A stretch of DNA of 64,000 bases, taken from the NCBI GenBank assembly GCA_043821645.1, contig JBDRCO010000001.1, forward strand, positions 1-64,000, written 5' to 3'. Positions 1 through 64,000 of the stretch are shown here, piece by piece (the first letter of the stretch is position 1; the number at the start of each line of letters is the position of its first letter). The notes under the pieces are model-generated. The model had not been told where the DNA came from. It was given only the letters and a program-made list of their open reading frames with translations, and searched no databases. This stretch comes from Pseudomonadota bacterium. GTDB taxonomy: Bacteria; Myxococcota; JACRCW01; JAFGSX01. Both the position numbers and the translations under genes were made by a program.

Positions 1-2
1 AG

Positions 3-155
3 CTGGGCTACATCATCCCCAAGGCGCAGTACGACGCGGTGCTGCCCGGGGCCTACAATCCCGACGGGCAGTACGGCGAGTACAACTCGTTTGGCTACGA
101 GATGGCGCCCACCGTCGCGGGCGCAGTCGAGGCCATGTACAGGCTGGTGCACTGA
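3..155 (+). CDS. 3' end of a CDS cut by the window edge; possibly neutral/alkaline-ceramidase-like hydrolase C-terminus
   Basis: Frame from nt 3 reads LGYIIPKAQYDAVLPGAYNPDGQYGEYNSFGYEMAPTVAGAVEAMYRLVH-stop (TGA 153-155) with GC3-rich codons. LGYIIP...YGEYNS resembles the ELGYII...YEETNS tail of ceramidase-like proteins (recognition only). Confidence 0.55.
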   Translation: MGYIIPKAQYDAVLPGAYNPDGQYGEYNSFGYEMAPTVAGAVEAMYRLVH

Positions 156-198
156 CGCCATAGCGCTCCGGCGCGGGACGACGTGAACAGGGGGACCC

Positions 199-1647
199 AT
201 GCGTCGGATGAGGGTGGCTCTGGTCCTGCTGAGCCTGGTGCCCTCAGCCTGCCAGTGCGGCAGTGATACCGAGACGGACGCCGGTGGCGATGCCGCGGCG
301 GCACACGACGCGAGTCCGGTCGACACCTCGGGAGGCGGCGACAGCGGCCTGCACGACGCCCGGGTGCCGGACACGGCAGCGAGCGATCACCGGACGCCAG
401 ATACCGGGGCCGGTGCAGACGCCGCGCGCGCGGACGCCGGCGAACCTGTGCTCGACTGTCCCGCCCTGCCCGCCGCCACGGGCACCGTGGTGCAGATCGC
501 GGCGGGCGATGTGAGCGGTCTTGTGGATGCCGTGTCCTCCGCGGCCACGGGTACCACCCTGCTGCTCGCCGACGGCACCTACGCCCTCGACGGCGCGCAG
601 CTCAACTTCCGGACCGACGGCGTGACCCTGCGATCGCAGTCTGGAAACCCCGAGGCCGTGACCCTGGACGGCAACTACCTCAGCGGCGAGCTGGTCTCCA
701 TCACCGCCTCCGACGTCACCGTGGCCGAGCTGACCCTGCGCGAGGCCTACGACCACCCCATCCACGTGTCCGGCCGCGCCGACGCCAACATCACGGGGGT
801 GCGCATCTACCGCGTGCGCGTGATCGACGCCGGTGAGCAGGCCATCAAGATCAACCCCAGCGCCCAGCTGTTCTACGCCGATCAGGGGCGCATCGAGTGC
901 TCACACATCGAGCTCACCGACGACGGCCGCAGTCAGATCCGCAACAACTGCTACACCGGTGGCATCGACGCCCACGCGGCCTGGGGCTGGCAGGTGCGCC
1001 GCAACACCATCCTCGGCTTCTGGTGCCCGGCCGGGCTGTCCGAGCACGGCGTGCACTTCTGGCGCTCGGGCCGCGACACCCTGGTCGAGGCCAACACCAT
1101 CGTCAACTGCGCCCGGGGCATAGGCTTCGGCCTGGGCGACACCGGCACGGGCAGCGACCGCGTCTACACGCCGGACCCCTATCCGGGCAGCGGCTACCTC
1201 GGCCACATCGACGGCGTGATCCGCAACAACATGATCAGCGCCTCGGGCGCCATCTTCTCGTCGGGAGCGCGCTTCGACTGCGGCATCTGCCTGGAACAGG
1301 CGCGCGGCGTCGAGGTCTATCACAACAGCGTGGCCACGACCCAGAACCCCGCCAGCAGCAGCCTCGAGTGGCGCTGGCCCAACACCACGGTCACCGTCGT
1401 CAACAACCTGCTCAGCCACAACATCAACCCGCGCACCACCGTGCCTGTCACCCTCGACGGCAACCTCGAAAGCGCGGCCCTGGCCCTGTTCGCGGACGTG
1501 CCCGCGGGGGACCTGCACCTGGTGCCTGCCCAGGCGGCCGCCGCCATCGATCAGGGCGCGGCCCTCGCCAGCGGCCTGTGCGACGAGGACATCGACGGCG
1601 ACGCGCGGTCCGGCGCGCGCGACATCGGGGCGGACGAGATCCCCTGA
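199..1647 (+). CDS. Lipoprotein with right-handed parallel beta-helix (pectin-lyase-like) domain and choice-of-anchor-Q-like C-terminus
   Basis: Signal peptide ending SACQC, Asp/Ala-rich linker, GTTLLLADGTY start of beta-helix, repeated VxxNTI/IRNN turns, C-terminal DLHL...AIDQG...DIDGDAR...DIGADE motif. Confidence 0.8.
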   Translation: MRRMRVALVLLSLVPSACQCGSDTETDAGGDAAAAHDASPVDTSGGGDSGLHDARVPDTAASDHRTPDTGAGADAARADAGEPVLDCPALPAATGTVVQIAAGDVSGLVDAVSSAATGTTLLLADGTYALDGAQLNFRTDGVTLRSQSGNPEAVTLDGNYLSGELVSITASDVTVAELTLREAYDHPIHVSGRADANITGVRIYRVRVIDAGEQAIKINPSAQLFYADQGRIECSHIELTDDGRSQIRNNCYTGGIDAHAAWGWQVRRNTILGFWCPAGLSEHGVHFWRSGRDTLVEANTIVNCARGIGFGLGDTGTGSDRVYTPDPYPGSGYLGHIDGVIRNNMISASGAIFSSGARFDCGICLEQARGVEVYHNSVATTQNPASSSLEWRWPNTTVTVVNNLLSHNINPRTTVPVTLDGNLESAALALFADVPAGDLHLVPAQAAAAIDQGAALASGLCDEDIDGDARSGARDIGADEIP

Positions 1648-1668
1648 GCCCGCGCACCGCTGCTCGCG

Positions 1669-3246
1669 CTACCTGTCCGTGGCGGGCGCACTGGCAGCCC
1701 CGTCGCCCTTGTCCAGCACGAGCCGGATGGGTACCGGCGCGCTGCCGCCGTCGACGCTGCTCACCGGCGGCTGGAAGGTGAGCACAATGCGGCCCAGGTC
1801 CGAATTGCTCTGCAAGGCCATGGCCACGAAGAAGCCGAGCTTCTCCAGAGGCTTGTTCATGCAGGCCCCGGCGGCTGTTCCCAGGGAGCTGGTCACGGTG
1901 CGCTCGCTGCGCTTGACCCCGCGCAAGGGGATCACGACCTCGCCTCCGGCGACCGGAAGATCGCCGCGACAGCCATCGAGGACCTTGCCCACGACACCCG
2001 CCACCTCCTGCACCTGGGCGCGGGTCACCGGGTCGGCCTGACCACCCTCGAAGGCGACGCCCACCAGCTCGACGGCCGCGCGCCAGCTCTCCAGCTGCCG
2101 CGGCTGATGCGGCTGCTCCAGCAGCGCACGCACGTGCCGAGCCGCCACTGCCAGGTTGAGGCCAGGTCCCCGCACGGCGGTGCTGACACCGATGACCTGC
2201 GCGTGATCGTCGAGCACGGGGCCGCCGGAAGAGCCTGGCGCGATGTCGGTCTGGATCTGCAAGAACACGGTCTGCTGCTGCTCGCGCTGGGCGCTGACGA
2301 TGCCCGAGGTGAGGGTGAAATCTAGGCCCAGGGGGCTGCCGATGGCCAGGGCCGGGCTGCCCACGGCGATGTCGTCGCTGGCCACGGGCTGCACCGTGGT
2401 CAGGCCCGTGGCGGCGATCTGGATCAGGGCCAGGTCGTTGCCGGGATCCAGGACCAGCACGCGCACGCTGTCAAAGCGCCGTCCGTCGCGCAGCCGCACC
2501 TGCGCCGACTTGGCCTCGCCGATCACGTGGTGGTTGGTGACGATGAGGCCGTCGGGCGAGACCAGGAAGCCGCTGCCGTGACCCTCGACCTCCTTCATGC
2601 CCATGTCGTCGAGGAAGCGGGCCATGAAGCTGTCCTTGGGGGGATCGGCGCGCACGCCGATGTACACCACGGCGTCCGCGGCGCGGGCGAACACCTGCTG
2701 CGCCGATAGCGGGCCCGCGGGCTGCGAGGTGGAGCCGCCGTCGACGGACAGGCCCGCCGCGTCGGTGGCCAGGGACCCGGCATCCGCGCTGATCACCTCG
2801 AGCGGGACTCCCGGCAGCACCTGTGCCAGCGCGTGCATGGACTCCTGCCACTCGCTCGAGCGCTCACCGGCCAGCTCGCTGAACCAGGCGCCGTGGTGAT
2901 CGATGGCGCGACCGCTCAGCGCCGTGGCCAGCCCCAGCAGCACCAGCACCGTGACCAGGTTGAGCCCCGCGAACACGCGCAGGAAGGTGCGGCCACGCTT
3001 GGAGTAGCGCACCCCCACGTAGATGGGGATCACCAGGCCCACACCGAGGCCGAGGACCAGGGCCATCCAGGGGCGCCCGGCCGCGGGCACCTGCTCACCC
3101 GCCAGCTCGTAGAGCAGGGCACCCATCAGCCAGGCGGCGAGCGTTGCCAGCACCAGGCCCAGGGACAGGTACCCGATCACCGCCTTGGCGCCGATGGCTG
3201 GCTTCCCACCCGAGGTGCCTCCGCTTGGCGTGTCCGTGCTGCTCAT
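1669..3246 (-). CDS. Membrane-anchored S1C (HtrA/trypsin-like) serine protease without PDZ
   Basis: GSGFLVSPDGLIVTNHHV (His), NDLALI (Asp), APGSSGGP (Ser); about three N-terminal hydrophobic helices. Start placed at ATG 3246 behind GAGGGG rather than at 3321. Confidence 0.85.
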   Translation of the reverse strand: MSSTDTPSGGTSGGKPAIGAKAVIGYLSLGLVLATLAAWLMGALLYELAGEQVPAAGRPWMALVLGLGVGLVIPIYVGVRYSKRGRTFLRVFAGLNLVTVLVLLGLATALSGRAIDHHGAWFSELAGERSSEWQESMHALAQVLPGVPLEVISADAGSLATDAAGLSVDGGSTSQPAGPLSAQQVFARAADAVVYIGVRADPPKDSFMARFLDDMGMKEVEGHGSGFLVSPDGLIVTNHHVIGEAKSAQVRLRDGRRFDSVRVLVLDPGNDLALIQIAATGLTTVQPVASDDIAVGSPALAIGSPLGLDFTLTSGIVSAQREQQQTVFLQIQTDIAPGSSGGPVLDDHAQVIGVSTAVRGPGLNLAVAARHVRALLEQPHQPRQLESWRAAVELVGVAFEGGQADPVTRAQVQEVAGVVGKVLDGCRGDLPVAGGEVVIPLRGVKRSERTVTSSLGTAAGACMNKPLEKLGFFVAMALQSNSDLGRIVLTFQPPVSSVDGGSAPVPIRLVLDKGDGAASAPATDR

Positions 3247-3492
3247 GAGGGCTCCCCTCGTGCCGGTTGCCGGCCTGGTGGCGCGCGTGCCTCTGGCACC
3301 GCGACGATAGCGTCCCCTCACTCTTATCTTCTTTTCGTCTCACGGTGGCATGCCTCTTGGTGAGGGAAGGTCGCCGACCGGGTGGGACGCGTGGCGGCGT
3401 TGCCCATCGTCGAAAAAGCTGTCATGCACCCTGCCCGGTGTACGACCGGCGGCAAAGTGCTGCCCGTCGCCACGCCAGCGTGAGCGCGACGC

Positions 3493-5292
3493 ATGACCCC
3501 CCTGGCCAGCTGCCACAAGCTCAGCAAGTCCTTCAGCGGTCGGCCGCTGTTTCAGGACATCTCGCTCACCATCGCCAGCGAGGACAGGCTCGGCCTCATC
3601 GGCGCCAACGGCTCGGGCAAGTCCACCCTGCTCAAGATCCTGGCCGGGCTGCTCCCCACCGACGGGGGCGAGGTCGCGCTGCGAAAGGGCTGCCGCCTGG
3701 TGTACCAGCCCCAGGACGATGTCCTGACGCCCGAGCAGACGGTGAGCGAGGCCGTGGATGAGGCCCTCGGGAGCCCGGACCTGGACCTCACCGAGCGCCA
3801 GGTGCGGGTGCAGCGCATGCTGCGCCGCGCCGGCTTCGACGATCTGCAGCAGCCCGTCGCCACTCTGTCCGGTGGCTGGCGCAAGCGCCTGTCCCTGTGC
3901 CGGGCCCTGGTGCAGGAGCCGGATCTGCTGCTTCTCGACGAGCCCACCAACCACCTCGATCTCGAGGGCATCCTGTGGCTCGAGGACTTGCTCCGGCAGG
4001 CGCCCTTCGCCTTCGTGCTGGTGACCCATGATCGCTACCTGCTCGAGCGCTGCGCGCGCGGCGTGATCGAGCTGAGCCGGCGTTACCCAGACGGCTTCCT
4101 GCGCGTCGCCGGTGCCTACAGTGACTTCCTGGCTGCGCGGGAGGCGCGGCTCGAGGCCCAGGCGGCGCAGGACGCCGCGCTGTCCAACAAGGTGCGGCGC
4201 GAGGTCGAGTGGCTGCGGCGCGGTCCCCAGGCCCGCGCCACCAAAGCGCGGGCCCGCATCGACGAGGCAGGTCGCCTGATCGACGAGCTGCAGCAGGCCC
4301 GGGAGCGCTCGGGACACGATCGACAGGTGCAGGTGGACTTCGACGCCACGGGACGCCGCAGCAAGCGCCTGCTGTGGAGCGCCGGCCTGAGCGGTGGCTA
4401 CGGCGACAGGGCCCTGTTTCGCGACCTCGAGTTCGTGCTGGGACCTGGCCATCGCCTGGGTCTTCTCGGTCGCAATGGCGCGGGCAAGAGCACCCTGCTG
4501 CGCATCCTCGCTGGCGAGGCGTCCCCCCTGACCGGCACGCTCGAGCGCGCGCCGGAGCTGCGCGTGCTGTGCTTCGAGCAGGATCGCTCGACCCTGGACC
4601 CGACCCAGAGCCTGCGCCGAGCCCTGGCCCCCGAGGGCGATAGCGTGGTGTTCCGGGGCCAGGCCATTCACGTGGCAGGCTGGGCCGCGCGCTTCTTGTT
4701 TCGCGGCGAACAGCTCGACATGCCCGTGGCCAGCCTGTCCGGTGGCGAGCAGGCGCGCATCCTCATCGCCCGGCTGATGCTGCAGCCCGCCGATGTGCTG
4801 CTCCTCGACGAGCCCACCAACGACCTCGACATCCCGTCGCTGGAGGTGCTCGAAAGCAGCCTGGGCGAGTTCCCGGGTGCCCTGGTGCTGGTCACCCACG
4901 ATCGCTACCTGATGGACCGCGTGTGCACGGGCGTGCTCGGCCTCGACGGCCAGGGCGGCTGGGCCCTGTGCGCCGAGCGCGAGCAGTGGCTGCAGCAGCT
5001 CGCCGCCCGCGAGGCGCCACGCCCCGTCGAGACGCGCGCACCCAAGCCGCGCAGCCAGCGGCCGACCAAGCTCTCGTACATGGAGGAGCGCGAGCTGGGC
5101 CAGCTCGAGGTGCAGATCCCCGAGCACGAGGCCTTGCTGGCGCGCCTGAACCAGGACCTGCAGCGCCCCGAGGTCACGGGTGACCCGGCGCGGCTGCGCG
5201 CCTGCGTGAGCGAACTCGACGATGCCCAGCGTACCCTGGACGCGCTGTATGCCCGCTGGGAGGCACTCGAGCTGAAACGGGAGGGGGGCTGA
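3493..5292 (+). CDS. uup: ABC-F family ATPase, Uup-like
   Basis: Two NBDs (GANGSGKST, GRNGAGKST; LSGG; DEPTNHLD/DEPTNDLD), linker EVEWLRRGPQARATKARARI, C-terminal KLSY..ERE...LYARWEALE coiled-coil typical of Uup. Confidence 0.9.
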   Translation: MTPLASCHKLSKSFSGRPLFQDISLTIASEDRLGLIGANGSGKSTLLKILAGLLPTDGGEVALRKGCRLVYQPQDDVLTPEQTVSEAVDEALGSPDLDLTERQVRVQRMLRRAGFDDLQQPVATLSGGWRKRLSLCRALVQEPDLLLLDEPTNHLDLEGILWLEDLLRQAPFAFVLVTHDRYLLERCARGVIELSRRYPDGFLRVAGAYSDFLAAREARLEAQAAQDAALSNKVRREVEWLRRGPQARATKARARIDEAGRLIDELQQARERSGHDRQVQVDFDATGRRSKRLLWSAGLSGGYGDRALFRDLEFVLGPGHRLGLLGRNGAGKSTLLRILAGEASPLTGTLERAPELRVLCFEQDRSTLDPTQSLRRALAPEGDSVVFRGQAIHVAGWAARFLFRGEQLDMPVASLSGGEQARILIARLMLQPADVLLLDEPTNDLDIPSLEVLESSLGEFPGALVLVTHDRYLMDRVCTGVLGLDGQGGWALCAEREQWLQQLAAREAPRPVETRAPKPRSQRPTKLSYMEERELGQLEVQIPEHEALLARLNQDLQRPEVTGDPARLRACVSELDDAQRTLDALYARWEALELKREGG

Positions 5293-5349
5293 GGAACGGT
5301 CGGCCACCCGTCCGAGCACCCGAAGCGCAGAACGCACATCGAAGAAAAC

Positions 5350-6492
5350 TCAGTCGCCCGTCGGTTCGGTTTCCGGACTCGACAGCTCCACCTCGAACTC
5401 CGCGGGCTCGTCCCCGACCCGCGCCCAGGGAAACAGCGCGCGCACGCCCTGGTCGAGATCCTGGCGCGGTGCGCGCGGGGCAGGCGTCGCGGACTGGATG
5501 CGTGGCGGACGCTGGGCGTTGGCATCGGTCAGGCGGCGCAAGAAGGTCTGCTGCAACGCGCGGCGCTCACCGGTCATGGTCGACAGCAAGGCGGCGAGCT
5601 GCTGCGCACTGAAGCCCCCGTGAGCGGCGAGCTGCGCGCTCAGGGCCTCGGCCAGGCTGTGCGCGGTGTCAAAGCGCTGCGCGGGGTCCCGGTGCAGAGC
5701 CTGCAATAGCAGCGCCTCGAGTTCGGCGGGAAAGCCCGCGACCACCTCGTGCGGCGGCACCACCGCCCCGTCCACGATCTTCTCCATGGTATCGACGTCG
5801 GCCCCGCCGGGAATGGGCTCGCGGCCAACCAGCAACTTGTAGAGCTGAACACCCAGCTGGTACACGTCGGTGGCCGGCCCCACAGGCTGGCCGAGCAATT
5901 GCTCGGGCGTCAGGTAGGCCAGCGTGCCCTTGAGCTGACCGGGCACCGTGACGCTGAAGCGCGACTCGGCCTGGGCCAGATCAAAGCCCACCAGCTTGAC
6001 CTCGCCCTGGTACGACACCAGCACGTTGCGCAGGGTGACGTCGCGGTGAACGATGGGCGAGGGCCTGTCGCGCGGACCGGTGCAGGTGTGCGCCGCATGC
6101 AGGGCCGTGGCCACCTTGACGCCGATGTGCAGGGCTGCACGCAGGGGAAAGCGCACGCCGCGCTCGCCGAGCAGGCTCACCAGGGTCGACAGGGCCGCGC
6201 CCTGCACGTACTCCTGGGCCACGAAGCTCTGGCCGGCCAGGCTGCCAAAATCGTGGATACGTGCGATGCCAGGATGCTGCACCCGCGCGCTGACCAGGGC
6301 CTGGTCGAGAAAGCGCGCCACCTGCTCAGGGTCCTGCTCATGCTCGGGGCGCAGGCGCTTGAACACCAGCAGGCGCTGGCCTTCGCTCGATCCCAGGTCG
6401 AGGGCGAGGAACACATCGCTGCGCTCGCCCTGCGCCAGACGGTGCAGCAGCAAGTAGGACCCCACGCGCGCTATGGTCTCGGCCTTGTCCAA
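5350..6492 (-). CDS. Hanks-type Ser/Thr kinase-fold protein with degenerate motifs (probable pseudokinase)
   Basis: LVFKRL, HRDVTLRN, GTLAYLTPEQ and DVYQLG are present, but DFG reads GFD and the alphaC Glu reads Gln (RFLDQA). Start tentatively TTG 6492; the ORF is open to 6564. Confidence 0.8.
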   Translation of the reverse strand: MDKAETIARVGSYLLLHRLAQGERSDVFLALDLGSSEGQRLLVFKRLRPEHEQDPEQVARFLDQALVSARVQHPGIARIHDFGSLAGQSFVAQEYVQGAALSTLVSLLGERGVRFPLRAALHIGVKVATALHAAHTCTGPRDRPSPIVHRDVTLRNVLVSYQGEVKLVGFDLAQAESRFSVTVPGQLKGTLAYLTPEQLLGQPVGPATDVYQLGVQLYKLLVGREPIPGGADVDTMEKIVDGAVVPPHEVVAGFPAELEALLLQALHRDPAQRFDTAHSLAEALSAQLAAHGGFSAQQLAALLSTMTGERRALQQTFLRRLTDANAQRPPRIQSATPAPRAPRQDLDQGVRALFPWARVGDEPAEFEVELSSPETEPTGD

Positions 6493-6581
6493 GGTCCCTG
6501 CTCTCGTGGTGTGGTTCGTGCCATGGTAGCGGAGCCAGGGTCCACACTCCACCGCGATGTGCACGCGGAGAGCCGAGCACC

Positions 6582-7697
6582 ATGACCAGCGTCGAACCAG
6601 GTCGCTTCGTGTACACCACCTGCCAGGTGGGCGCCGAGGCCGCGCTCAAGAAGGAACTCGGCCGCGAGCATCCGGAGCTGCGCTTTGCCTTCTCGCGACC
6701 GGGCTTCGTGACCTTCAAGCTGTCGTCGGAACGCGCGCCGCTCGGACCCGATTTCGCGCTGCGCTCCGTCTTCGCGCGCTGCCACGGGCTGTCCCTGGGC
6801 CCGGTCGGCGCCGACGCGCTCTCCGTCGACGAACGAGCACGGCAGGTGCTACAGGCCATCGCCCGACGACCCCGCGCTGGTGCCTCGTCGCCGAGCCCGG
6901 TGCTGCACGTGTGGGAGCGCGATCGCTTCGCGCCAGGGGAGGAGCCCCTCGACCCGGAACCGGATGCCCGCACCCGTCGCGTGGTCGACGCTCTGCACGA
7001 GCAAGCCACGACGCTGCCGGAGCTTGCTGTCGACCTCAACTCCCCGGCCACGCCGGGCCAGCTGGTGCACGACCTCGTGCTGGTCGAGGACAGGCAGTGG
7101 TGGGCGGGCGTGCACAGGCACGGCCCTGGCCGCAGCCCGCATCCTGGCGGGCGCCCGGATCTGTGCTTGCCGGCCGACGCGCCCTCGCGCGCCTATCTCA
7201 AACTCGAAGAGGGCCTGCAGTGGTGCGGAGCCGGGCTGCACCCCGGCGACACCGCGGTCGAGATTGGCAGCGCGCCGGGTGGCGCCAGCTACGCCCTCCT
7301 GCAGCGAGGCCTGCGGGTGGTGGGCATCGATCCCGCGGTCATGCATCCCGGCGTGCTCGCTCACCCGCACTTCGTGCACATCGCCCGCAGCTTCGACACC
7401 GTACGCTGGGAGGATCTGCCACACCCGGTGCACTGGCTACTGCTCGACATGAACGTGCCGCCGCGCTTCGCCCTGCGCGCGGTGCAGCGGCTCTTTCAGC
7501 TGGCACACGACGGTCTGCTGGGTTTGCTGCTCACCTTCAAGCTCAACCAGTGGCAGCTCGCGGACCAGATCCCGGGGCTGCTGCGGCAACTCCGGGCGAT
7601 GGGGCTCGAGCAGGTCAGCGCCCGCCAGCTGGCCCACAACAGGCAAGAGTTTTTCGTTTCCGCCCGAACCGCGGCGGGCAGGGACAGGCGGGCGTAG
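6582..7697 (+). CDS. RlmM/FtsJ-like SAM-dependent RNA 2'-O-methyltransferase
   Basis: APSRAYLKLEE, VEIGSAPGG SAM-binding loop, VVGIDPA, WLLLDMN, FKL and QLAHNRQE motifs match the RlmM (23S C2498) family pattern. Confidence 0.8.
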   Translation: MTSVEPGRFVYTTCQVGAEAALKKELGREHPELRFAFSRPGFVTFKLSSERAPLGPDFALRSVFARCHGLSLGPVGADALSVDERARQVLQAIARRPRAGASSPSPVLHVWERDRFAPGEEPLDPEPDARTRRVVDALHEQATTLPELAVDLNSPATPGQLVHDLVLVEDRQWWAGVHRHGPGRSPHPGGRPDLCLPADAPSRAYLKLEEGLQWCGAGLHPGDTAVEIGSAPGGASYALLQRGLRVVGIDPAVMHPGVLAHPHFVHIARSFDTVRWEDLPHPVHWLLLDMNVPPRFALRAVQRLFQLAHDGLLGLLLTFKLNQWQLADQIPGLLRQLRAMGLEQVSARQLAHNRQEFFVSARTAAGRDRRA

Positions 7698-7769
7698 CGA
7701 CCTGGTGGGCTTGCGCTCGGATGCCGACACTGCTGAACTGAGACAGCAGACCACCTCGATCGGCGCATC

Positions 7770-8924
7770 ATGCTCGCGGTTCACACTCCCTCCAGGCTGT
7801 ACAGCGAAATCGCGGCCAGCCCCTACCCCTCGGCGCTGCTGCTCGACCTCACCGACGCCTGCAACCTGCGCTGCCGCATGTGCCTGTACTGGGGCGAGTC
7901 GGGCCTGTACACCAGCGCCGAGCCCGGCCGCGTGCGGGCCCGACCCCGGTCCCTGGATCTCGACCTGGCCCTGCGTCTCATCGACGAGCTGCGCCCCGGT
8001 CGCCCGGTTTACTCCCTGTTCGGCGGGGAGCCGCTGCTGTACCCGCAGCTGGCCGAGGTCATCGCCGCCATCAAGCGCGCGGGCTCCGTCGTCAGCCTGG
8101 TGACCAACGGCCAGGAGCTGGCCGCGCTGGCGCCCATGCTCGTCGAGCAGGGCCTGGATGCTCTGCGCATCTCCCTCGACGGGCCGCGGCACATCAACGA
8201 TCCCCAGCGCGGCGCGGGCAGCTTCGACAGGGCCATGGCCGGGCTCGAGGCGGTGCTGCACGAGCGCACGCGGCAGCATAAACGCCGCCCGGGTCTGGGC
8301 ATTGCCTACGCAGTGACCCTGGACAACGCCGAGCACCTGCAGGGATTCTTTCACCGCGAGGTCGACGTTAGCCTGCTCGAGCACATCGGCATCAACCTGT
8401 ACATCCACATGTCGCCGCGCAACGGCGAGGCTTTTCAGACCATGCTCGAGGACGAGTGGGGCCTGCCCGGCCACCAGCACTGGCGCGCTCTGGTGCGCGA
8501 GCCCGACTTCCTGGACGCCCTGGATGTCGACGGATTGTCCAGGCAAATACACAGCGTGCGCGCCCTGTTCGCGCGCAGCGGGCACGGGGTGTTCGAGACC
8601 AGCCCGCGCATCACCTCGCCCGCCAACCTGCGCGCCCACATCGCCGACGAGCGCGAACGCCTGAGCGAGCGCTACGACTTCTGTGCGGCCCCCTGGACCA
8701 CCCTGCAAGTCACCGCGCGTGGCGAGGTGCTGCCCTGCATGGGCGCCACCGACTTCGCCTTCGGCGACCTGCACGCGCAGAGCTTTTTGGAGATCTGGCA
8801 CGGTCCGCTGTACGAGCAGCTTCGCGCCCGGCTCTTCGACCGGGGCCTCATGCCCCACTGCGGCGCCTGCTGCATGCTGCCGCGCCTGGGGCACTGGCGC
8901 CGGCCGCAGCGACGGCTGAGCTGA
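7770..8924 (+). CDS. Radical SAM enzyme with SPASM/twitch domain
   Basis: CNLRCRMC (CxxxCxxC), FGGEPLL, VTNG, ISLDG; C-terminal CAAPW...GEVLPC...FGDL...EIW...CGACC. Confidence 0.9.
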   Translation: MLAVHTPSRLYSEIAASPYPSALLLDLTDACNLRCRMCLYWGESGLYTSAEPGRVRARPRSLDLDLALRLIDELRPGRPVYSLFGGEPLLYPQLAEVIAAIKRAGSVVSLVTNGQELAALAPMLVEQGLDALRISLDGPRHINDPQRGAGSFDRAMAGLEAVLHERTRQHKRRPGLGIAYAVTLDNAEHLQGFFHREVDVSLLEHIGINLYIHMSPRNGEAFQTMLEDEWGLPGHQHWRALVREPDFLDALDVDGLSRQIHSVRALFARSGHGVFETSPRITSPANLRAHIADERERLSERYDFCAAPWTTLQVTARGEVLPCMGATDFAFGDLHAQSFLEIWHGPLYEQLRARLFDRGLMPHCGACCMLPRLGHWRRPQRRLS

Positions 8925-8934
8925 AGGAGTGCAC

Positions 8935-9873
8935 GTGAGCCTGCAAACCCCGTCGACACACCGGCTGCGCCCTGGCGTCGCCGCGGTGTGCCTGGTCGCC
9001 AGCACGCTGGGCGGCTGCGAGTGCGAGCAGCGCAGCCTCGAGCACGGCGGCCTGAGCCGTACGTATCTGTTGCACCTGCCGGATCCCCGACCCGAGGTCC
9101 CGCCGCCACTGGTCCTGGCTCTGCACGGCCGCCTGGGCACGGCCGCGGGCCAGCGTCGAACCACGGGCTACAACGCGCTGGCGGATCGCGACGGCGTGGT
9201 GGTGGCCTACCCCGACGGCGTGGACCGCAGCTGGGCCGATGCCCGCGACGTGTCCCCCGCCCATCAGCAGGGCGTCGACGACGAGAGCTTCCTGCTCGCG
9301 CTCATCGATGCCATCGACGAGGAGATCGCCATCGATCGCGATCGCATCGGCATGATGGGCATCAGCAACGGCGGGTTCATGACCCAGACCATGGCCTGCA
9401 AGCACGGCGCGCTGCTGGCCGGCGCGGCCGCAGTGGTGGCCACCATCCCCGAGAACCTGCGCGACGCCTGCGCGCCCGCGGTCCCCCTGAGCGTGCTGTT
9501 CATGAACGGCACCGAGGATCCCCTGGTGCCCTTCGAGGGTGGCACCGTGGACTCTGACGTGGGCGGCGAGGTGCTGAGCTTCGATGACGCGGTGGCGACC
9601 TGGGTCGTGCACGACCGCTGTGACGCCTCCCCCACCACCACCCACGTCGACGAGGTCGACGACGACACCGCGATACGCCACGACCACTACCCGGGCTGCG
9701 CCAGCGGCACCGCCGTCGAAGCCTACGCGGTCGAGGGCGGCGGCCACACCTGGCCCGGTGGCGGCCAGTACCTGCCCGAAGGTACCGTGGGTCGGGTGAG
9801 CACCGAGCTCGAGGGCACCGAGCTGATCTGGAACTTCTTGCTCGCGCAGCGACGGGCCGCGAGCTTCGAGTGA
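8935..9873 (+). CDS. LpqC/PHB-depolymerase family alpha/beta hydrolase lipoprotein
   Basis: AAGGAG RBS before GTG 8935; LGGC lipobox; LVLALHG, VVAYPDG, GISNGG nucleophile elbow, GTEDPLVP, GGGHTWPG. Confidence 0.88.
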   Translation: MSLQTPSTHRLRPGVAAVCLVASTLGGCECEQRSLEHGGLSRTYLLHLPDPRPEVPPPLVLALHGRLGTAAGQRRTTGYNALADRDGVVVAYPDGVDRSWADARDVSPAHQQGVDDESFLLALIDAIDEEIAIDRDRIGMMGISNGGFMTQTMACKHGALLAGAAAVVATIPENLRDACAPAVPLSVLFMNGTEDPLVPFEGGTVDSDVGGEVLSFDDAVATWVVHDRCDASPTTTHVDEVDDDTAIRHDHYPGCASGTAVEAYAVEGGGHTWPGGGQYLPEGTVGRVSTELEGTELIWNFLLAQRRAASFE

Positions 9874-9897
9874 GCGGTGGGCGTCCGGGTGGCTCGC

Positions 9898-11130
9898 TTA
9901 CTGCCTGGCCGCGTCCAGATAGGGGAAGGGGTTGACGGAGCCCGAGGAGTACCCGCCCTGCCCCTGGTAGATCGAGAAGTGCACGTGCGGGGCCGTGCCC
10001 CGGGCGCTGCCGGTGTTGCCGACCGTGCCCACCGGGTCACCGGCGTTGATGGTTTGCCCTGGCCGCAGGTTGGCCAGCGAATCCAGGTGCGCCATGTAGA
10101 AGCGCTCGTTGCCGCGACGGATGGTGACGCAGTTGCCACCGACCGTCGTGTTGCCGACATTCTCGACGGTGCCGGACACCGGAGACACCACGGGCTGACC
10201 CTTTGGGGCAAAGATGTCGACGCCGAGGTGGCCGTTGGGGTGGCTGGAGTTGGTGGCGCTGCGGCTGTAGTCCGAATTATGACGCGCGGTGTTGGCGTCG
10301 AAGTTGTTCCACTGCCCGTCGTAGCCGATGTTGTAGCGGCCGCCCGCCACCGGGAAGGTCTCGAGCTGGGCGCCGGTGGCGTTGGGGTTGGTCACAGGGT
10401 TGGCGCCCGTGGTCGGCGCCGAGCCGTTAGGCTGGCCATTGGTATTGGTCGGCTGGTTGCGCTCCACGGCGTTGGCGCCGGTCTGGATGGCGTCCGAGCG
10501 GTGCTGCACCAGCTGGTTGAGGTCCTTGCCGTAGCGCGAGGCGGTCTCGCTGGCGCCGGCCCAGGTGTTGTTGCTCTCGCGGTAGCAGTGGTTGATGAAG
10601 TCCTGGTTGGTGCGGATCTGCGGGTTATTCTGCAGCAGCTGATCCATGCGCCCCTGCGTTGAGTTGGGATCGGGCTGGTTCTGCAGGCCCGAGGCCACGT
10701 TGACGGTGCGGCTGGGCTGCAGGTCGGCCGCAGGTGGTCGGTTCTCGGGCTGGGTGTTGCCGACGGTGGTGCGGGCGTCGGTGCGGGCGCGGGTCACCTC
10801 GGGTGACTCGAAGCTGGCTCCGCTCTTGAGCCCGCCAATGGTTTGCGGTCCGGCCTTGCCGTCGACCTGCAGCTGGTTGAGCTGCTGGAACGAGCGCACC
10901 GCGGCGTCGGTGTTGGGACCAAACTTGCCGTCGGTGTCGAGCGGGGGCTGTGCTCCCGCGGCATTGAGGCGCTGTTGAAGCTCCTGTACCGCTGGGCCCT
11001 GCTGGCCAATGCGCAGCGCGTTGCCGGCCTCGGCCTGGGAGAAGCTGGGCGCCGCGCGATAGCGCGAGGGCGAGTCTGCGGATGGGGTGTAGTTGGTCGG
11101 GCGAGTGGAGGAGACGGGTCCGACTGTCAT
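9898..11130 (-). CDS. Peptidoglycan-binding domain + M23 metallopeptidase
   Basis: PG_binding_1 pattern (VQELQQRL...DGKFGPNTDAAVRSFQ...VDGKAGPQT); M23 motifs HLGVD, YMAHL, VGNTGS and PHVHF. Confidence 0.9.
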   Translation of the reverse strand: MTVGPVSSTRPTNYTPSADSPSRYRAAPSFSQAEAGNALRIGQQGPAVQELQQRLNAAGAQPPLDTDGKFGPNTDAAVRSFQQLNQLQVDGKAGPQTIGGLKSGASFESPEVTRARTDARTTVGNTQPENRPPAADLQPSRTVNVASGLQNQPDPNSTQGRMDQLLQNNPQIRTNQDFINHCYRESNNTWAGASETASRYGKDLNQLVQHRSDAIQTGANAVERNQPTNTNGQPNGSAPTTGANPVTNPNATGAQLETFPVAGGRYNIGYDGQWNNFDANTARHNSDYSRSATNSSHPNGHLGVDIFAPKGQPVVSPVSGTVENVGNTTVGGNCVTIRRGNERFYMAHLDSLANLRPGQTINAGDPVGTVGNTGSARGTAPHVHFSIYQGQGGYSSGSVNPFPYLDAARQ

Positions 11131-11216
11131 CTTGGGCCTCTTGGCAAGCGATGCGTACCTTTGCGCACCTCTTCTTAAGGTATCGCCGCCTGGGCCATGG
11201 AGTTGTGTGGGAGGGG

Positions 11217-11232
11217 TCGGTCAGATGACCGA
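11217..11232. promoter_or_regulatory. Inverted repeat, candidate operator
   Basis: TCGGTCA-GA-TGACCGA has perfect 7-bp arms. It lies in the divergent M23/dedA intergenic region next to an AT-rich tract (11263-11297). Confidence 0.35.
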
Positions 11233-11496
11233 TGGCGGTAAGGCGCTGCCCGGTGGGCCGGGATATTGCCGATAATCATATGAAATATATTGTTTTGCAG
11301 TGGCCGACGGACGCAGTCTCGCGCTGGCTATGCACCGGCGTCACCGGTGCGCTGAGACCAGGGATTGGCAGAGAAGGGGCCGCTGCTGTCTCCGCACGCG
11401 GGTCGTGCCTGGCCCCGATCGATGCTGGAAAAGTCCGGGCGAAGCCGACTGCTGCTACAGTGACGGCATGAACACCGGTGCCGGGACCCTCGGTCC

Positions 11497-12093
11497 ATGA
11501 GCGACCTCTCCACTCTGTGGGCCATCGCGGGCACGCTGCTCCTCGCAGCCCTGGGTTTGCCGGTACCCGAGAACCCGGTGCTCATGGGCAGCGGCTACGC
11601 CATCTTCGCCGGCGCCACCAAGCCTGTATCGAGCCTGCTGGTCTGGTACCTGGCCATCCTCCTCGGCGATGCGGCGCTCTTTGCCGCCTCGTACTGGCTC
11701 TTCACCCGTCCACGCATCGCCCGGCTGCTGGTTCGCCTGGCCGGTGCCAGGCGCTTTCGCGCATACCGGGCCCTGTTCGCCTCGCGTGGCGCCCTGACTC
11801 TGTTCCTGGCGCGCTTCGCCTATGGCGTGCGAGCGGTCGCCTATGTCGCGGCCGGGGCCGCGCATTATCCCTGGTCTCGCTTCCTGCTTGTCGACGGTCT
11901 GTCGGTGGCGCTGCAGGTCGCCCTGTTCGTTGGGGTTGGCTACTACGCGGGCGAGCGCATCGACTGGGCGCAGGACACGGGCACCAAGATCGTGATGGTG
12001 CTGGCGGTGCTCGCCGTGGTGACCCTGGTCATCACCTGGGGCGCCACGGTGCTGGTGCGCCGCCTATCTCGACGGCAGGCAGACCCGGAGTGA
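11497..12093 (+). CDS. dedA: DedA/VTT family membrane protein
   Basis: GLPVPENPVLMGSG, LLGDAALF, LFLARFAYGVR, AGAAHYPWSRFLLVD; several TM helices. Confidence 0.88.
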   Translation: MSDLSTLWAIAGTLLLAALGLPVPENPVLMGSGYAIFAGATKPVSSLLVWYLAILLGDAALFAASYWLFTRPRIARLLVRLAGARRFRAYRALFASRGALTLFLARFAYGVRAVAYVAAGAAHYPWSRFLLVDGLSVALQVALFVGVGYYAGERIDWAQDTGTKIVMVLAVLAVVTLVITWGATVLVRRLSRRQADPE

Positions 12094-12131
12094 ACGCAGA
12101 GGGGGCTGCTCGGCACGATCGAGAGGGCGCG

Positions 12132-12464
12132 CTAGCTCGCCCCTGATTCGAGAGCACGCCTGGCTCGATAGAGCTTCCAGGCATCGATCATGCGGTCGCT
12201 GGCCTTGTCGGACACGCCCTTCACCTGGGCACGGCGTCCTGGCTTGCCCGGCGATGTGGCAGCGGACTTTGGGGTCGAGGCGGAGGTGACCCGGGCCGGG
12301 CGTACCGCTGCGGTGGACCGGCGCACCCTGCCCAGTGCGCGACCACTGCCCCGCAGCGAGCCGCGGGTCTGACGCAGGCGCCGGATCTCGGCCTCGACGA
12401 GCTTCTTCTCGGCCTCGAGCTGGCGAATAGCCTCGGTGATCTCGCGAAGGGCTCTCTCGTACAC
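12132..12464 (-). CDS. Small basic protein, N-terminal coiled coil + Arg/Lys/Ser/Ala-rich tail (110 aa)
   Basis: AGGAG 7 nt before GTG 12464; YERALREITEAIRQLEAEKKLVEAEIRRLRQTR heptad pattern. Confidence 0.55.
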   Translation of the reverse strand: MYERALREITEAIRQLEAEKKLVEAEIRRLRQTRGSLRGSGRALGRVRRSTAAVRPARVTSASTPKSAATSPGKPGRRAQVKGVSDKASDRMIDAWKLYRARRALESGAS

Positions 12465-12600
12465 GTGGTCACTCCTGTGTGCTGTCGTACGCGCCGTTGC
12501 TGGCCGCGCAAGAAGCCAATGTGCCTCAGCTCGAGCCTCCTGAAAAGTGCTCAACGCCACACCGCGATCGTGTGGCGGACGAAACAGGGCCGATCGGATC

Positions 12601-14787
12601 CTAGAACGCGAGGTCGATGGAGGCAGTGTCCGCCTGGTCCGTCACGTGCACGAGGGTCGACGACACGCAGCTGGCCACGCCCGTGCTGCCATCATACCAG
12701 CCCACCACACCGGGATATGCGGCCTGGGCGCTGACATAGATGCGCACATCACCCTCGGGAAGCGCCGGGATCTGGTAGTCGCCGCTGGCATCGGTGAGCG
12801 CGGGCTGAAACCACGCCCGGTCGTCACTGCGCGCACAGTCCGCCACGTGGGCCCACACGTACATACCCTCGACCGCCGCACTGCTGGCCGTGAGCTGCCC
12901 GGACACGCTGCCGCCCTGCTGCAGGGTGAAGTCGCGCCCTGGGTGGCTGCTGCCAGAGGTCACCGCCGTGCCCTCGGCCTGGCTGCAGTCGTAGGTGCCG
13001 CCACTGCTGTTCCACCAGCGGTCCGCGTAGCGGGGGCTCTGCAGGTTGCGCATGCGGGTCTCGAGGTAGATGGTCCCCTCGGGCAGGTTGGGCAGGTGGT
13101 AGCTGCCGTCGCTCACCGAGAAGGCCCCGTCCATGTAGTTCCCGGCCGCACAGGTCGCGTCGTAGGCGTGTACCAGCACACCCGACACGGGACTGCCGTC
13201 CAGGGTGATGGTGCCGCTGATGCTGGCCGGTGCCTCCAGGAACACGTCGACCGCCGGGTTCAGGGTGTGTGCGGACACGCTCACCGTCGACGCCAGGTCG
13301 CAATCGCTGCTGCCACTGCCCGTGGTCCACCAGCGGTTGGCGTAGGACTCGAAGCCAGCCTGGCAGGTGGCGCAGGCCTCGACGTAGTAGCTGCCGACGG
13401 GGAGACCCCGGGCCAGGTAGTTGCCGCTGGCGTCGGTGAACACCTCGGCGCTGAGCGCGCCACCGCCGCAGAGCTGGCGGTAGAACTTGATCTGGAAGCC
13501 CGGGCCCACGCCGCTGCTGCTGGCCGTGATGCGGCCCGCCACGGCGCCGCCCGCCGGGTACACGAAATCGACGTCCGTGGTGGTCTGGGCGTCGACCACG
13601 GCCACACCCTCGCGCGCCAGGCAGGTCGAGGTGCCCCCTGCGGCATTCCACCAGCGGGCATCGGCGCCGCTGGCCGCGCGCAGGTAGACCGTGCTGCCAC
13701 CGCTGACGCCTGTGACCACGTAGTAGCCGTTGTCGTCGCTGACCGCGCTGCTGACGAAACCGCTCAGCGGACAGGCGCCGTCGTAGGCGTTGACGGTCAT
13801 GCCAGACAGAGGCGCGCCGCCGTGGGTGATGCGCCCGCTGATCGCGGTGCCACAGCTCGACGCCAGGCAGGGATCCGTCACCTCGGCGCCGCAGCCGCCC
13901 AGCCCGTCTTCCTCGTAGCCGACGTCGCACAGGCACACGGCCTGCGCGTTGACCACGCTGCAGCGGGTGCGGTTGGTGTCCGTGCAGGGGCTGGGGTTGC
14001 AGGCGTCGCCGCTGCTCGGTACGCAGGTGCCGTTGCCGTCGTCGACGTAGCCGCCGTCGCAGGAGCACTGCACCTGGTTGCCGACCACCGCGCACTCACC
14101 CTTGTGCGGCTCGGTGCAGGGGTTGGGGCTGCAGCTCAGTGCGGGCTGGCAGGTTCCGCTGCCCGGGTCCACGTAGCCCGGATCACAGGAACACCGGGCC
14201 ACCCCCAGCAAGTTCGCGCACACCGCGCGGTGGGTCTCGGTGCACGGAGTCGGCGTGCAGGGATCCACGGGTCGACAGGCCCCGTCTCCGTAGTCGACAA
14301 AGCCGCTGTCGCAATCGCAGCGTGCCTGGCCCTGATCGTTGATGCAGACGGTGCGATGCGGATCGGTGCAGGTGCTCGCCGTGCAGGGGTCGGGCCCGCT
14401 GTCCTCGGTGGCGGCGTCGACCGTGGCAGCCGCGTCGTCTGCCTGGGCGCTGTCCGTGGTCGCCTGGCTGTCCCTCGGCGCGCTGTCCATGCCGGCTGCC
14501 GTATCCACCCCGGTGGTCGTGTCCACACCCGCGGCCCTGTCGACACCCACCGAGGTGTCGCGCGCGGCCGTGTCCGGCAGGACGGCATCGGGACCACTCG
14601 CAGCGTCCGGGTTCACCGCCAGATCCGCCCCCGCGGCATCCCCCACCAGGACATCTCTCCCCGGGGCGTCCGTCGCATGGGAGGCATCCCCGGGTTGCCG
14701 GGCGCTGATCCCGCGCTCGCCTGGGCACGCGGCCAGGAAAAGGAGCAGCACAGCGGGCCAGGGACCGGGACCAGGATGGCGCCTCAT
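12601..14787 (-). CDS. Lipoprotein with EGF-like Cys repeats and three carboxypeptidase-regulatory-like (prealbumin-fold) domains
   Basis: GAGGTG RBS before ATG 14787; LAAC lipobox; Asp-rich linker; four C..PCT..HR..C....C.CD.G(Y/F)VD.G.G.C repeats; repeated ISG.IT...T(D)..G.Y...L..G...RWW units. Confidence 0.8.
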   Translation of the reverse strand: MRRHPGPGPWPAVLLLFLAACPGERGISARQPGDASHATDAPGRDVLVGDAAGADLAVNPDAASGPDAVLPDTAARDTSVGVDRAAGVDTTTGVDTAAGMDSAPRDSQATTDSAQADDAAATVDAATEDSGPDPCTASTCTDPHRTVCINDQGQARCDCDSGFVDYGDGACRPVDPCTPTPCTETHRAVCANLLGVARCSCDPGYVDPGSGTCQPALSCSPNPCTEPHKGECAVVGNQVQCSCDGGYVDDGNGTCVPSSGDACNPSPCTDTNRTRCSVVNAQAVCLCDVGYEEDGLGGCGAEVTDPCLASSCGTAISGRITHGGAPLSGMTVNAYDGACPLSGFVSSAVSDDNGYYVVTGVSGGSTVYLRAASGADARWWNAAGGTSTCLAREGVAVVDAQTTTDVDFVYPAGGAVAGRITASSSGVGPGFQIKFYRQLCGGGALSAEVFTDASGNYLARGLPVGSYYVEACATCQAGFESYANRWWTTGSGSSDCDLASTVSVSAHTLNPAVDVFLEAPASISGTITLDGSPVSGVLVHAYDATCAAGNYMDGAFSVSDGSYHLPNLPEGTIYLETRMRNLQSPRYADRWWNSSGGTYDCSQAEGTAVTSGSSHPGRDFTLQQGGSVSGQLTASSAAVEGMYVWAHVADCARSDDRAWFQPALTDASGDYQIPALPEGDVRIYVSAQAAYPGVVGWYDGSTGVASCVSSTLVHVTDQADTASIDLAF

Positions 14788-14971
14788 GACGATCACCTCA
14801 CATGTCAGCGGTCTGGGTCGTCGGCCGCACCCCTGGCCTCCCTGGATACAGCAGCCACTCCTGGCGGGCAAATGCCATCCTGCTGCCTCCTTCCCTGGCG
14901 CGGTGCGAGCAGGTGCGAATGCCGCTGTTCGCCGGCGAGGAGACGGAGTATCAAGACGAGTGGAGGGAGCC

Positions 14972-15394
14972 ATGACAGAGGAGCAGAGCACCACCTTGCA
15001 CCCCACCGTGGCGGCGCTGGCCCGGGACTTCGATCTGACCGATGGACAGTGGAGCGCTCCCGGCGAGCGGTTGGTCGCCCATCACCAGGCCCTGCAAGCC
15101 TGCGGCCCCGAGCTGCGTAACAAGCTCATCACCGACCTGGTGGTGCTGGCCGGGCGCTTCGAGCGCGAGACCGGAGCAGCGGGTCAGACCGCCCTGGCGC
15201 AACTGCTGGCCCTCGCCACTTTGCTGCTTGGCGGGGTGCAGGCCGCGCAGGAGGCCTTCGAGGAGGCGGGTGTCCACACCGCCGAGGCGCGCAAGCTCCT
15301 GGGCGGCGATGGCCTTCGCTTCGAGGACCGCGCGGCGCAGAAACCTGGCCAGGCAGCAGCGTCCCTGCTGGGCATGCTGAAGAAGAACAAATAG
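14972..15394 (+). CDS. Hypothetical all-helical protein (140 aa)
   Basis: GGAGGGAG RBS before ATG 14972; GC3-biased codons; Leu/Ala-rich amphipathic helices. Confidence 0.7.
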   Translation: MTEEQSTTLHPTVAALARDFDLTDGQWSAPGERLVAHHQALQACGPELRNKLITDLVVLAGRFERETGAAGQTALAQLLALATLLLGGVQAAQEAFEEAGVHTAEARKLLGGDGLRFEDRAAQKPGQAAASLLGMLKKNK

Positions 15395-15466
15395 ATGCGG
15401 GCCGCGACCAGGGCGCCAAAAAGAGGGTCGCGGCGATAAAGATGGATCACCAGCCGGAGGTGAGAG

Positions 15467-16123
15467 ATGCCCGATAGCACCATCAGCACCAGTCGCCGCG
15501 CGCTCAACACGACAGGGACGACCCCCAGCACCGCCACCACGGCAGCCACGCGCACCCGCCTGAGCAACCCGGCGTACTCGGCGGCAGACGTCGCGGTGGC
15601 CAACGAGGTGCGGGCCAGGCTCGACGCCGGTGCCTACGATCGCAATCCGGTCCTCAAAGCCAAGGTCATCAACCTGCTGGCATCGGTCGACGGCACCGCA
15701 GGTGGTCGGCTGCCGCGCATCCCCGATCGCAACACGGTGAGCCGCGTCATGGGCGAGCTGCGTAACATTCGCGACGCGGGCACGACGGGCGGCGCCAGCA
15801 GCGTCGGTACCACGCCTCCGGCGGGCAGCGAGCAACCCTTCGGAGTGGAGCCGGTGGGCAACACGGCGCCACCCGAGCGCATCCGTGAGGTCAAGGTGGC
15901 CTGGGACTACAACGACGTCAATCCCAACATCGCCGGCTTCCGGCTGTACCACGAGGGCGTCAAGGTCGGCGAGATCCGCTCGGCGACCGCACGCGCGATG
16001 AACTGCGACGTGTCGCTGTCCGAGGGCGCGCACAGCTTCACCCTCACCGCCTTCGACGTGAACGGCCTCGAGAGCGACCCCAGCGCGCCGGCCATCCTCA
16101 ACAACGTGTTCCCGCCCGAATAG
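15467..16123 (+). CDS. Hypothetical protein with Ser/Thr-rich N-terminus and C-terminal FnIII-like domain
   Basis: GGAGGTG RBS; C-terminus VKVAWDYN...IAGFRLY...HSFTLTAFDVNGLESDPS is a typical FnIII pattern; no signal peptide. Confidence 0.75.
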   Translation: MPDSTISTSRRALNTTGTTPSTATTAATRTRLSNPAYSAADVAVANEVRARLDAGAYDRNPVLKAKVINLLASVDGTAGGRLPRIPDRNTVSRVMGELRNIRDAGTTGGASSVGTTPPAGSEQPFGVEPVGNTAPPERIREVKVAWDYNDVNPNIAGFRLYHEGVKVGEIRSATARAMNCDVSLSEGAHSFTLTAFDVNGLESDPSAPAILNNVFPPE

Positions 16124-16144
16124 CGTCCGACGCCGTCGACGGCG

Positions 16145-16390
16145 GTGCTCGAATCACGCCCCGCTGCACCGCTCCACGCGTGGGATGGCTCAGGCACCAC
16201 GTCGGCTGATGCGCGGCAGCGTCTGCATTGCCTCGTGCACAACGCGCACGCGGGTGGCCGGCTCCTGCGTTTCTTCAGCGCTCCCGACGTCGAGGCCGCC
16301 TGGGAGGTTTCGCTGCGAGCTGGAGTGGACCTCATCGGTACCGATCATCTTGATGCGATGGCCGGGTCTCTATCGCGCGTTCCGCCCTGA
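16145..16390 (+). pseudogene. 3' fragment of a GDPD/PI-PLC-like (AIM6-type) phosphodiesterase gene
   Basis: LVHNAHAGGRLLRFFSAPDVEAAWEVSLRAGVDLIGTDHL matches the last beta-alpha units of the GDPD-like barrel. There is no room for the catalytic N-terminal part because the upstream gene ends at 16123. Confidence 0.55.
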
Positions 16391-16431
16391 CTCTGTTCAC
16401 GGGACAGGGCGCCCGACTCGAAGCAGCATGG

Positions 16432-18801
16432 TCATTTGGGGGGTGCGCCACAGGTGGTCTGGCCACGCAGCACGGCGCCCACGCTGCGCACAAGCGGCAG
16501 ATCGACCTCGGAAAGGGCGTAGGTTTCGAAGGCCTCGATGTGACGCAGGGCCTCGGCTGGTTTTTTTTGCATCGCTGCCAGGGCCAGCAGCGCCCGGTGC
16601 ACCGACAGCGACTCCGGGTCCAGCTGCAGCGCTTTCTCCAGAGCCGACCGGGCCTCACCTTGCTGCCCTTCCGCCGCCAGGGTGAGCCCGTAGGCGACCT
16701 CGATCTCGGCGCGATCACGGGCGTTGGCCATGCGGTCTGGCTGCACACCTCCGCCCCTCTCCAGGTCCGGATCCTCTCGCCGCAGGTCCACCTTCTCGAC
16801 GCTTGCCGGCGCCAGGGCCAGCCGCCGGACCTCCCCTCGAGTGCCGACGCGGAGCGTGTGCTTGCCGGGCGGCACGAAGAACTGCACCCGCTCCGCACTC
16901 CCGAACAGCATGACATCGTCGACATACAGAGGCTGCTTGTCGGCGAAGACCTGAAGCAGGCTCAGCGACTCCAGGGACAGCGCTCGCAGCTCGACGGTCC
17001 GCTCCAGGACTTCGCCGGGCTTGGCGCGGAGCAGCAAGGACAGCGGCTCGCATCCCTCGGCGTTGAGAACGATCGTGTGCATCCGATCGGGCTCCAGGTC
17101 CGGGACCTGACACGGCGTGCGGCACACGCCCGAGCCATCGACGCTGACCAGGGCACCGGGGGGACTCGACTCCAGGGTCATGCGTGCCGGCAGTACCGAG
17201 AGGGCGAAGCGCAGGGTGGTCTCCTTGAGGCTGATCATTGGCACGGTGCGCGTGGTGTCCTTGTAGCCGCTGGCGCGAACAACGATCTCGAGCGTCCGGT
17301 GACGTCGTGCGTGCAAGCGCGCGGGTGTGGAACCGACAGACTGGCCATCGACCAGGACCTCTGCCCCCGGCGGATTGCTGGTCACGAGCAGCTCGATCGA
17401 TCGCGTGAACCACCAGCCTGCGATCACCATGGCGACGGCGACCAGGCCCCCGGCGATCTGCACCTTGGGAATCCGGATGATGCGGATGGGTCGCTCGAGG
17501 TCGGGAGCGAGGGATGACAGCTGCTCCCGCGACCGGGTCAGGCGGATCTGGGGTGCCGCATGGGGCTGGTCGCGCGACTTCAACTCGGCGACGAGTTCGT
17601 CGGTGCGGCCGAAGTAGTCAACGGCCAGCTGCTCGGACTCGCGCCGCGAACCCTTATCCTGCACGACATCCATGGCCGCGAGCAGGTGTGGCGCAGCGCC
17701 CTTCGCGTGCTCCTCGTCGTCCTGGGTGTGATCGACAGGTACCTCCGCCATGATGAAATCCATGACCGCGCGTGGATCCAGCCGCGGTGCCGACACCGGT
17801 GCGAGAGCCGGCTGGGACACAGGCGCGCTGGTTTGTGCTTCCTCGACGTCGAGACCCGGCATCCTGTAGGCCTCGCTCTCCTCGGAAGGCACATCGAGTT
17901 TCGGCGCCGGAGCCGCCACTCGATCCGGGTACCGGGGAGGGAAAGCCCCTGCCAGTGGCTGCAGCGCCCGGGCCATGTCGAGAGCGGTCTGAAATCGCCG
18001 GGTGGGATCCTGAGCCAGGGCGTGCATCAGGATCTTGGTCAGCGCGGGATCCACGCCCTGCAGCAGGCGGGCCCGGCTGGACTCCCGGCCGGCCTGGAGC
18101 GCGGCCACCAGCTCCACCGGCGAGGAGATGGGTCGCAGCAGACCGCACGTAAGAAGGCCATACAGCAGGGTGCCAAGAGCAAAAACGTCGCTGCGGGCAT
18201 CCGACTTGCCGCCAAGCAGCTGCTCCGGAGCCAGGTAGGGAGCGATGGAGGCGAACGAGCCCTGAGCGGATATCAGCTTGTTGCCATCGACCTCGACCAG
18301 ACCGAAGTCCATGAGCACGACCCTGGGCTCTCGCGTGACAAACACCGTCGCGGGTCGCAGGTCGCCGTGAACAACCCCGCGCTGGTGGCATTCGTGCAAG
18401 ATCTGGGCGACCTGGATGATGATGGCAGCAGCCTCGGGAACAAAGAAGGGACCACGGCGCAACGCTCTGGCCAGCGACTCCCCTTCGAGGCGCTCCATGG
18501 CGAGGTAGAAACACTCGCCCAGCGTGGGCACCTGGACCTTGCCAGCGTCAAACAGGTGCACGACGCCCGGGTGCTTGAGCGCGCGCAGGTGGCGTGCGGA
18601 CGTCGTGAAGCGCTGCAGGGCGATCTCGACGGTAGGGGCAATACGCAGCGGCTGCATGACCTTGAGTGCGACCTGCTGCTCAGTCTGAATGTGAACCGCG
18701 GCATAGGTGATCCCAGTGGCACCGCGGCCAAGGGGGTGCTGGATCTGGTACGGTCCGATGCGTGTCGGCACCCGATTTGGAGCTGGCGCATCCCTGCCCA
18801 T
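16432..18801 (-). CDS. Transmembrane Ser/Thr kinase-fold protein with PEGA domains and C-terminal TPR
   Basis: LGRGATGITY, VALK, HGDLRPATV, LMDFG, YLAPEQ and SDVFALG; TM helix; PEGA repeats (VTSNPPGAEVLVDG, LESSPPGALVSVDG); ALEKALQLDPE TPR. Confidence 0.88.
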   Translation of the reverse strand: MGRDAPAPNRVPTRIGPYQIQHPLGRGATGITYAAVHIQTEQQVALKVMQPLRIAPTVEIALQRFTTSARHLRALKHPGVVHLFDAGKVQVPTLGECFYLAMERLEGESLARALRRGPFFVPEAAAIIIQVAQILHECHQRGVVHGDLRPATVFVTREPRVVLMDFGLVEVDGNKLISAQGSFASIAPYLAPEQLLGGKSDARSDVFALGTLLYGLLTCGLLRPISSPVELVAALQAGRESSRARLLQGVDPALTKILMHALAQDPTRRFQTALDMARALQPLAGAFPPRYPDRVAAPAPKLDVPSEESEAYRMPGLDVEEAQTSAPVSQPALAPVSAPRLDPRAVMDFIMAEVPVDHTQDDEEHAKGAAPHLLAAMDVVQDKGSRRESEQLAVDYFGRTDELVAELKSRDQPHAAPQIRLTRSREQLSSLAPDLERPIRIIRIPKVQIAGGLVAVAMVIAGWWFTRSIELLVTSNPPGAEVLVDGQSVGSTPARLHARRHRTLEIVVRASGYKDTTRTVPMISLKETTLRFALSVLPARMTLESSPPGALVSVDGSGVCRTPCQVPDLEPDRMHTIVLNAEGCEPLSLLLRAKPGEVLERTVELRALSLESLSLLQVFADKQPLYVDDVMLFGSAERVQFFVPPGKHTLRVGTRGEVRRLALAPASVEKVDLRREDPDLERGGGVQPDRMANARDRAEIEVAYGLTLAAEGQQGEARSALEKALQLDPESLSVHRALLALAAMQKKPAEALRHIEAFETYALSEVDLPLVRSVGAVLRGQTTCGAPPK

Positions 18802-19017
18802 GATCTCGTCCCTGTCCCATCCCAAGTGTGCTCACTGCGTCATCACGCAGCCCCGAGCTAACATCTCACAGTGCACGCAGTTCATTCTACAGGTGCTTGC
18901 AAACGGAGCCAAAGGTCTTCCGAGGGTGGTCCGGGGAGATGGTGCCAAAGCAGGCTCATCCATCTTTGCTATCCTGTGCACATCGATGTCCCTGCGCTCG
19001 GCGCTCACGGGGGTCTC

Positions 19018-20556
19018 ATGACACGTCTGGTCGCGACCGCGCTGCTGTGCGGATGGAGCCTCGGCTGCCCGAACCGCGGCAGCGTCATCGACGCGGCACA
19101 GCTCGACGCTGGATCCCATGATGCGTCCACCGCCGGCGACGGTGCAACGGCAGATGTGGGCGCCAGGGACGCGGATGTCGCGCGAGACTCGGCGGCCCTT
19201 GGGGACGCCCCCACCGGGACCGATGCCGCCAGCACCCGGGACGCCGGCGCGTGGGATTCCAGCCGGCGCACGGACGGGACCGTGGCTCCAGCCTGCATTG
19301 CCCTGACCACCAGCACGGCGAGCGGTGCCAGTGCCCTGCCCATGCCCGGGGGCAGCGAGCCAGGGGCCGGTACTCCCTTCACCATCGCGACCAGCGGCGT
19401 GGTCGTGCAGCGCCTGACCGACGGCGCCGACGCCAGCCAGTTCTCGTCGGCCTACACCAACGGCTACAGCCGCTGGAGCCCGTCGAGCTTGGGCGGCGAG
19501 TACGTGACCGCCTTCGCGGGCAACGGTGGCGCCGCCGTGTATCGCCTCAGCGATCGCAGCGTGATGCGCACCCTCAGCATCGGCGAGCCCAACGAGCTGC
19601 ACTGGGATTCCAGCGGCGCGCACGGCACCGCCACGACGATCTACTACCGGACCGGGGCCGAGCTGCGGAGGATGGATGTACTCACAGGAAGTGACGCCCT
19701 GGTCCACGACTTCGGCGTCGAGTTCCCGGGAGCCGGTGCGGCCATCAATGGCGTCGAGGGTGCCCCGTCGCGAGACATGCGCACCTGGGCCTTTCAGATC
19801 TGCGACAGCATGAGCGGTGGTGGCCAGTGCCAGGGTCTGCGCGACGTCGTCGTGTACGACCTGCCCTCGGATCAGATCACGGCGCGCCTGGGCGACGTGC
19901 ACCCGGGCTTCCCCACGCCCAACTTCGTGGATGTCTCGCCTTCTGGCTCGCGCATCGTGGTCGGCTCCTGTGCCGGCAACCCCGAGCCCTTCAACGGGAT
20001 GTACGCCTGGAGCCCCGACTTCAGCCAGCGTGTGCGCCTGAGCACCGGTTGCACGCACTCGGGCTGGGCCTGGGGCCTGAACGGCGAGGAGATCTTCGTC
20101 TCGCAGGACCCCTGTGGCGCGAACAACGACGAGATCACCTTCACCTGCGATCACTTTGCTGCCGTCGACGTCAACGATGCCCAGGGCTGGGAGCATCGCA
20201 TCGCCGCCCTGGCCTTTGATGACTTGGGCTGGGGCAACGGCATCCACATCGGCCGCATCGACGACAGCCGCGTGCGCGGCTGGTTCTTCGTCTCGACCTA
20301 CAGCACTGGCACCAGCAACTGGGGCACAGACCAGCTGTTCTTCGTCGAGCTGGTGGCCTCGAGCGCCAACCCGCGCATCTGGCAGGTGACGCCCACCCTC
20401 AACGACTACCAGGACTACTGGAGCGAGGCCTTTGCCTCCCTTGATTTTCAGGCACAGCACATCTACTGGGGCGCCAACTGGGGAGGCACCGCCGAGCTGC
20501 AGCTGTACCAGGCGCAGCTGTGCGCGGGCTGGTGGGATGTGCTCAACGAGAACTGA
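19018..20556 (+). CDS. Lipoprotein, probable beta-propeller domain
   Basis: SLGC lipobox, Asp-rich linker, Trp-rich beta repeats (RWSP, LHWD, VSPSGSRI, WSPDF, EAFASLDFQAQHIYWGANW). Confidence 0.75.
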   Translation: MTRLVATALLCGWSLGCPNRGSVIDAAQLDAGSHDASTAGDGATADVGARDADVARDSAALGDAPTGTDAASTRDAGAWDSSRRTDGTVAPACIALTTSTASGASALPMPGGSEPGAGTPFTIATSGVVVQRLTDGADASQFSSAYTNGYSRWSPSSLGGEYVTAFAGNGGAAVYRLSDRSVMRTLSIGEPNELHWDSSGAHGTATTIYYRTGAELRRMDVLTGSDALVHDFGVEFPGAGAAINGVEGAPSRDMRTWAFQICDSMSGGGQCQGLRDVVVYDLPSDQITARLGDVHPGFPTPNFVDVSPSGSRIVVGSCAGNPEPFNGMYAWSPDFSQRVRLSTGCTHSGWAWGLNGEEIFVSQDPCGANNDEITFTCDHFAAVDVNDAQGWEHRIAALAFDDLGWGNGIHIGRIDDSRVRGWFFVSTYSTGTSNWGTDQLFFVELVASSANPRIWQVTPTLNDYQDYWSEAFASLDFQAQHIYWGANWGGTAELQLYQAQLCAGWWDVLNEN

Positions 20557-20630
20557 TGGCGACCGGGAACGTGGCCTGTTTCCTCGGCGACAGGGTCACC
20601 GGACCCCGAGCGATTCTCCGACGCTGAGGC

Positions 20631-21011
20631 TCAGCCCTGCGCGCCCTCGAGCGTGCGTTGAAAAACCTCGCGCACGCCCGCAGTGATGCGCCGGATCGCC
20701 ATCGTGTCGTAGCGCTCCGAGGTGGTGACCACCTTGTCTCCCGCGTAGCTCTCGGGCCAGCTCTGCAAGATCTCCAGCGCCCGCCGGTACAGACGCGCGC
20801 TCTCCACCGGGCCAAGCAACTCGAACAGCTGCACGACCAGGGCCTGAACACGCGCCTCCTCGTCTCCCGTGAGCGAGAGCGTGGTGTCGGCCCCGGCCTT
20901 CTGCTCCTTGACCGAGTTGGTGAACAGGACATGAACATACTCGCGAAGCACGATGGCTGCGTCGTCGGCCGTGTGCACGCCGTCGAGCTTGAAGCGATGG
21001 GATGCTGTCAT
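20631..21011 (-). CDS. Hypothetical protein (126 aa)
   Basis: AGGAGG RBS, GC3-rich codon usage, no recognised motif. Confidence 0.7.
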   Translation of the reverse strand: MTASHRFKLDGVHTADDAAIVLREYVHVLFTNSVKEQKAGADTTLSLTGDEEARVQALVVQLFELLGPVESARLYRRALEILQSWPESYAGDKVVTTSERYDTMAIRRITAGVREVFQRTLEGAQG

Positions 21012-21144
21012 GGGGGCCCTCCTGGGAACGCACGTGCCCTGGTGACGAGGAGCGTTGGGCTCCGGGCATCATGACAGGTCCGGGCCAGCCCGGTCCATCG
21101 CGCCGGGATCGCGCTGGGGCCGCGACACCAGGATCCAGGTTTCT

Positions 21145-21915
21145 TCAGCCTGCGAAAGGAAAGCGATCGGTCCCCGCGAGCCAGTCCGTGTAGCAGGAGC
21201 ACATCTCGGCCTGGTCGCGCTGCGTCGAGGTGGCGCGCTCGAGGTGGAGCACGCCATCACGTCGTCGCAGCAGGTAGCCCGAGTCCCACGGTGCCCCTGC
21301 GTCGTCGCGCGCCGTGAAGTAGATACCCAGGTCGAGGTCGTCCTGCGTCCCTAGGTCGCGCCCGATGAAGAGCGGCTGCTGCAGGCCATCGTGAGTGAGC
21401 ACCAGGGAGGTCACATCATAACGCTCGGCCCGTCCCTGCTCGCTGCGCAGCTCCAGTGTGCCGCGTTGCCCCAGGCGGTTGTGACGCGACAGCACCAGGA
21501 AGCCAAGCTCGGGGGCTCCGGCGAGGTCCCAGATGCGCACGCCGTGCACCTGGGGAAAGGTCCGATCATCCATGGGCAGGGACCGCTCGTAGTGGCCGTC
21601 CTCGAACAGCAGCAGGGCACCCACGTGATCGCCGGTGAATGCGTGCACGCCGCGGCCGGGCTCCGCCAGCGACCCGGGCCCTCGCTCGATGTAGGAGTGC
21701 AGCGGATTGGTGAGGTGGCTGACGCCGCAGGCGCGAAGCAGACCGTGCACCTCGCGCAGGCCCATGCCTGGCCGCAGGTGCTGCAGCGCAGCGTCGTGCA
21801 GCGGGGTGGCACGTTGCACCGGACCAGGGTCTGGAAGGGCCGCCAGGGGCGCGCAGCCGAGGCCCGGACTCCCCAGCGCGAACAGGCCCATCATGAGCGT
21901 GATGTGGCGCATCAA
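21145..21915 (-). CDS. Hypothetical lipoprotein
   Basis: Hydrophobic N-terminus ending GLGC; LRPGMGLREVHGLL resembles the start of SmpA/BamE-like domains; C-terminal CSC. Confidence 0.6.
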   Translation of the reverse strand: MMRHITLMMGLFALGSPGLGCAPLAALPDPGPVQRATPLHDAALQHLRPGMGLREVHGLLRACGVSHLTNPLHSYIERGPGSLAEPGRGVHAFTGDHVGALLLFEDGHYERSLPMDDRTFPQVHGVRIWDLAGAPELGFLVLSRHNRLGQRGTLELRSEQGRAERYDVTSLVLTHDGLQQPLFIGRDLGTQDDLDLGIYFTARDDAGAPWDSGYLLRRRDGVLHLERATSTQRDQAEMCSCYTDWLAGTDRFPFAG

Positions 21916-22017
21916 GGAGTGAGTGTCGCGAACGTCCCCGGGCGTTCATGCGGCGACGCTGCGTTCGATCCGAGGCGCGGCGGGTGTACCCCGGCGGCGA
22001 CAGACACGCCGTGCCGT

Positions 22018-22554
22018 TCAGTTCTGGACGGCCATGCGCAGGGTGACCAGGCCCCAGGTGACGCCAATGCCCGGGGTGACGCCGCCGAGCCAGATGGTGA
22101 CGTCGGCCTCGTTGCTGAAGAAGTACACAGCGCCGCCGAGCATGGCGTGCATGCCAAAACCGGCGCCCGAGTAGCTCTCGAAAAGGTCGCGGATGCGGAT
22201 CGGCCCCCCAACGCCGCCGTCCTCGTTGACCGGCCGACCATCGGCGGGTAGGTCCAGACCGATGCCGAGCAGGTCGGAGTCGTCGCTGGCGTTGAGCTCG
22301 CTGGACCAGAAGCCTGTGCCACCGAGGTTCAGGCCCGACAGCTCGACAGCAAACGCGTGCGATCCTTCAAAGCTGTCGCGCACGCTGAGGTCCGCCGTGA
22401 TGCGCATGCCCCCCATGGCCACACCGCCCCCGGACACCTCGGGGTTGGACAGGCTGGCCTCCACCACCTCGAGGTCGAGCACATCGGTCGGGGGATCGTG
22501 GCCGCAGGAGGCCCCCAGCGTGACGAGAGCAGCAACGAGGAGTCGGCTGTGCAT
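22018..22554 (-). CDS. Lipoprotein, EipA/DUF1134-like
   Basis: AGGAG RBS before ATG 22554; GASC lipobox; DLFESYSGAGFGMHAMLGG...SNEADVTIWLGG...GIGVTWG resembles the DUF1134 beta-spiral. Confidence 0.6.
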   Translation of the reverse strand: MHSRLLVAALVTLGASCGHDPPTDVLDLEVVEASLSNPEVSGGGVAMGGMRITADLSVRDSFEGSHAFAVELSGLNLGGTGFWSSELNASDDSDLLGIGLDLPADGRPVNEDGGVGGPIRIRDLFESYSGAGFGMHAMLGGAVYFFSNEADVTIWLGGVTPGIGVTWGLVTLRMAVQN

Positions 22555-22641
22555 GGTGCACTCCTGCCAGAGCTCGCGCGGGTTCGGGGAGCCGCAAGGG
22601 CCAGTGTAGCGCACTCTCGCGTCCCGGGTGCGCGCGGACGG

Positions 22642-24105
22642 TTACGCTGCGTCAGGCTCCGCTGCCGGGGTGGGGACCGGCGCCTGCACACGCGGGACCT
22701 CGCCCTCGTCGACGTGGACCAGGGCGTTGGCGTAGTAGCGCAGGATGGGCTCGGCACCGGCGCCGAGCCGCAGGTCCCCGGTGGACTCGTCGACGAGGCC
22801 GCGCAGACCAAAGCGCAGCATCGCCCCCTCGACCATCCACCCGGCTCCGCGATCCGCGCTGATGACCTCGACACCGCGGGCTTGCAGGGCGGTCACGTGC
22901 TGGGCCACGGCCTGCTCCAGGGCGACGCGGTGCGCTGGTCTGTCCTCGAGCAAGGCCCGCGCCACCACGCACAGCGGGGTGGCCGGTAGCAGGGCGCCCA
23001 TGCGCTGCATGAGCGTGTTGCAGAAGTCCGCGATGTGGGCCCGGCGCTGCTCCTTGCTCAGGTTGAACAGATCGAGACCCAGCGAGCTGTGCCACGCGTC
23101 GAAGGACAGGGGCTCGCCAAAACGCACCGCGGCGATGCCGTTCTTGTGCAGCTGGCGCGCCCTGAACTTGGCGGCGTTGGCGAACAGCATGCGCAGCACG
23201 TGCCAGGCCATGGTGAGCTTGCTGCGGCGAGGGCGCGTGGCGTCGAGCTCGGCGACCAGGGCCCTGTCCTCGAGTACGCGGTCGTAGCTGATCGCCACCG
23301 GCACGAACAGCAGCTCGCGGGTGAAGCTGCGATCGGCCTTGGCGCAGATGATGGCGTCGATGAGGCCGAGCTTGGGGGGGCGAAAGCGACCATCCCGGCT
23401 GAGTCCGCCCTCGGGGAACAGGGCCTGGGTCACCCCGTTCTTGGTGATGAGCTGCACGTAGCGCGCGAGCACAGTGTGGTACAGCGGGTCGCGGTAGCCG
23501 CGGCGCAGGAAGAACGAGCCGAAGCTCTTGAACAGGTACTCCAGGGGCCACACCCGCGCCCACTCCCCGACGGCGAAGCTCAGGGCCAGCTTCTCGGCCA
23601 GGGCGTAGGCGGCCAGCACGTAGTCGACGTTGGAGCGATGATTGGCGACGTAGACCAGGGCCCGGGGGCGCTCGCGGCCTAGCTGGCGCAGGCGCTCGAC
23701 CTGGGCCGGGTCGACGTCGACGCGGTACAGCGCGTTGAGCAGCCAGCGCGCCAGGCGCAGGCCCACGCCGTAGTAGTTCAGGGGCTTGAAGGCCGGGATG
23801 ATCTCGTCGACGAAGCGGTGCGCGCGCAGGCGCAGCTCCTCGCGGGCGGCCGGGTCATTGCCCGCGGCCTCCTCGACGGCGGTGAGGACGACGTGGTCGT
23901 TGTTGAGCAGCGTGCGCACCGCGGATTGCCGCGCAAACTTGAAGTGGTCTATCTCGACGTGAAAGCGCGCCAGGGTGCGCTCGAAGCGCCGCTCCACCTC
24001 GGTGACGCGGCCCGCCAGCACGCGCTGCCGCACGCGCAGGTAGGCCAGCCACAGCACAAGTGGTGCGATGAGGATGCCGGCAAGCACCAGGTAGAAGGTC
24101 TGCAC
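22642..24105 (-). CDS. Glycerol-3-phosphate/lysophospholipid acyltransferase, PlsB-like
   Basis: NHRSNVD (HX4D), FFLRRG, FPEGGLSRDG, PKLGL and FVPVAISYDRVLED blocks; start at GTG 24105. Confidence 0.88.
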   Translation of the reverse strand: MQTFYLVLAGILIAPLVLWLAYLRVRQRVLAGRVTEVERRFERTLARFHVEIDHFKFARQSAVRTLLNNDHVVLTAVEEAAGNDPAAREELRLRAHRFVDEIIPAFKPLNYYGVGLRLARWLLNALYRVDVDPAQVERLRQLGRERPRALVYVANHRSNVDYVLAAYALAEKLALSFAVGEWARVWPLEYLFKSFGSFFLRRGYRDPLYHTVLARYVQLITKNGVTQALFPEGGLSRDGRFRPPKLGLIDAIICAKADRSFTRELLFVPVAISYDRVLEDRALVAELDATRPRRSKLTMAWHVLRMLFANAAKFRARQLHKNGIAAVRFGEPLSFDAWHSSLGLDLFNLSKEQRRAHIADFCNTLMQRMGALLPATPLCVVARALLEDRPAHRVALEQAVAQHVTALQARGVEVISADRGAGWMVEGAMLRFGLRGLVDESTGDLRLGAGAEPILRYYANALVHVDEGEVPRVQAPVPTPAAEPDAA

Positions 24106-24246
24106 GCCCCGGGATCCCCCTTCTCTTCGCACGGTCAGGAACAGGGACCAGATAGCGAGCACGGCCCGTGGTCACCAGTTCGTCGGTCGCTGACGCCGGT
24201 GACCTGGCATGTAGTCCACGTTCTCACCCAGCCGGTCTCGACCCGT

Positions 24247-25020
24247 TCATGGACGTCGCCCCCACAGCAGGATGCGCTTGAAGGCGTAGAAGTACGGTCC
24301 GCCGGTCCCGATCTCGTCGAGCAGCCTGTCGCGGTAGCGCGCCACGAAGGGCTCATGCAGGGCCCCGGGCAGACGGCCCAGGTAGTCGAGTAGCAGGGTC
24401 CCGCGCACCCACTCGACCACCTCAGCGGCGCAGTCGAGCAGGTGACCGTACACGCGCAGCTCGGCGCGCTGGTCCACAAAGCCCAGCGCATGCAGGAGCT
24501 CGGCATAGCGCTCGACCGGCAGCACGCTCGCGTCCCGACGATAGCCACGCAGCGCGTCGACAAAGGGGGACTCCGCCGCGACCTCGCGCGCGACCGTGTG
24601 TGACACGTGATCGTGGTTGGCTGGCATCTGGATGGCGAGCTGGCCACCTGCCTCGAGCACACTGCTCAGCTCTCCGAGCAAGGTCGGATGATCCGGGAGC
24701 CACTGCAGGGCGGCATTGGAGAACACGAGATTAAAGCCACCCAGCTGGACAACGTCGCGCAGGTCCCGCTGCATGAACTCCAGGCCTGTAGCCTCGAGGG
24801 ATTGGCTCCGGGCTAGCATCTCGGCACTCGTGTCCAGACCCAGGGTCTCGCGTGCCTGCAGGGACCTGTGCAGGTGCTGGCTCAGTTCGCCTGTACCACA
24901 GCCGAGATCCGCCACGCGCATCGCGGGTTTCGGTCGGACCAGGGCCAGCAGGTCGTGAAAGGGCTGCGCGCGCTGGGCCCTGAAGCGGTGGTACTGGTCC
25001 GGATCCCAGGTTCCCTGCAT
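24247..25020 (-). CDS. tam: Trans-aconitate 2-methyltransferase
   Basis: WDPDQY..F..QRAQPFHDLL, DLGCGTG, FSNAALQWLPDH, GGQLAIQMPAN, VEWVRGT; start ATG 25020. Confidence 0.88.
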   Translation of the reverse strand: MQGTWDPDQYHRFRAQRAQPFHDLLALVRPKPAMRVADLGCGTGELSQHLHRSLQARETLGLDTSAEMLARSQSLEATGLEFMQRDLRDVVQLGGFNLVFSNAALQWLPDHPTLLGELSSVLEAGGQLAIQMPANHDHVSHTVAREVAAESPFVDALRGYRRDASVLPVERYAELLHALGFVDQRAELRVYGHLLDCAAEVVEWVRGTLLLDYLGRLPGALHEPFVARYRDRLLDEIGTGGPYFYAFKRILLWGRRP

Positions 25021-25126
25021 GACGGAACTGTAGCAGGGGGGCGGTGGCCATCCCAGGCGCCGCCCTCTATGTTGCTCGGACCAGGCCTGGTGGCCGCGGC
25101 ACGTCATGCGGTCGCAGGGGAGTTCC

Positions 25127-25561
25127 ATGGACGCCCGATCCCGAACCGTGACGAACTCGACGCCGCGCACGCTGCGCTGGATGTGGTTCGTCGTGGGCTG
25201 GGTCTGCTTTTCTCTGGGTGCCGTGGGTGTGGTCCTGCCCGTACTCCCCACCACCCCCTTCATGATCCTGGCCCTCGGTGCCTTCGCGCGCAGCTCGCCG
25301 CGCTTCCGGCAGTGGCTCTACCAGCACCGCCTGTTCGGTCCTTCTTTGCGGCGCTGGGCCGAACACCGCATCATCCCACTTCGCGTGAAGCTCATCGCGC
25401 TCGCCGCCATGGCCCTGAGCCTGATCTACGTCGGTCTCATCGTCAGACCACCGTGGTACGCCTTCACCGGCATGGTCGTGGTCATGGCCTACGGTGCCTG
25501 GTTCATCAGCACCAAGCCGCATCGCCAGGATCCGGACGCTGTGCCCCGCGCCGAGGATTGA
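25127..25561 (+). CDS. ybaN: YbaN/DUF454 inner membrane protein
   Basis: LGAVGVVLPVLPTTPFMILA..FARSSPRF..WL..H.LFGP signature. Confidence 0.88.
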   Translation: MDARSRTVTNSTPRTLRWMWFVVGWVCFSLGAVGVVLPVLPTTPFMILALGAFARSSPRFRQWLYQHRLFGPSLRRWAEHRIIPLRVKLIALAAMALSLIYVGLIVRPPWYAFTGMVVVMAYGAWFISTKPHRQDPDAVPRAED

Positions 25562-25625
25562 TCCCGACGCGCTGTCCGCCGCGGACCCACGCCACCGTCG
25601 CCCGACCTCAGAATGGGATGCGAAC

Positions 25626-26873
25626 TCAGCGCACGCTGGACGCGCCATAAAACTCGACGGGGTCCTGGTTGCCGTCGACGAAGCTGACCAGCAAGGTGCC
25701 GGTGCCCGTGCCCGGGTTGATCAGGAGCACCTCGCCGTTGCCGGTGACCCCGAAAAGGTAGCCCCAGGCCGCGCTCAGACCCCACACGTCGGTGTAGCCC
25801 ATGGGGCCTATCTCGGTCACCACCCCCGTCGTGGGGTTGACCCGCACCAGCAGGTCCTCACCATTGATGGGGTCGCTGAGGTTGGGCGAGGTCATCAGCA
25901 GCGTGCCATCGTCGAGGAAAACGCAGTCTCCCGAGCTGGCGTATGGGCTCAAGGTGGCCAGGGTGGTCAGGCCTCCGGTCTGCCGATTCAGGCGCATCAT
26001 CTTCGAGTCCACACCGTCGCTGTTGCTGATGTGGATGGCCCCGGCACCGTCGATGGCCAGGCCATTGGGAAGAGGGGGCAAGGCGGGGTTGCTGATCTCG
26101 GTCAGGGTGCCGGAGCTCTCGAGGCGGTACACGCTCCAGGCGGTGACCGCGATCAGGTCACCATTGAGGTCCGTGTCGATATCGTACAGGGCCACGTCGA
26201 TCGAGATGCTCGGCAGTGTGACCTCGAGATACAGCGCGGTGCGCGCAAAGGGATCGATGCGATGGCGCTGGTTCGCGGTCACCGCATAGAACTCGCAGGT
26301 CAGGCCCTCGTTGTTGCCGCCGGCGCAGTTCTCGTCGGTGAAAGAGCAGATCTCGGTAGCGCCCGGGTGCACACTCGCGTTCTGATCGTTGCAGTCGTTG
26401 CCGCCGCAGCCGTTGCCCTCGTCGAGGTAGGTGTCTTGGTCCTGGTCGCACGGGTTGGCACCAGCATCCGCCTGGGCAGTGTCCGGCTGGGCCGCGTCGG
26501 GCTGACCCAGATCGGGCTGCGCTGTATCGGGCACGGCGGCGTCCGGTGTGGCAGTGTCCGTTGCAGCAGTGTCTGGCACGGCGGTGTCAGGCGACACTTG
26601 GTCCGGTTGCGTCGTATCTGGCCTGGCCGAGTCGGGCTGCGCGGCGTCGGGCTGGCGGGCGTCCGCCACCCGTGTATCGGCGACCTGGGCGTCCTGCAAC
26701 CACGTATCCGCCACGGCGGCATCCGCGGTCGCCGCGTCGTGTCCGGCGTCGGTGAACACCAGCTGTGCGTCGCCACGATCGCGCCCGGCATCGATGATGG
26801 GCTCGGCCTGCTGGGTCGTCACGAAGTCACAGGCCACCAGGAGCAGCATTCCAGTCCACAACATTGAGCGCAT
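25626..26873 (-). CDS. Lipoprotein with Asp pentapeptide stalk, MopE-related/putative metal-binding motif and C-terminal beta-propeller
   Basis: LVAC lipobox; DQDQDTY...DCNDQNASVHPGATEIC..DENC motif; propeller-like repeats (LVRVNPTTG, VLLINPGTG). Start uncertain among ATGs at 26897/26873/26849. Confidence 0.78.
   Translation of the reverse strand: MRSMLWTGMLLLVACDFVTTQQAEPIIDAGRDRGDAQLVFTDAGHDAATADAAVADTWLQDAQVADTRVADARQPDAAQPDSARPDTTQPDQVSPDTAVPDTAATDTATPDAAVPDTAQPDLGQPDAAQPDTAQADAGANPCDQDQDTYLDEGNGCGGNDCNDQNASVHPGATEICSFTDENCAGGNNEGLTCEFYAVTANQRHRIDPFARTALYLEVTLPSISIDVALYDIDTDLNGDLIAVTAWSVYRLESSGTLTEISNPALPPLPNGLAIDGAGAIHISNSDGVDSKMMRLNRQTGGLTTLATLSPYASSGDCVFLDDGTLLMTSPNLSDPINGEDLLVRVNPTTGVVTEIGPMGYTDVWGLSAAWGYLFGVTGNGEVLLINPGTGTGTLLVSFVDGNQDPVEFYGASSVR
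26466..26738 (-). repeat. 18 tandem Asp-initiated pentapeptides (15-bp period)
   Basis: DAATA DAAVA DTWLQ DAQVA DTRVA DARQP DAAQP DSARP DTTQP DQVSP DTAVP DTAAT DTATP DAAVP DTAQP DLGQP DAAQP DTAQA D. Confidence 0.85.
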
Positions 26874-26977
26874 GCAACAAACCCTCCGCATTCCCATATC
26901 GGGACGCCTACCAGCTTGGTTGGTCGCGGGAAAGCCCTGGATCACGTGACCTGGATCACGTTTTTTTCAAGGAATCC

Positions 26978-29900
26978 TCAGGACCGCGCGCGGCGGCGCC
27001 GCAGGACCAGAAGCACGAGCACGGCGCCGAATCCGGCACTGCCACGCACCGGGTGGCCAGTGCAGCCGCAGCCGTCGGCAGGCGGCTTGTCGACGGTGCT
27101 GGCATCCCGCCTGGCGCCGGCATCGGCCTGGACCTGGCCCCGGTCCACGGCGATGACGTCGACGATCTCGCGGTCGGTGCGCGCAGCATCGGCCACGGCA
27201 CCATCCCGCTGCCCCGCATCGGGCACGGCTGCATCCAGAGTTGCCGCGTCCATCCCGGCTGCGTCCACGGTCCCGGTGTCGGGCCCGGAGCCATCCGTGG
27301 TCCCCGCGTCAAGGCAGCTCGGCAGCGCGATGTGCTCGCAGCTCGAGCCCGTGGCCAGGCACAGATCCGCGGTGCAGGGATCGGAGTCATCGCAGTCGAC
27401 CGCGCTGCTGCCGCAGCAGCTCCCGGGATCGCAGGCGCTGCTGTTGCTGCACACCACGATGGCGCCCTGGCAGGTGGCCTGGTCGTCGCAGTGGTCCGGG
27501 CCGCTGCAGGGGTTGCCATCGTCGCAGTCGCTGCCACTGGCCAAGGCGGTGCCGACGCAAGTGCCCGCGGCGCAGGTGTCGTCCGCAGTGCAGGGATTGC
27601 CATCGTCACAGCTGCCCGCCGCAGGCACGTGGTCGCAGCCGGTGGCCGGCGCGCAGCTGTCGGTGGTGCAGACATTGCTGTCGTCGCAGCTCAGGGTCTG
27701 GCCCACGCAGGCGCCCGCACCGTCGCACTGATCGTTGTCGGTGCAGGCGTTGGCATCGTCGCAGCCCTGGCCTGCGCCGACCAGGGCGGCACCGACGCAG
27801 CTCCCGGCGGCGCACTGGTCGCCGCTGGTGCAGTCGTTGCCGTCGTCACAGCTGGCGGCGTTGGGAACATACTGGCAACCCTGGGCGGGATCGCAGCTGT
27901 CGTCGGTGCACAGGTTGCTGTCGTCGCAGGTCAGCGCCTGGCCCACGCAGGCGCCAGCGCCGTTGCATTGATCGTCGACCGTGCAGGCCGTGCCGTCGTC
28001 GCAGGGCAGGGTGTTGAAGCTGTGCTGGCAGCCCAGACCAGGATCGCAGCTGTCATTGGTGCAGACGTTGGCGTCGTCACAGGTGTTGGGGGCCCCGGCC
28101 ACGCAGACACCCGCCTGGCAGCTGTCGCCGGTCGTGCAGGGATTGCCGTCGTCGCAAGGCCCGTCCTCGGGCACGTTGACGCAGCCGCCCACCTCGCTCT
28201 GCACCAGGAAGGGCACACTGCGGGTGCTTCGATTGCCCAGCCAGTCCACGGCCTCGAGCTCGAGCACATAGGCGCCTAGCGCCCAGCTGCTCAGGTCCAG
28301 GGCCTGACCATTGCTGACCGGGATGGGTGTGCCCCCGCCAGCGGGAACGACGCGCGCGGTGACCTGGGGATCCCCGTCGAGATCCGAGGTGGTCCAGCCC
28401 ACCACGGGGCTCTCGGTGGTGAGGTAGCTGCGCCCCGCCTCGAGTCCGCTGACGCTGATCGCGGGCGCCGTGCCGTCGACCACCACGGTGACGCTCTGCA
28501 CGGTCTCGGTGTTTCCCTTGCGATCCACGCTGTAGAACTCGAGCAGGTGTGCACCCTCGACCTGGAAGTAGAAGGGGCCGTTGGGTAGCCAGTCCCCGCC
28601 GTCCTTGCGGTACTCGCTCGTGGCGACGCCGCTCAGATCGTCCGTCGCCACCAGGCGCAGGATGGTGGTGGGCGACACGTGCAGGGGGCTCCCCGAGACA
28701 TAGGGTCCCAGGAACTCGAGGCCCGTCTGCGGTGGCACCTGGTCGAACTCGCTCATGTCGTAGGTGACCAGCCAGCTTTCGCTGCGCGGACCCGCGGTGG
28801 CGTAATCGGCGATGGCGAGCAGCGGGTTCGGGACGCTGGCGTCGTCCTCGTCGAGCCAGCTGTTGCGCCAGTGCAGCACCTTGCCGTCGCTGAGGCGCAC
28901 CACGCGCAGGATGGGCAGGGCCCCCAGCGCCGGGTCCGCCGCGGTGACGTGGCTCCAGCCGTACTCCACCGTGGCCGTCACCAGAGCCGTGGGATCGTCG
29001 AGGTCCGGCGCGCCCGTCGAGGAGCCGGCCGCCGGCAGGGCATCGATCTCGCCACACTGGGACTCGAAGATGCGCAGGGTGTCGCCCACGTCGTCGCCGT
29101 CGGTGTCGACCAGTGCCAGCAGGTCGCTGATGCTGTCCTTGCCCGGCCTGTCGACTTGAATCTTGTGCACCAGCCAATGGCTGCGGGTGGCGCTGACCAG
29201 GCTGGTCTTGGCGCCACCCAGCTCCTCGCTGTGCTCGAAGCTGACGTCGAGCTCGACGAACTCGCCTTGCAGGCTGGTTGTCATGGCCCAGGAGCCCACA
29301 CCGCAGCTGGCGGGCGCCAGGGTGCCGAAGGGGATGGCCATGGTGCGGGCGATGCTGTCGTCGTTGCGGAAGGTGCCGATGATGGCAAAATCGATGAGCA
29401 GGCCCCAGCGGTTCTCGACGATGCGCGGCTGTCCCGACACGATGCGCAGGTTGCGGGCCTCGCCGTAGCCGATGTTGGCGACGCGCACCGCCAGGTCGAA
29501 GGGCACGCTGGGCTCGACCACGGTGTCGGTCCAGGGGTCGTCGCCCTTGACCTTGCGCGGCAAAAAGTAGTCCAGCACCAGCTCGGGCTGGGGCTTGACC
29601 GTGATGATCTCCTCGTAGGTCTCGATGTTGGCAGCGATGCCCTGCACGCTGTAGTCGATGACCGCCTTCACCTTGTACTGCTGGCCCGCGGGCGAGGCCC
29701 CACCGGCGCCCAGGGTCGGGATCACCAGCCAGTTGATCTGGCCCTTCTGCTCGGGGGCGATGACGCCGGCGCCGGCGAGGCCGCCGCTGACGTTGGACGT
29801 GCTCGCCGTGGTCAAGAAGAACAGGTCGTCGGCGCGGTTGCCGAGCATGTCGAAGAACTGCACCTCGACCGCCAGCTGTTCGAGGGGCGCGTCGAGCAGG

Positions 29901-30079
29901 TTGTTGGTGAGGCCCAGCGAGGCGTCAAAGGCATCGCGCTCGAAACTCAGGCGCTGCGGGATCACCAGCTTGACCCGCACGCACACGGCCTGCTCGGCGC
30001 GGCTAGTCGTGCTCACGGCCAGACCGGCCAGCAGGATCAGCGCCGGTGTCAGGGCGCGCGCCAGGTGTGTCGTCTTCAT
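26978..30079 (-). CDS. Secreted protein with conserved 'VCxxVK..QxLxxERxAF' domain, OmpL47-like Ig domains, Cys-rich repeats and MYXO-CTERM-like sorting tail
   Basis: GAGGTG RBS, ATG 30079 overlapping the upstream stop; Sec signal ending SRA-EQ; ATDDLSGVATSEY...EGAHLLEFYSVDRKGNTE; about 11 CDDGNxCT-type repeats; tail DGCGCT...AVLVLLVLRRRR. Confidence 0.85.
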   Translation of the reverse strand: MKTTHLARALTPALILLAGLAVSTTSRAEQAVCVRVKLVIPQRLSFERDAFDASLGLTNNLLDAPLEQLAVEVQFFDMLGNRADDLFFLTTASTSNVSGGLAGAGVIAPEQKGQINWLVIPTLGAGGASPAGQQYKVKAVIDYSVQGIAANIETYEEIITVKPQPELVLDYFLPRKVKGDDPWTDTVVEPSVPFDLAVRVANIGYGEARNLRIVSGQPRIVENRWGLLIDFAIIGTFRNDDSIARTMAIPFGTLAPASCGVGSWAMTTSLQGEFVELDVSFEHSEELGGAKTSLVSATRSHWLVHKIQVDRPGKDSISDLLALVDTDGDDVGDTLRIFESQCGEIDALPAAGSSTGAPDLDDPTALVTATVEYGWSHVTAADPALGALPILRVVRLSDGKVLHWRNSWLDEDDASVPNPLLAIADYATAGPRSESWLVTYDMSEFDQVPPQTGLEFLGPYVSGSPLHVSPTTILRLVATDDLSGVATSEYRKDGGDWLPNGPFYFQVEGAHLLEFYSVDRKGNTETVQSVTVVVDGTAPAISVSGLEAGRSYLTTESPVVGWTTSDLDGDPQVTARVVPAGGGTPIPVSNGQALDLSSWALGAYVLELEAVDWLGNRSTRSVPFLVQSEVGGCVNVPEDGPCDDGNPCTTGDSCQAGVCVAGAPNTCDDANVCTNDSCDPGLGCQHSFNTLPCDDGTACTVDDQCNGAGACVGQALTCDDSNLCTDDSCDPAQGCQYVPNAASCDDGNDCTSGDQCAAGSCVGAALVGAGQGCDDANACTDNDQCDGAGACVGQTLSCDDSNVCTTDSCAPATGCDHVPAAGSCDDGNPCTADDTCAAGTCVGTALASGSDCDDGNPCSGPDHCDDQATCQGAIVVCSNSSACDPGSCCGSSAVDCDDSDPCTADLCLATGSSCEHIALPSCLDAGTTDGSGPDTGTVDAAGMDAATLDAAVPDAGQRDGAVADAARTDREIVDVIAVDRGQVQADAGARRDASTVDKPPADGCGCTGHPVRGSAGFGAVLVLLVLRRRRARS

Positions 30080-31152
30080 CGTGCACCTCGCTGTCCGTCG
30101 GCTGTCCCGGTCCCTGCACGCTCCAGGCGTTGCCCGTCCTGCACCCAGGCCCGGACACCGCCGTCGAGGTAGCGCACATTGCGGCCCAGGGTCTCGGCCA
30201 GACGGCGAGCCGCCAGGGCTGCGGCCACGTCGTCGGCGCCGTACACCACCAGGTCCTGCCCCAGCTCCGGCCCTGCGCCGGAGAGTTCCGAGGCGGGCAG
30301 GTTGCGGGCGCCAGGCAGATGACCCGCGGCGTAGGCCACGGGCGCTCGCAGATCGAGCAGGGCCAGGGCCGGCTGGCCCCGAGCCAGGGCCAGGGCCAGG
30401 GCATCGGCGTGGATCAATCCCACGCCGCCCTCGCTGCTGCCGCTGCGCACCCAGGGCAAACCGTGCTGCTTCCACAGCGCGAAGCCTCCGCCCAGGATGC
30501 TGATCCGGGCGTAGCCCCGTTCGACCAGCGCGATCGCGGCCTGGGCAGCGGCCCCGGCCTCGCGATCGTCGCTGTACAGCACCACGTCCACGTCGTCGCG
30601 CAACCGCCTGTAGCCCAGTGACGCGGCCGGAGCGGACAGGGCGCCGGTGATGTGGCCCTCGGCAAAAGCCCGGTGTGAGCGCACGTCGACCAGCTGCACG
30701 TTTTCGCCCCTGGCCAGGCGCGCTTGCAGCACCTCGGGTTCGTGCGCGGTCACCTGAGCCGGCAAGGCGGTCGCATCCTGCCGTCGGGAGGCTGCGGCGG
30801 CCTGTACCGCCTCGCTTCCCTGGCGCTCGATCTCCTCGCGGGCGGCGCGCTGCGTGCGCAGGTGCTCCTGGCCGCGTTGCGTGGCCGTCCGAGATAGCGT
30901 GGCGGCCTGGGCCTGGGCCTCGCGAGCGAGGGCAAGGCCTCGCGCCAAGAACTGCGACCTTTCGCTGTCCTGGCTCGCCTGGGCCCGGGTCATGGTTTCC
31001 CGGGCAGCGGCCAGCTGCACCGGAGCGTAGATGGCGGCACCGCTGGCCTCGGCCTGGGCGATGGCGCGCTGCACGGTGAGCTCCGAGGGCTGGCAGGCCC
31101 CCAGCACCAGCAGCGTCACGGCGACAAGCGTCCTGTGCATGAGGGCCCTCAT
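30076..31152 (-). CDS. Lipoprotein with DUF4398-like helical domain and two rhodanese-fold domains lacking the catalytic Cys
   Basis: LGAC lipobox; AEASGAAIYAPVQLAAA; LVDVRS..FAEGHITGA...VVLYSD...LGGGFALW; LLDLRA..YAAGHLPGA...VVYGA...LDGGVRAW. ATGA overlaps at both ends. Confidence 0.85.
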   Translation of the reverse strand: MRALMHRTLVAVTLLVLGACQPSELTVQRAIAQAEASGAAIYAPVQLAAARETMTRAQASQDSERSQFLARGLALAREAQAQAATLSRTATQRGQEHLRTQRAAREEIERQGSEAVQAAAASRRQDATALPAQVTAHEPEVLQARLARGENVQLVDVRSHRAFAEGHITGALSAPAASLGYRRLRDDVDVVLYSDDREAGAAAQAAIALVERGYARISILGGGFALWKQHGLPWVRSGSSEGGVGLIHADALALALARGQPALALLDLRAPVAYAAGHLPGARNLPASELSGAGPELGQDLVVYGADDVAAALAARRLAETLGRNVRYLDGGVRAWVQDGQRLERAGTGTADGQRGAR

Positions 31153-34100
31153 CGCTCGCACGCTCCAGGTGCCGAGCTGCCACCGCCACCACCTCCACCG
31201 CCGCCGCCACCACCGCCACCGCCAAAGCCGCCGCCGCCGCCACCACCTCCACCGCCAGACTGGCTGATGCTGATGACACTGGGCGTGCAGATGGCCGTGA
31301 CGTCGACATAGGTCGAGCACACAGGGCAGCACTGGGCCTCGCCGGCCTCGCAGCCAACCTTGACCTCGAAGCACATGGTGCCGCCGCCAAAGGACGAGGA
31401 CTGCTCGGGAATGTCGGCACTGGCGGAGCCACCGACGGGGAGGCAGGTCTTGTCGAACTTGGTGTAGGCCTTGGTAAAGCTCAGGGCGCCGCCGGTGAAC
31501 TTCTCGAGCACCTGGTTGAGAATCACGTCGGCCGCCTCTTCGCCGAGGCGCTCCACAACGTTGTTGATGTTGTCGGCCAGACCGTCGCCCTCGCAGATGC
31601 CCTGCTCGACCAGGTCTATTGCCTGACCGATGTTACCGGCCGCCTCCTCGGCGCTGCTCTTCAGATCGTCGAGCTTGTCCTTGGCAGCCTTGACGTCGCC
31701 CCAGTCGGCTCCGAAAGCAGCCTGGCCCATGGCGTCGGTGACCTGGTCCCAGGATGGCACACCCAGCTTGCCAAGCAGCTTGTCGAGCTTGCCCACGGCG
31801 GCCTCCTTGAGCTTGTCGACCAGGCCACCCAGGGTGGGCAAGCCTATGCCCGCGGTCATCACTCGGCCGCACTTGCACAGGCCCACGTCGCCGCTCTCGC
31901 GCGAGCGCACGGTGTAGGCTGGTGGCGTCACACCCTCGCCGTTCTCGAAGCCTGGGCAGTTGTAAAAGGTCTGGCGCACCACCGGATTCGGCTCGACGCT
32001 GACCTTGGCCGTGTGACTGCGCACGTCGCCGGTGAACGAGTAGGTGGGACGCCGCTCCCAGGTGCCTGCCGTCGAGCAGTACCACTTCCACTCGAAGTGA
32101 CCGCTGAACAAGAACTCGGTACAGGGCGTTGGAGGCGGTGAGCCGTGGGTCTTGAGGTAGACGGTGAAAGGGATCACCAGGCGGCTGCGAGCCGGGAGCT
32201 CGGGGATGCGGGTGAAGGCAAACTGCACGTCCAGGTAGTGGTCCTGGACGAAGCCTGCCAGCTCGACGTCCCAGGCCGAGACCAGGCCCATGTTGATCAG
32301 CTCGAGCTGCCCGTTCTTGGTCTCGCCAGGCACCATGTCGAAGTTCTGCAGCGCCGGCACGATCTCGATGACAGGCACCGGCACCTGGGTCTCGAAGGTG
32401 GTCTCGATGAGCACGTCGTACTGGTCCTCGACCGAGGTCGGCGTCACCGACCACTCGACGTCGACCACGCTCTCCATCAGCGCGATCTCGAGGTAGGCCG
32501 TCTGGTCCGCCTCGACCAGCAGCAGGCCGCTGTCGGCGTCGGCGCCGTCGACCCCGGCCACCCGGAAGCCGGCCTTCTGCACCCGGTAGCTGTAGCGACC
32601 GCCGGGAATGTCGACGAAGTGCACCAGCCCGTCCGAGGCGCTGATCTGCACGAAGGGCCCGATGAGCGTGGGCAGCTCCTGGTTGATGAGGGTGACCTGG
32701 GTGCCCTCGACCGGCCGCCCAGGATCGACCTCGGCATACAGGAAGTTGGTGATCTTGACGTCGGCACTGCCCACGGCGTTGGTGGTCACCTTGACCGACA
32801 TGTTGAAAGGCACGTCCTGGAAGTTGTGGCTGGTCAGGGTCAGCGCCGCGTTGACCACGCCGCTGGGCTGGTCATCTGGCGGCAGCAGCAGGATGTCGAA
32901 GCTGGTGGCGTCACCTGGCGCCAGGGTGCCAAGGTCCAGCCCGGTGGGCACCAGCACCCAGGGCACGCTGGCAGGGCGCACGATCTGCACGTTCTCCCAG
33001 GCGTCGTAGCCCACGTTGCGCACCTGCACAGTGCGCGTGAGGCTCCCCCCGGCGAGCATGCTCAGGTCGAGGTAGCGCGGCGCGATGAGCGGGGCCGGGC
33101 TGGCCGCGAACAGGTCCACCTCGAGCCGGGACAGGCGGGTCGCGCCCTGGTCGTTGGTCAGATTGAGCTCGAAGCTGGCCTGGTCGGCCGCGATGAGCTC
33201 GGCGCTCACGCGCACGCCCAGGGACACACTCTGGCGCGGAGCCAGCTGCCCGGGCAAGGCCCCCTCGAGCACCGCGGTCACGCCGTCGCCGCTGTCCGCG
33301 TCGGCAATGGCCAGGTTGAGACCCGTGATCGCGGTCTCGCCGGTGTTGCGCAGCACGAAGCCCACCACGTAGCTCGTGTTCTTGCTCAGGCGCAGCGCAA
33401 AGCGCCCCGGGGTCAGCTCGAGGCCGTGCACCACGAAGGTGGCGTCTTCCTCGTCGACCACCACCGCCGGGTGCGTGGCGCCGACGCTGAACTGCCCGGC
33501 CTGGGTGTAGCCCGGGAAGAAGGGATAGGTGTACAGGCCGCTGCTGTCGGTGCGCGCGTAGTACACCTGCTTGAAGCCGCCGTTGCGCAGGCTGATCTTG
33601 ACCACGACGCTGGCCGCGGGGTTGCCGGTGGCGGTCTCGGTGGCCACGCCGCTGATGAGCACCAGCTCGCCCTGGTTGTACTCGGCCTTGTCCGTGGTCG
33701 CGGTGACCAGGTAGGGCGGAGGCACCACGTTGACGCCGGTGCTCTTGACGAAGCCCGGCTGGTGCTGGGCATCGGCCTGGCCCCAGGCGTGGTGGATCTG
33801 CAGTGCCTCGACCTCGAGCAAGATGTTGTCCGGTGTGTCGTTGGGGATGACGAGCTGCGACGGCGCGAAGGTCACCGCGGCGCCCGGCGCCAGGGTCACG
33901 ATACGGGTGCCACCCGGCTGCACCTGGCCGATGAGCTGGTCGTCGACCCAGGCCGACACCAGGACGCTGAGATCGGGGTGGCGGAAGCGCACCTGCAGCT
34001 CGTCCGACGGGTTGCTGCCGCGCTGGCTGACCAGCTGCAGGTTGGCCGAGCCCCGGTTGGTGAGCTTGAGGTGGACCTCGGCCTGGGTGCCGCGCATCAG

Positions 34101-37100
34101 GCTCTCGTGCACAGCCTCGATGGTGGCGCCGGCCGGCGCTCGCGACGACAGCTCGAAGCGGGTGCGGTACACGGCGCTGGCCCAGGCTGTCCCGGGCAGG
34201 GGCAGCACCAGCTCGAGTTGGTTGCCCTCGTCGACCAGCTCGGGGTGGCTGTACACCACCTCGGTGGTCGCGCTGGCGTCCAGGGCCGGCACGGTGATGG
34301 TCTGGGTGCTCTCGCGCCGCCACCACTCGGTGTCCTCGGAGTCGAACAGGCTGAGCTCTGCGGGCCCGAAGTCCTGTTCGGCGAGGTCGTCGTTGGCGAT
34401 CTGCAGCAGCACCTGGTCGAAGGTGCCGCGGGTGAGCTGCGGCGAGCCCAGGGCGTCGGCCTTGCCGTAGTCCGCCAGGGTCACCACGAAGGGATACAGC
34501 ACCAGGCTGCGCGCCAGGCCCTCCTGACCCGCGGCGTCGAGGGTGTGGATGTCCAGCTGCACCCGGTATGGCGCCCGGGCGGGCTCCCCGACGACGGTCT
34601 GCAGACCGGTGCCGGTATAGACCTCGACGCCATCGCGCAGCACCCTGAAGCTCGCCGCGTCCAGCTCCTCGGCCGCGGGCCAGCTCAGGGTCACCTGGCT
34701 GTCCGTGACCTCGGCATGCGCCCAGGCCACGGGCCCTGGCGGAAGGTCGACCACGAAGTTCACGGTGGCGGTGGCTTCGTTGCCCGCGAGGTCGCGGGCG
34801 GTGGCCTGCACGGTCCAGTTGCCGTCGACGGTGATGGGCGTGCCCGCCACGTAGGGCTGGCCGCCCAGGATCATCACCACCTCGAACAGGTGGTCGTCGG
34901 TGGCCACGGCCGTGGGCGCCGGCGGCGAGGTGTAGCGCTGGCCCTCGCTGACGCCGTTGATGCTCACCACGGGCGCCGTCAGGTCGATGGTGAAATCCAC
35001 GGATCGCTGCGAAGTGTGGCCACCAAGGTCCACCGCGTCGACGACGAGGCTGTGGCTGCCCTCGGCGCTGACGACGGTGCCCGAGGTGAAGGCCGCGCCG
35101 TCCAGGGCCGCCGACCAGGTGTCCAGGGTGATGTCGGTGACCGTGATGACGGGGGTCAGGCTGGCGTTGCTGTGCTGGCCGTGGACCACGCCGCTGACCT
35201 CGATGACGGGGCCGTCGCGGTCGAACAGGGTCTGCGCCTCGTTGGACGGAGCGCTCACCAGGCCCACCGCATCCCGCGCCACCACCACGTAGTAGTAGCT
35301 GCCGTCCGAGGGCGGCAGGTCCAGGGTCGAGGTGGTCGCGAGGTCCGTGACCACTGGCGTGTGGCCAGCGACGCTGCCCCCAAAGCTGGCGTCGAGGCGG
35401 AACAGGTCGTAGCTCGCCGCGGCCTCGCCTGCCGGTGCGGTCCAACTCAGCTGCACCTGCGCGCTGATCACCGTCGCCGTCAGACCCGTGGGGGCACCTG
35501 GGGGCGTCTGGTCCGAAAAGGCGCTGGCGCTGGGCGAGGGGCCGCTCCTGTTGCCCGCCGCATCCATGGCCACCACGGCGTAGAACCAGTCCCCCTCGGT
35601 GGGGGGCAGGTCGCTGTGAGTGCGCTGCTGCAGCCCGGTGACGACGGGGGTCAGCCCGACCACGCTGGTGATGGCGGTATCCGAGCGGTACAGGTCGTAG
35701 CCTGCGGCGGGCTCGCTGGTAGGGGCGGGCCAGCCCACATCGATGGCGCCCTGGGTGCCCGCGACCACGGAGATGCTGGCCGGTGCATCCGGTGCCTGGG
35801 TGTCGATGGTCAGCGTGTCGCCCGCGGTGATGGTCGTTCCGGTGTTGCCCGCCGCGTCCGTCATGGACAGCGCGAACAGGCCATCGCCGTCGCCGGTGGT
35901 GCCGGTGACGAGCAGGCTCGCGGTCCAGATCTCGTCGCTGCCGGTCGCGGTGAGGGCGATGGCGGAGCCTCCCAGCGGCGTGAGGTTGAGGTCGGGCGCG
36001 CTGCCTAGGGCCTCGCTGGCGGTGACCATGATCTGCACGTTGCCGGCCTTGACCGGGGTGGCAGGGGCGGTGGCAATGGAGGCCGTGGGGCGCTTGCCGT
36101 CGACGGCCAGACTGGCGCCCGAGCTCAGGGTGGTGCCGACGTTGCCCAGCACGTCCTCGCCACTGAAGGCGAAGGCCGAGCTGCCCGTGGCCATGCCATC
36201 GCTGACCAGGATGCTGCCGGTGTAGATCTTGTCGTCGCCGACGTCCTGGATCAGGGCCAGGCTCTGGGCGCTGCCCTGGGGCGGTGTCCAGGACAGGATG
36301 GGCAGGGCGCCCAGGCTCTCGCTGGCGGTCAGGGTCACCTGCCAGGTGCCTATGCCGCGGGTGCCGCTGCCCTCGACCGAGACGGCGGCGGTGGGCGGTC
36401 CGGCGTCGGCCAGGGCGCTGACCTCCGCCGCTGGCAGGCTCTGCTTGTTGACCACGTCGAGCCAGACCACGGTGTACCAGAAGATGCCGTCGCTGCCCGG
36501 GACGTCCTCGTGGGTGAGCTCGGTGACCGTGGCCACCGGCGTGGCGGTACCGACATCGATGCCGGCGCTGCTCGCGCGAAAAATCTGATAGTCCTGCGGA
36601 CTGCCGCTGGCCGGGGGCGCCCAGGTCAGGACCACGCGACCACCGGTGAGGGAGCTGGCTGCCAGGTTCTGCACCGGACCCGCGGCCGGGCTGGCGGTGG
36701 GGGTGGCGCTGGCCTGCACCGAGTTGCCGCTGAACAGGCCTTCGCTGTCCAGGGCGCGCACCACGTAGAAGTAGGGTTGATCATTGGTCAGGAACAGGTC
36801 CAGGGCGCTCGTGCCCACGATGCCACTGGCCACGTCGGTGTACGGACCGCCGCTCGTGGTCGAGCGCGCGATGGTGTAGCTGGTGACATCGCAGCTGGCG
36901 CTCGTCGCCCAGCTCAAGCTCACGTACTGGTCGTGAGCCGTCGCGGTCAGGCTCGCGGGTGCGGCCGGGTTGCCGGTCAGGTGCGTGCGCACGGCCTCGA
37001 CGTTGCTCGGCAGCCCCAGGTTCCCTGCGAGATCGTAAGGGCTGACCTCGAACAGGTAGTCGGTGCAGGCGGTGAGGCCTGTGACCCGGTGGGCGGCTCC

Positions 37101-40100
37101 TGATACCAGCTCGGGCGCCTGCGGCACGCCGCCGACGGAGCGGTGCACCTCGTAGCCCGTGGTGTCGACGGAGCTGCTGGCGGTCCAGCTCAGGTCCACG
37201 GTGGTCTCGGCAACCGCGTCCACGCTGAGCACCACGGGCGCCGGCGCCGTGGTGTCGGCCCTGAACTGCACGGTCTTGAGGGCGACCTGCGGCGTCCCGT
37301 CGACCACGCTGCTGGCGGTGACGAACTGCGGCGTGGTGGTAGACAGCAGCACCTGGGTGTAGGTGCCGTCGCCCACGTCGAGGACGCTGCCCTGCAAGGT
37401 GCCGCCGGTGACCTGGATGACCACGCTGTGGCCGGCGCCGGCCTTGTTGCCGAAGCCGTCGCGCGGGGTCACGGTGATGGTGCTGCTGGTGAAGCCATTG
37501 GCCTCGATGGACAGGGGCGAGGCGGTGATCTCGGTGCGGCCGGCGTTGACCGCGGCCGGCTGCACGTCGAGCACGACCTGGCCGCGCATGAGGTAGTTCT
37601 CGCCGCTCACCGCGCGCAGGGTCTGCTGTCCGGCCGTGCGCAGGGTCACCGCCTGCACGAAGCTGTGTACCCCGAGATCTGCGCCGGAATAGGTGTACAT
37701 GGGGGGCAAGGTCGCGGTGCCGTCCGACGACGAGAACAGCGCCGTGCCGGCGTAGGTGGTCAGGGTCGCGTCGAAGGGGTCCTGGGCCGTGACCGTGACG
37801 TCGAAGGGCACACCGGCCACGGGCGCGGCGGTGCCCGGCACCAGCGCGAAGTGCGGCAACTCCTCGAGCTTGACCTGCACGTTGTTGGCGTTGACGTAGA
37901 CGTACAGCCCGCCCAGGCCGCCCAGGTCCATGCCCTCGAGGTTGGCGAAGTCGCCGGAGCAACCGGCGCTACAGGTCATGATGGTCCAGGTGTCGCCGAC
38001 GCTGGGTGTGTAGCCGTCGCCCAGGGTCACGGCGAGAGTGCCGGCCACCGTGCTGGCGCCGGTGACCGCCAGGCGATCGTACTGGCTGCCCACGGTCAGG
38101 CCCACCAGCTCCACCTCGAGGCGGCTGGTCGAGGACATGGGCGTGGCGCCGGTGATGGTCAGGGTGCCGGGTGAGGTGCCAGGGCGCACGATGCCACTCT
38201 GGGCGAGGGCCACGGCCGAGCTGTCGATGGTGCCACGGCCAGTGAGCACCCCCCCCGCCAGGTTGGTGAAGCTGCTTCCGCTCAGCGTGGCAGTGGCCGT
38301 GTCCACCTGCAGCGTGCCGCTGTTCCGGTGCACCGCGCCGCTGCGACCGAGCGTGCAGTCCTGCTGGGTCACGATGCGCCCCTGGTTGTCGAGCGCGGCC
38401 ACGACGTTGCGATGTGCGCCGCCTCCCGAGATCTGGAGCGTGCCCGCGTTGACCAGACCGGGGTCGGGCACGGTCAAGGTGACCCCGTACCAGCCGTGGT
38501 TGGTGCCGAGTTGCAGCAGGCCGCCGTTGACGAAACCTGCCGGGGCCGAGATCGCGGCGTGCTGGACGCTGCCGTTTCCGTAGAGGTAGACGCTCTGCGC
38601 AGCGGAGACCGCGCCTTCGAGCGCGCCACTGCCATTGAGCATAAAGGCAGATGGAGCAGGGCTCAGAAGACTGAGGTCCGAGTGGATCAGCCGCGGCATC
38701 CCGCGCAGGTTACTGACGTCCGGCGTGCCGGTGATCTGGCCACCGCGGAGAAGGAAGTGGCCGTTGCTGTAGTCGAAGATGGCTGTTCCTTCGAAATCGA
38801 GGCTGCCCGCCTGCTGCTCGAAGGTCGTGCCCGCGCCGTTGACCGTGAGTGTGATGCCACTGGCGATGGACCAGGTCCCGCTGTTCAGGTAGCTGGCGCC
38901 GGTCTTCGTCGACGTGGTGTTCGAATTCAGGTCGATCAGGCCACTGTTGGTGATGCTGCCGTGCAGACCCGCGTCGTTGTTGACCAGGATCGAGCCGGAG
39001 TTGAGGATGCTGGCGTTGATGTTGCGATGCGCACCGCCGCCGCCGATCACCAGGCTGGCGCGGTTCTCCAGCGCGCCGCCGTTCACGGTCAGCGTGACCC
39101 CGTACCAGCCATGATTGGTCCCCAGTTGCAGCACGCCCTCGTTGACCAGTCCAGCGGGCACGGTCACCGCCGCATGCTGCACGCTGCCGTTGCCGTAGAT
39201 GTACACGGCCTGGTCCAGCGAGATGTCTCCGATGAGCGTCCCGATGCCGTTGAGCACGAAGGCCGCATGGTTGGGGCTCTGGATGGCGAGGTCCGAGTGA
39301 ATCAACCGCGCCATGCCACGCAGATTGGCGACATCGGGCGTCCCCGTGATCGCGCCACCGCTGAACACGAACTGGCCGTTGCTGTAGTTGAAGGTGGCTG
39401 TCCCCTCGAAGTCCAGGCTGCCCGCCTGCTGCTCGAAGGTCGTGTCCGCGCCGTTGACCGCGAGCGTGATGCCACTGGCGATGGACCAGGTTCCGCTGTT
39501 CAGGTAGCTGGCGCCGGTCTTCGTCGACGTGGTGTTCGAATTCAGGTCGATCAGGCCACTGTTGGTGATGCTGCCGTGCAGACCCGTGTCGTTGTTGACC
39601 TGGATCGAGCCGGAGTTGAGGATGCTGGCGTTGATGTTGCGATGCGCACCGCCGCCGCCGATCACCAGGCTGGCGCGGTTTTCCAGCGCTCCGCCGTTCA
39701 CGGTCAGCGTGACCCCGTACCAACCATGATTGGTCCCCAGTTGCAGCATGCCCTCGTTGACCAGTCCGGCGGGCACGGTCACAGCCGCGTGCTGCACGCT
39801 GTCGTTGCCGTAGATATAGAGGGACTGGTTCGCGGAGATATTCCCGGCCAGCGTCGAAGCACCATTGATCACGAAGGCCGCCGCGTTGGGGCTCTGGATC
39901 GTGAGGTCAGAGTGGATCAGCCGCGGCATGCCCCTGAGGTTGGCGGCGTCCGGCGTACCGCTGAGCACACCCCCGCTGAACCGGAAGTGGCCATTGCTGT
40001 AGTCCAGACGTGCCGTGCCTTCGAACTCGAGGCGACCGCCGGCCTGCGAGAATTCGGTACCGCTGCCGTTGATGGTGAGGACCACGCCACTGGCAATGGA

Positions 40101-41315
40101 CCACAGCCAGATGTTGCTGTAGCGGGCGCCGGCCTTGCTCATGGTGACGTTGGCGTTGAGGTCGACGGTGCCCTGGTTCGCGAGGCTGCCACCGAGGCTC
40201 GCGTCGTTGTTCACCGTGAGGATCCCGCTGTTGACGAGGTCCGCGTTGACGTTGCGGTGGGCACCGCCGCTGTTCAGCGTCAGGCTCCCCGCGTTGTCGA
40301 TGCCAGCACCCGGGACGTTGAGGGTCACCCCGTACCAGCCGTGATTGGTGCCGGCCGCGATCGCGCCGTCATTGCGGAAGGCCCGGGTCGCGTTGAGGGT
40401 GGCGTGCTGCACCGAGCCGTCGCCCCAGACATGCAGCGCCTGGCTGGCCGAGAGGTCGCCGGTGAAAGCGCAGACCCCGAGGAAACGGAAGGTGGCCGCG
40501 TCGGGCGCGCTGATAGCCAGATTGGCACCGATGAGGGTGACCATGCCTTGGCCGTTCGCCGGGTTGGCCGTGCCGGTGACGGTGCCACCGTCGAGGGCGA
40601 ACGCGCCGTTGCGGAACTGGATGGCACCGGTCCCTGCCAGCGCGATACCGCCGCCGGCCTGGTTGAACTGGGTCGAAGCGCCCGAGAAGTTCACGACGAC
40701 GCCCGTGGCCACCTGAATGGAACCGCTGTTCCGGTACACAGCGGAGGCCAGCGGTAGGGTGGTGCTGCCCGCGAAGCTCATCGTTCCTTGATTGTCGAAG
40801 CCGCCGCTCAGGGTGCTCGAGGCACCGATCTGCACCGTTCCGCGATTGAGGAGCTCGGCGTTGAGGTTGCGCGACGCACCCCCAGCAGCGCTCAGCACCA
40901 GGCTGCCGTCGTTGGTCAGACCGCCTGTGCTCACTGTCAAGGTCGGGCTGTACCAGCTGTGGCTCGTCGACATCAGGATCTGGCCACTGTTGCTGACAGC
41001 GCCCTGGGAGGTCAGGGTGATGTGGCCGCTGCCCGTTGCCTGCAGGTGCAGGGTTGCGGCCGAGGCCGCGACCTGGATGCCACCAACGGTGGCGCTCGCG
41101 TGAAGCGATACCGTGTACACCGCCCCGGTGACATCGATGATGGCCGTGTCCCCGGCACCGGGCACCGCGCCCCCCGACCACTTGCTGCCATCCGTCCACT
41201 CGCCGCTCACCGGCGCCAGCCAGCGGACATCGGCGGCCAGGGCTGTTCCTGACAGAGCGAGCAGCAGCGAGATGAGGACGCAGGAGCGCAGAAGCTGCAG
41301 CGGCAGGCGAGACAT
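31149..41315 (-). CDS. Giant (3388 aa) secreted adhesin-like protein: beta-helix repeats, invasin/Ig-like, FnIII, carboxypeptidase-regulatory-like domains, Cys/Gly-rich C-terminus
   Basis: Signal peptide ending ALA-AD; W..GSKWSGGAVP start; five ~205-aa repeats; autochaperone-like cap (PGTSPGTLT...YDRLAVTG); FnIII units (LSWTA...GYEV); WSVTPTSVEDQYDV.IETTFETQVP domain; G10-F-G15 tail; no C-terminal beta-barrel or TM anchor. Confidence 0.92.
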   Translation of the reverse strand: MSRLPLQLLRSCVLISLLLALSGTALAADVRWLAPVSGEWTDGSKWSGGAVPGAGDTAIIDVTGAVYTVSLHASATVGGIQVAASAATLHLQATGSGHITLTSQGAVSNSGQILMSTSHSWYSPTLTVSTGGLTNDGSLVLSAAGGASRNLNAELLNRGTVQIGASSTLSGGFDNQGTMSFAGSTTLPLASAVYRNSGSIQVATGVVVNFSGASTQFNQAGGGIALAGTGAIQFRNGAFALDGGTVTGTANPANGQGMVTLIGANLAISAPDAATFRFLGVCAFTGDLSASQALHVWGDGSVQHATLNATRAFRNDGAIAAGTNHGWYGVTLNVPGAGIDNAGSLTLNSGGAHRNVNADLVNSGILTVNNDASLGGSLANQGTVDLNANVTMSKAGARYSNIWLWSIASGVVLTINGSGTEFSQAGGRLEFEGTARLDYSNGHFRFSGGVLSGTPDAANLRGMPRLIHSDLTIQSPNAAAFVINGASTLAGNISANQSLYIYGNDSVQHAAVTVPAGLVNEGMLQLGTNHGWYGVTLTVNGGALENRASLVIGGGGAHRNINASILNSGSIQVNNDTGLHGSITNSGLIDLNSNTTSTKTGASYLNSGTWSIASGITLAVNGADTTFEQQAGSLDFEGTATFNYSNGQFVFSGGAITGTPDVANLRGMARLIHSDLAIQSPNHAAFVLNGIGTLIGDISLDQAVYIYGNGSVQHAAVTVPAGLVNEGVLQLGTNHGWYGVTLTVNGGALENRASLVIGGGGAHRNINASILNSGSILVNNDAGLHGSITNSGLIDLNSNTTSTKTGASYLNSGTWSIASGITLTVNGAGTTFEQQAGSLDFEGTAIFDYSNGHFLLRGGQITGTPDVSNLRGMPRLIHSDLSLLSPAPSAFMLNGSGALEGAVSAAQSVYLYGNGSVQHAAISAPAGFVNGGLLQLGTNHGWYGVTLTVPDPGLVNAGTLQISGGGAHRNVVAALDNQGRIVTQQDCTLGRSGAVHRNSGTLQVDTATATLSGSSFTNLAGGVLTGRGTIDSSAVALAQSGIVRPGTSPGTLTITGATPMSSTSRLEVELVGLTVGSQYDRLAVTGASTVAGTLAVTLGDGYTPSVGDTWTIMTCSAGCSGDFANLEGMDLGGLGGLYVYVNANNVQVKLEELPHFALVPGTAAPVAGVPFDVTVTAQDPFDATLTTYAGTALFSSSDGTATLPPMYTYSGADLGVHSFVQAVTLRTAGQQTLRAVSGENYLMRGQVVLDVQPAAVNAGRTEITASPLSIEANGFTSSTITVTPRDGFGNKAGAGHSVVIQVTGGTLQGSVLDVGDGTYTQVLLSTTTPQFVTASSVVDGTPQVALKTVQFRADTTAPAPVVLSVDAVAETTVDLSWTASSSVDTTGYEVHRSVGGVPQAPELVSGAAHRVTGLTACTDYLFEVSPYDLAGNLGLPSNVEAVRTHLTGNPAAPASLTATAHDQYVSLSWATSASCDVTSYTIARSTTSGGPYTDVASGIVGTSALDLFLTNDQPYFYVVRALDSEGLFSGNSVQASATPTASPAAGPVQNLAASSLTGGRVVLTWAPPASGSPQDYQIFRASSAGIDVGTATPVATVTELTHEDVPGSDGIFWYTVVWLDVVNKQSLPAAEVSALADAGPPTAAVSVEGSGTRGIGTWQVTLTASESLGALPILSWTPPQGSAQSLALIQDVGDDKIYTGSILVSDGMATGSSAFAFSGEDVLGNVGTTLSSGASLAVDGKRPTASIATAPATPVKAGNVQIMVTASEALGSAPDLNLTPLGGSAIALTATGSDEIWTASLLVTGTTGDGDGLFALSMTDAAGNTGTTITAGDTLTIDTQAPDAPASISVVAGTQGAIDVGWPAPTSEPAAGYDLYRSDTAITSVVGLTPVVTGLQQRTHSDLPPTEGDWFYAVVAMDAAGNRSGPSPSASAFSDQTPPGAPTGLTATVISAQVQLSWTAPAGEAAASYDLFRLDASFGGSVAGHTPVVTDLATTSTLDLPPSDGSYYYVVVARDAVGLVSAPSNEAQTLFDRDGPVIEVSGVVHGQHSNASLTPVITVTDITLDTWSAALDGAAFTSGTVVSAEGSHSLVVDAVDLGGHTSQRSVDFTIDLTAPVVSINGVSEGQRYTSPPAPTAVATDDHLFEVVMILGGQPYVAGTPITVDGNWTVQATARDLAGNEATATVNFVVDLPPGPVAWAHAEVTDSQVTLSWPAAEELDAASFRVLRDGVEVYTGTGLQTVVGEPARAPYRVQLDIHTLDAAGQEGLARSLVLYPFVVTLADYGKADALGSPQLTRGTFDQVLLQIANDDLAEQDFGPAELSLFDSEDTEWWRRESTQTITVPALDASATTEVVYSHPELVDEGNQLELVLPLPGTAWASAVYRTRFELSSRAPAGATIEAVHESLMRGTQAEVHLKLTNRGSANLQLVSQRGSNPSDELQVRFRHPDLSVLVSAWVDDQLIGQVQPGGTRIVTLAPGAAVTFAPSQLVIPNDTPDNILLEVEALQIHHAWGQADAQHQPGFVKSTGVNVVPPPYLVTATTDKAEYNQGELVLISGVATETATGNPAASVVVKISLRNGGFKQVYYARTDSSGLYTYPFFPGYTQAGQFSVGATHPAVVVDEEDATFVVHGLELTPGRFALRLSKNTSYVVGFVLRNTGETAITGLNLAIADADSGDGVTAVLEGALPGQLAPRQSVSLGVRVSAELIAADQASFELNLTNDQGATRLSRLEVDLFAASPAPLIAPRYLDLSMLAGGSLTRTVQVRNVGYDAWENVQIVRPASVPWVLVPTGLDLGTLAPGDATSFDILLLPPDDQPSGVVNAALTLTSHNFQDVPFNMSVKVTTNAVGSADVKITNFLYAEVDPGRPVEGTQVTLINQELPTLIGPFVQISASDGLVHFVDIPGGRYSYRVQKAGFRVAGVDGADADSGLLLVEADQTAYLEIALMESVVDVEWSVTPTSVEDQYDVLIETTFETQVPVPVIEIVPALQNFDMVPGETKNGQLELINMGLVSAWDVELAGFVQDHYLDVQFAFTRIPELPARSRLVIPFTVYLKTHGSPPPTPCTEFLFSGHFEWKWYCSTAGTWERRPTYSFTGDVRSHTAKVSVEPNPVVRQTFYNCPGFENGEGVTPPAYTVRSRESGDVGLCKCGRVMTAGIGLPTLGGLVDKLKEAAVGKLDKLLGKLGVPSWDQVTDAMGQAAFGADWGDVKAAKDKLDDLKSSAEEAAGNIGQAIDLVEQGICEGDGLADNINNVVERLGEEAADVILNQVLEKFTGGALSFTKAYTKFDKTCLPVGGSASADIPEQSSSFGGGTMCFEVKVGCEAGEAQCCPVCSTYVDVTAICTPSVISISQSGGGGGGGGGGFGGGGGGGGGGGGGGGSSAPGACER
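38801..39815 (-). repeat. Near-identical ~400-bp direct repeat pair at 615-bp offset inside the giant gene
   Basis: 38801-39200 aligns to 39416-39815 with only scattered substitutions by eye; the ORF track gives near-identical shadow ORFs 38914-39114 and 39529-39729. Confidence 0.9.
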
Positions 41316-41528
41316 GGAGCCCCCTTCGCGGCGACGCTACCCACCGCGAATCCCGCAGAGGACTCGTGACAGATCGCGTGCCCAAGGCACAGGACGCGAG
41401 ATGATCGATCAGTCCTGAAGTCTGGCAGACCAGGTATGGCAGTCAAGGCGCCCGGGCACGAAGGCCAGGATTGTGCCTATCCTGCAATGGGCCCTCATCG
41501 CGCGACCACCGTCGCAGGGGAACGCACC

Positions 41529-42503
41529 TTGTCCCAGCCTTCCCGGCCACCGCCTCCCGATCCCCCCAGCGTGCATCGTGCCCTCGTGTACGCCGCGGCC
41601 GTGCCTGGTTGGGGCAACTGGTACGCGGGTCATCGCCTTCACGCCACGGTCCTGTTCGTGCTGCTCGGGCTGCTGCTGCTGTGGTTCTTCTCGACCATGA
41701 TCCTGACCGTGACTGGCCTGGTCAGCCGCATGTTCGCGGCCTTCGACGAGGCACCTTCGCGCGGGCCCCTGAACTTGCCCGTGCTGCCCATGGCTGCGTC
41801 GGTGCTCGGCATCTACCTGCTGTGGCTGTGGGGCATGGCGGCGGCCGTCGACGGCGCAGTGCGCGCGCGGACCCAGAAACAGCTGCCGGCACAGCGCAGC
41901 GTACCCTGGGCGGTGTTCATGGCCTGGCTGTGCCCCGGCACCGGCCAGCTCTACCTCGGTGCACGTGGCCTGGGCTTCGCACTGGTGGTCGTCACCGCGC
42001 TGAGCCGGCTCCTGGTGATCCCGGCCTACCGCCGCATGATAGACGGCGCCATGGCCCTGGTGCAGGAGGGCAAGGTCTCGGCCACCGACGTCGAGGGCCT
42101 GATCGACGCCGTGCACGCGCTGCAGCTGCAGGTGGACTACGGCGCAGGCAACGTGCTGATGCAGCTCACGGCGTTGATCGCCTTGGCGCTCACCGCGGCC
42201 GCCATCCACACCACCTACCAGGCCGCGCGCACGGCGAACCAGGCCATGGGCCTGCTGCTGCTCGGCTGGCTGTGCCCGGGTGCGGCGCAGCTGCTGCAGG
42301 GTCGGACCGTCGTCGGGGGAAGCGTTCTCGTGCTCTACCTGGCCTCGCTGCTGCTGCTGGCCCTGCTCTTTGGCGTCGGCGCCACAGGTCCTGGTGGCGT
42401 CGACAGCGTCGAGTGGTGGCTCATCGTTCTGCAATGGGGCGCCATGGTCGAGGCCGTGATCCATCTGACGCTGCTGCGCGAAGACCCCTCACCCGGTCGC
42501 TGA
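41529..42503 (+). CDS. Multi-pass membrane protein with three PGxG/AQ(L)YxG (TM2/DUF5683-like) units
   Basis: VPGWGNWYAGHR, CPGTGQLYLGAR and CPGAAQLLQGRT, each followed by hydrophobic helices. Start uncertain (41436/41487/TTG 41529). Confidence 0.7.
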   Translation: MSQPSRPPPPDPPSVHRALVYAAAVPGWGNWYAGHRLHATVLFVLLGLLLLWFFSTMILTVTGLVSRMFAAFDEAPSRGPLNLPVLPMAASVLGIYLLWLWGMAAAVDGAVRARTQKQLPAQRSVPWAVFMAWLCPGTGQLYLGARGLGFALVVVTALSRLLVIPAYRRMIDGAMALVQEGKVSATDVEGLIDAVHALQLQVDYGAGNVLMQLTALIALALTAAAIHTTYQAARTANQAMGLLLLGWLCPGAAQLLQGRTVVGGSVLVLYLASLLLLALLFGVGATGPGGVDSVEWWLIVLQWGAMVEAVIHLTLLREDPSPGR

Positions 42504-42506
42504 CCC

Positions 42507-43859
42507 TCAGAAACTCGCCGTCAGCATGCTGTAGCCCCACAGCTGCGCGTCCGAGCCCTTGTCCAGGGCGAAGCCCGTGGGCAAGAAGGTGCTCAAGCCG
42601 GTCTGCCAGGTGAGGTAGGCGTTGACCTTGAAGCTCACCGTGGCGTCGAGCTCGTGGCCCAGAAGCAGCTCGTCGGCGTGCTCGCCCGGCTGGTCATTGT
42701 TCGCCGCCAGCAGGGTCGCGCCTCCGGCATTGGTCCAGCCGTCGTCGGCGGTGGCCCTGGCCAGCAGCCAGTACGACAGGCCCACCTGCACACCGCTCCA
42801 CAGGGTGAGCTTGGCGTGCAGCGCACCGTTGAGCGCGTTGGACCAGCTGGCCAGATCCATGAAGCCGTAGAAGCCGTGGTTGGTCGGGAACAGGTTGATG
42901 AAGCGCTCGGACTGCTTGGCGGTCCCGGTGTCGTCGCCCGTGGCGACGTTCACCTCGAGACCCAGGCTCGGCGAGGTGGGCAGCGCCAGGGTGTAGGCCG
43001 CGTCGCCGTGCAGGGCGTAGGCGAACTGCCCCACCTGCGCATCCGCATTCAGGGAGCCGAGCTGCAGCGCACCCTCGACGCCAGCGTTGACGCCGAAGCC
43101 CGCGTAGCGCGCGCGCGTGCCCAGGGTGAAGATCTGGCGGCGCAGGGCGGTCTGGGCCTCGCTCGCCCCCGGGTCGAGCAGGGTGCCCGCGGGCAGGGCC
43201 AGGCCGGTATCGACCAGGGTCAGCAGGTACTGGTCGCAGACCAGGGTACCGTCGAGAAATGCGAGCGCGCTGTACAGCCCCGAAAAGTGCGTGGCGTCGA
43301 GCAGGTTGCCCTTCTTGCCGGGCGTGAACACCGCGCTGAAGGCGTCGAGCGAGCCCAGGCCATGCTTCCAGGTCAGGCGCGCGGCCTCGAACACGCGGCC
43401 CTGGTTGGCCCACTCCAGGGCCCCCACCAGGCGCTGGTCGCCGAACATGAGCTGCTGCCTACCGAGCTTGAGCGCCAGGGACAGCGATGGAATTTTCACC
43501 TCGGCCCAGGCCTGGTGCAGATCCGTGTTGCCGCTGTAGCCCACGGCGTCGTTGCCGAAGCCGGCCAAGCGCGCGTCCTGCACCTGCACGAAGCCGGTGA
43601 GCCAGTCCTGATAGTGCATCCCCAGACCCAGGCGCGCGCGCTGCGATCCGAACACCAGGGTGTCCGCGGCCGCCGCGTCCAGGTCCGCGTTCTCGCGTAG
43701 CTCTGGGCGGGCGCGATACTGCAGGGTCAGGTCCCCCCACACGCCGTCGCGCTGGCCGACCATGGGGGGTGGCGCCTCGTCGCCCCGGGCCTGCGTGGCG
43801 GGGAGCAGGCCGAGACCAAGACCACACAGCCATCCGCTGAACACGATGCTTGTTCGCAT
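42507..43859 (-). CDS. Outer-membrane beta-barrel, alginate-export (AlgE-like) family
   Basis: Signal peptide; YRARPE, QRARLG, VQVQDAR, DLHQAWAE, KLGRQQL.FGDQRLVG..W.N, ATGD, LFPTNH.FYGFMD, LGHELD; terminal Phe. Confidence 0.88.
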   Translation of the reverse strand: MRTSIVFSGWLCGLGLGLLPATQARGDEAPPPMVGQRDGVWGDLTLQYRARPELRENADLDAAAADTLVFGSQRARLGLGMHYQDWLTGFVQVQDARLAGFGNDAVGYSGNTDLHQAWAEVKIPSLSLALKLGRQQLMFGDQRLVGALEWANQGRVFEAARLTWKHGLGSLDAFSAVFTPGKKGNLLDATHFSGLYSALAFLDGTLVCDQYLLTLVDTGLALPAGTLLDPGASEAQTALRRQIFTLGTRARYAGFGVNAGVEGALQLGSLNADAQVGQFAYALHGDAAYTLALPTSPSLGLEVNVATGDDTGTAKQSERFINLFPTNHGFYGFMDLASWSNALNGALHAKLTLWSGVQVGLSYWLLARATADDGWTNAGGATLLAANNDQPGEHADELLLGHELDATVSFKVNAYLTWQTGLSTFLPTGFALDKGSDAQLWGYSMLTASF

Positions 43860-43891
43860 GCCAACCTCGCCGAAGCAGGTGTGAATCGCCG

Positions 43892-45226
43892 CTACCTGGC
43901 CTTGCCCAGGGCCTTCTCGTAGACCTCGCGCATCTTGCCCGAGCGGATATCCTTCTTGATCTCGTCGCTGGGCCTGTTGATCCACGCGTGCATGGGATCG
44001 TCTTTGAGCAGCTTGGCAATCATGGCATCGACCTCGGGATCCTTGTAGGCCTGCGCTGCGGGCAGGAACTCGAAGTAGAAGTGCTTGGCCACCTCGTACA
44101 TGCCGTGCCACCAGGTGTAGTCCGGCCCCATCATGGCGGCGCCGTGGCGGGCGCGACGCCCCTCGTGGTGCCAGATCTCCCAGTAGATCCACTCGATGTC
44201 GTTGCCGAAGCTGGCCTTGCGCTCGAGCAGGCCCTTCTTCTTGATGAGGTCCATGATGGCCGTGGCCGGCTTGGCGAACTTCTCGTTGTACAGCACCACC
44301 AGGTCGTCGTACTGCGCGTAGTGACCGTCGACGAAGTCCTTGGCGTGACAGGCCGCGCACACGTCCTGCATGGCCTCGCGCTTCTTCTGCCAGCTGTCCT
44401 TGTGCGACGAGATGGGCGGCCTGAGCGTCCACGAGATGCGCTGCCCCACGTCGTGGGTGAGCGGCTGCTTGGCCGTGGCCGACATGTGGCAGGTGGCGCA
44501 GGTGGGCGCCACCGCGTAATCCTTGCCCACCACCCAGCTGGGGCTCTTGAGGTTCATCTCGTCGACGTGGGTGAAGAAGGCATTGCCGTGCTTGCTCTCC
44601 TCGTAGATCTCCGCCTGCGGGTGGTCCGGACCGAGGTGGCACTTGCCGCAGGCCTCGGGCCGCCGCGCCTGGGCCACCGAGAAGCTGTGGCGGGCGTGGC
44701 AGGCGGTGCACGAACCCTTGCTTCCGTCGGGGTTGATGCGGCCTATTCCAGCATTTGGCCAGCTTTCGCGCGCCAGCTTGTTGGGCCGCTTGGCGTCGAT
44801 CTTGACCACGGTGCCGTGGCAGTTCTCGCAGCCCGCGGTCGCCGCCGGGGTGCCACCGGCCGCGTGTGCCAGGTAGGCGTCGGCCGAGTGCAGGATCTCG
44901 CCCGCGGTGGCGTGGTAGGACTCGCCCACTTGCTTGGCCTCGGCCTCGTGGCACTGACCACAGTCCTTGGGCGTCACCAGGGTCGCGATGAGGGAACCGT
45001 TGTGCTTGAAGGCGTCGGGTTCGCCGGCCTTGGCCTGGTGGCAGTCCAGGCAGGACACGCCGTTCCGGGCGTGCTTCGAGTCCTGCCACTGCTTGTGCAG
45101 GCCAGGGTTCTTCTTCTGGTGACAGGTCTCGCAGACCGAGGCCTTACTGGCGGCCCGGGTGCCGACCGGCATGGCGAGCCCCGCTCCGACTAGCATCCAC
45201 ACGCCCAGCGCGCTCCTCGTCGTCAT
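43892..45226 (-). CDS. Octaheme cytochrome c, hydroxylamine oxidoreductase (HAO) family
   Basis: Eight CxxCH motifs (CETCH, CLDCH, CGQCH, CENCH, CTACH, CGKCH, CATCH, CAACH); GPDHPQ.EIY.ESKHG; HHEGRRARHGAAMMGPDYTWWHG; GGAGG RBS, signal peptide. Confidence 0.92.
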   Translation of the reverse strand: MTTRSALGVWMLVGAGLAMPVGTRAASKASVCETCHQKKNPGLHKQWQDSKHARNGVSCLDCHQAKAGEPDAFKHNGSLIATLVTPKDCGQCHEAEAKQVGESYHATAGEILHSADAYLAHAAGGTPAATAGCENCHGTVVKIDAKRPNKLARESWPNAGIGRINPDGSKGSCTACHARHSFSVAQARRPEACGKCHLGPDHPQAEIYEESKHGNAFFTHVDEMNLKSPSWVVGKDYAVAPTCATCHMSATAKQPLTHDVGQRISWTLRPPISSHKDSWQKKREAMQDVCAACHAKDFVDGHYAQYDDLVVLYNEKFAKPATAIMDLIKKKGLLERKASFGNDIEWIYWEIWHHEGRRARHGAAMMGPDYTWWHGMYEVAKHFYFEFLPAAQAYKDPEVDAMIAKLLKDDPMHAWINRPSDEIKKDIRSGKMREVYEKALGKAR

Positions 45227-45318
45227 CCTGTCCTCCCGTGCCGCGTGGTTGGCTCGTCCACGCACGATCATTCGCTGAATTTGTGAGCTCACCTTGCCAG
45301 CGCCCGGGGGCCGTGGCC

Positions 45319-45332
45319 TTGAGCTAGGTCAA
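45319..45332. promoter_or_regulatory. CRP/FNR-family-like binding site
   Basis: TTGAGCTAGGTCAA = TTGA-N6-TCAA, 8/10 match to TTGAT-N4-ATCAA, about 95 nt upstream of the octaheme gene. Confidence 0.5.
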
Positions 45333-45519
45333 TTTTGTTGGCGAAAAGTGTGCACCCCTTTACTCCAGGTCATGGCGGCCTCTGGGTCCAGCCCTTGTGC
45401 ACCGTGCGTGGAACATGGAAACATCGGCCCGCCCGGCGTGAGGACGAGAGATCGCCACGAGCTGAGGGACTCAGCTCCGTGCAGCGAGGGCACCCACGCG
45501 GCCTCAGGAGGCTCCTGTC

Positions 45520-49607
<4,088 letters not shown>

Positions 49608-49611
<4 letters not shown>

Positions 49612-50525
49612 ACATCTTGATCGTCGAGGATGACCCGGTTCACACCAAGCTGCTGTCGGGTCTGCTTGGGCGCTGGGGCTACCAGGTGCACAGCGCGGCC
49701 AACGGCGAGGACGCCATCCGGGTGCTGGAGCAGGGCCAGCCCATCTCGCTGGCGATCGTCGACTGGATGATGCCAAAGATGGACGGCCTGCAGCTCTGTC
49801 GCGAGATCCGGGAGCGCTTCAACGAGCCCTACCGCTACCTCATCTTGCTGACCGCCCGGGACCAGCGCGACGACATCATCCAGGGCTTCGACGCCGGCGC
49901 CGACGATTACCTGGTCAAGCCCGTGCACCACAACGAGCTGAGCGCGCGCCTGCGCGCAGCCAAGCGCCTCATCGACACCCAGCAGAAGCTCCTCGATGCC
50001 CAGGAGAAGCTCCGCGAGCAGGCCACCCACGACACCCTGACCGGGATCTGGAACCGCGGGGCGATCTTCGCCACCCTCGAGGCCGAGCTCGAGCGCGCCG
50101 TGCGTCAGCAGACGCCGTGTTCCATCGTGATGATAGACCTCGACCACTTCAAGAACGTGAACGACACCCACGGCCACCCCATCGGTGACCAGGTGCTGGT
50201 CGAGGCGGCCCGCCGCATCCGCGGCTCGCTGCGCCCCTACGACGTGCTGGGGCGCTACGGTGGCGAGGAGTTTCTGGTCGTGGCCCCGGGCTGTGATCAG
50301 CGCAGTGCTGGCGAGCTGGCCGAGCGCATTCGCAGCCAGTTCTGCGCGACGCCCATTGCCACCTCGGGTCCCACGCTGCCCCTGACCCTGAGCGCCGGCG
50401 TGGTAGCGCTGGAGGCCGGGGAGCGTGTCGAGCTGAATCGGTGGCTGGCCACCGCCGACCAGGCGCTGTACCAGGCCAAGAGCAACGGTCGGAACACCTG
50501 CGCCGCAGGGACCCTGCGCCCATGA
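49608..50525 (+). CDS. REC-GGDEF diguanylate cyclase
   Basis: DWMMPKMDG receiver; [28 protein letters not shown]-site, RYGGEEF; GTGA overlap with the kinase. Confidence 0.95.
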
Positions 50526-50905
50526 AAGGCTCACCCATGGCACGCGTGCTGGCTGTCGACGACGATCCGACCGTGATCGCCCTCGAGCGACGGGTCCTCG
50601 AGCGCGAGGGTTACGAGGTGGTGACCGCGTCGGACGGAGCGGGTGCCATGGCGTTGCTGCAGGAGCAGGACTTTGACCTCGTCCTGCTCGACATCATGAT
50701 GCCGGGCGTCGATGGCTACGCGGTGAGCCGGGCCTTTCGCGAGAACAAGGCCAACAGGCGCGTGGCGGTGATCTTCATCTCGTCCCGGGAAGACACCCAG
50801 GCCATCACCGAGGGCTTCCGCGCCGGCGGCACCCTGTTCCTGCGCAAGCCCTTCTCGGCCAACCAGCTGACCAGGATGGTCAAGGGCATGATCCGCGAGC
50901 CCTGA
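50522..50905 (+). CDS. Single-domain response regulator
   Basis: VLAVDDD, LLDIMMPGVDG, FISS, KPF; start at ATG 50522 (overlap) or 50537. Confidence 0.92.
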   Translation: MKGSPMARVLAVDDDPTVIALERRVLEREGYEVVTASDGAGAMALLQEQDFDLVLLDIMMPGVDGYAVSRAFRENKANRRVAVIFISSREDTQAITEGFRAGGTLFLRKPFSANQLTRMVKGMIREP

Positions 50906-50936
50906 GCGACGACGCCCGACCGCCTGTCGTCGTCGC
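50906..50936 (+). terminator. Hairpin immediately after the signalling operon
   Basis: GCGACGACG-N13-CGTCGTCGC perfect 9-bp stem; no U-tract. Confidence 0.35.
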
Positions 50937-51090
50937 GAGGCCGGCGCCGCGCCCCGGAGATCACGGCCCGGCGACAGCGCCGGAGGCAGCGGTACCTCCC
51001 CAGCAACCCGGCGTGGTTACGCCGGACGCTTGCGGTCGGCGCGGCGATGGGGCAAGCACTGGCCCGGGGGCGCAGCACAGGAACCGGCCC

Positions 51091-52830
51091 ATGGCCAGAG
51101 CACCAGAGCAACAGGCCCGCGACAGCGATGCAAGCTCGCGCGCCGTGCACCAGCTCCTCGACGGCCTCGACGACGTGGTGGTCAGTCCCGAGGTGCAGCG
51201 CGTACTGTCCGAGCACGTGCGCGACCGCGAGACCGGTGTCTTCGGCCGCCGGGATCACGGTCTGGGCAGCTCGCTCGGGCTCAAGGACGCTGTGGTCAGC
51301 CGCGGCTCCTGCGCTCTGGGTGTTCCGCTGGTCGACCTCATGCGCGGTTCCATGTGCGTGCTGGTTGGGCCCAACGGTTCGGGCAAGAGTACCTTCTTTG
51401 ACGCCCTGATGGATGACGACAGCGTGACCCTCGACCTGCGCGAGGGCTCCGGCACCCTGGTGGTGGGCACCTCCAACAACCTGCACCGCAAGCGCCAGGG
51501 GCGCACCCGCCTGGCCCGCCTGGACCAGGAGGAGATCCTGGGGCCCATCGCCGGGCTCAGCGCCCTGGACACCCTGCGCCAGGGCCTGCGCTTCTTTCTC
51601 GACCAGTTCCCGGTCGACGACGCGCGCTGGGCCGAGCCCGACGGTTACGACGACAACCTGGCCAGCCAGGAGGCGCAGCTGCGCATCACCGAGATCACCT
51701 CGGCCCTGTTCAACCTCTTTCGCATGGACGAGTGCGCCCGCGTGCGGGTGCGCCAGCTCAGCGGCGGCGAGCGCACCAAGCTGTCGCTCATGCTGGTCAT
51801 GATGAGCGATGCCGACGTCGCCCTGTTCGACGAGCCCACCAACCACCTCGACCTGGTGACCATCGCCAAGCTGCTCGGCATCTTTGACAAGCTGCAGCGC
51901 GCGGGCGTCACCGTCGTCAACGTCAGCCACGTGGGCTGGTTTCTCAAGCTCGCCGGCACCCACCGCACCTTGCAGATCGACGGCGCGGTGCTGCAGTCCT
52001 ACCGCTCGCCCTTTGCCCGGGTGGGGCGCCACCTGCAGCTGTCGCCCACCCGCGTCGAGGGCATCGTCTGGTGCGCCGACGGACGCCCCAGCAGCGGCGT
52101 GCTGCTCGAGGGACTGCGCGACTGCAGCATCCCCGATTCGCCCTTGCAGCAGGTGCACTTCGGCTCGCTGGTGCCGGGCGAGGTGCGCCTGCTGATCGGC
52201 GACAACGGCAGCGGCAAGACCACGCTGCTGGAGTACTACGCGCGCCATGTCGAGGTGCGCCTGGGCAACGTGGCCTACCTGCCGCAGTTCTGGCCCGAGG
52301 ACTTCGTGGCTAGCCGTCCCACCACCGAGCGCTTCTTCGATCAGGTCGTCGAGCAGACCCTGGCGTCCTGCGACGCCCACGCCCTGAGCGTGGCCCGCAA
52401 TCGCTTTCTGCAGAAGCTGCAGGGCACCTCGCTCGACGGCAGGCATCGCCGCTTCTTCGATCTCAGCGGCGGCGAGCAGCGCCTGACCTGGTTCGTCGCC
52501 GTCAGCAGCATCCCGGCCGTCGACGTGATCATGGCCGACGAGCCCACCAACCACATGGACGATGGCATGCGCCAGCTCATCACCCGCGCCCTGGTCGACT
52601 TCGCGAACCGCGGAGGAGGCGTGCTGCTGTCGTCCCATGACCTGGACCTGATGCAGGCGCTGGAGGCCAACACCGCGGTGTCGCTCCGACTCGACACCTT
52701 CACCAAGCAGGACGGCCGCACGGTGATCCAGACCTTCGAGGGCAAGAGCATCAGCGCCCACGTCAGCGAGCGCATCGCCGCTGCCCGTATCCAGGGCGGC
52801 CGCGCCATCGAGAGCAAGCGCGCGCGCTGA
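51091..52830 (+). CDS. Divergent tandem-NBD ABC ATPase, ABC-F-like
   Basis: GPNGSGKST/LSGGE/DEPTNHLD/VSH and GDNGSGKTT/LSGGE/DEPTNHMD/SSHD; no TM; start uncertain. Confidence 0.85.
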   Translation: MARAPEQQARDSDASSRAVHQLLDGLDDVVVSPEVQRVLSEHVRDRETGVFGRRDHGLGSSLGLKDAVVSRGSCALGVPLVDLMRGSMCVLVGPNGSGKSTFFDALMDDDSVTLDLREGSGTLVVGTSNNLHRKRQGRTRLARLDQEEILGPIAGLSALDTLRQGLRFFLDQFPVDDARWAEPDGYDDNLASQEAQLRITEITSALFNLFRMDECARVRVRQLSGGERTKLSLMLVMMSDADVALFDEPTNHLDLVTIAKLLGIFDKLQRAGVTVVNVSHVGWFLKLAGTHRTLQIDGAVLQSYRSPFARVGRHLQLSPTRVEGIVWCADGRPSSGVLLEGLRDCSIPDSPLQQVHFGSLVPGEVRLLIGDNGSGKTTLLEYYARHVEVRLGNVAYLPQFWPEDFVASRPTTERFFDQVVEQTLASCDAHALSVARNRFLQKLQGTSLDGRHRRFFDLSGGEQRLTWFVAVSSIPAVDVIMADEPTNHMDDGMRQLITRALVDFANRGGGVLLSSHDLDLMQALEANTAVSLRLDTFTKQDGRTVIQTFEGKSISAHVSERIAAARIQGGRAIESKRAR

Positions 52831-53014
52831 CGTCGGCCTGCTCGCGAGACCCCGCCTCGCCGATGCGCCCCCCTGGTTGCCGTCGCCACCGCGGCCTACA
52901 TCGACACTCGTCGACCTGGTTCCCCTCACGCTGCGTCACAACAAGGACCTGCATGCTCCTGCGCACCAGCGCAGGGCCACGCGATAGCGACATAGCCACT
53001 GGAGGGACACACCC

Positions 53015-53263
53015 ATGCATCACTCCGACAGCTGCGACTGCGACCACCTGAAACTGGAAGTGACGGGACAGGGTGAGGTGGATGACTGCCCGACCTGTGG
53101 TGCCGTGACCTGGCTGGGCGAGGAGAAGCCAGAGCAGGTCGCGGGAGACGCGCTGACCTGCGCGAACTGTGGCACGCGGGTCATCGCCTGGATAGGCGAG
53201 AACAAGGTGAGCACCCTGCGCCGATGCCTGTCCTGCGACGACGTGGTGGTCCTGCAAACTTGA
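53015..53263 (+). CDS. Small Cys-rich zinc-ribbon protein (82 aa)
   Basis: GGAGGG RBS; CDC, CPTCG, CANCG and CLSC pairs. Confidence 0.7.
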   Translation: MHHSDSCDCDHLKLEVTGQGEVDDCPTCGAVTWLGEEKPEQVAGDALTCANCGTRVIAWIGENKVSTLRRCLSCDDVVVLQT

Positions 53264-53487
53264 GACATCCAGCAACGGCCGAAGTATGACCGCATACAGG
53301 TGCGCGTCAGACCCGGGGCAGCGGTCACGCGCAGCGGGCTGGCCAGCAGGCGCCAGAAGGGACTGTCGTCGGGCATGCGCGGCTCCCCCCTTTTACCAAC
53401 TCGGTCACCCTGCTCACGGCTTGCGCGCGACCGGCCAAAGGCGCTTGATGGGAGTCCGTTCGATCCCCAGAAGCTCAGGAGAAGACC

Positions 53488-53853
53488 ATGAAGACCTTTC
53501 TTGTCGCCCTCGCCCTGGTTACCTGCGTCTGCCTGGCCCGCCCTGCCCTGGCCGCCGAGTACAAGTGCAAGGGCGACAGCGTCGACAAGAGCGGCAGCAC
53601 GCAGTTCAAGATCCGCCGCTCGGGCACGGACTTCACCGTCGAGAAGTCGGGCAGCACCAAGGGCAAATGCAAGAAGAGCGGCAGCAAGTACGTGATCGAG
53701 GTGTCCGGCAGCACCAAGGCCACCATCGAGAACGGCAAGATCTACAAGAGTGGCTCGTCCTGGGGCACCGTGTCCGAGGCCCAGCGCACCTTCGAGTGCC
53801 CGGACAACGAGGCCGCGACCTTGTGGGTGTTGCAGAAGATAGGCGCGATCTAG
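53488..53853 (+). CDS. Small secreted Lys-rich beta-repeat protein
   Basis: AGGAG RBS; signal ending ALA-AE; four xxKSGS(T/S)-type repeats. Confidence 0.8.
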   Translation: MKTFLVALALVTCVCLARPALAAEYKCKGDSVDKSGSTQFKIRRSGTDFTVEKSGSTKGKCKKSGSKYVIEVSGSTKATIENGKIYKSGSSWGTVSEAQRTFECPDNEAATLWVLQKIGAI

Positions 53854-54335
53854 GGCCTGCGCCTGTCGCGAAAAAAAACTCGGAGCATCCGCGCCGCCGC
53901 CTCGGCCTCTATCCCGCTCAACACGTCGAGGCGATGGTTGAGCCGCGGATCTCGCACCAGGTCCATGAGCGAACCACAAGCTCCCGTGCGCGGGTCCGGC
54001 GTCGCGTACACCAGGCGGTCGACTCGAGCGTGAACGAGTGCGCCGGCGCACATGGGACAGGGTTCGAGTGTGACGTAGAGTGCGCAGCCGGTCAGGCGCC
54101 AGCGCCCGAGCACGCGAGAGGCCTCGCGCAGCGCCAGGATCTCAGCGTGAGCCAGGGGATCGCGATCCACCTCCCGCCGGTTGTGGCCCGTGGCCACCAC
54201 CTGCCCGTCGAGCACGACCACCGCTCCCACGGGGACATCGTCGTGATCCAGCGCCAGCCTGGCCTCGGCCAGGGCTCGCGCCATGAAAGCCGTGTGCACC
54301 ACATCGGCACCGGCACCATCACCCACCGTCGTCAA
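53850..54335 (-). CDS. tadA: tRNA adenosine(34) deaminase
   Basis: DVPVGAV, N.RE...DPLAHAE, WRL.GC.LYVTLEPCPMCAGA, NHR; true start may be slightly downstream of TTG 54335. Confidence 0.93.
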   Translation of the reverse strand: MTTVGDGAGADVVHTAFMARALAEARLALDHDDVPVGAVVVLDGQVVATGHNRREVDRDPLAHAEILALREASRVLGRWRLTGCALYVTLEPCPMCAGALVHARVDRLVYATPDPRTGACGSLMDLVRDPRLNHRLDVLSGIEAEAAARMLRVFFRDRRRP

Positions 54336-56257
54336 CGCTTGAGGCGGCGCACGAACAGGTTGCTGCCGACCTTGAAGATCAGGAAGGGGCTGTCACGCGG
54401 CACCGGCACCTTGTCACTGAATCGGCCGGCTTTGTCAGGGGACAGGTTCTTACCATTTGCTGACACGTTGCTCCCTGGCGCCACCATGCCGCGGGTCTCG
54501 ATGCTGCCGCCGCTGATGCGGGCGTTGGGCCGGGGCGTCAGGATGCGCAGCAACATGTCGTTCGAATCGAACTTGACCTCGAGGTCATACATGTCCGACG
54601 TCGACAGGTTTTTTCCTGCGGCATCCAGCGCACTGTAGGCCCACACGTACTTGCCGTCCTTCAGGGTCCCGGGAGCCAACCGGAGCTTGGCCTCGGTGGT
54701 CACCTGCTCAACCAGCGGCTTGTCAAACGAGCCGTCAGCGTAAATGGCCACGCGGTATTGCGGGGTGCCTGGCCGCTCGGTCCATCGAAAGGTGAGCTGC
54801 GGCGTCTGCCATTGCTGGTACACGACGACGGTACGCTCGCCGGAGGCCCGCACGATGTTCTTGCGCGCGTCCCCTCCCGAGGCGTCCTGGTCCCGCGCCA
54901 GGATCAGGCGCTGCGCCGGAGCGCTCTGCTGGGCGTTGCGCACCCGCCAGTGGTAGCCACCAAAACCAAGGCGGTCGGTGGTGTAAGTGGTGTCGGGGAC
55001 CGTGGCTACGGTGATCAGGTTCTTGAACTCGGGATCCTTGGCGATCTCGATCGTGTAGGGGCCCTGTCCCTCGAGCTCGGACCAGACAAAGGTCAGAGCG
55101 GGCAGGCTCCCCGCGGCATACACCCGCCGCACGCCGGTGTTGATCTGCAGGGCGCTGCGCCCGACCGCGCGCACGCTGGCGGCGCCATTGCGATCGATGA
55201 GGGCTTCCTGGTTGGCCAGGACCTCGGCCGTGCTGCCATCCGCGGCCCGCACCGACGCCCGACCCTCGACCACCCGGATCCGTCCACCCCGCGCGTCGCC
55301 GCTGACCTCGACGTCGGCTCCGTGGCCCGACGCGATGATGGTGGCCTGCACCCCGCCCAGGGCCACCACCTGTCGCTGGTTGGCCACAAGCAGGACCTGG
55401 CTGCCACCACGGCGCAGCATGAAGCTCGCCCCGCCAGCGCCGACCTCGAGCTGACTCCGGCGATCGACGCGGGCCTCGCCGGCGTCACCGAGCCCCAGGG
55501 TGGCCTGGCCCGAGCGCGCCTCGACCACGTCGCCCACTTCAAGCGCGTCACCGGCACTGGCCACTCGAAAGCGGCCCTGGCCACCCGCCTGGCGATACAC
55601 GCCGCGTCCAGCCTTGAGTGTGACCACGATGGGCGAGGTCTCACCCAGGTCCGGGGTGGTGCCCGCATCCGCGGTCCCGGCATCCACGGGTTCGCCGAAC
55701 ACGATGCCGCTCTTGTCCAGGCGCACGGTGATGCCCTGGGTGATGGTGTTCTGCCCGAGCTGCACCTGACCGAGCAAGGTGCGCACGCTGAGCCCGTCGT
55801 CACCCGAGGTCACGGCGATGCGAGAGGGATCCGCCCCGAACTGGATGGGCCCAAGCGAGGTCATCACCACCAGACCCGCGGCGGTGCCCTCGGCTTCGAT
55901 GGTACCGAACAGCAAGCGCACCTGGCGCGCCAGCATCCCCTCGGGGCCAGCCTCGACCACCAGGGAGCTCGAGGGTCCCAGGGTCACGCTGCTGCCGTCG
56001 GGAAACCGCAGCGTTGCACTGCCTTGCTCATCGGAGCTGACCGTGTCACCAGGCCGCACCTCGGTTCCGTTGCCCGCCGCGAAGGCGGTGGCACTGCCGT
56101 GGCTGACCTGGACCAGTGGCGAGACTTCCTGCAGCACGCCAGCCGGTGCTGGCTGGCATCGGTCACAGCTTGCCAGCACGATCAGTAGCCCGGACAGCAG
56201 GGTCCGCGACCCGATCGGCGGCGAGCGCTCAGATTGTGTCATACCCCACGTTGCCAT
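54332..56257 (-). CDS. Protein with two FecR-like domains and FnIII/Ig-like C-terminal domains
   Basis: TM/lipobox LASC; VRPGDTVSSD...ATLRFPDGSSVTLGPSS and LEVGDVVEA...ATL.LGD...RVDRRSQL; RVVEGRASV; YTIEIAKDPEF...YHWRVR. Confidence 0.8.
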   Translation of the reverse strand: MATWGMTQSERSPPIGSRTLLSGLLIVLASCDRCQPAPAGVLQEVSPLVQVSHGSATAFAAGNGTEVRPGDTVSSDEQGSATLRFPDGSSVTLGPSSSLVVEAGPEGMLARQVRLLFGTIEAEGTAAGLVVMTSLGPIQFGADPSRIAVTSGDDGLSVRTLLGQVQLGQNTITQGITVRLDKSGIVFGEPVDAGTADAGTTPDLGETSPIVVTLKAGRGVYRQAGGQGRFRVASAGDALEVGDVVEARSGQATLGLGDAGEARVDRRSQLEVGAGGASFMLRRGGSQVLLVANQRQVVALGGVQATIIASGHGADVEVSGDARGGRIRVVEGRASVRAADGSTAEVLANQEALIDRNGAASVRAVGRSALQINTGVRRVYAAGSLPALTFVWSELEGQGPYTIEIAKDPEFKNLITVATVPDTTYTTDRLGFGGYHWRVRNAQQSAPAQRLILARDQDASGGDARKNIVRASGERTVVVYQQWQTPQLTFRWTERPGTPQYRVAIYADGSFDKPLVEQVTTEAKLRLAPGTLKDGKYVWAYSALDAAGKNLSTSDMYDLEVKFDSNDMLLRILTPRPNARISGGSIETRGMVAPGSNVSANGKNLSPDKAGRFSDKVPVPRDSPFLIFKVGSNLFVRRLKR

Positions 56258-56293
56258 GGCTGGCTCGCTCGGCGCCGCGAGTCGCAGCGCGAA

Positions 56294-57805
56294 TCACTTG
56301 GCCAGATCCACGTTGAGGATAACGACGTCGCCCGGACGAATGCGAATTTTCTTTTTCTGGGTTCGGTAGCCGGCTGCTCCCACGGCCACCGAGTGGTCAC
56401 CCACGGGGACCTGGAAGCTGAACGCGCCGGTCGCCTTGTCGGTCTTGAAGCGACCGTCCTTGAGACCGGTGATCACGATGCTGGCCTCGAGCGGCCCGCC
56501 GTCGGCACCCTTGATGTTGCCGCGGATCTCGCCGAACTGCGCGGCCCCGGTCTTGGTGAGGCTGATCTCGATCGTGCGCACCGCATCGGCTCCGACCATG
56601 GCGTTGGCCTCGCCCACATCGTATCCGGCCGCCACCGCCTTGAGCTTGACCGGGCGATTGGCCGCCAGGGGGAAGGTCACGAAGGTGCCGTCGGCGCCAT
56701 TGACCGTGAGCGGGCTGGACTCGGCTCCCACCACCTCGACCACGGCATCCACCACCGGACTCCTGCTCGCCACATCCACCACGGTACCCTGGATGCGGCC
56801 GGTGGGCGGAGCCACCTCCTTGACAACCTCCTTGATCACCTCTTTGGGCTTGTCGTCGAGTGGGGGCGGCGGCGACGTCACGGCCTCGCCGGGGCGGGCG
56901 AAGGGATCAAAGCGGTAAGCCACGCCCAGGTTGACCGCCCAGGGGGGAACGGCCGGGACATCCACGGCGATGGGATCGGGCCTCAAATAGGCCAGTTCGC
57001 CGGCCGCTGTCAGCAGCAGCATGTCCTCGCGTCCGAGGCCAACGCGCAGGCCCGCGCCCAGGTAGCCAGCGAGAGCCTTGGAAGTATCCACGCCGACCAC
57101 CGGCGCGTCGAAGGTGGTCTCGACGAAGGGTGCCAGCGACAGGATCTCGAGCACGGCAATGCGGTAGTCCACGCCCAGCCCGACGTCGACCGAGGGAGTA
57201 TTGGCGACCTGGGCACTGTAGCGCAGCACCGGTTCCAGCGGCTCCGTGAAGGCGAGTTCGGAGCGCCGCCAGCGCGCACCCAGGTTGAGGCTGGCATTGA
57301 GCCCGAAGGGTGCATGGTAGCCGGCGGCCAGCGTAAGTTCGGGGCTCACGGCCTGCCAGGCCAGACCGAAGCCGCTGCCGTCGGTGGGAAACAGCACCTC
57401 GAGCTGCCCACCCAGGGACAACCAGGGCATGAGCAGTGCCCCGCCGCGCAGGATGAGCGAGGGATCGCCGACGGTCTGGCTGACCTGCGGAGTTCGAAGC
57501 TCGTGGTGGTTGGCCAGGGTGCCGAAACCGACACCGAGCATCAGGTTATCCAGCGGAGCACCGAGCACAGCCACGCGCGCGCCGAACTGGGAATCCTTGG
57601 AGCCATCTCCGAACAGATCCTCGGTGTAGCTGTAGGAACCCGTCGTGGTCAGAGCGAAGCTACCTTGAGAAAGCCCGCGGCCGTCGAGCACCCGGACATA
57701 GGTCAGGCTCGATGGAGAACCCTCGTCGGCTCGAGCCACGCCAGGATCCTGGAGAGATCCCAGAACCACGACCGCAATCCACAGATTCCGCAGGAGCCAC
57801 GTCAT
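56294..57805 (-). CDS. Outer-membrane barrel-like protein with two C-terminal carboxypeptidase-regulatory-like domains
   Basis: Signal peptide; alternating beta strands, GDPSL, LFPTDG, NLGVAYRF barrel end; Pro-rich linker; GRIQGTVVD...ADGTF and GEIRGNI...GAFSFQVPVG.H...AAGY. Confidence 0.7.
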   Translation of the reverse strand: MTWLLRNLWIAVVVLGSLQDPGVARADEGSPSSLTYVRVLDGRGLSQGSFALTTTGSYSYTEDLFGDGSKDSQFGARVAVLGAPLDNLMLGVGFGTLANHHELRTPQVSQTVGDPSLILRGGALLMPWLSLGGQLEVLFPTDGSGFGLAWQAVSPELTLAAGYHAPFGLNASLNLGARWRRSELAFTEPLEPVLRYSAQVANTPSVDVGLGVDYRIAVLEILSLAPFVETTFDAPVVGVDTSKALAGYLGAGLRVGLGREDMLLLTAAGELAYLRPDPIAVDVPAVPPWAVNLGVAYRFDPFARPGEAVTSPPPPLDDKPKEVIKEVVKEVAPPTGRIQGTVVDVASRSPVVDAVVEVVGAESSPLTVNGADGTFVTFPLAANRPVKLKAVAAGYDVGEANAMVGADAVRTIEISLTKTGAAQFGEIRGNIKGADGGPLEASIVITGLKDGRFKTDKATGAFSFQVPVGDHSVAVGAAGYRTQKKKIRIRPGDVVILNVDLAK

Positions 57806-57841
57806 GGCAAGGTCCCCTTGTCGGCTGGGTGATCATACTCG

Positions 57842-59665
57842 ATGCCCCACATGCCGTCATATTTTTCATGGGTGGAGTGCCGGTTCCCGGAGGTGGACGT
57901 CACTGCGCGTGCCGCCTATCATCTGGGGCTGATCGGCCTGCCCTGGCCATCGCGAGAATACGTGGACGAACACTGCACCTACTGTGGATCGGCGCGCGAT
58001 CCAAGCCACGACAAGCCTTGGCGCTGCAAGCGCTGTGGCGCCCTGGTGCCCTGGGCCCAGCAGCCGCCGCACGGCAGACCCATCGAGTTCGGTCCCTACA
58101 CGCTGGTGCGCCGCATCGCGGCCGGTGGCATGGGTGTGGTGTACGAGGCCCAGCGCAAGACCGTGCAAGGCTTCGAGAAAGCCTTTGCGGTCAAGCGCCT
58201 GCTGCCGGCCCTGAGTTCGGACCGGGACTTCGTCGACATGATCGTGGACGAGGCCAAGATCTGCGCCCAGCTCGAGCACCCCAACATCGTGCAGGTGTTC
58301 GAGCTCGATCAAGTCGATCGCGAGTTCTACATGGCGATGGAGTACGTGGCCGGCGGCACCATGGCCACCATGCTGCGGTTCAGCGCCGCGACCCGACGAC
58401 TGCTACCGGTGCCACTGGTGCTGTACATCGTCGCCGAGGCGCTCAAGGGTCTGGCTCACGCTCACGGGAGCGGTCGCGGTGGCAGCACCGAGGCCATCAT
58501 CCACCGTGACGTGTCGCCTCAGAACATCATGATCGGCCGTGATGGACGCGTGAAGCTGACCGACTTTGGCATCGCCAAGGCCATGGCCTCGTCGACAGTG
58601 AGCCGGATCGGCACGGTGAAGGGCAAGCTCGCCTACATGGCCCCCGAGCTCCTGAGCGGCCAGCGCGCCACCCAGCGCGTTGACGTGTTCGCCATGGGCG
58701 TGTTGCTGCACGAGGCCTTCTCGAGCCGGCGGCTGTTCAGGGCGGAAACCGAGGCCGCACTGATCTCGACCGTGCTACGCGGTGAGATCCCACCGCTGGC
58801 GCGCTATCGCTCCGACGTGCCGCGGCCCATCGAGCAGGTGATCCTCGGGGCGCTGTCGCGCGATCCCACCCAGCGCTATCCCGACGCCCGCGCGCTGCGC
58901 GATCACTTCCTGCAAGCTGTTCCCGCCGGCATGCTCGAATCGGGACTGGTGCAGAGCGAGAAGTACATCGCCGAGTTTTACGACATCGTGGGACTCCCCG
59001 GCGAACCTCTGGACCCTGTGAACGATGCGCCGATGAAGGGCCGGCGGAAGACCCCGGTGCAGTCACCCGCACAGGATGGCTCGCAGCCGGCCATCCTGCC
59101 TGACTTTGTCGACGTCGACATGAAGGACCGCAAGCAGTCGCGCTGGCTCCTGCCCGCGGGCATTGCAGGAATGGTGCTGGCGAGCGTGGTGGGTGGCGTG
59201 CTGTGGCTCGGTGGTACCCCCACGTCGGCGGGTTCCGACGCAGCCTGGAGCCTCCGTGACGCTGCAACGGCGCCGGACACGGTGAACACGGTGGCCGTCT
59301 CCGTGGATGCCGGCCACACACCCACAGCACCGGACGCGGGGATCGCCGCCACCGTCGATGCGAGAGCCAGGCCCAAGCCGCGCAAGCTCACGGTGCGCGA
59401 CATCGAGCGCACCTTCAACAAGCACATGGGCGCGCTCAACGCCTGCGGAGCCCAGCACCGGTCCGTGCTGCCTCCGGGCGGGGTCAAGGTGGCCCTTGTG
59501 ATCCAGTCCGATGGCAACGTGACCAAGGCCGTGCTGGCTCCGACGTCCATCCAGGGCACGGGCCTGGACCGCTGCCTGAGCAAGGTTGTGGCCCGCATGC
59601 GCTTCCCGGCGCACAAGGACGCCGAGATGAGCGTCACCGTGCCTCTTCAGTTCCAGGTGCAGTAG
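57842..59665 (+). CDS. Ser/Thr protein kinase with N-terminal Cys4 ribbon, TM helix and AgmX/PglI (TonB-C-like) C-terminal domain
   Basis: Intact IAAGGMG, AVKR, DEAK, HRDVSPQN, DFG, APE; CTYCG...CKRCG; C-terminus LNACG...IQSDGNV...LDRCL...MRFP...VTVPLQF. Start uncertain (possibly GTG 57962). Confidence 0.92.
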   Translation: MPHMPSYFSWVECRFPEVDVTARAAYHLGLIGLPWPSREYVDEHCTYCGSARDPSHDKPWRCKRCGALVPWAQQPPHGRPIEFGPYTLVRRIAAGGMGVVYEAQRKTVQGFEKAFAVKRLLPALSSDRDFVDMIVDEAKICAQLEHPNIVQVFELDQVDREFYMAMEYVAGGTMATMLRFSAATRRLLPVPLVLYIVAEALKGLAHAHGSGRGGSTEAIIHRDVSPQNIMIGRDGRVKLTDFGIAKAMASSTVSRIGTVKGKLAYMAPELLSGQRATQRVDVFAMGVLLHEAFSSRRLFRAETEAALISTVLRGEIPPLARYRSDVPRPIEQVILGALSRDPTQRYPDARALRDHFLQAVPAGMLESGLVQSEKYIAEFYDIVGLPGEPLDPVNDAPMKGRRKTPVQSPAQDGSQPAILPDFVDVDMKDRKQSRWLLPAGIAGMVLASVVGGVLWLGGTPTSAGSDAAWSLRDAATAPDTVNTVAVSVDAGHTPTAPDAGIAATVDARARPKPRKLTVRDIERTFNKHMGALNACGAQHRSVLPPGGVKVALVIQSDGNVTKAVLAPTSIQGTGLDRCLSKVVARMRFPAHKDAEMSVTVPLQFQVQ

Positions 59666-59674
59666 GAGCCCGTC

Positions 59675-61096
59675 ATGCCCAGGTTTCTCGTCGCGGTCGG
59701 CCTCGCGCTGCTCCTCGTCGCCTGCCCCGACCCCGGCCTCGACGTCGACGCGGGCACCGGCCCCACTCTGGTGCTGCTCGAGGCGCCCAGTCCGGCGCGC
59801 GGTCCACTGCGAGTGCACCTGATCGTGGAGACGACCCGGGCCCTGAGCCTGGGCCTCGACGTGGACAGCGGCTCGGGTTCTGGCCCGGCCACCCTGTTCG
59901 AGGCTGCCTCGGACCTGCCCACACCCGATCCCAGCGCAGGCCGCATCGAGGTCACGCTGATCTGGGACAGTGTCAGCGACGTCGACGGCGACGCCCCGGT
60001 GCAGCTGCGCGCGCGCTGGAGCGCCGGGGGCGACAGCGGAGTGCTGGAGCCGGCGACCACGGTGCAGGTGAACAACGATCCCGATACCACGCGCTGGGTG
60101 CTGGCCCCACACCCCTCGGGCATGCTGCCCTCGGGCGGCTCGTCCAACGTCAACGATCAGGTCTCCGTGCTGACCCTGGATGCGCACGGTGGCATCGCCG
60201 ACACCGGCACCGACCTCACGGTCGGCACGGGCCCCAGCAAGGCCCTGTTCACCCCCGACGGCACCCTGGCCTTCACCCTCAACGGGCGCGATTCCACGGT
60301 GACCGTGCTCGACGTCACCGCGAGCGGCATCACCCGCCGCACTGGCGCTCTGGATCTGAGCCCCTACAGCTTCTACGACCTGGCCGTAGCCCCGGACGGT
60401 ACCTCGCTATTCGTGGTCGCGGGCACCGGACCTGAGAACGCCCTGTTCGAGTACGACCTGAGCAGTGGCACACCGGTCGAGATGCGCAGCCTGGATCTGG
60501 GATCCGTGGCCCAGTGCCTCGCCGTGTTCCCGCGCGGCGACCTCATCGCGGTGGGGCGCGGCAGTCCGAACGGTCGCTGGTTCGAGATCTACGACCGCCG
60601 CGACCTGAGCCTGGTGGGCGCCGTCGAGTACGACGCGTTGCTGTGCTCGGGGCTGCGCGTGTCCCTGGACGCACACTGGGCGGTGAGCGCCGACCAGCTG
60701 GGCAGCACCCAGGTGGCCCTGTTCGATGTCTCCGACGCCACGGCGCCAACAGTGGTGGCCACAGTGAGCAACCTGACCGCGGTGGTTGAGGGGATCTTTC
60801 ACCCGGACAGCAGCGCCCTGGCCGTGAGCACGCTCAACGGCAACAGCGTGGTGCCCTACGCCATCAGCAGCAGCGGCCAGCTCAGCGCGGGCAGCAAGGT
60901 CTCGGGGGGCCTGTCCCTGGCCGCCGAGATGGACATCGTGACCCGGGGCAGCCAGCGCGGCCTGATCGCAGTGTCCGCGTTGACCGCGGTGGTCATGGTG
61001 CAGCTCGATGCCGCGGGCACCGCCTACAAGCGCGGCACCGTGGATCTGGGCAGCGGCATCGAGAACTCGGTCGAGGGGCTGGCGATCTCACCCTGA
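59675..61096 (+). CDS. Lipoprotein with YncE/lactonase-like beta-propeller
   Basis: AGGAG RBS, LVAC lipobox, VGTGPS..LFTPDG, AVAPDG, FHPDS, LAISP. Confidence 0.8.
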   Translation: MPRFLVAVGLALLLVACPDPGLDVDAGTGPTLVLLEAPSPARGPLRVHLIVETTRALSLGLDVDSGSGSGPATLFEAASDLPTPDPSAGRIEVTLIWDSVSDVDGDAPVQLRARWSAGGDSGVLEPATTVQVNNDPDTTRWVLAPHPSGMLPSGGSSNVNDQVSVLTLDAHGGIADTGTDLTVGTGPSKALFTPDGTLAFTLNGRDSTVTVLDVTASGITRRTGALDLSPYSFYDLAVAPDGTSLFVVAGTGPENALFEYDLSSGTPVEMRSLDLGSVAQCLAVFPRGDLIAVGRGSPNGRWFEIYDRRDLSLVGAVEYDALLCSGLRVSLDAHWAVSADQLGSTQVALFDVSDATAPTVVATVSNLTAVVEGIFHPDSSALAVSTLNGNSVVPYAISSSGQLSAGSKVSGGLSLAAEMDIVTRGSQRGLIAVSALTAVVMVQLDAAGTAYKRGTVDLGSGIENSVEGLAISP

Positions 61097-61254
61097 CAGC
61101 ACCTCACACACACCTCGCGTCGGCTCTGTCATCGGCCTGTCTGGCCCGCTTGCGCGGCCCGCGGGCGCGAGAGTAGTCTTGGCCCTTTCCGCGTCGCCAC
61201 TCGGCTCGCAAAGGGCGGTCGAGTCCCACAGCACGCGGAGGGGAGAATCGGACG

Positions 61255-62583
61255 ATGCAGGCCACCACCACCACGCAGGGCCGCAAGGCACTGACCCTGC
61301 AGCAGGCCGTCGATGAGGCGCAGCGCTGCCTGCTATGCCACGACGCGCCCTGCAGCAAGGGCTGCCCCGGCGGCACGGATCCCGGCACCTTCATCCGCCA
61401 GATCCGCTTTTACAACTTCAAGGGCGCGGCGCGCACGGTGCTGGGCAACAACCCGCTGGGTGGCGCCTGCGCCTACGTCTGCCCCACCGAGGACACCTGC
61501 CGCCTGGCCTGCACCCGCGAGGCCCTGGATAGACCCATCGACATCGACGGGCTGCAGGCCTTTGCGGCGCAGTACGGCCGCGAGCACGGGGTGCGCTTTG
61601 ACCAGCGCGCGCCGGCGCACGAGCAGCGCGTGGCTGTGATCGGCGCCGGTCCGGCGGGCCTCAGCGCCGCTGCCATGCTGGCGCGCCGCGGCTACCCAGT
61701 CACGGTGTTCGAGGCCCGGGACAAGCTGGGCGGCATGCTGCGCTACGGCGTGCCCGAGGCGCGGCTCTCCGACGCCCTGCTGGATGCCGACCTCGAGGAC
61801 ATTCGCACCCTCGGCGTCGAGTTCAAGACCGGCGTCACCATCGACAGGGATGGCGGTGCCCAGAAGCTGCTGGCCGACGGCTACGCGGCGGTGTTCGTGG
61901 CGCCGGGCCTGTGGCAGGGCGTCACCCTGAACCTCCCGGGCGCCGATCTGAAGGGCGTCACCAACGCGGTGGCCTTCCTGGACCAGGCGCGCAGCGACAA
62001 GGGGACCGCGGCAGCCCTGGTCAAGGGCAAGAGCGTGTGTGTCATCGGCGGCGGCTCCGTCGCCATGGACGCCTGCTCCACGGCGCACGCCCTGGGCGCG
62101 CGCCGGGTGTACGCGGTGGCCCTCGAGGGCATGAACGAGCTCCCGGCCGCGCCCGATGAGCTGGCCCAGGCCATGCGCGAGGGCGTGCACTTCGTGACCC
62201 ACGCCCAGATCACCAGCATCCTCGGAGACAAGGACGCCGTGAAGGGCGTCGAGGGCCGCGAGATCGAGTGGATCGAACCCGGCCGCTTCGTGCCGCAGAA
62301 CGCCCGACCTGTCGAGGGAACCCACTTTGCCCTCCAGGTCGACGTGGTGGTGCAGGCCATCGGCCAGCGCCCGACCGAGAGCGCCGGTCGCATCCTCACC
62401 GCCGCCCGCGACGGCAACAAGCTCAAGGTCGACGCGACCAGCCAGGCCACCTCGGTCGACAAGATCTTCGCCGGCGGCGACATCAGCCGCGGCCCCAGCA
62501 CTGTGGTGGCGGCCGTGGGTGACGGCAAGCGCGCGGCCCTGGCCATCGCTCGCCTTCTCGGCGGCAAGGAGGTGTCGGCATGA
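61255..62583 (+). CDS. preT: NAD-dependent dihydropyrimidine dehydrogenase subunit PreT (GltD-like)
   Basis: EAQRCLLCHDAPCSKGCP, CAYVCPTE..C..AC, GAGPAG, IGGGSVAMD, FAGGD; overlaps preA. Confidence 0.92.
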   Translation: MQATTTTQGRKALTLQQAVDEAQRCLLCHDAPCSKGCPGGTDPGTFIRQIRFYNFKGAARTVLGNNPLGGACAYVCPTEDTCRLACTREALDRPIDIDGLQAFAAQYGREHGVRFDQRAPAHEQRVAVIGAGPAGLSAAAMLARRGYPVTVFEARDKLGGMLRYGVPEARLSDALLDADLEDIRTLGVEFKTGVTIDRDGGAQKLLADGYAAVFVAPGLWQGVTLNLPGADLKGVTNAVAFLDQARSDKGTAAALVKGKSVCVIGGGSVAMDACSTAHALGARRVYAVALEGMNELPAAPDELAQAMREGVHFVTHAQITSILGDKDAVKGVEGREIEWIEPGRFVPQNARPVEGTHFALQVDVVVQAIGQRPTESAGRILTAARDGNKLKVDATSQATSVDKIFAGGDISRGPSTVVAAVGDGKRAALAIARLLGGKEVSA

Positions 62584-63827
62584 GCCCCAAGACACCGAGC
62601 CTCAAGGTCGACTTCTGCGGCGCCACCGCGCCCAATCCCTTCTTGCTGTCGTCGTCACCGGTGGGCAACACCTATGACATGTGCGCCCGCTCCATGGACC
62701 TGGGCTGGGGCGGCGTGGTGTACAAGACCATTGGCCTCGACTACGAGGTGCACATCACCCACCCGTCACCGCGGCTCAATGTCCTGAACCGGGGCAGCCA
62801 GCGCGTGGTCGGCCTGCAGAATGTCGAGCAGATCTCGGACCGGCCAACCAAGGACAACTTCGAGGACCTGGCCCGGCTCAAGAAGAACTACCCGGACCGC
62901 ATGATCGTGGCCAGCGTCATGGGCCTGACCCATGCCAACGACTGGGCCGAGCTGGCCAAGCGCGCCCAGGACGCCGGCGCCGACCTCATCGAGTGCAACT
63001 TCTCGTGCCCGCAGATGACCGTCGAGGGCACCGGCCACAAGGCCGGCCAGGACACCGCCGTCGTCGAGAAGCTGACCGAGATCACCAAGAAGGCCTGCAC
63101 CATCCCGGTCATGGCCAAGATGACCCCCAACGTCGCCGACATGCTGCCCCTGGCCCTGGCCGCCAAGAACGGCGGTGCCGACGCCATCAGTGCCATCAAC
63201 ACGGTCAAGGCCATCAGCCAGGTTGACCTGGACAAGTGGGTGCCCCTGCCCAACGTGGGCGGCCGCTCGTCGTCGTCGGGCTACTCGGGTACCGCGGTCA
63301 AGCCCATAGGCCTGCGCTTCATCTCGGACATGGCCCGGGATCCGCGGCTGCAGCTGCCCCTGAGCGGCATGGGCGGCATCTACACCTGGATGGACGCCGC
63401 CGAGTACCTGGTGCTGGGCGCCACCACCCTGCAGGTGACGACGGCCATCCTGCAGCACGGCTACCGCATCGTCGAGGACATGACCGAGGGCCTGCAGGAC
63501 TACCTGGCGGACCGCGGCCTGAGCTCGGTGATGGAGCTGGTGGGCAAAGCCCTGCCGGCGGTGGTCGATCCCTCGGATTTGAGCCACGAGACCCAGGCGG
63601 TGTCGGTCATCGACCAGCAGCGCTGCATCGGCTGTGGCCAGTGCTTCCTGAGCTGCCGCGACGGCGCGGCCCAGGCCATCTCGTTCGGTGAGGACCGCAA
63701 GCCGGTGGTCAACGAGGACACCTGCTTCGGCTGCCTGATGTGCAAGCACATCTGCCCGGTCGAAAATTGCATCAGCTACAAGATCGTGCCCCACCACGAG
63801 TACACGCGACTGCACGCCCAGGGCTGA
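62580..63827 (+). CDS. preA: NAD-dependent dihydropyrimidine dehydrogenase subunit PreA
   Basis: NPFLLSSSP, GWGGVVYKT, GLQNVEQISD, ECNFSCPQM, KMTPN, AINT, GYSG.AVKPI; C-terminal 2x[4Fe-4S] (CIGCGQC, CFGCLMC). Confidence 0.95.
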   Translation: MSPKTPSLKVDFCGATAPNPFLLSSSPVGNTYDMCARSMDLGWGGVVYKTIGLDYEVHITHPSPRLNVLNRGSQRVVGLQNVEQISDRPTKDNFEDLARLKKNYPDRMIVASVMGLTHANDWAELAKRAQDAGADLIECNFSCPQMTVEGTGHKAGQDTAVVEKLTEITKKACTIPVMAKMTPNVADMLPLALAAKNGGADAISAINTVKAISQVDLDKWVPLPNVGGRSSSSGYSGTAVKPIGLRFISDMARDPRLQLPLSGMGGIYTWMDAAEYLVLGATTLQVTTAILQHGYRIVEDMTEGLQDYLADRGLSSVMELVGKALPAVVDPSDLSHETQAVSVIDQQRCIGCGQCFLSCRDGAAQAISFGEDRKPVVNEDTCFGCLMCKHICPVENCISYKIVPHHEYTRLHAQG

Positions 63828-63873
63828 GACGGTCCGCTTGACGCGCGGGGCGCCGCGTGCGAGCAGAGGTCCC

Positions 63874-64000
63874 ATGTCGGACCTCCGTCTCCTGCCCTGT
63901 GTCGTGCCGTTGCTGGGTGTGCTCGTCAGCGCGCCCGCGAGCGCCCACAGCCCGACCCAGCTCTATCAGTGGACCCGCCTGGTCGAGATAGACCTGCAGC
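63874..64000 (+). CDS. 5' end of a secreted protein cut by the window edge
   Basis: GAGG then ATG 63874: MSDLRLLPCVVPLLGVLVSAPASA-HSPTQLYQWTRLVEIDLQ, open to the end of the window. Confidence 0.55.
   Translation, partial: MSDLRLLPCVVPLLGVLVSAPASAHSPTQLYQWTRLVEIDLQ

Follow-up and report, generated by a model that had tools for sequence, protein, structure and literature searches.

A three-gene operon of a myxococcotal bacterium that possibly encodes a two-chain giant surface fibre

Genes and features of the operon

The window analyzed here is a stretch of 64 kb of myxococcotal DNA, in which three minus-strand open reading frames, P0001, P0002 and P0003, follow one another (Table 1); their positions and translations agree with those given in an earlier note on this DNA. 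All three frames are supported by their GC3 values (0.90, 0.85 and 0.90, respectively), and all three products appear to be exported, judging from their N-terminal sequences. The earlier note had connected the genes through two ATGA stop/start overlaps; both can be seen (31152–31149 and 30079–30076), but the first one depends on the start of P0002. Another ATG at 31140, 12 nt downstream, has GAGGG located 5 nt 5' of it, and the 354-aa form beginning there is an entry in the protein collection; P0002 may start at this ATG instead of 31152, and the first junction would therefore be an 8-nt gap with no overlap. Because the upstream neighbour of the P0001 gene is a divergent plus-strand gene (41436–42500, GC3 0.86), the operon starts at the P0001 gene, and a minus-strand ORF at 41409–42464 (GC3 0.72) is probably non-coding. 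An Alginate_exp barrel found upstream was rejected as an operon member because it sits beyond this divergent gene. Scans for promoters and terminators at both operon ends gave nothing usable.

Table 1. Coordinates of the operon genes and of the features found in their products
Feature	Position	Strand	Basis
P0001 gene, 3388-aa anchorless giant	31149..41315	(-)	ORF and translation; GC3 0.90; Pfam Invasin_D3, fn3, Big_13
P0001 putative signal peptide, residues 1-27 (...GTALA/ADV)	41235..41315	(-)	read from sequence
P0001, ~4.5 tandem repeats of ~205 aa, residues 97-1021	38253..41027	(-)	self-phmmer iE 1e-32 to 4e-138
P0001 Ig-like array: Invasin_D3 1260-1353, fn3 1359-1430, Big_13 2163-2190	34746..37538	(-)	Pfam
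P0001 WS connector, residues 2892-3061, with WSVTPT...EDQY...FETQVP	32133..32642	(-)	WS HMM 2.7e-57
P0001 residues 3062-3353: Cys-bearing beta region, long helical hairpin, Cys-rich beta region	31257..32132	(-)	predicted secondary structure
P0001 G10-F-G15 hinge and SSAPGACER tail, C3386 codon 31158-31160	31152..31256	(-)	sequence; pLDDT <50
P0002 gene, rhodanese-like lipoprotein, 358 aa; alternative start 31140	30076..31152	(-)	ORF, Pfam, NCBIfam
P0002 lipobox Cys20 (L-G-A-C; LLVLGAC), only Cys of P0002	31093..31095	(-)	by eye
P0002 rhodanese domain 1, residues ~137-237, active-site position Ser (VVLYSDDRE)	30442..30744	(-)	NCBIfam, Pfam; loop read
P0002 rhodanese domain 2, residues 255-338, active-site position Gly (LVVYGADD)	30139..30390	(-)	Pfam; loop read
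P0003 gene, 1033-aa MYXO-CTERM protein	26978..30079	(-)	ORF and translation; GC3 0.90
P0003 P3N domain (~400 aa), residues 29-440, invariant C33 (codon 29981-29983)	28760..29995	(-)	all-beta model; relatives
P0003 OmpL47-type beta-barrel domain, residues 469-534	28478..28675	(-)	NCBIfam NF047446, 64.4 bits vs cut-off 40
P0003 Cys-rich repeats, residues 633-922	27314..28183	(-)	Pfam Dicty_CTDC, E 1.2e-16; Cys positions
P0003 MYXO-CTERM tail: GCGC, hydrophobic helix, RRRRARS	26981..27073	(-)	TIGR03382 22.4 bits vs cut-off 15.85

P0001 resembles giant Ig-repeat adhesins with invasin, Big and FN3 arrays in its Invasin_D3, fn3 and Big_13 domains and its long repetitive N-terminal region, whereas it lacks a beta-barrel, a TPS domain, a type I secretion signal and a retention module, and retention seems to be left to a second gene product. 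The view that it carries no barrel or sorting tail was borne out, since searches with Pfam and NCBIfam assigned no barrel, TPS or sorting family, and a hydrophobicity heuristic detected no C-terminal helix; having no translocator barrel or TPS domain among these families, P0001 is not classed with autotransporters, two-partner systems or inverse autotransporter adhesins. Its C-terminus reads G10-F-G15-SSAPGACER exactly as described before, and the DNA under the Gly hinge is a GCC-type repeat. In a model of the C-terminal part, model residues 100–280, corresponding to the WS part, are predicted with pLDDT of 88–97 as a PapD/ASH-like beta-sandwich, and a fold search with this model found PapD/ASH-like matches only. 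Full-length matches to residues 3062–3353 occur only in P0004–P0011 and P0067, so that this region is clade-specific, and no real match to it was found in PDB or the ESM Atlas. PDB sequence matches to the tail were discarded as spurious because they were artificial Gly-Ser linkers of scFv chimeras.

P0002 begins with a signal peptide ending in a lipobox, matched by eye; the lipobox pattern is [LVI][ASTVI][GAS]C. A helical N-terminal part precedes the two stretches that match the rhodanese family (PF00581, E 3.3e-29). The earlier description of a rhodanese-domain lipoprotein without Cys beyond the lipobox is correct: C20 is the sole Cys. Because the active-site Cys is absent from both loops, P0002 has the rhodanese fold but no sulfurtransferase action by the usual mechanism. 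Catalytically inactive rhodanese homology domains are a recognised class, and P0002 is like its members in the fold and in the replaced active-site Cys, whereas it differs from the class in being a putative periplasmic lipoprotein with two domains and a helical N-terminal part, linked to P3N. Among the matches listed by a sequence search with P0002, the only one was the 354-aa form of P0002 itself, a result with no bearing on relatives.

For P0003, the mature N-terminus (...SRA/EQAVCVRVK) and the MYXO-CTERM tail were again found as previously read. The tail, DGCGCTGHPVRGSAGFGAVLVLLVLRRRRARS, scores above the TIGR03382 cut-off, and the score with TIGR03901 (16.3 bits) is under the cut-off of 20. 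GCGC-type tails occur at the ends of P0003, P0053, P0054, P0055, P0057, P0201 and P0202 and in none of the giants of this clade. TraA of Myxococcus xanthus has a stalk-plus-anchor layout with a PA14-like head. P0003 is like MYXO-CTERM proteins such as TraA in its GCGC, hydrophobic helix and Arg tail with Cys-rich repeats before them, whereas its head consists of P3N and the OmpL47 barrel, not of a PA14-like domain. The window also differs from MYXO-CTERM systems in the anchorless 3388-aa chain and the rhodanese-like lipoprotein encoded immediately upstream in the same operon, and no two-chain MYXO-CTERM complex of this kind was found in the literature searched. The accessible part of PMC11980579 describes the MYXO-CTERM route as lipidation, processing by the myxosortase MrtX and display by type II secretion, and as specific to myxobacteria; in the 64-kb window, neither mrtX nor type II secretion genes were seen.

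P3N and WS in fused and split architectures

Relatives of P3N amount to 2604 cluster representatives (50% identity, E<=1e-3), and neither P3N nor WS is covered by Pfam or NCBIfam models or has a PDB relative detectable by sequence; the P3N profile gave 0 matches against PDB sequences. The AF2 model of P3N is all-beta (pLDDT 91.9, pTM 0.86), and fold searches with it found generic tandem Ig-like matches only (TMq <=0.22); for P3N the ESM Atlas gave unnamed clusters only, DUF11 (0.84) being a weak hint. A catalytic function of P3N was dropped, since no enzyme or thioester-domain fold was among the fold matches. The invariant residues in 83 sequences include C, Q, E, R, F and N. The Cys, whose conservation is expected from the split-protein interpretation of the earlier note, is present in 83/83, 59 of which have no other Cys in the domain; the invariant Gln lies nine residues after this Cys, and a Lys four residues after it in 66/83. 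Reading this Cys as a lipobox was rejected, since V, L or I occupies position -1 in 70/83, and an autoproteolytic G/C junction was rejected because the mature chain of split forms does not start with the Cys but has it 4–5 residues further in. Most of the best representatives (142/148) carry the domain at the N-terminus, and a crude test detected a C-terminal helix with a basic tail in only 18/168 N-terminal P3N proteins.

Fused homologues, which the split-protein interpretation also predicted, do exist. Among 102 long P3N proteins, 71 have an internal P3N, and WS lies upstream of it in the same chain in all 71, with none lacking it. From the other side, 18 of the 49 relatives of the P0001 C-terminus have P3N downstream of WS in one chain. 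If the WS–P3N supradomain is defined as WS followed by P3N in one chain or in neighbouring genes, the window contains it, with the WS connector located in P0001. A linker HMM constructed from fused WS–P3N proteins had no match in the window proteins. The closest relatives of both halves, P0010, P0011 and P0067, are permuted: P3N is N-terminal and the WS-mid-Gly-Cys module is C-terminal in one chain, which carries no anchor of any kind.

The terminal Cys of the giant is conserved in 9/9 close relatives of P0001, again as the split-protein interpretation would have it. In WS giants of other phyla, a Gly-rich stretch followed by a Cys is found at the end of 12 of the 15 that terminate; such Gly/Cys tails also occur in Betaproteobacteria and Gammaproteobacteria, and tails of giants in other phyla are Lys-rich (e.g. 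KMKGKKC), whereas the P0001 tail has no Lys. The inter-half disulfide is not supported in the form in which the earlier note proposed it, because the junction Cys is kept in 20/22 fused proteins and because, among the 18 fused forms that could be counted, 13 have an odd number of Cys in the span that runs from WS through P3N. The two fused proteins that lack the junction Cys, P0028 (with the shortest linker) and P0051, are continuous chains. The odd counts suggest that the junction Cys of fused forms stays unpaired, either free or used between molecules, and since it is kept in forms that need no rejoining, its role may be wider than a disulfide between halves. Architecture supports the split-protein idea; in the three respects checked, namely fused homologues, adjacency and terminal Cys, nothing refuting it was found. 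The interpretation of the earlier note is upheld in part.

Context of related loci

We surveyed the context of 80 P3N loci, 33 of them with 9 kb or more of flanking sequence on each side. The conserved adjacency of the two domains supposed in the earlier note is recurrent but not universal: a same-strand WS is located at a distance of up to 10 kb in 25/80 loci and, when both flanks are available, in 19/33, leaving 14/33 with no WS within 10 kb. WS directly adjoins the P3N gene in L001, L050 and L061, and P3N genes standing alone are also found, e.g. in L020, L035 and L047. Accessory matches lie on the P3N strand in 112/114 cases. Rhodanese-like genes are near P3N genes in 40/80 loci, directly upstream of P3N in five Elusimicrobia loci and directly downstream in others, and their active-site Cys is replaced everywhere except in these five Elusimicrobia loci. 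What stands of the chaperone or assembly role ascribed earlier to the rhodanese lipoprotein is this conserved non-catalytic association with P3N. This type of locus ranges from Myxococcota to Elusimicrobiota.

Transglutaminase-like genes with a Cys-His-Asp triad are present in 26/80 loci, mostly directly upstream of P3N, and their GDCT, YHNW.E and D motifs are found in 85% or more of the 25 sequences compared; S13 peptidase genes are present in 8/80 loci and membrane-anchored glutaredoxin-like genes in 7/80. RHS toxins are found in 31/80 loci and in 20 of the 25 WS loci. In these loci the RHS shell comes after the WS connector, in the same chain or the next gene, and ends in Tox-HNH-EHHH, Ntox21 or phospholipase A2-like domains; Ank, Sel1 or SMI1-like immunity genes then follow. 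The earlier note does not mention this wider context. Most related loci have at least one of a transglutaminase-like enzyme, an S13 enzyme and an RHS toxin, and the window has none of the three: no transglutaminase-like or S13 peptidase gene was found in its 64 kb, and no RHS/YD repeat, RHS core, toxin or immunity gene in P0001–P0003 and the 39 other ORFs scanned. The related loci, with WS and then an RHS shell, resemble the RHS polymorphic toxins that are exported by Sec and carry Ig-like stalks (Zhang et al. 2012, PMC3482391), whereas the window differs from such systems in having no RHS repeat, toxin or immunity gene. The accessible part of that paper contains no mention of P3N, WS or a rhodanese partner (the word "rhodanese" occurs 0 times), and no description of a WS-P3N-rhodanese system was found in the literature searched.

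Proposed assembly and alternative explanations

The best explanation of the whole, to which we give a probability of about 0.45, is that the product of the operon is a giant surface fibre built from two chains, because the end of P0001 and the start of P0003 correspond to one continuous protein in many other bacteria. In those bacteria a single polypeptide runs from a long Ig-like stalk through a connector (a CarboxypepD_reg-like domain, the WS beta-sandwich and a Gly-rich hinge) to a base, P3N, which is predicted to be a run of PapD/ASH-like beta-sandwiches, and the gene in the window would have been split at the hinge of this otherwise single chain. P0001 would be exported by Sec with no anchor of its own, and P0003, bearing P3N at its mature N-terminus, would be fixed to the outer membrane via the MYXO-CTERM route with lipidation, myxosortase cleavage and type II secretion. 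We suppose that the connector tail of P0001 docks on P3N in the periplasm before type II secretion and that a disulfide between C3386 of P0001 and C33 of P0003, both conserved and with no evident partner Cys, probably locks the joint; P0002 would act as a non-catalytic accessory, such as an adaptor or a holdase for one of the Cys-bearing ends. Gene structure, domain content, the counts of fusions, the conserved Cys and the link with rhodanese are observed here, whereas the contact between the chains, the disulfide, its compartment and timing and the role of P0002 are inferred. The fused and permuted relatives, the linkage of WS to P3N, the Cys at both ends, the glutaredoxin-like genes, the anchor on P0003 only and the recurrent rhodanese speak for this reading. 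Against it stand the loci with no WS close to P3N, the mostly N-terminal position of P3N, the junction Cys kept in fused proteins, the lack of an anchor in the permuted relatives, the few P3N proteins with a helix and basic tail, the clade-specific region of P0001 that the linker HMM does not match, and the enzymes and RHS toxins missing from the window. How giant adhesins with neither barrel nor anchor are retained on the diderm outer membrane is poorly understood, and the operon, in which one chain has an anchor and the other has none while fused counterparts are numerous, is a clean natural case in which retention in trans can be tested. It also draws attention to two large domain families without a family model or a solved relative, P3N and its usual partner WS. 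If the pieces were covalently joined, the system would represent a novel kind of protein ligation and a novel way to display toxins.

The permuted relatives fit a head-to-tail assembly better than anchoring, because they carry no anchor and have P3N and the tail at opposite ends. WS and P3N could accordingly be the ends of a modular self-assembling fibre, not of a stalk on an anchor, in which the Gly/Cys tail of one unit joins the P3N of the next, a neighbouring transglutaminase-like or S13 enzyme performs the joining in many lineages and RHS is optional cargo; the window would then be an enzyme-less and toxin-less variant relying on Cys chemistry. The apparently unpaired junction Cys even of fused forms, the recurrence of both enzymes with the motifs of the first conserved, the Gln and Lys that follow the P3N Cys and the Lys-rich tails of other phyla all agree with this, and donor-strand and sortase-type pilins are among the fold matches. 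We nevertheless hold it unlikely, since the window lacks the enzymes and RHS, the P0001 tail lacks Lys, and the pilin matches are generic Ig-like ones with TM of only about 0.2. In addition, the accessible part of PMC3482391 interprets transglutaminase-like domains next to RHS toxins as inactive domains that bind peptides, although the genes found here retain the full catalytic triad. As an analogy only, we may compare sortase-assembled Gram-positive pili. In these, the C-terminal tail of one Ig-like unit is joined to the N-terminal domain of another; the supposed joining of tail to N-terminus would be comparable and BcpA is among the fold matches, whereas both sortase and LPXTG are missing, the fold similarity is weak (TM ~0.2), and the candidate joining enzymes of related loci, both absent from the window, are transglutaminase-like or S13 and not sortase. 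A broader proposal, which we consider quite doubtful, is that WS, P3N, the inactive rhodanese and a secreted enzyme of the transglutaminase-like or S13 type constitute a widespread and undescribed Gram-negative route to surface fibres, by which separately Sec-exported pieces (stalk, base and, in most lineages, RHS cargo) are joined end to end via Gly/Cys tails and the Cys-x8-Gln strand of P3N, the window being a minimal form with neither enzyme nor toxin on a MYXO-CTERM anchor. Were end-to-end joining true, diderms would possess an equivalent of sortase-built pili, which would also be a novel platform for delivery of RHS toxins.

Returning to the two-chain fibre, its central contact would be illusory if the three products were independent and merely co-transcribed, with P3N a general stalk-base domain placed at the start of any stalk and WS–P3N a fixed order involving no contact. 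The predominantly N-terminal position of P3N and the P3N genes standing alone would suit such independence, and both halves are modelled as strings of Ig-like sandwiches in which no enzyme-like or lock-and-key fold is evident. Order alone, however, hardly explains why WS precedes every internal P3N, and the invariant Cys at both broken ends with no evident partner, the pairing of an anchorless P0001 with an anchored operon partner and the recurrence of accessory genes on the same strand argue against independence, which we therefore judge improbable. Far less probable still is that P0001 anchors itself, its G-A-C-E-R end being lipidated like the MYXO-CTERM GCGC or bound to the outer membrane, with P0003 unrelated to retention. 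Its Cys does lie 2–3 residues from the end after a disordered Gly tract, and a disordered region likewise precedes the MYXO-CTERM Cys in the accessible part of PMC11980579, but the route described there uses a transmembrane helix and an Arg cluster, both absent from the P0001 tail, and the same tails occur in the Betaproteobacteria and Gammaproteobacteria, outside the myxobacteria to which that source confines MYXO-CTERM.

Fused and split forms of WS and P3N

Using the last 509 residues of the giant protein P0001 as query, we found 49 proteins, of which just eight (P0004-P0011) cover approximately 90% of the query. The others align solely to residues 2892-3054 (WSVTPT...FETxVP), the connector domain that we call WS. 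Eighteen of the 49 also contain, according to local phmmer, the N-terminal domain of the MYXO-CTERM partner P0003 (here P3N), located 70-450 residues downstream of WS in every case. In P0010 and P0011, P3N is at the extreme N-terminus and the giant's own C-terminal module at the end; P0067 is a third permuted form of this kind.

An exhaustive search with P3N gave 2604 cluster representatives at E<=1e-3, of which 1709 reached E<=1e-30. Among the 148 best representatives, with the query and P0011 left out, P3N comes immediately after the signal peptide in 142; in the other 6 it is internal, and five of these carry WS upstream. We also mapped both domains with HMMs in the P3N proteins longer than 1808 aa (n=102): P3N is internal in 71, with WS upstream in all 71, and N-terminal without WS in 31, and no internal P3N lacking WS was found in these 102. 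The statement in the earlier note that the two domains can share one polypeptide was therefore correct, and P0001 and P0003 appear, on this classic fusion evidence, to be parts of one functional module. One fused protein (P0293, 4170 aa) belongs to the green alga Edaphochlamys debaryana, with WS at 2735-2869 and P3N at 3615-3917, and one Atlas neighbour cluster is half eukaryotic.

The three genes and their products

The three reading frames (see the table) are supported by GC3 values of 0.90, 0.85 and 0.90 for P0001, the rhodanese-like lipoprotein P0002 and P0003, respectively. The ATGA stop/start overlaps described before are present in the DNA, but that of the rhodanese gene depends on an ambiguous start: ATG 31152 gives the overlap, whereas ATG 31140 has a better-placed GAGGG 5 nt upstream, and the resulting 354-aa form is entry P0298 in the protein collection. 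The giant gene is the first of the operon, because its true upstream neighbour is, judging from GC3 (0.86 vs 0.72 for the overlapping opposite-strand ORF in the region 41409-42503), a divergent gene beyond a 120-bp spacer; its sole family match is a sub-threshold DUF5683.

Features of the operon and its surroundings in the window
Feature	Position	Strand	Basis or remark
Three-gene operon	26978-41315	minus	three ORFs
P0001, 3388 aa	31149-41315	minus	ORF
P0002, 358 aa	30076-31152	minus	ORF
P0003, 1033 aa	26978-30079	minus	ORF
Divergent upstream gene	41436-42500	plus	GC3
Cytochrome and barrel unit	42507-45292	minus	two frames
Multihaem cytochrome gene	43895-45292	minus	PF13447, E 1.4e-28
Palindrome	26944-26961		putative binding site
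Next lipoprotein gene	25626-26873		MopE motif, DUF6923
CarboxypepD_reg protein	12604-15006	minus	predicted secreted
CarboxypepD_reg protein	56297-57805	minus	predicted secreted

P0001 has a signal-peptide-like N-terminus, about 4.5 tandem repeats of approximately 205 aa (residues 97-1021) and Invasin_D3, fn3 and Big_13 domains (Pfam), and no Pfam or NCBIfam family matched its last 500 residues. Its tail reads exactly G10-F-G15-SSAPGACER, as had been noted. It is a giant Ig-repeat protein without any known retention device. P0003 begins with a predicted signal peptide followed by EQAVCVRVK, and its P3N part (about 410 residues) is without Pfam or NCBIfam family; it further carries an OmpL47-type barrel (64.4 bits vs cut-off 40), Cys-rich Dicty_CTDC repeats (Pfam) and a C-terminal tail matching TIGR03382 (22.4 bits vs cut-off 15.85), and is a predicted member of the MYXO-CTERM class. 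The precomputed Pfam lists of its closest relatives (P0053, P0201 and P0202) open with PF27332, which is not among the Pfam scan matches of P0003.

P0002 has a predicted lipobox (LLVLGAC), whose Cys is its sole Cys, and two rhodanese stretches (PF00581, E 3.3e-29); the rhodanese fold is present, but S and G occupy the active-site positions in place of the catalytic Cys. The P3N-linked rhodanese family is a pseudo-enzyme, because this residue is D, N, G or S throughout, barring five Elusimicrobia loci that retain YCG..C.

The model of P3N is all-beta and confident (pLDDT 91.9, pTM 0.86), and its Foldseek matches (TMq <=0.22) were all of generic kinds: tandem Ig-like, PapD/ASH, integrin-leg and pilin. 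For the giant's C-terminus (from residue 2880) the model is mixed and averages pLDDT 70.9: its beta-sandwiches are well defined (model residues 100-280, or 2979-3159; pLDDT 88-97), and it also contains a long hairpin of helices, a beta region rich in Cys and a disordered Gly tail. Its fold matches are again PapD/ASH-like. The stretch WSVTPT...FETQVP falls below pLDDT 50 despite its conservation, which may be an effect of cutting the query through the preceding domain. As modelled, neither the WS-bearing half nor the P3N half looks enzyme-like.

P3N loci in other genomes

Scanning one genome per species gave at least 577 P3N loci, of which the best 80 were retained; they belong to Myxococcota (including Cystobacter and Archangium), Beta-, Gamma- and Deltaproteobacteria-type lineages, Elusimicrobia, Nitrospirae, Verrucomicrobia and Lentisphaerae. 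Proximity of the two domains recurs without being universal: the WS HMM found WS on the same strand within 10 kb of P3N in 25 of these 80 (21 upstream, 4 downstream), but only L001, L050 and L061 resemble the window in having the giant immediately beside the P3N gene. Of the 43 loci whose upstream flank extends to 9 kb or more, 20 have WS there; among the 33 with both flanks, 19 have it on one side or the other.

Pfam scans of the intervening genes, followed by jackhmmer across the best 80 loci, revealed rhodanese-like genes in 40, RHS repeat toxins in 31, transglutaminase-like genes in 26 and S13 peptidases in 8, and 112 of the 114 accessory matches share the P3N strand. Just 3 of 33 complete loci have none of these four types or WS. 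The rhodanese-like gene is recurrent beside P3N and often translationally coupled, a position that argues for an accessory role. RHS is present in 20 of the 25 WS loci; the RHS part comes after WS, either in the same chain (L073, L050, L016, L032) or encoded separately and preceded by a signal peptide of its own. Separate toxins are flanked by a WS giant with a Gly/Cys tail on one side and by the P3N gene on the other (L009:4709-9430, L021:3288-8477, L024:5258-9229, L060:4955-9466) and end in Tox-HNH-EHHH, Ntox21 or phospholipase A2-like domains; Ank, Sel1 or SMI1-like immunity genes come after the RHS part in related loci. A secreted transglutaminase-like gene, often preceded by a rhodanese-like gene, is directly upstream of P3N at L073:8116-12124 and about 15 other loci (e.g. 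L029, L034, L071), and 85% or more of 25 sequences keep an intact Cys-His-Asp triad (GDCT, YHNW.E, D). In L005, L012, L015, L017 and L018 an S13 (PBP4-like) peptidase replaces it and the rhodanese gene is downstream of P3N.

Domain scans of the trio and 39 other ORFs found no RHS, transglutaminase-like or S13 gene in the window, whose operon represents a pared-down version of this locus type. There is overlap between the type and the Sec-dependent RHS toxins listed in PMC3482391, whose passages on RHS toxins make no mention of P3N, WS or rhodanese, and a full-text literature search found no description of the WS-P3N system. We regard it as kin of giant adhesins or polymorphic-toxin scaffolds, with a real chance of its being more.

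Conserved cysteines and possible modes of assembly

Both Cys residues highlighted before are conserved, that of the giant's tail (C3386) in 9/9 close relatives (e.g. GVCTR, GWCTK, GYCTK, GMCER, GGACQ, APCAP) and that of P3N (C33 of P0003) throughout an 83-domain alignment, in which Q42, E47, R48, F51, N59 and some twenty more residues are also invariant (local consensus A-x-[ED]-x-V-C-A-x-V-K-I-E-I-x-Q-E-L-T-L). In 59/83 sequences P3N contains no second Cys, so its conserved residue has no partner within the domain. The giant's C-terminal 509 residues hold eleven conserved Cys, and of 15 WS giants from other phyla whose chains stop shortly after WS, 12 end in a Gly-rich stretch followed by Cys (e.g. 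...GGGGTSTPIKMKGKKCVYVPKGGTQCD). Glutaredoxin-like genes occur in 7 of the 80 best loci (L021:2651-3226, L054, L056, L060, L068, L048, L013), and at least some of the products combine a zinc-ribbon-like CxxC pair at the N-terminus with a membrane helix and a thioredoxin-fold domain bearing CxxC. These genes are a hint of thiol chemistry in the P3N family.

According to passages of PMC11980579, a MYXO-CTERM protein is exported by Sec and held in the inner membrane by its C-terminal helix while folding; its Cys is then lipidated, and myxosortase cleavage and type II secretion of the folded protein follow. P0003 would take this route as the base chain, and because the route exports folded proteins, it could take along a giant that has docked on P3N in the periplasm. 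The simplest lock between the chains would be a C3386-C33 disulfide, with the rhodanese lipoprotein acting as adaptor or holdase. We hold this two-chain reading tentatively, at a probability of about 0.45.

The earlier note had considered a split protein rejoined at the surface. Of 22 fused proteins, 20 have the junction ...GGVCAxVKIxIxQE (Cys absent in P0028 and P0051), and the number of Cys counted from WS through to the P3N end is odd in 13/18 countable cases, a rough parity given the arbitrary counting limits; even a continuous chain may therefore leave the junction Cys unpaired, which counts against a pure rejoining role. Such an unpaired Cys, and the anchorless permuted relatives, are better accounted for by the main rival, in which units are assembled end to end, by enzyme catalysis in most lineages; the joining enzyme is absent from the window, however, and we consider this rival unlikely. 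It is likewise improbable that the three products are merely co-transcribed, and self-anchoring of the giant by lipidation of its tail is very improbable.

As for the surroundings of the operon, an Alginate_exp-type outer-membrane barrel further upstream was rejected as an operon member; it belongs to a different unit beside the multihaem cytochrome gene, lies in another frame than the latter and has its coding part confined to the final ~460 codons of ORF 42507-45089, and the two look like a porin-cytochrome pair from their sequences. The palindrome ACGTGA-CCTGGA-TCACGT, located past the stop codon of P0003 and ahead of the next lipoprotein gene, was rejected as the operon terminator, as an A-run precedes it on the coding strand, and may be a binding site. 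Of the two further CarboxypepD_reg proteins, that at 12604-15006 also bears an EGF-like Cys motif.
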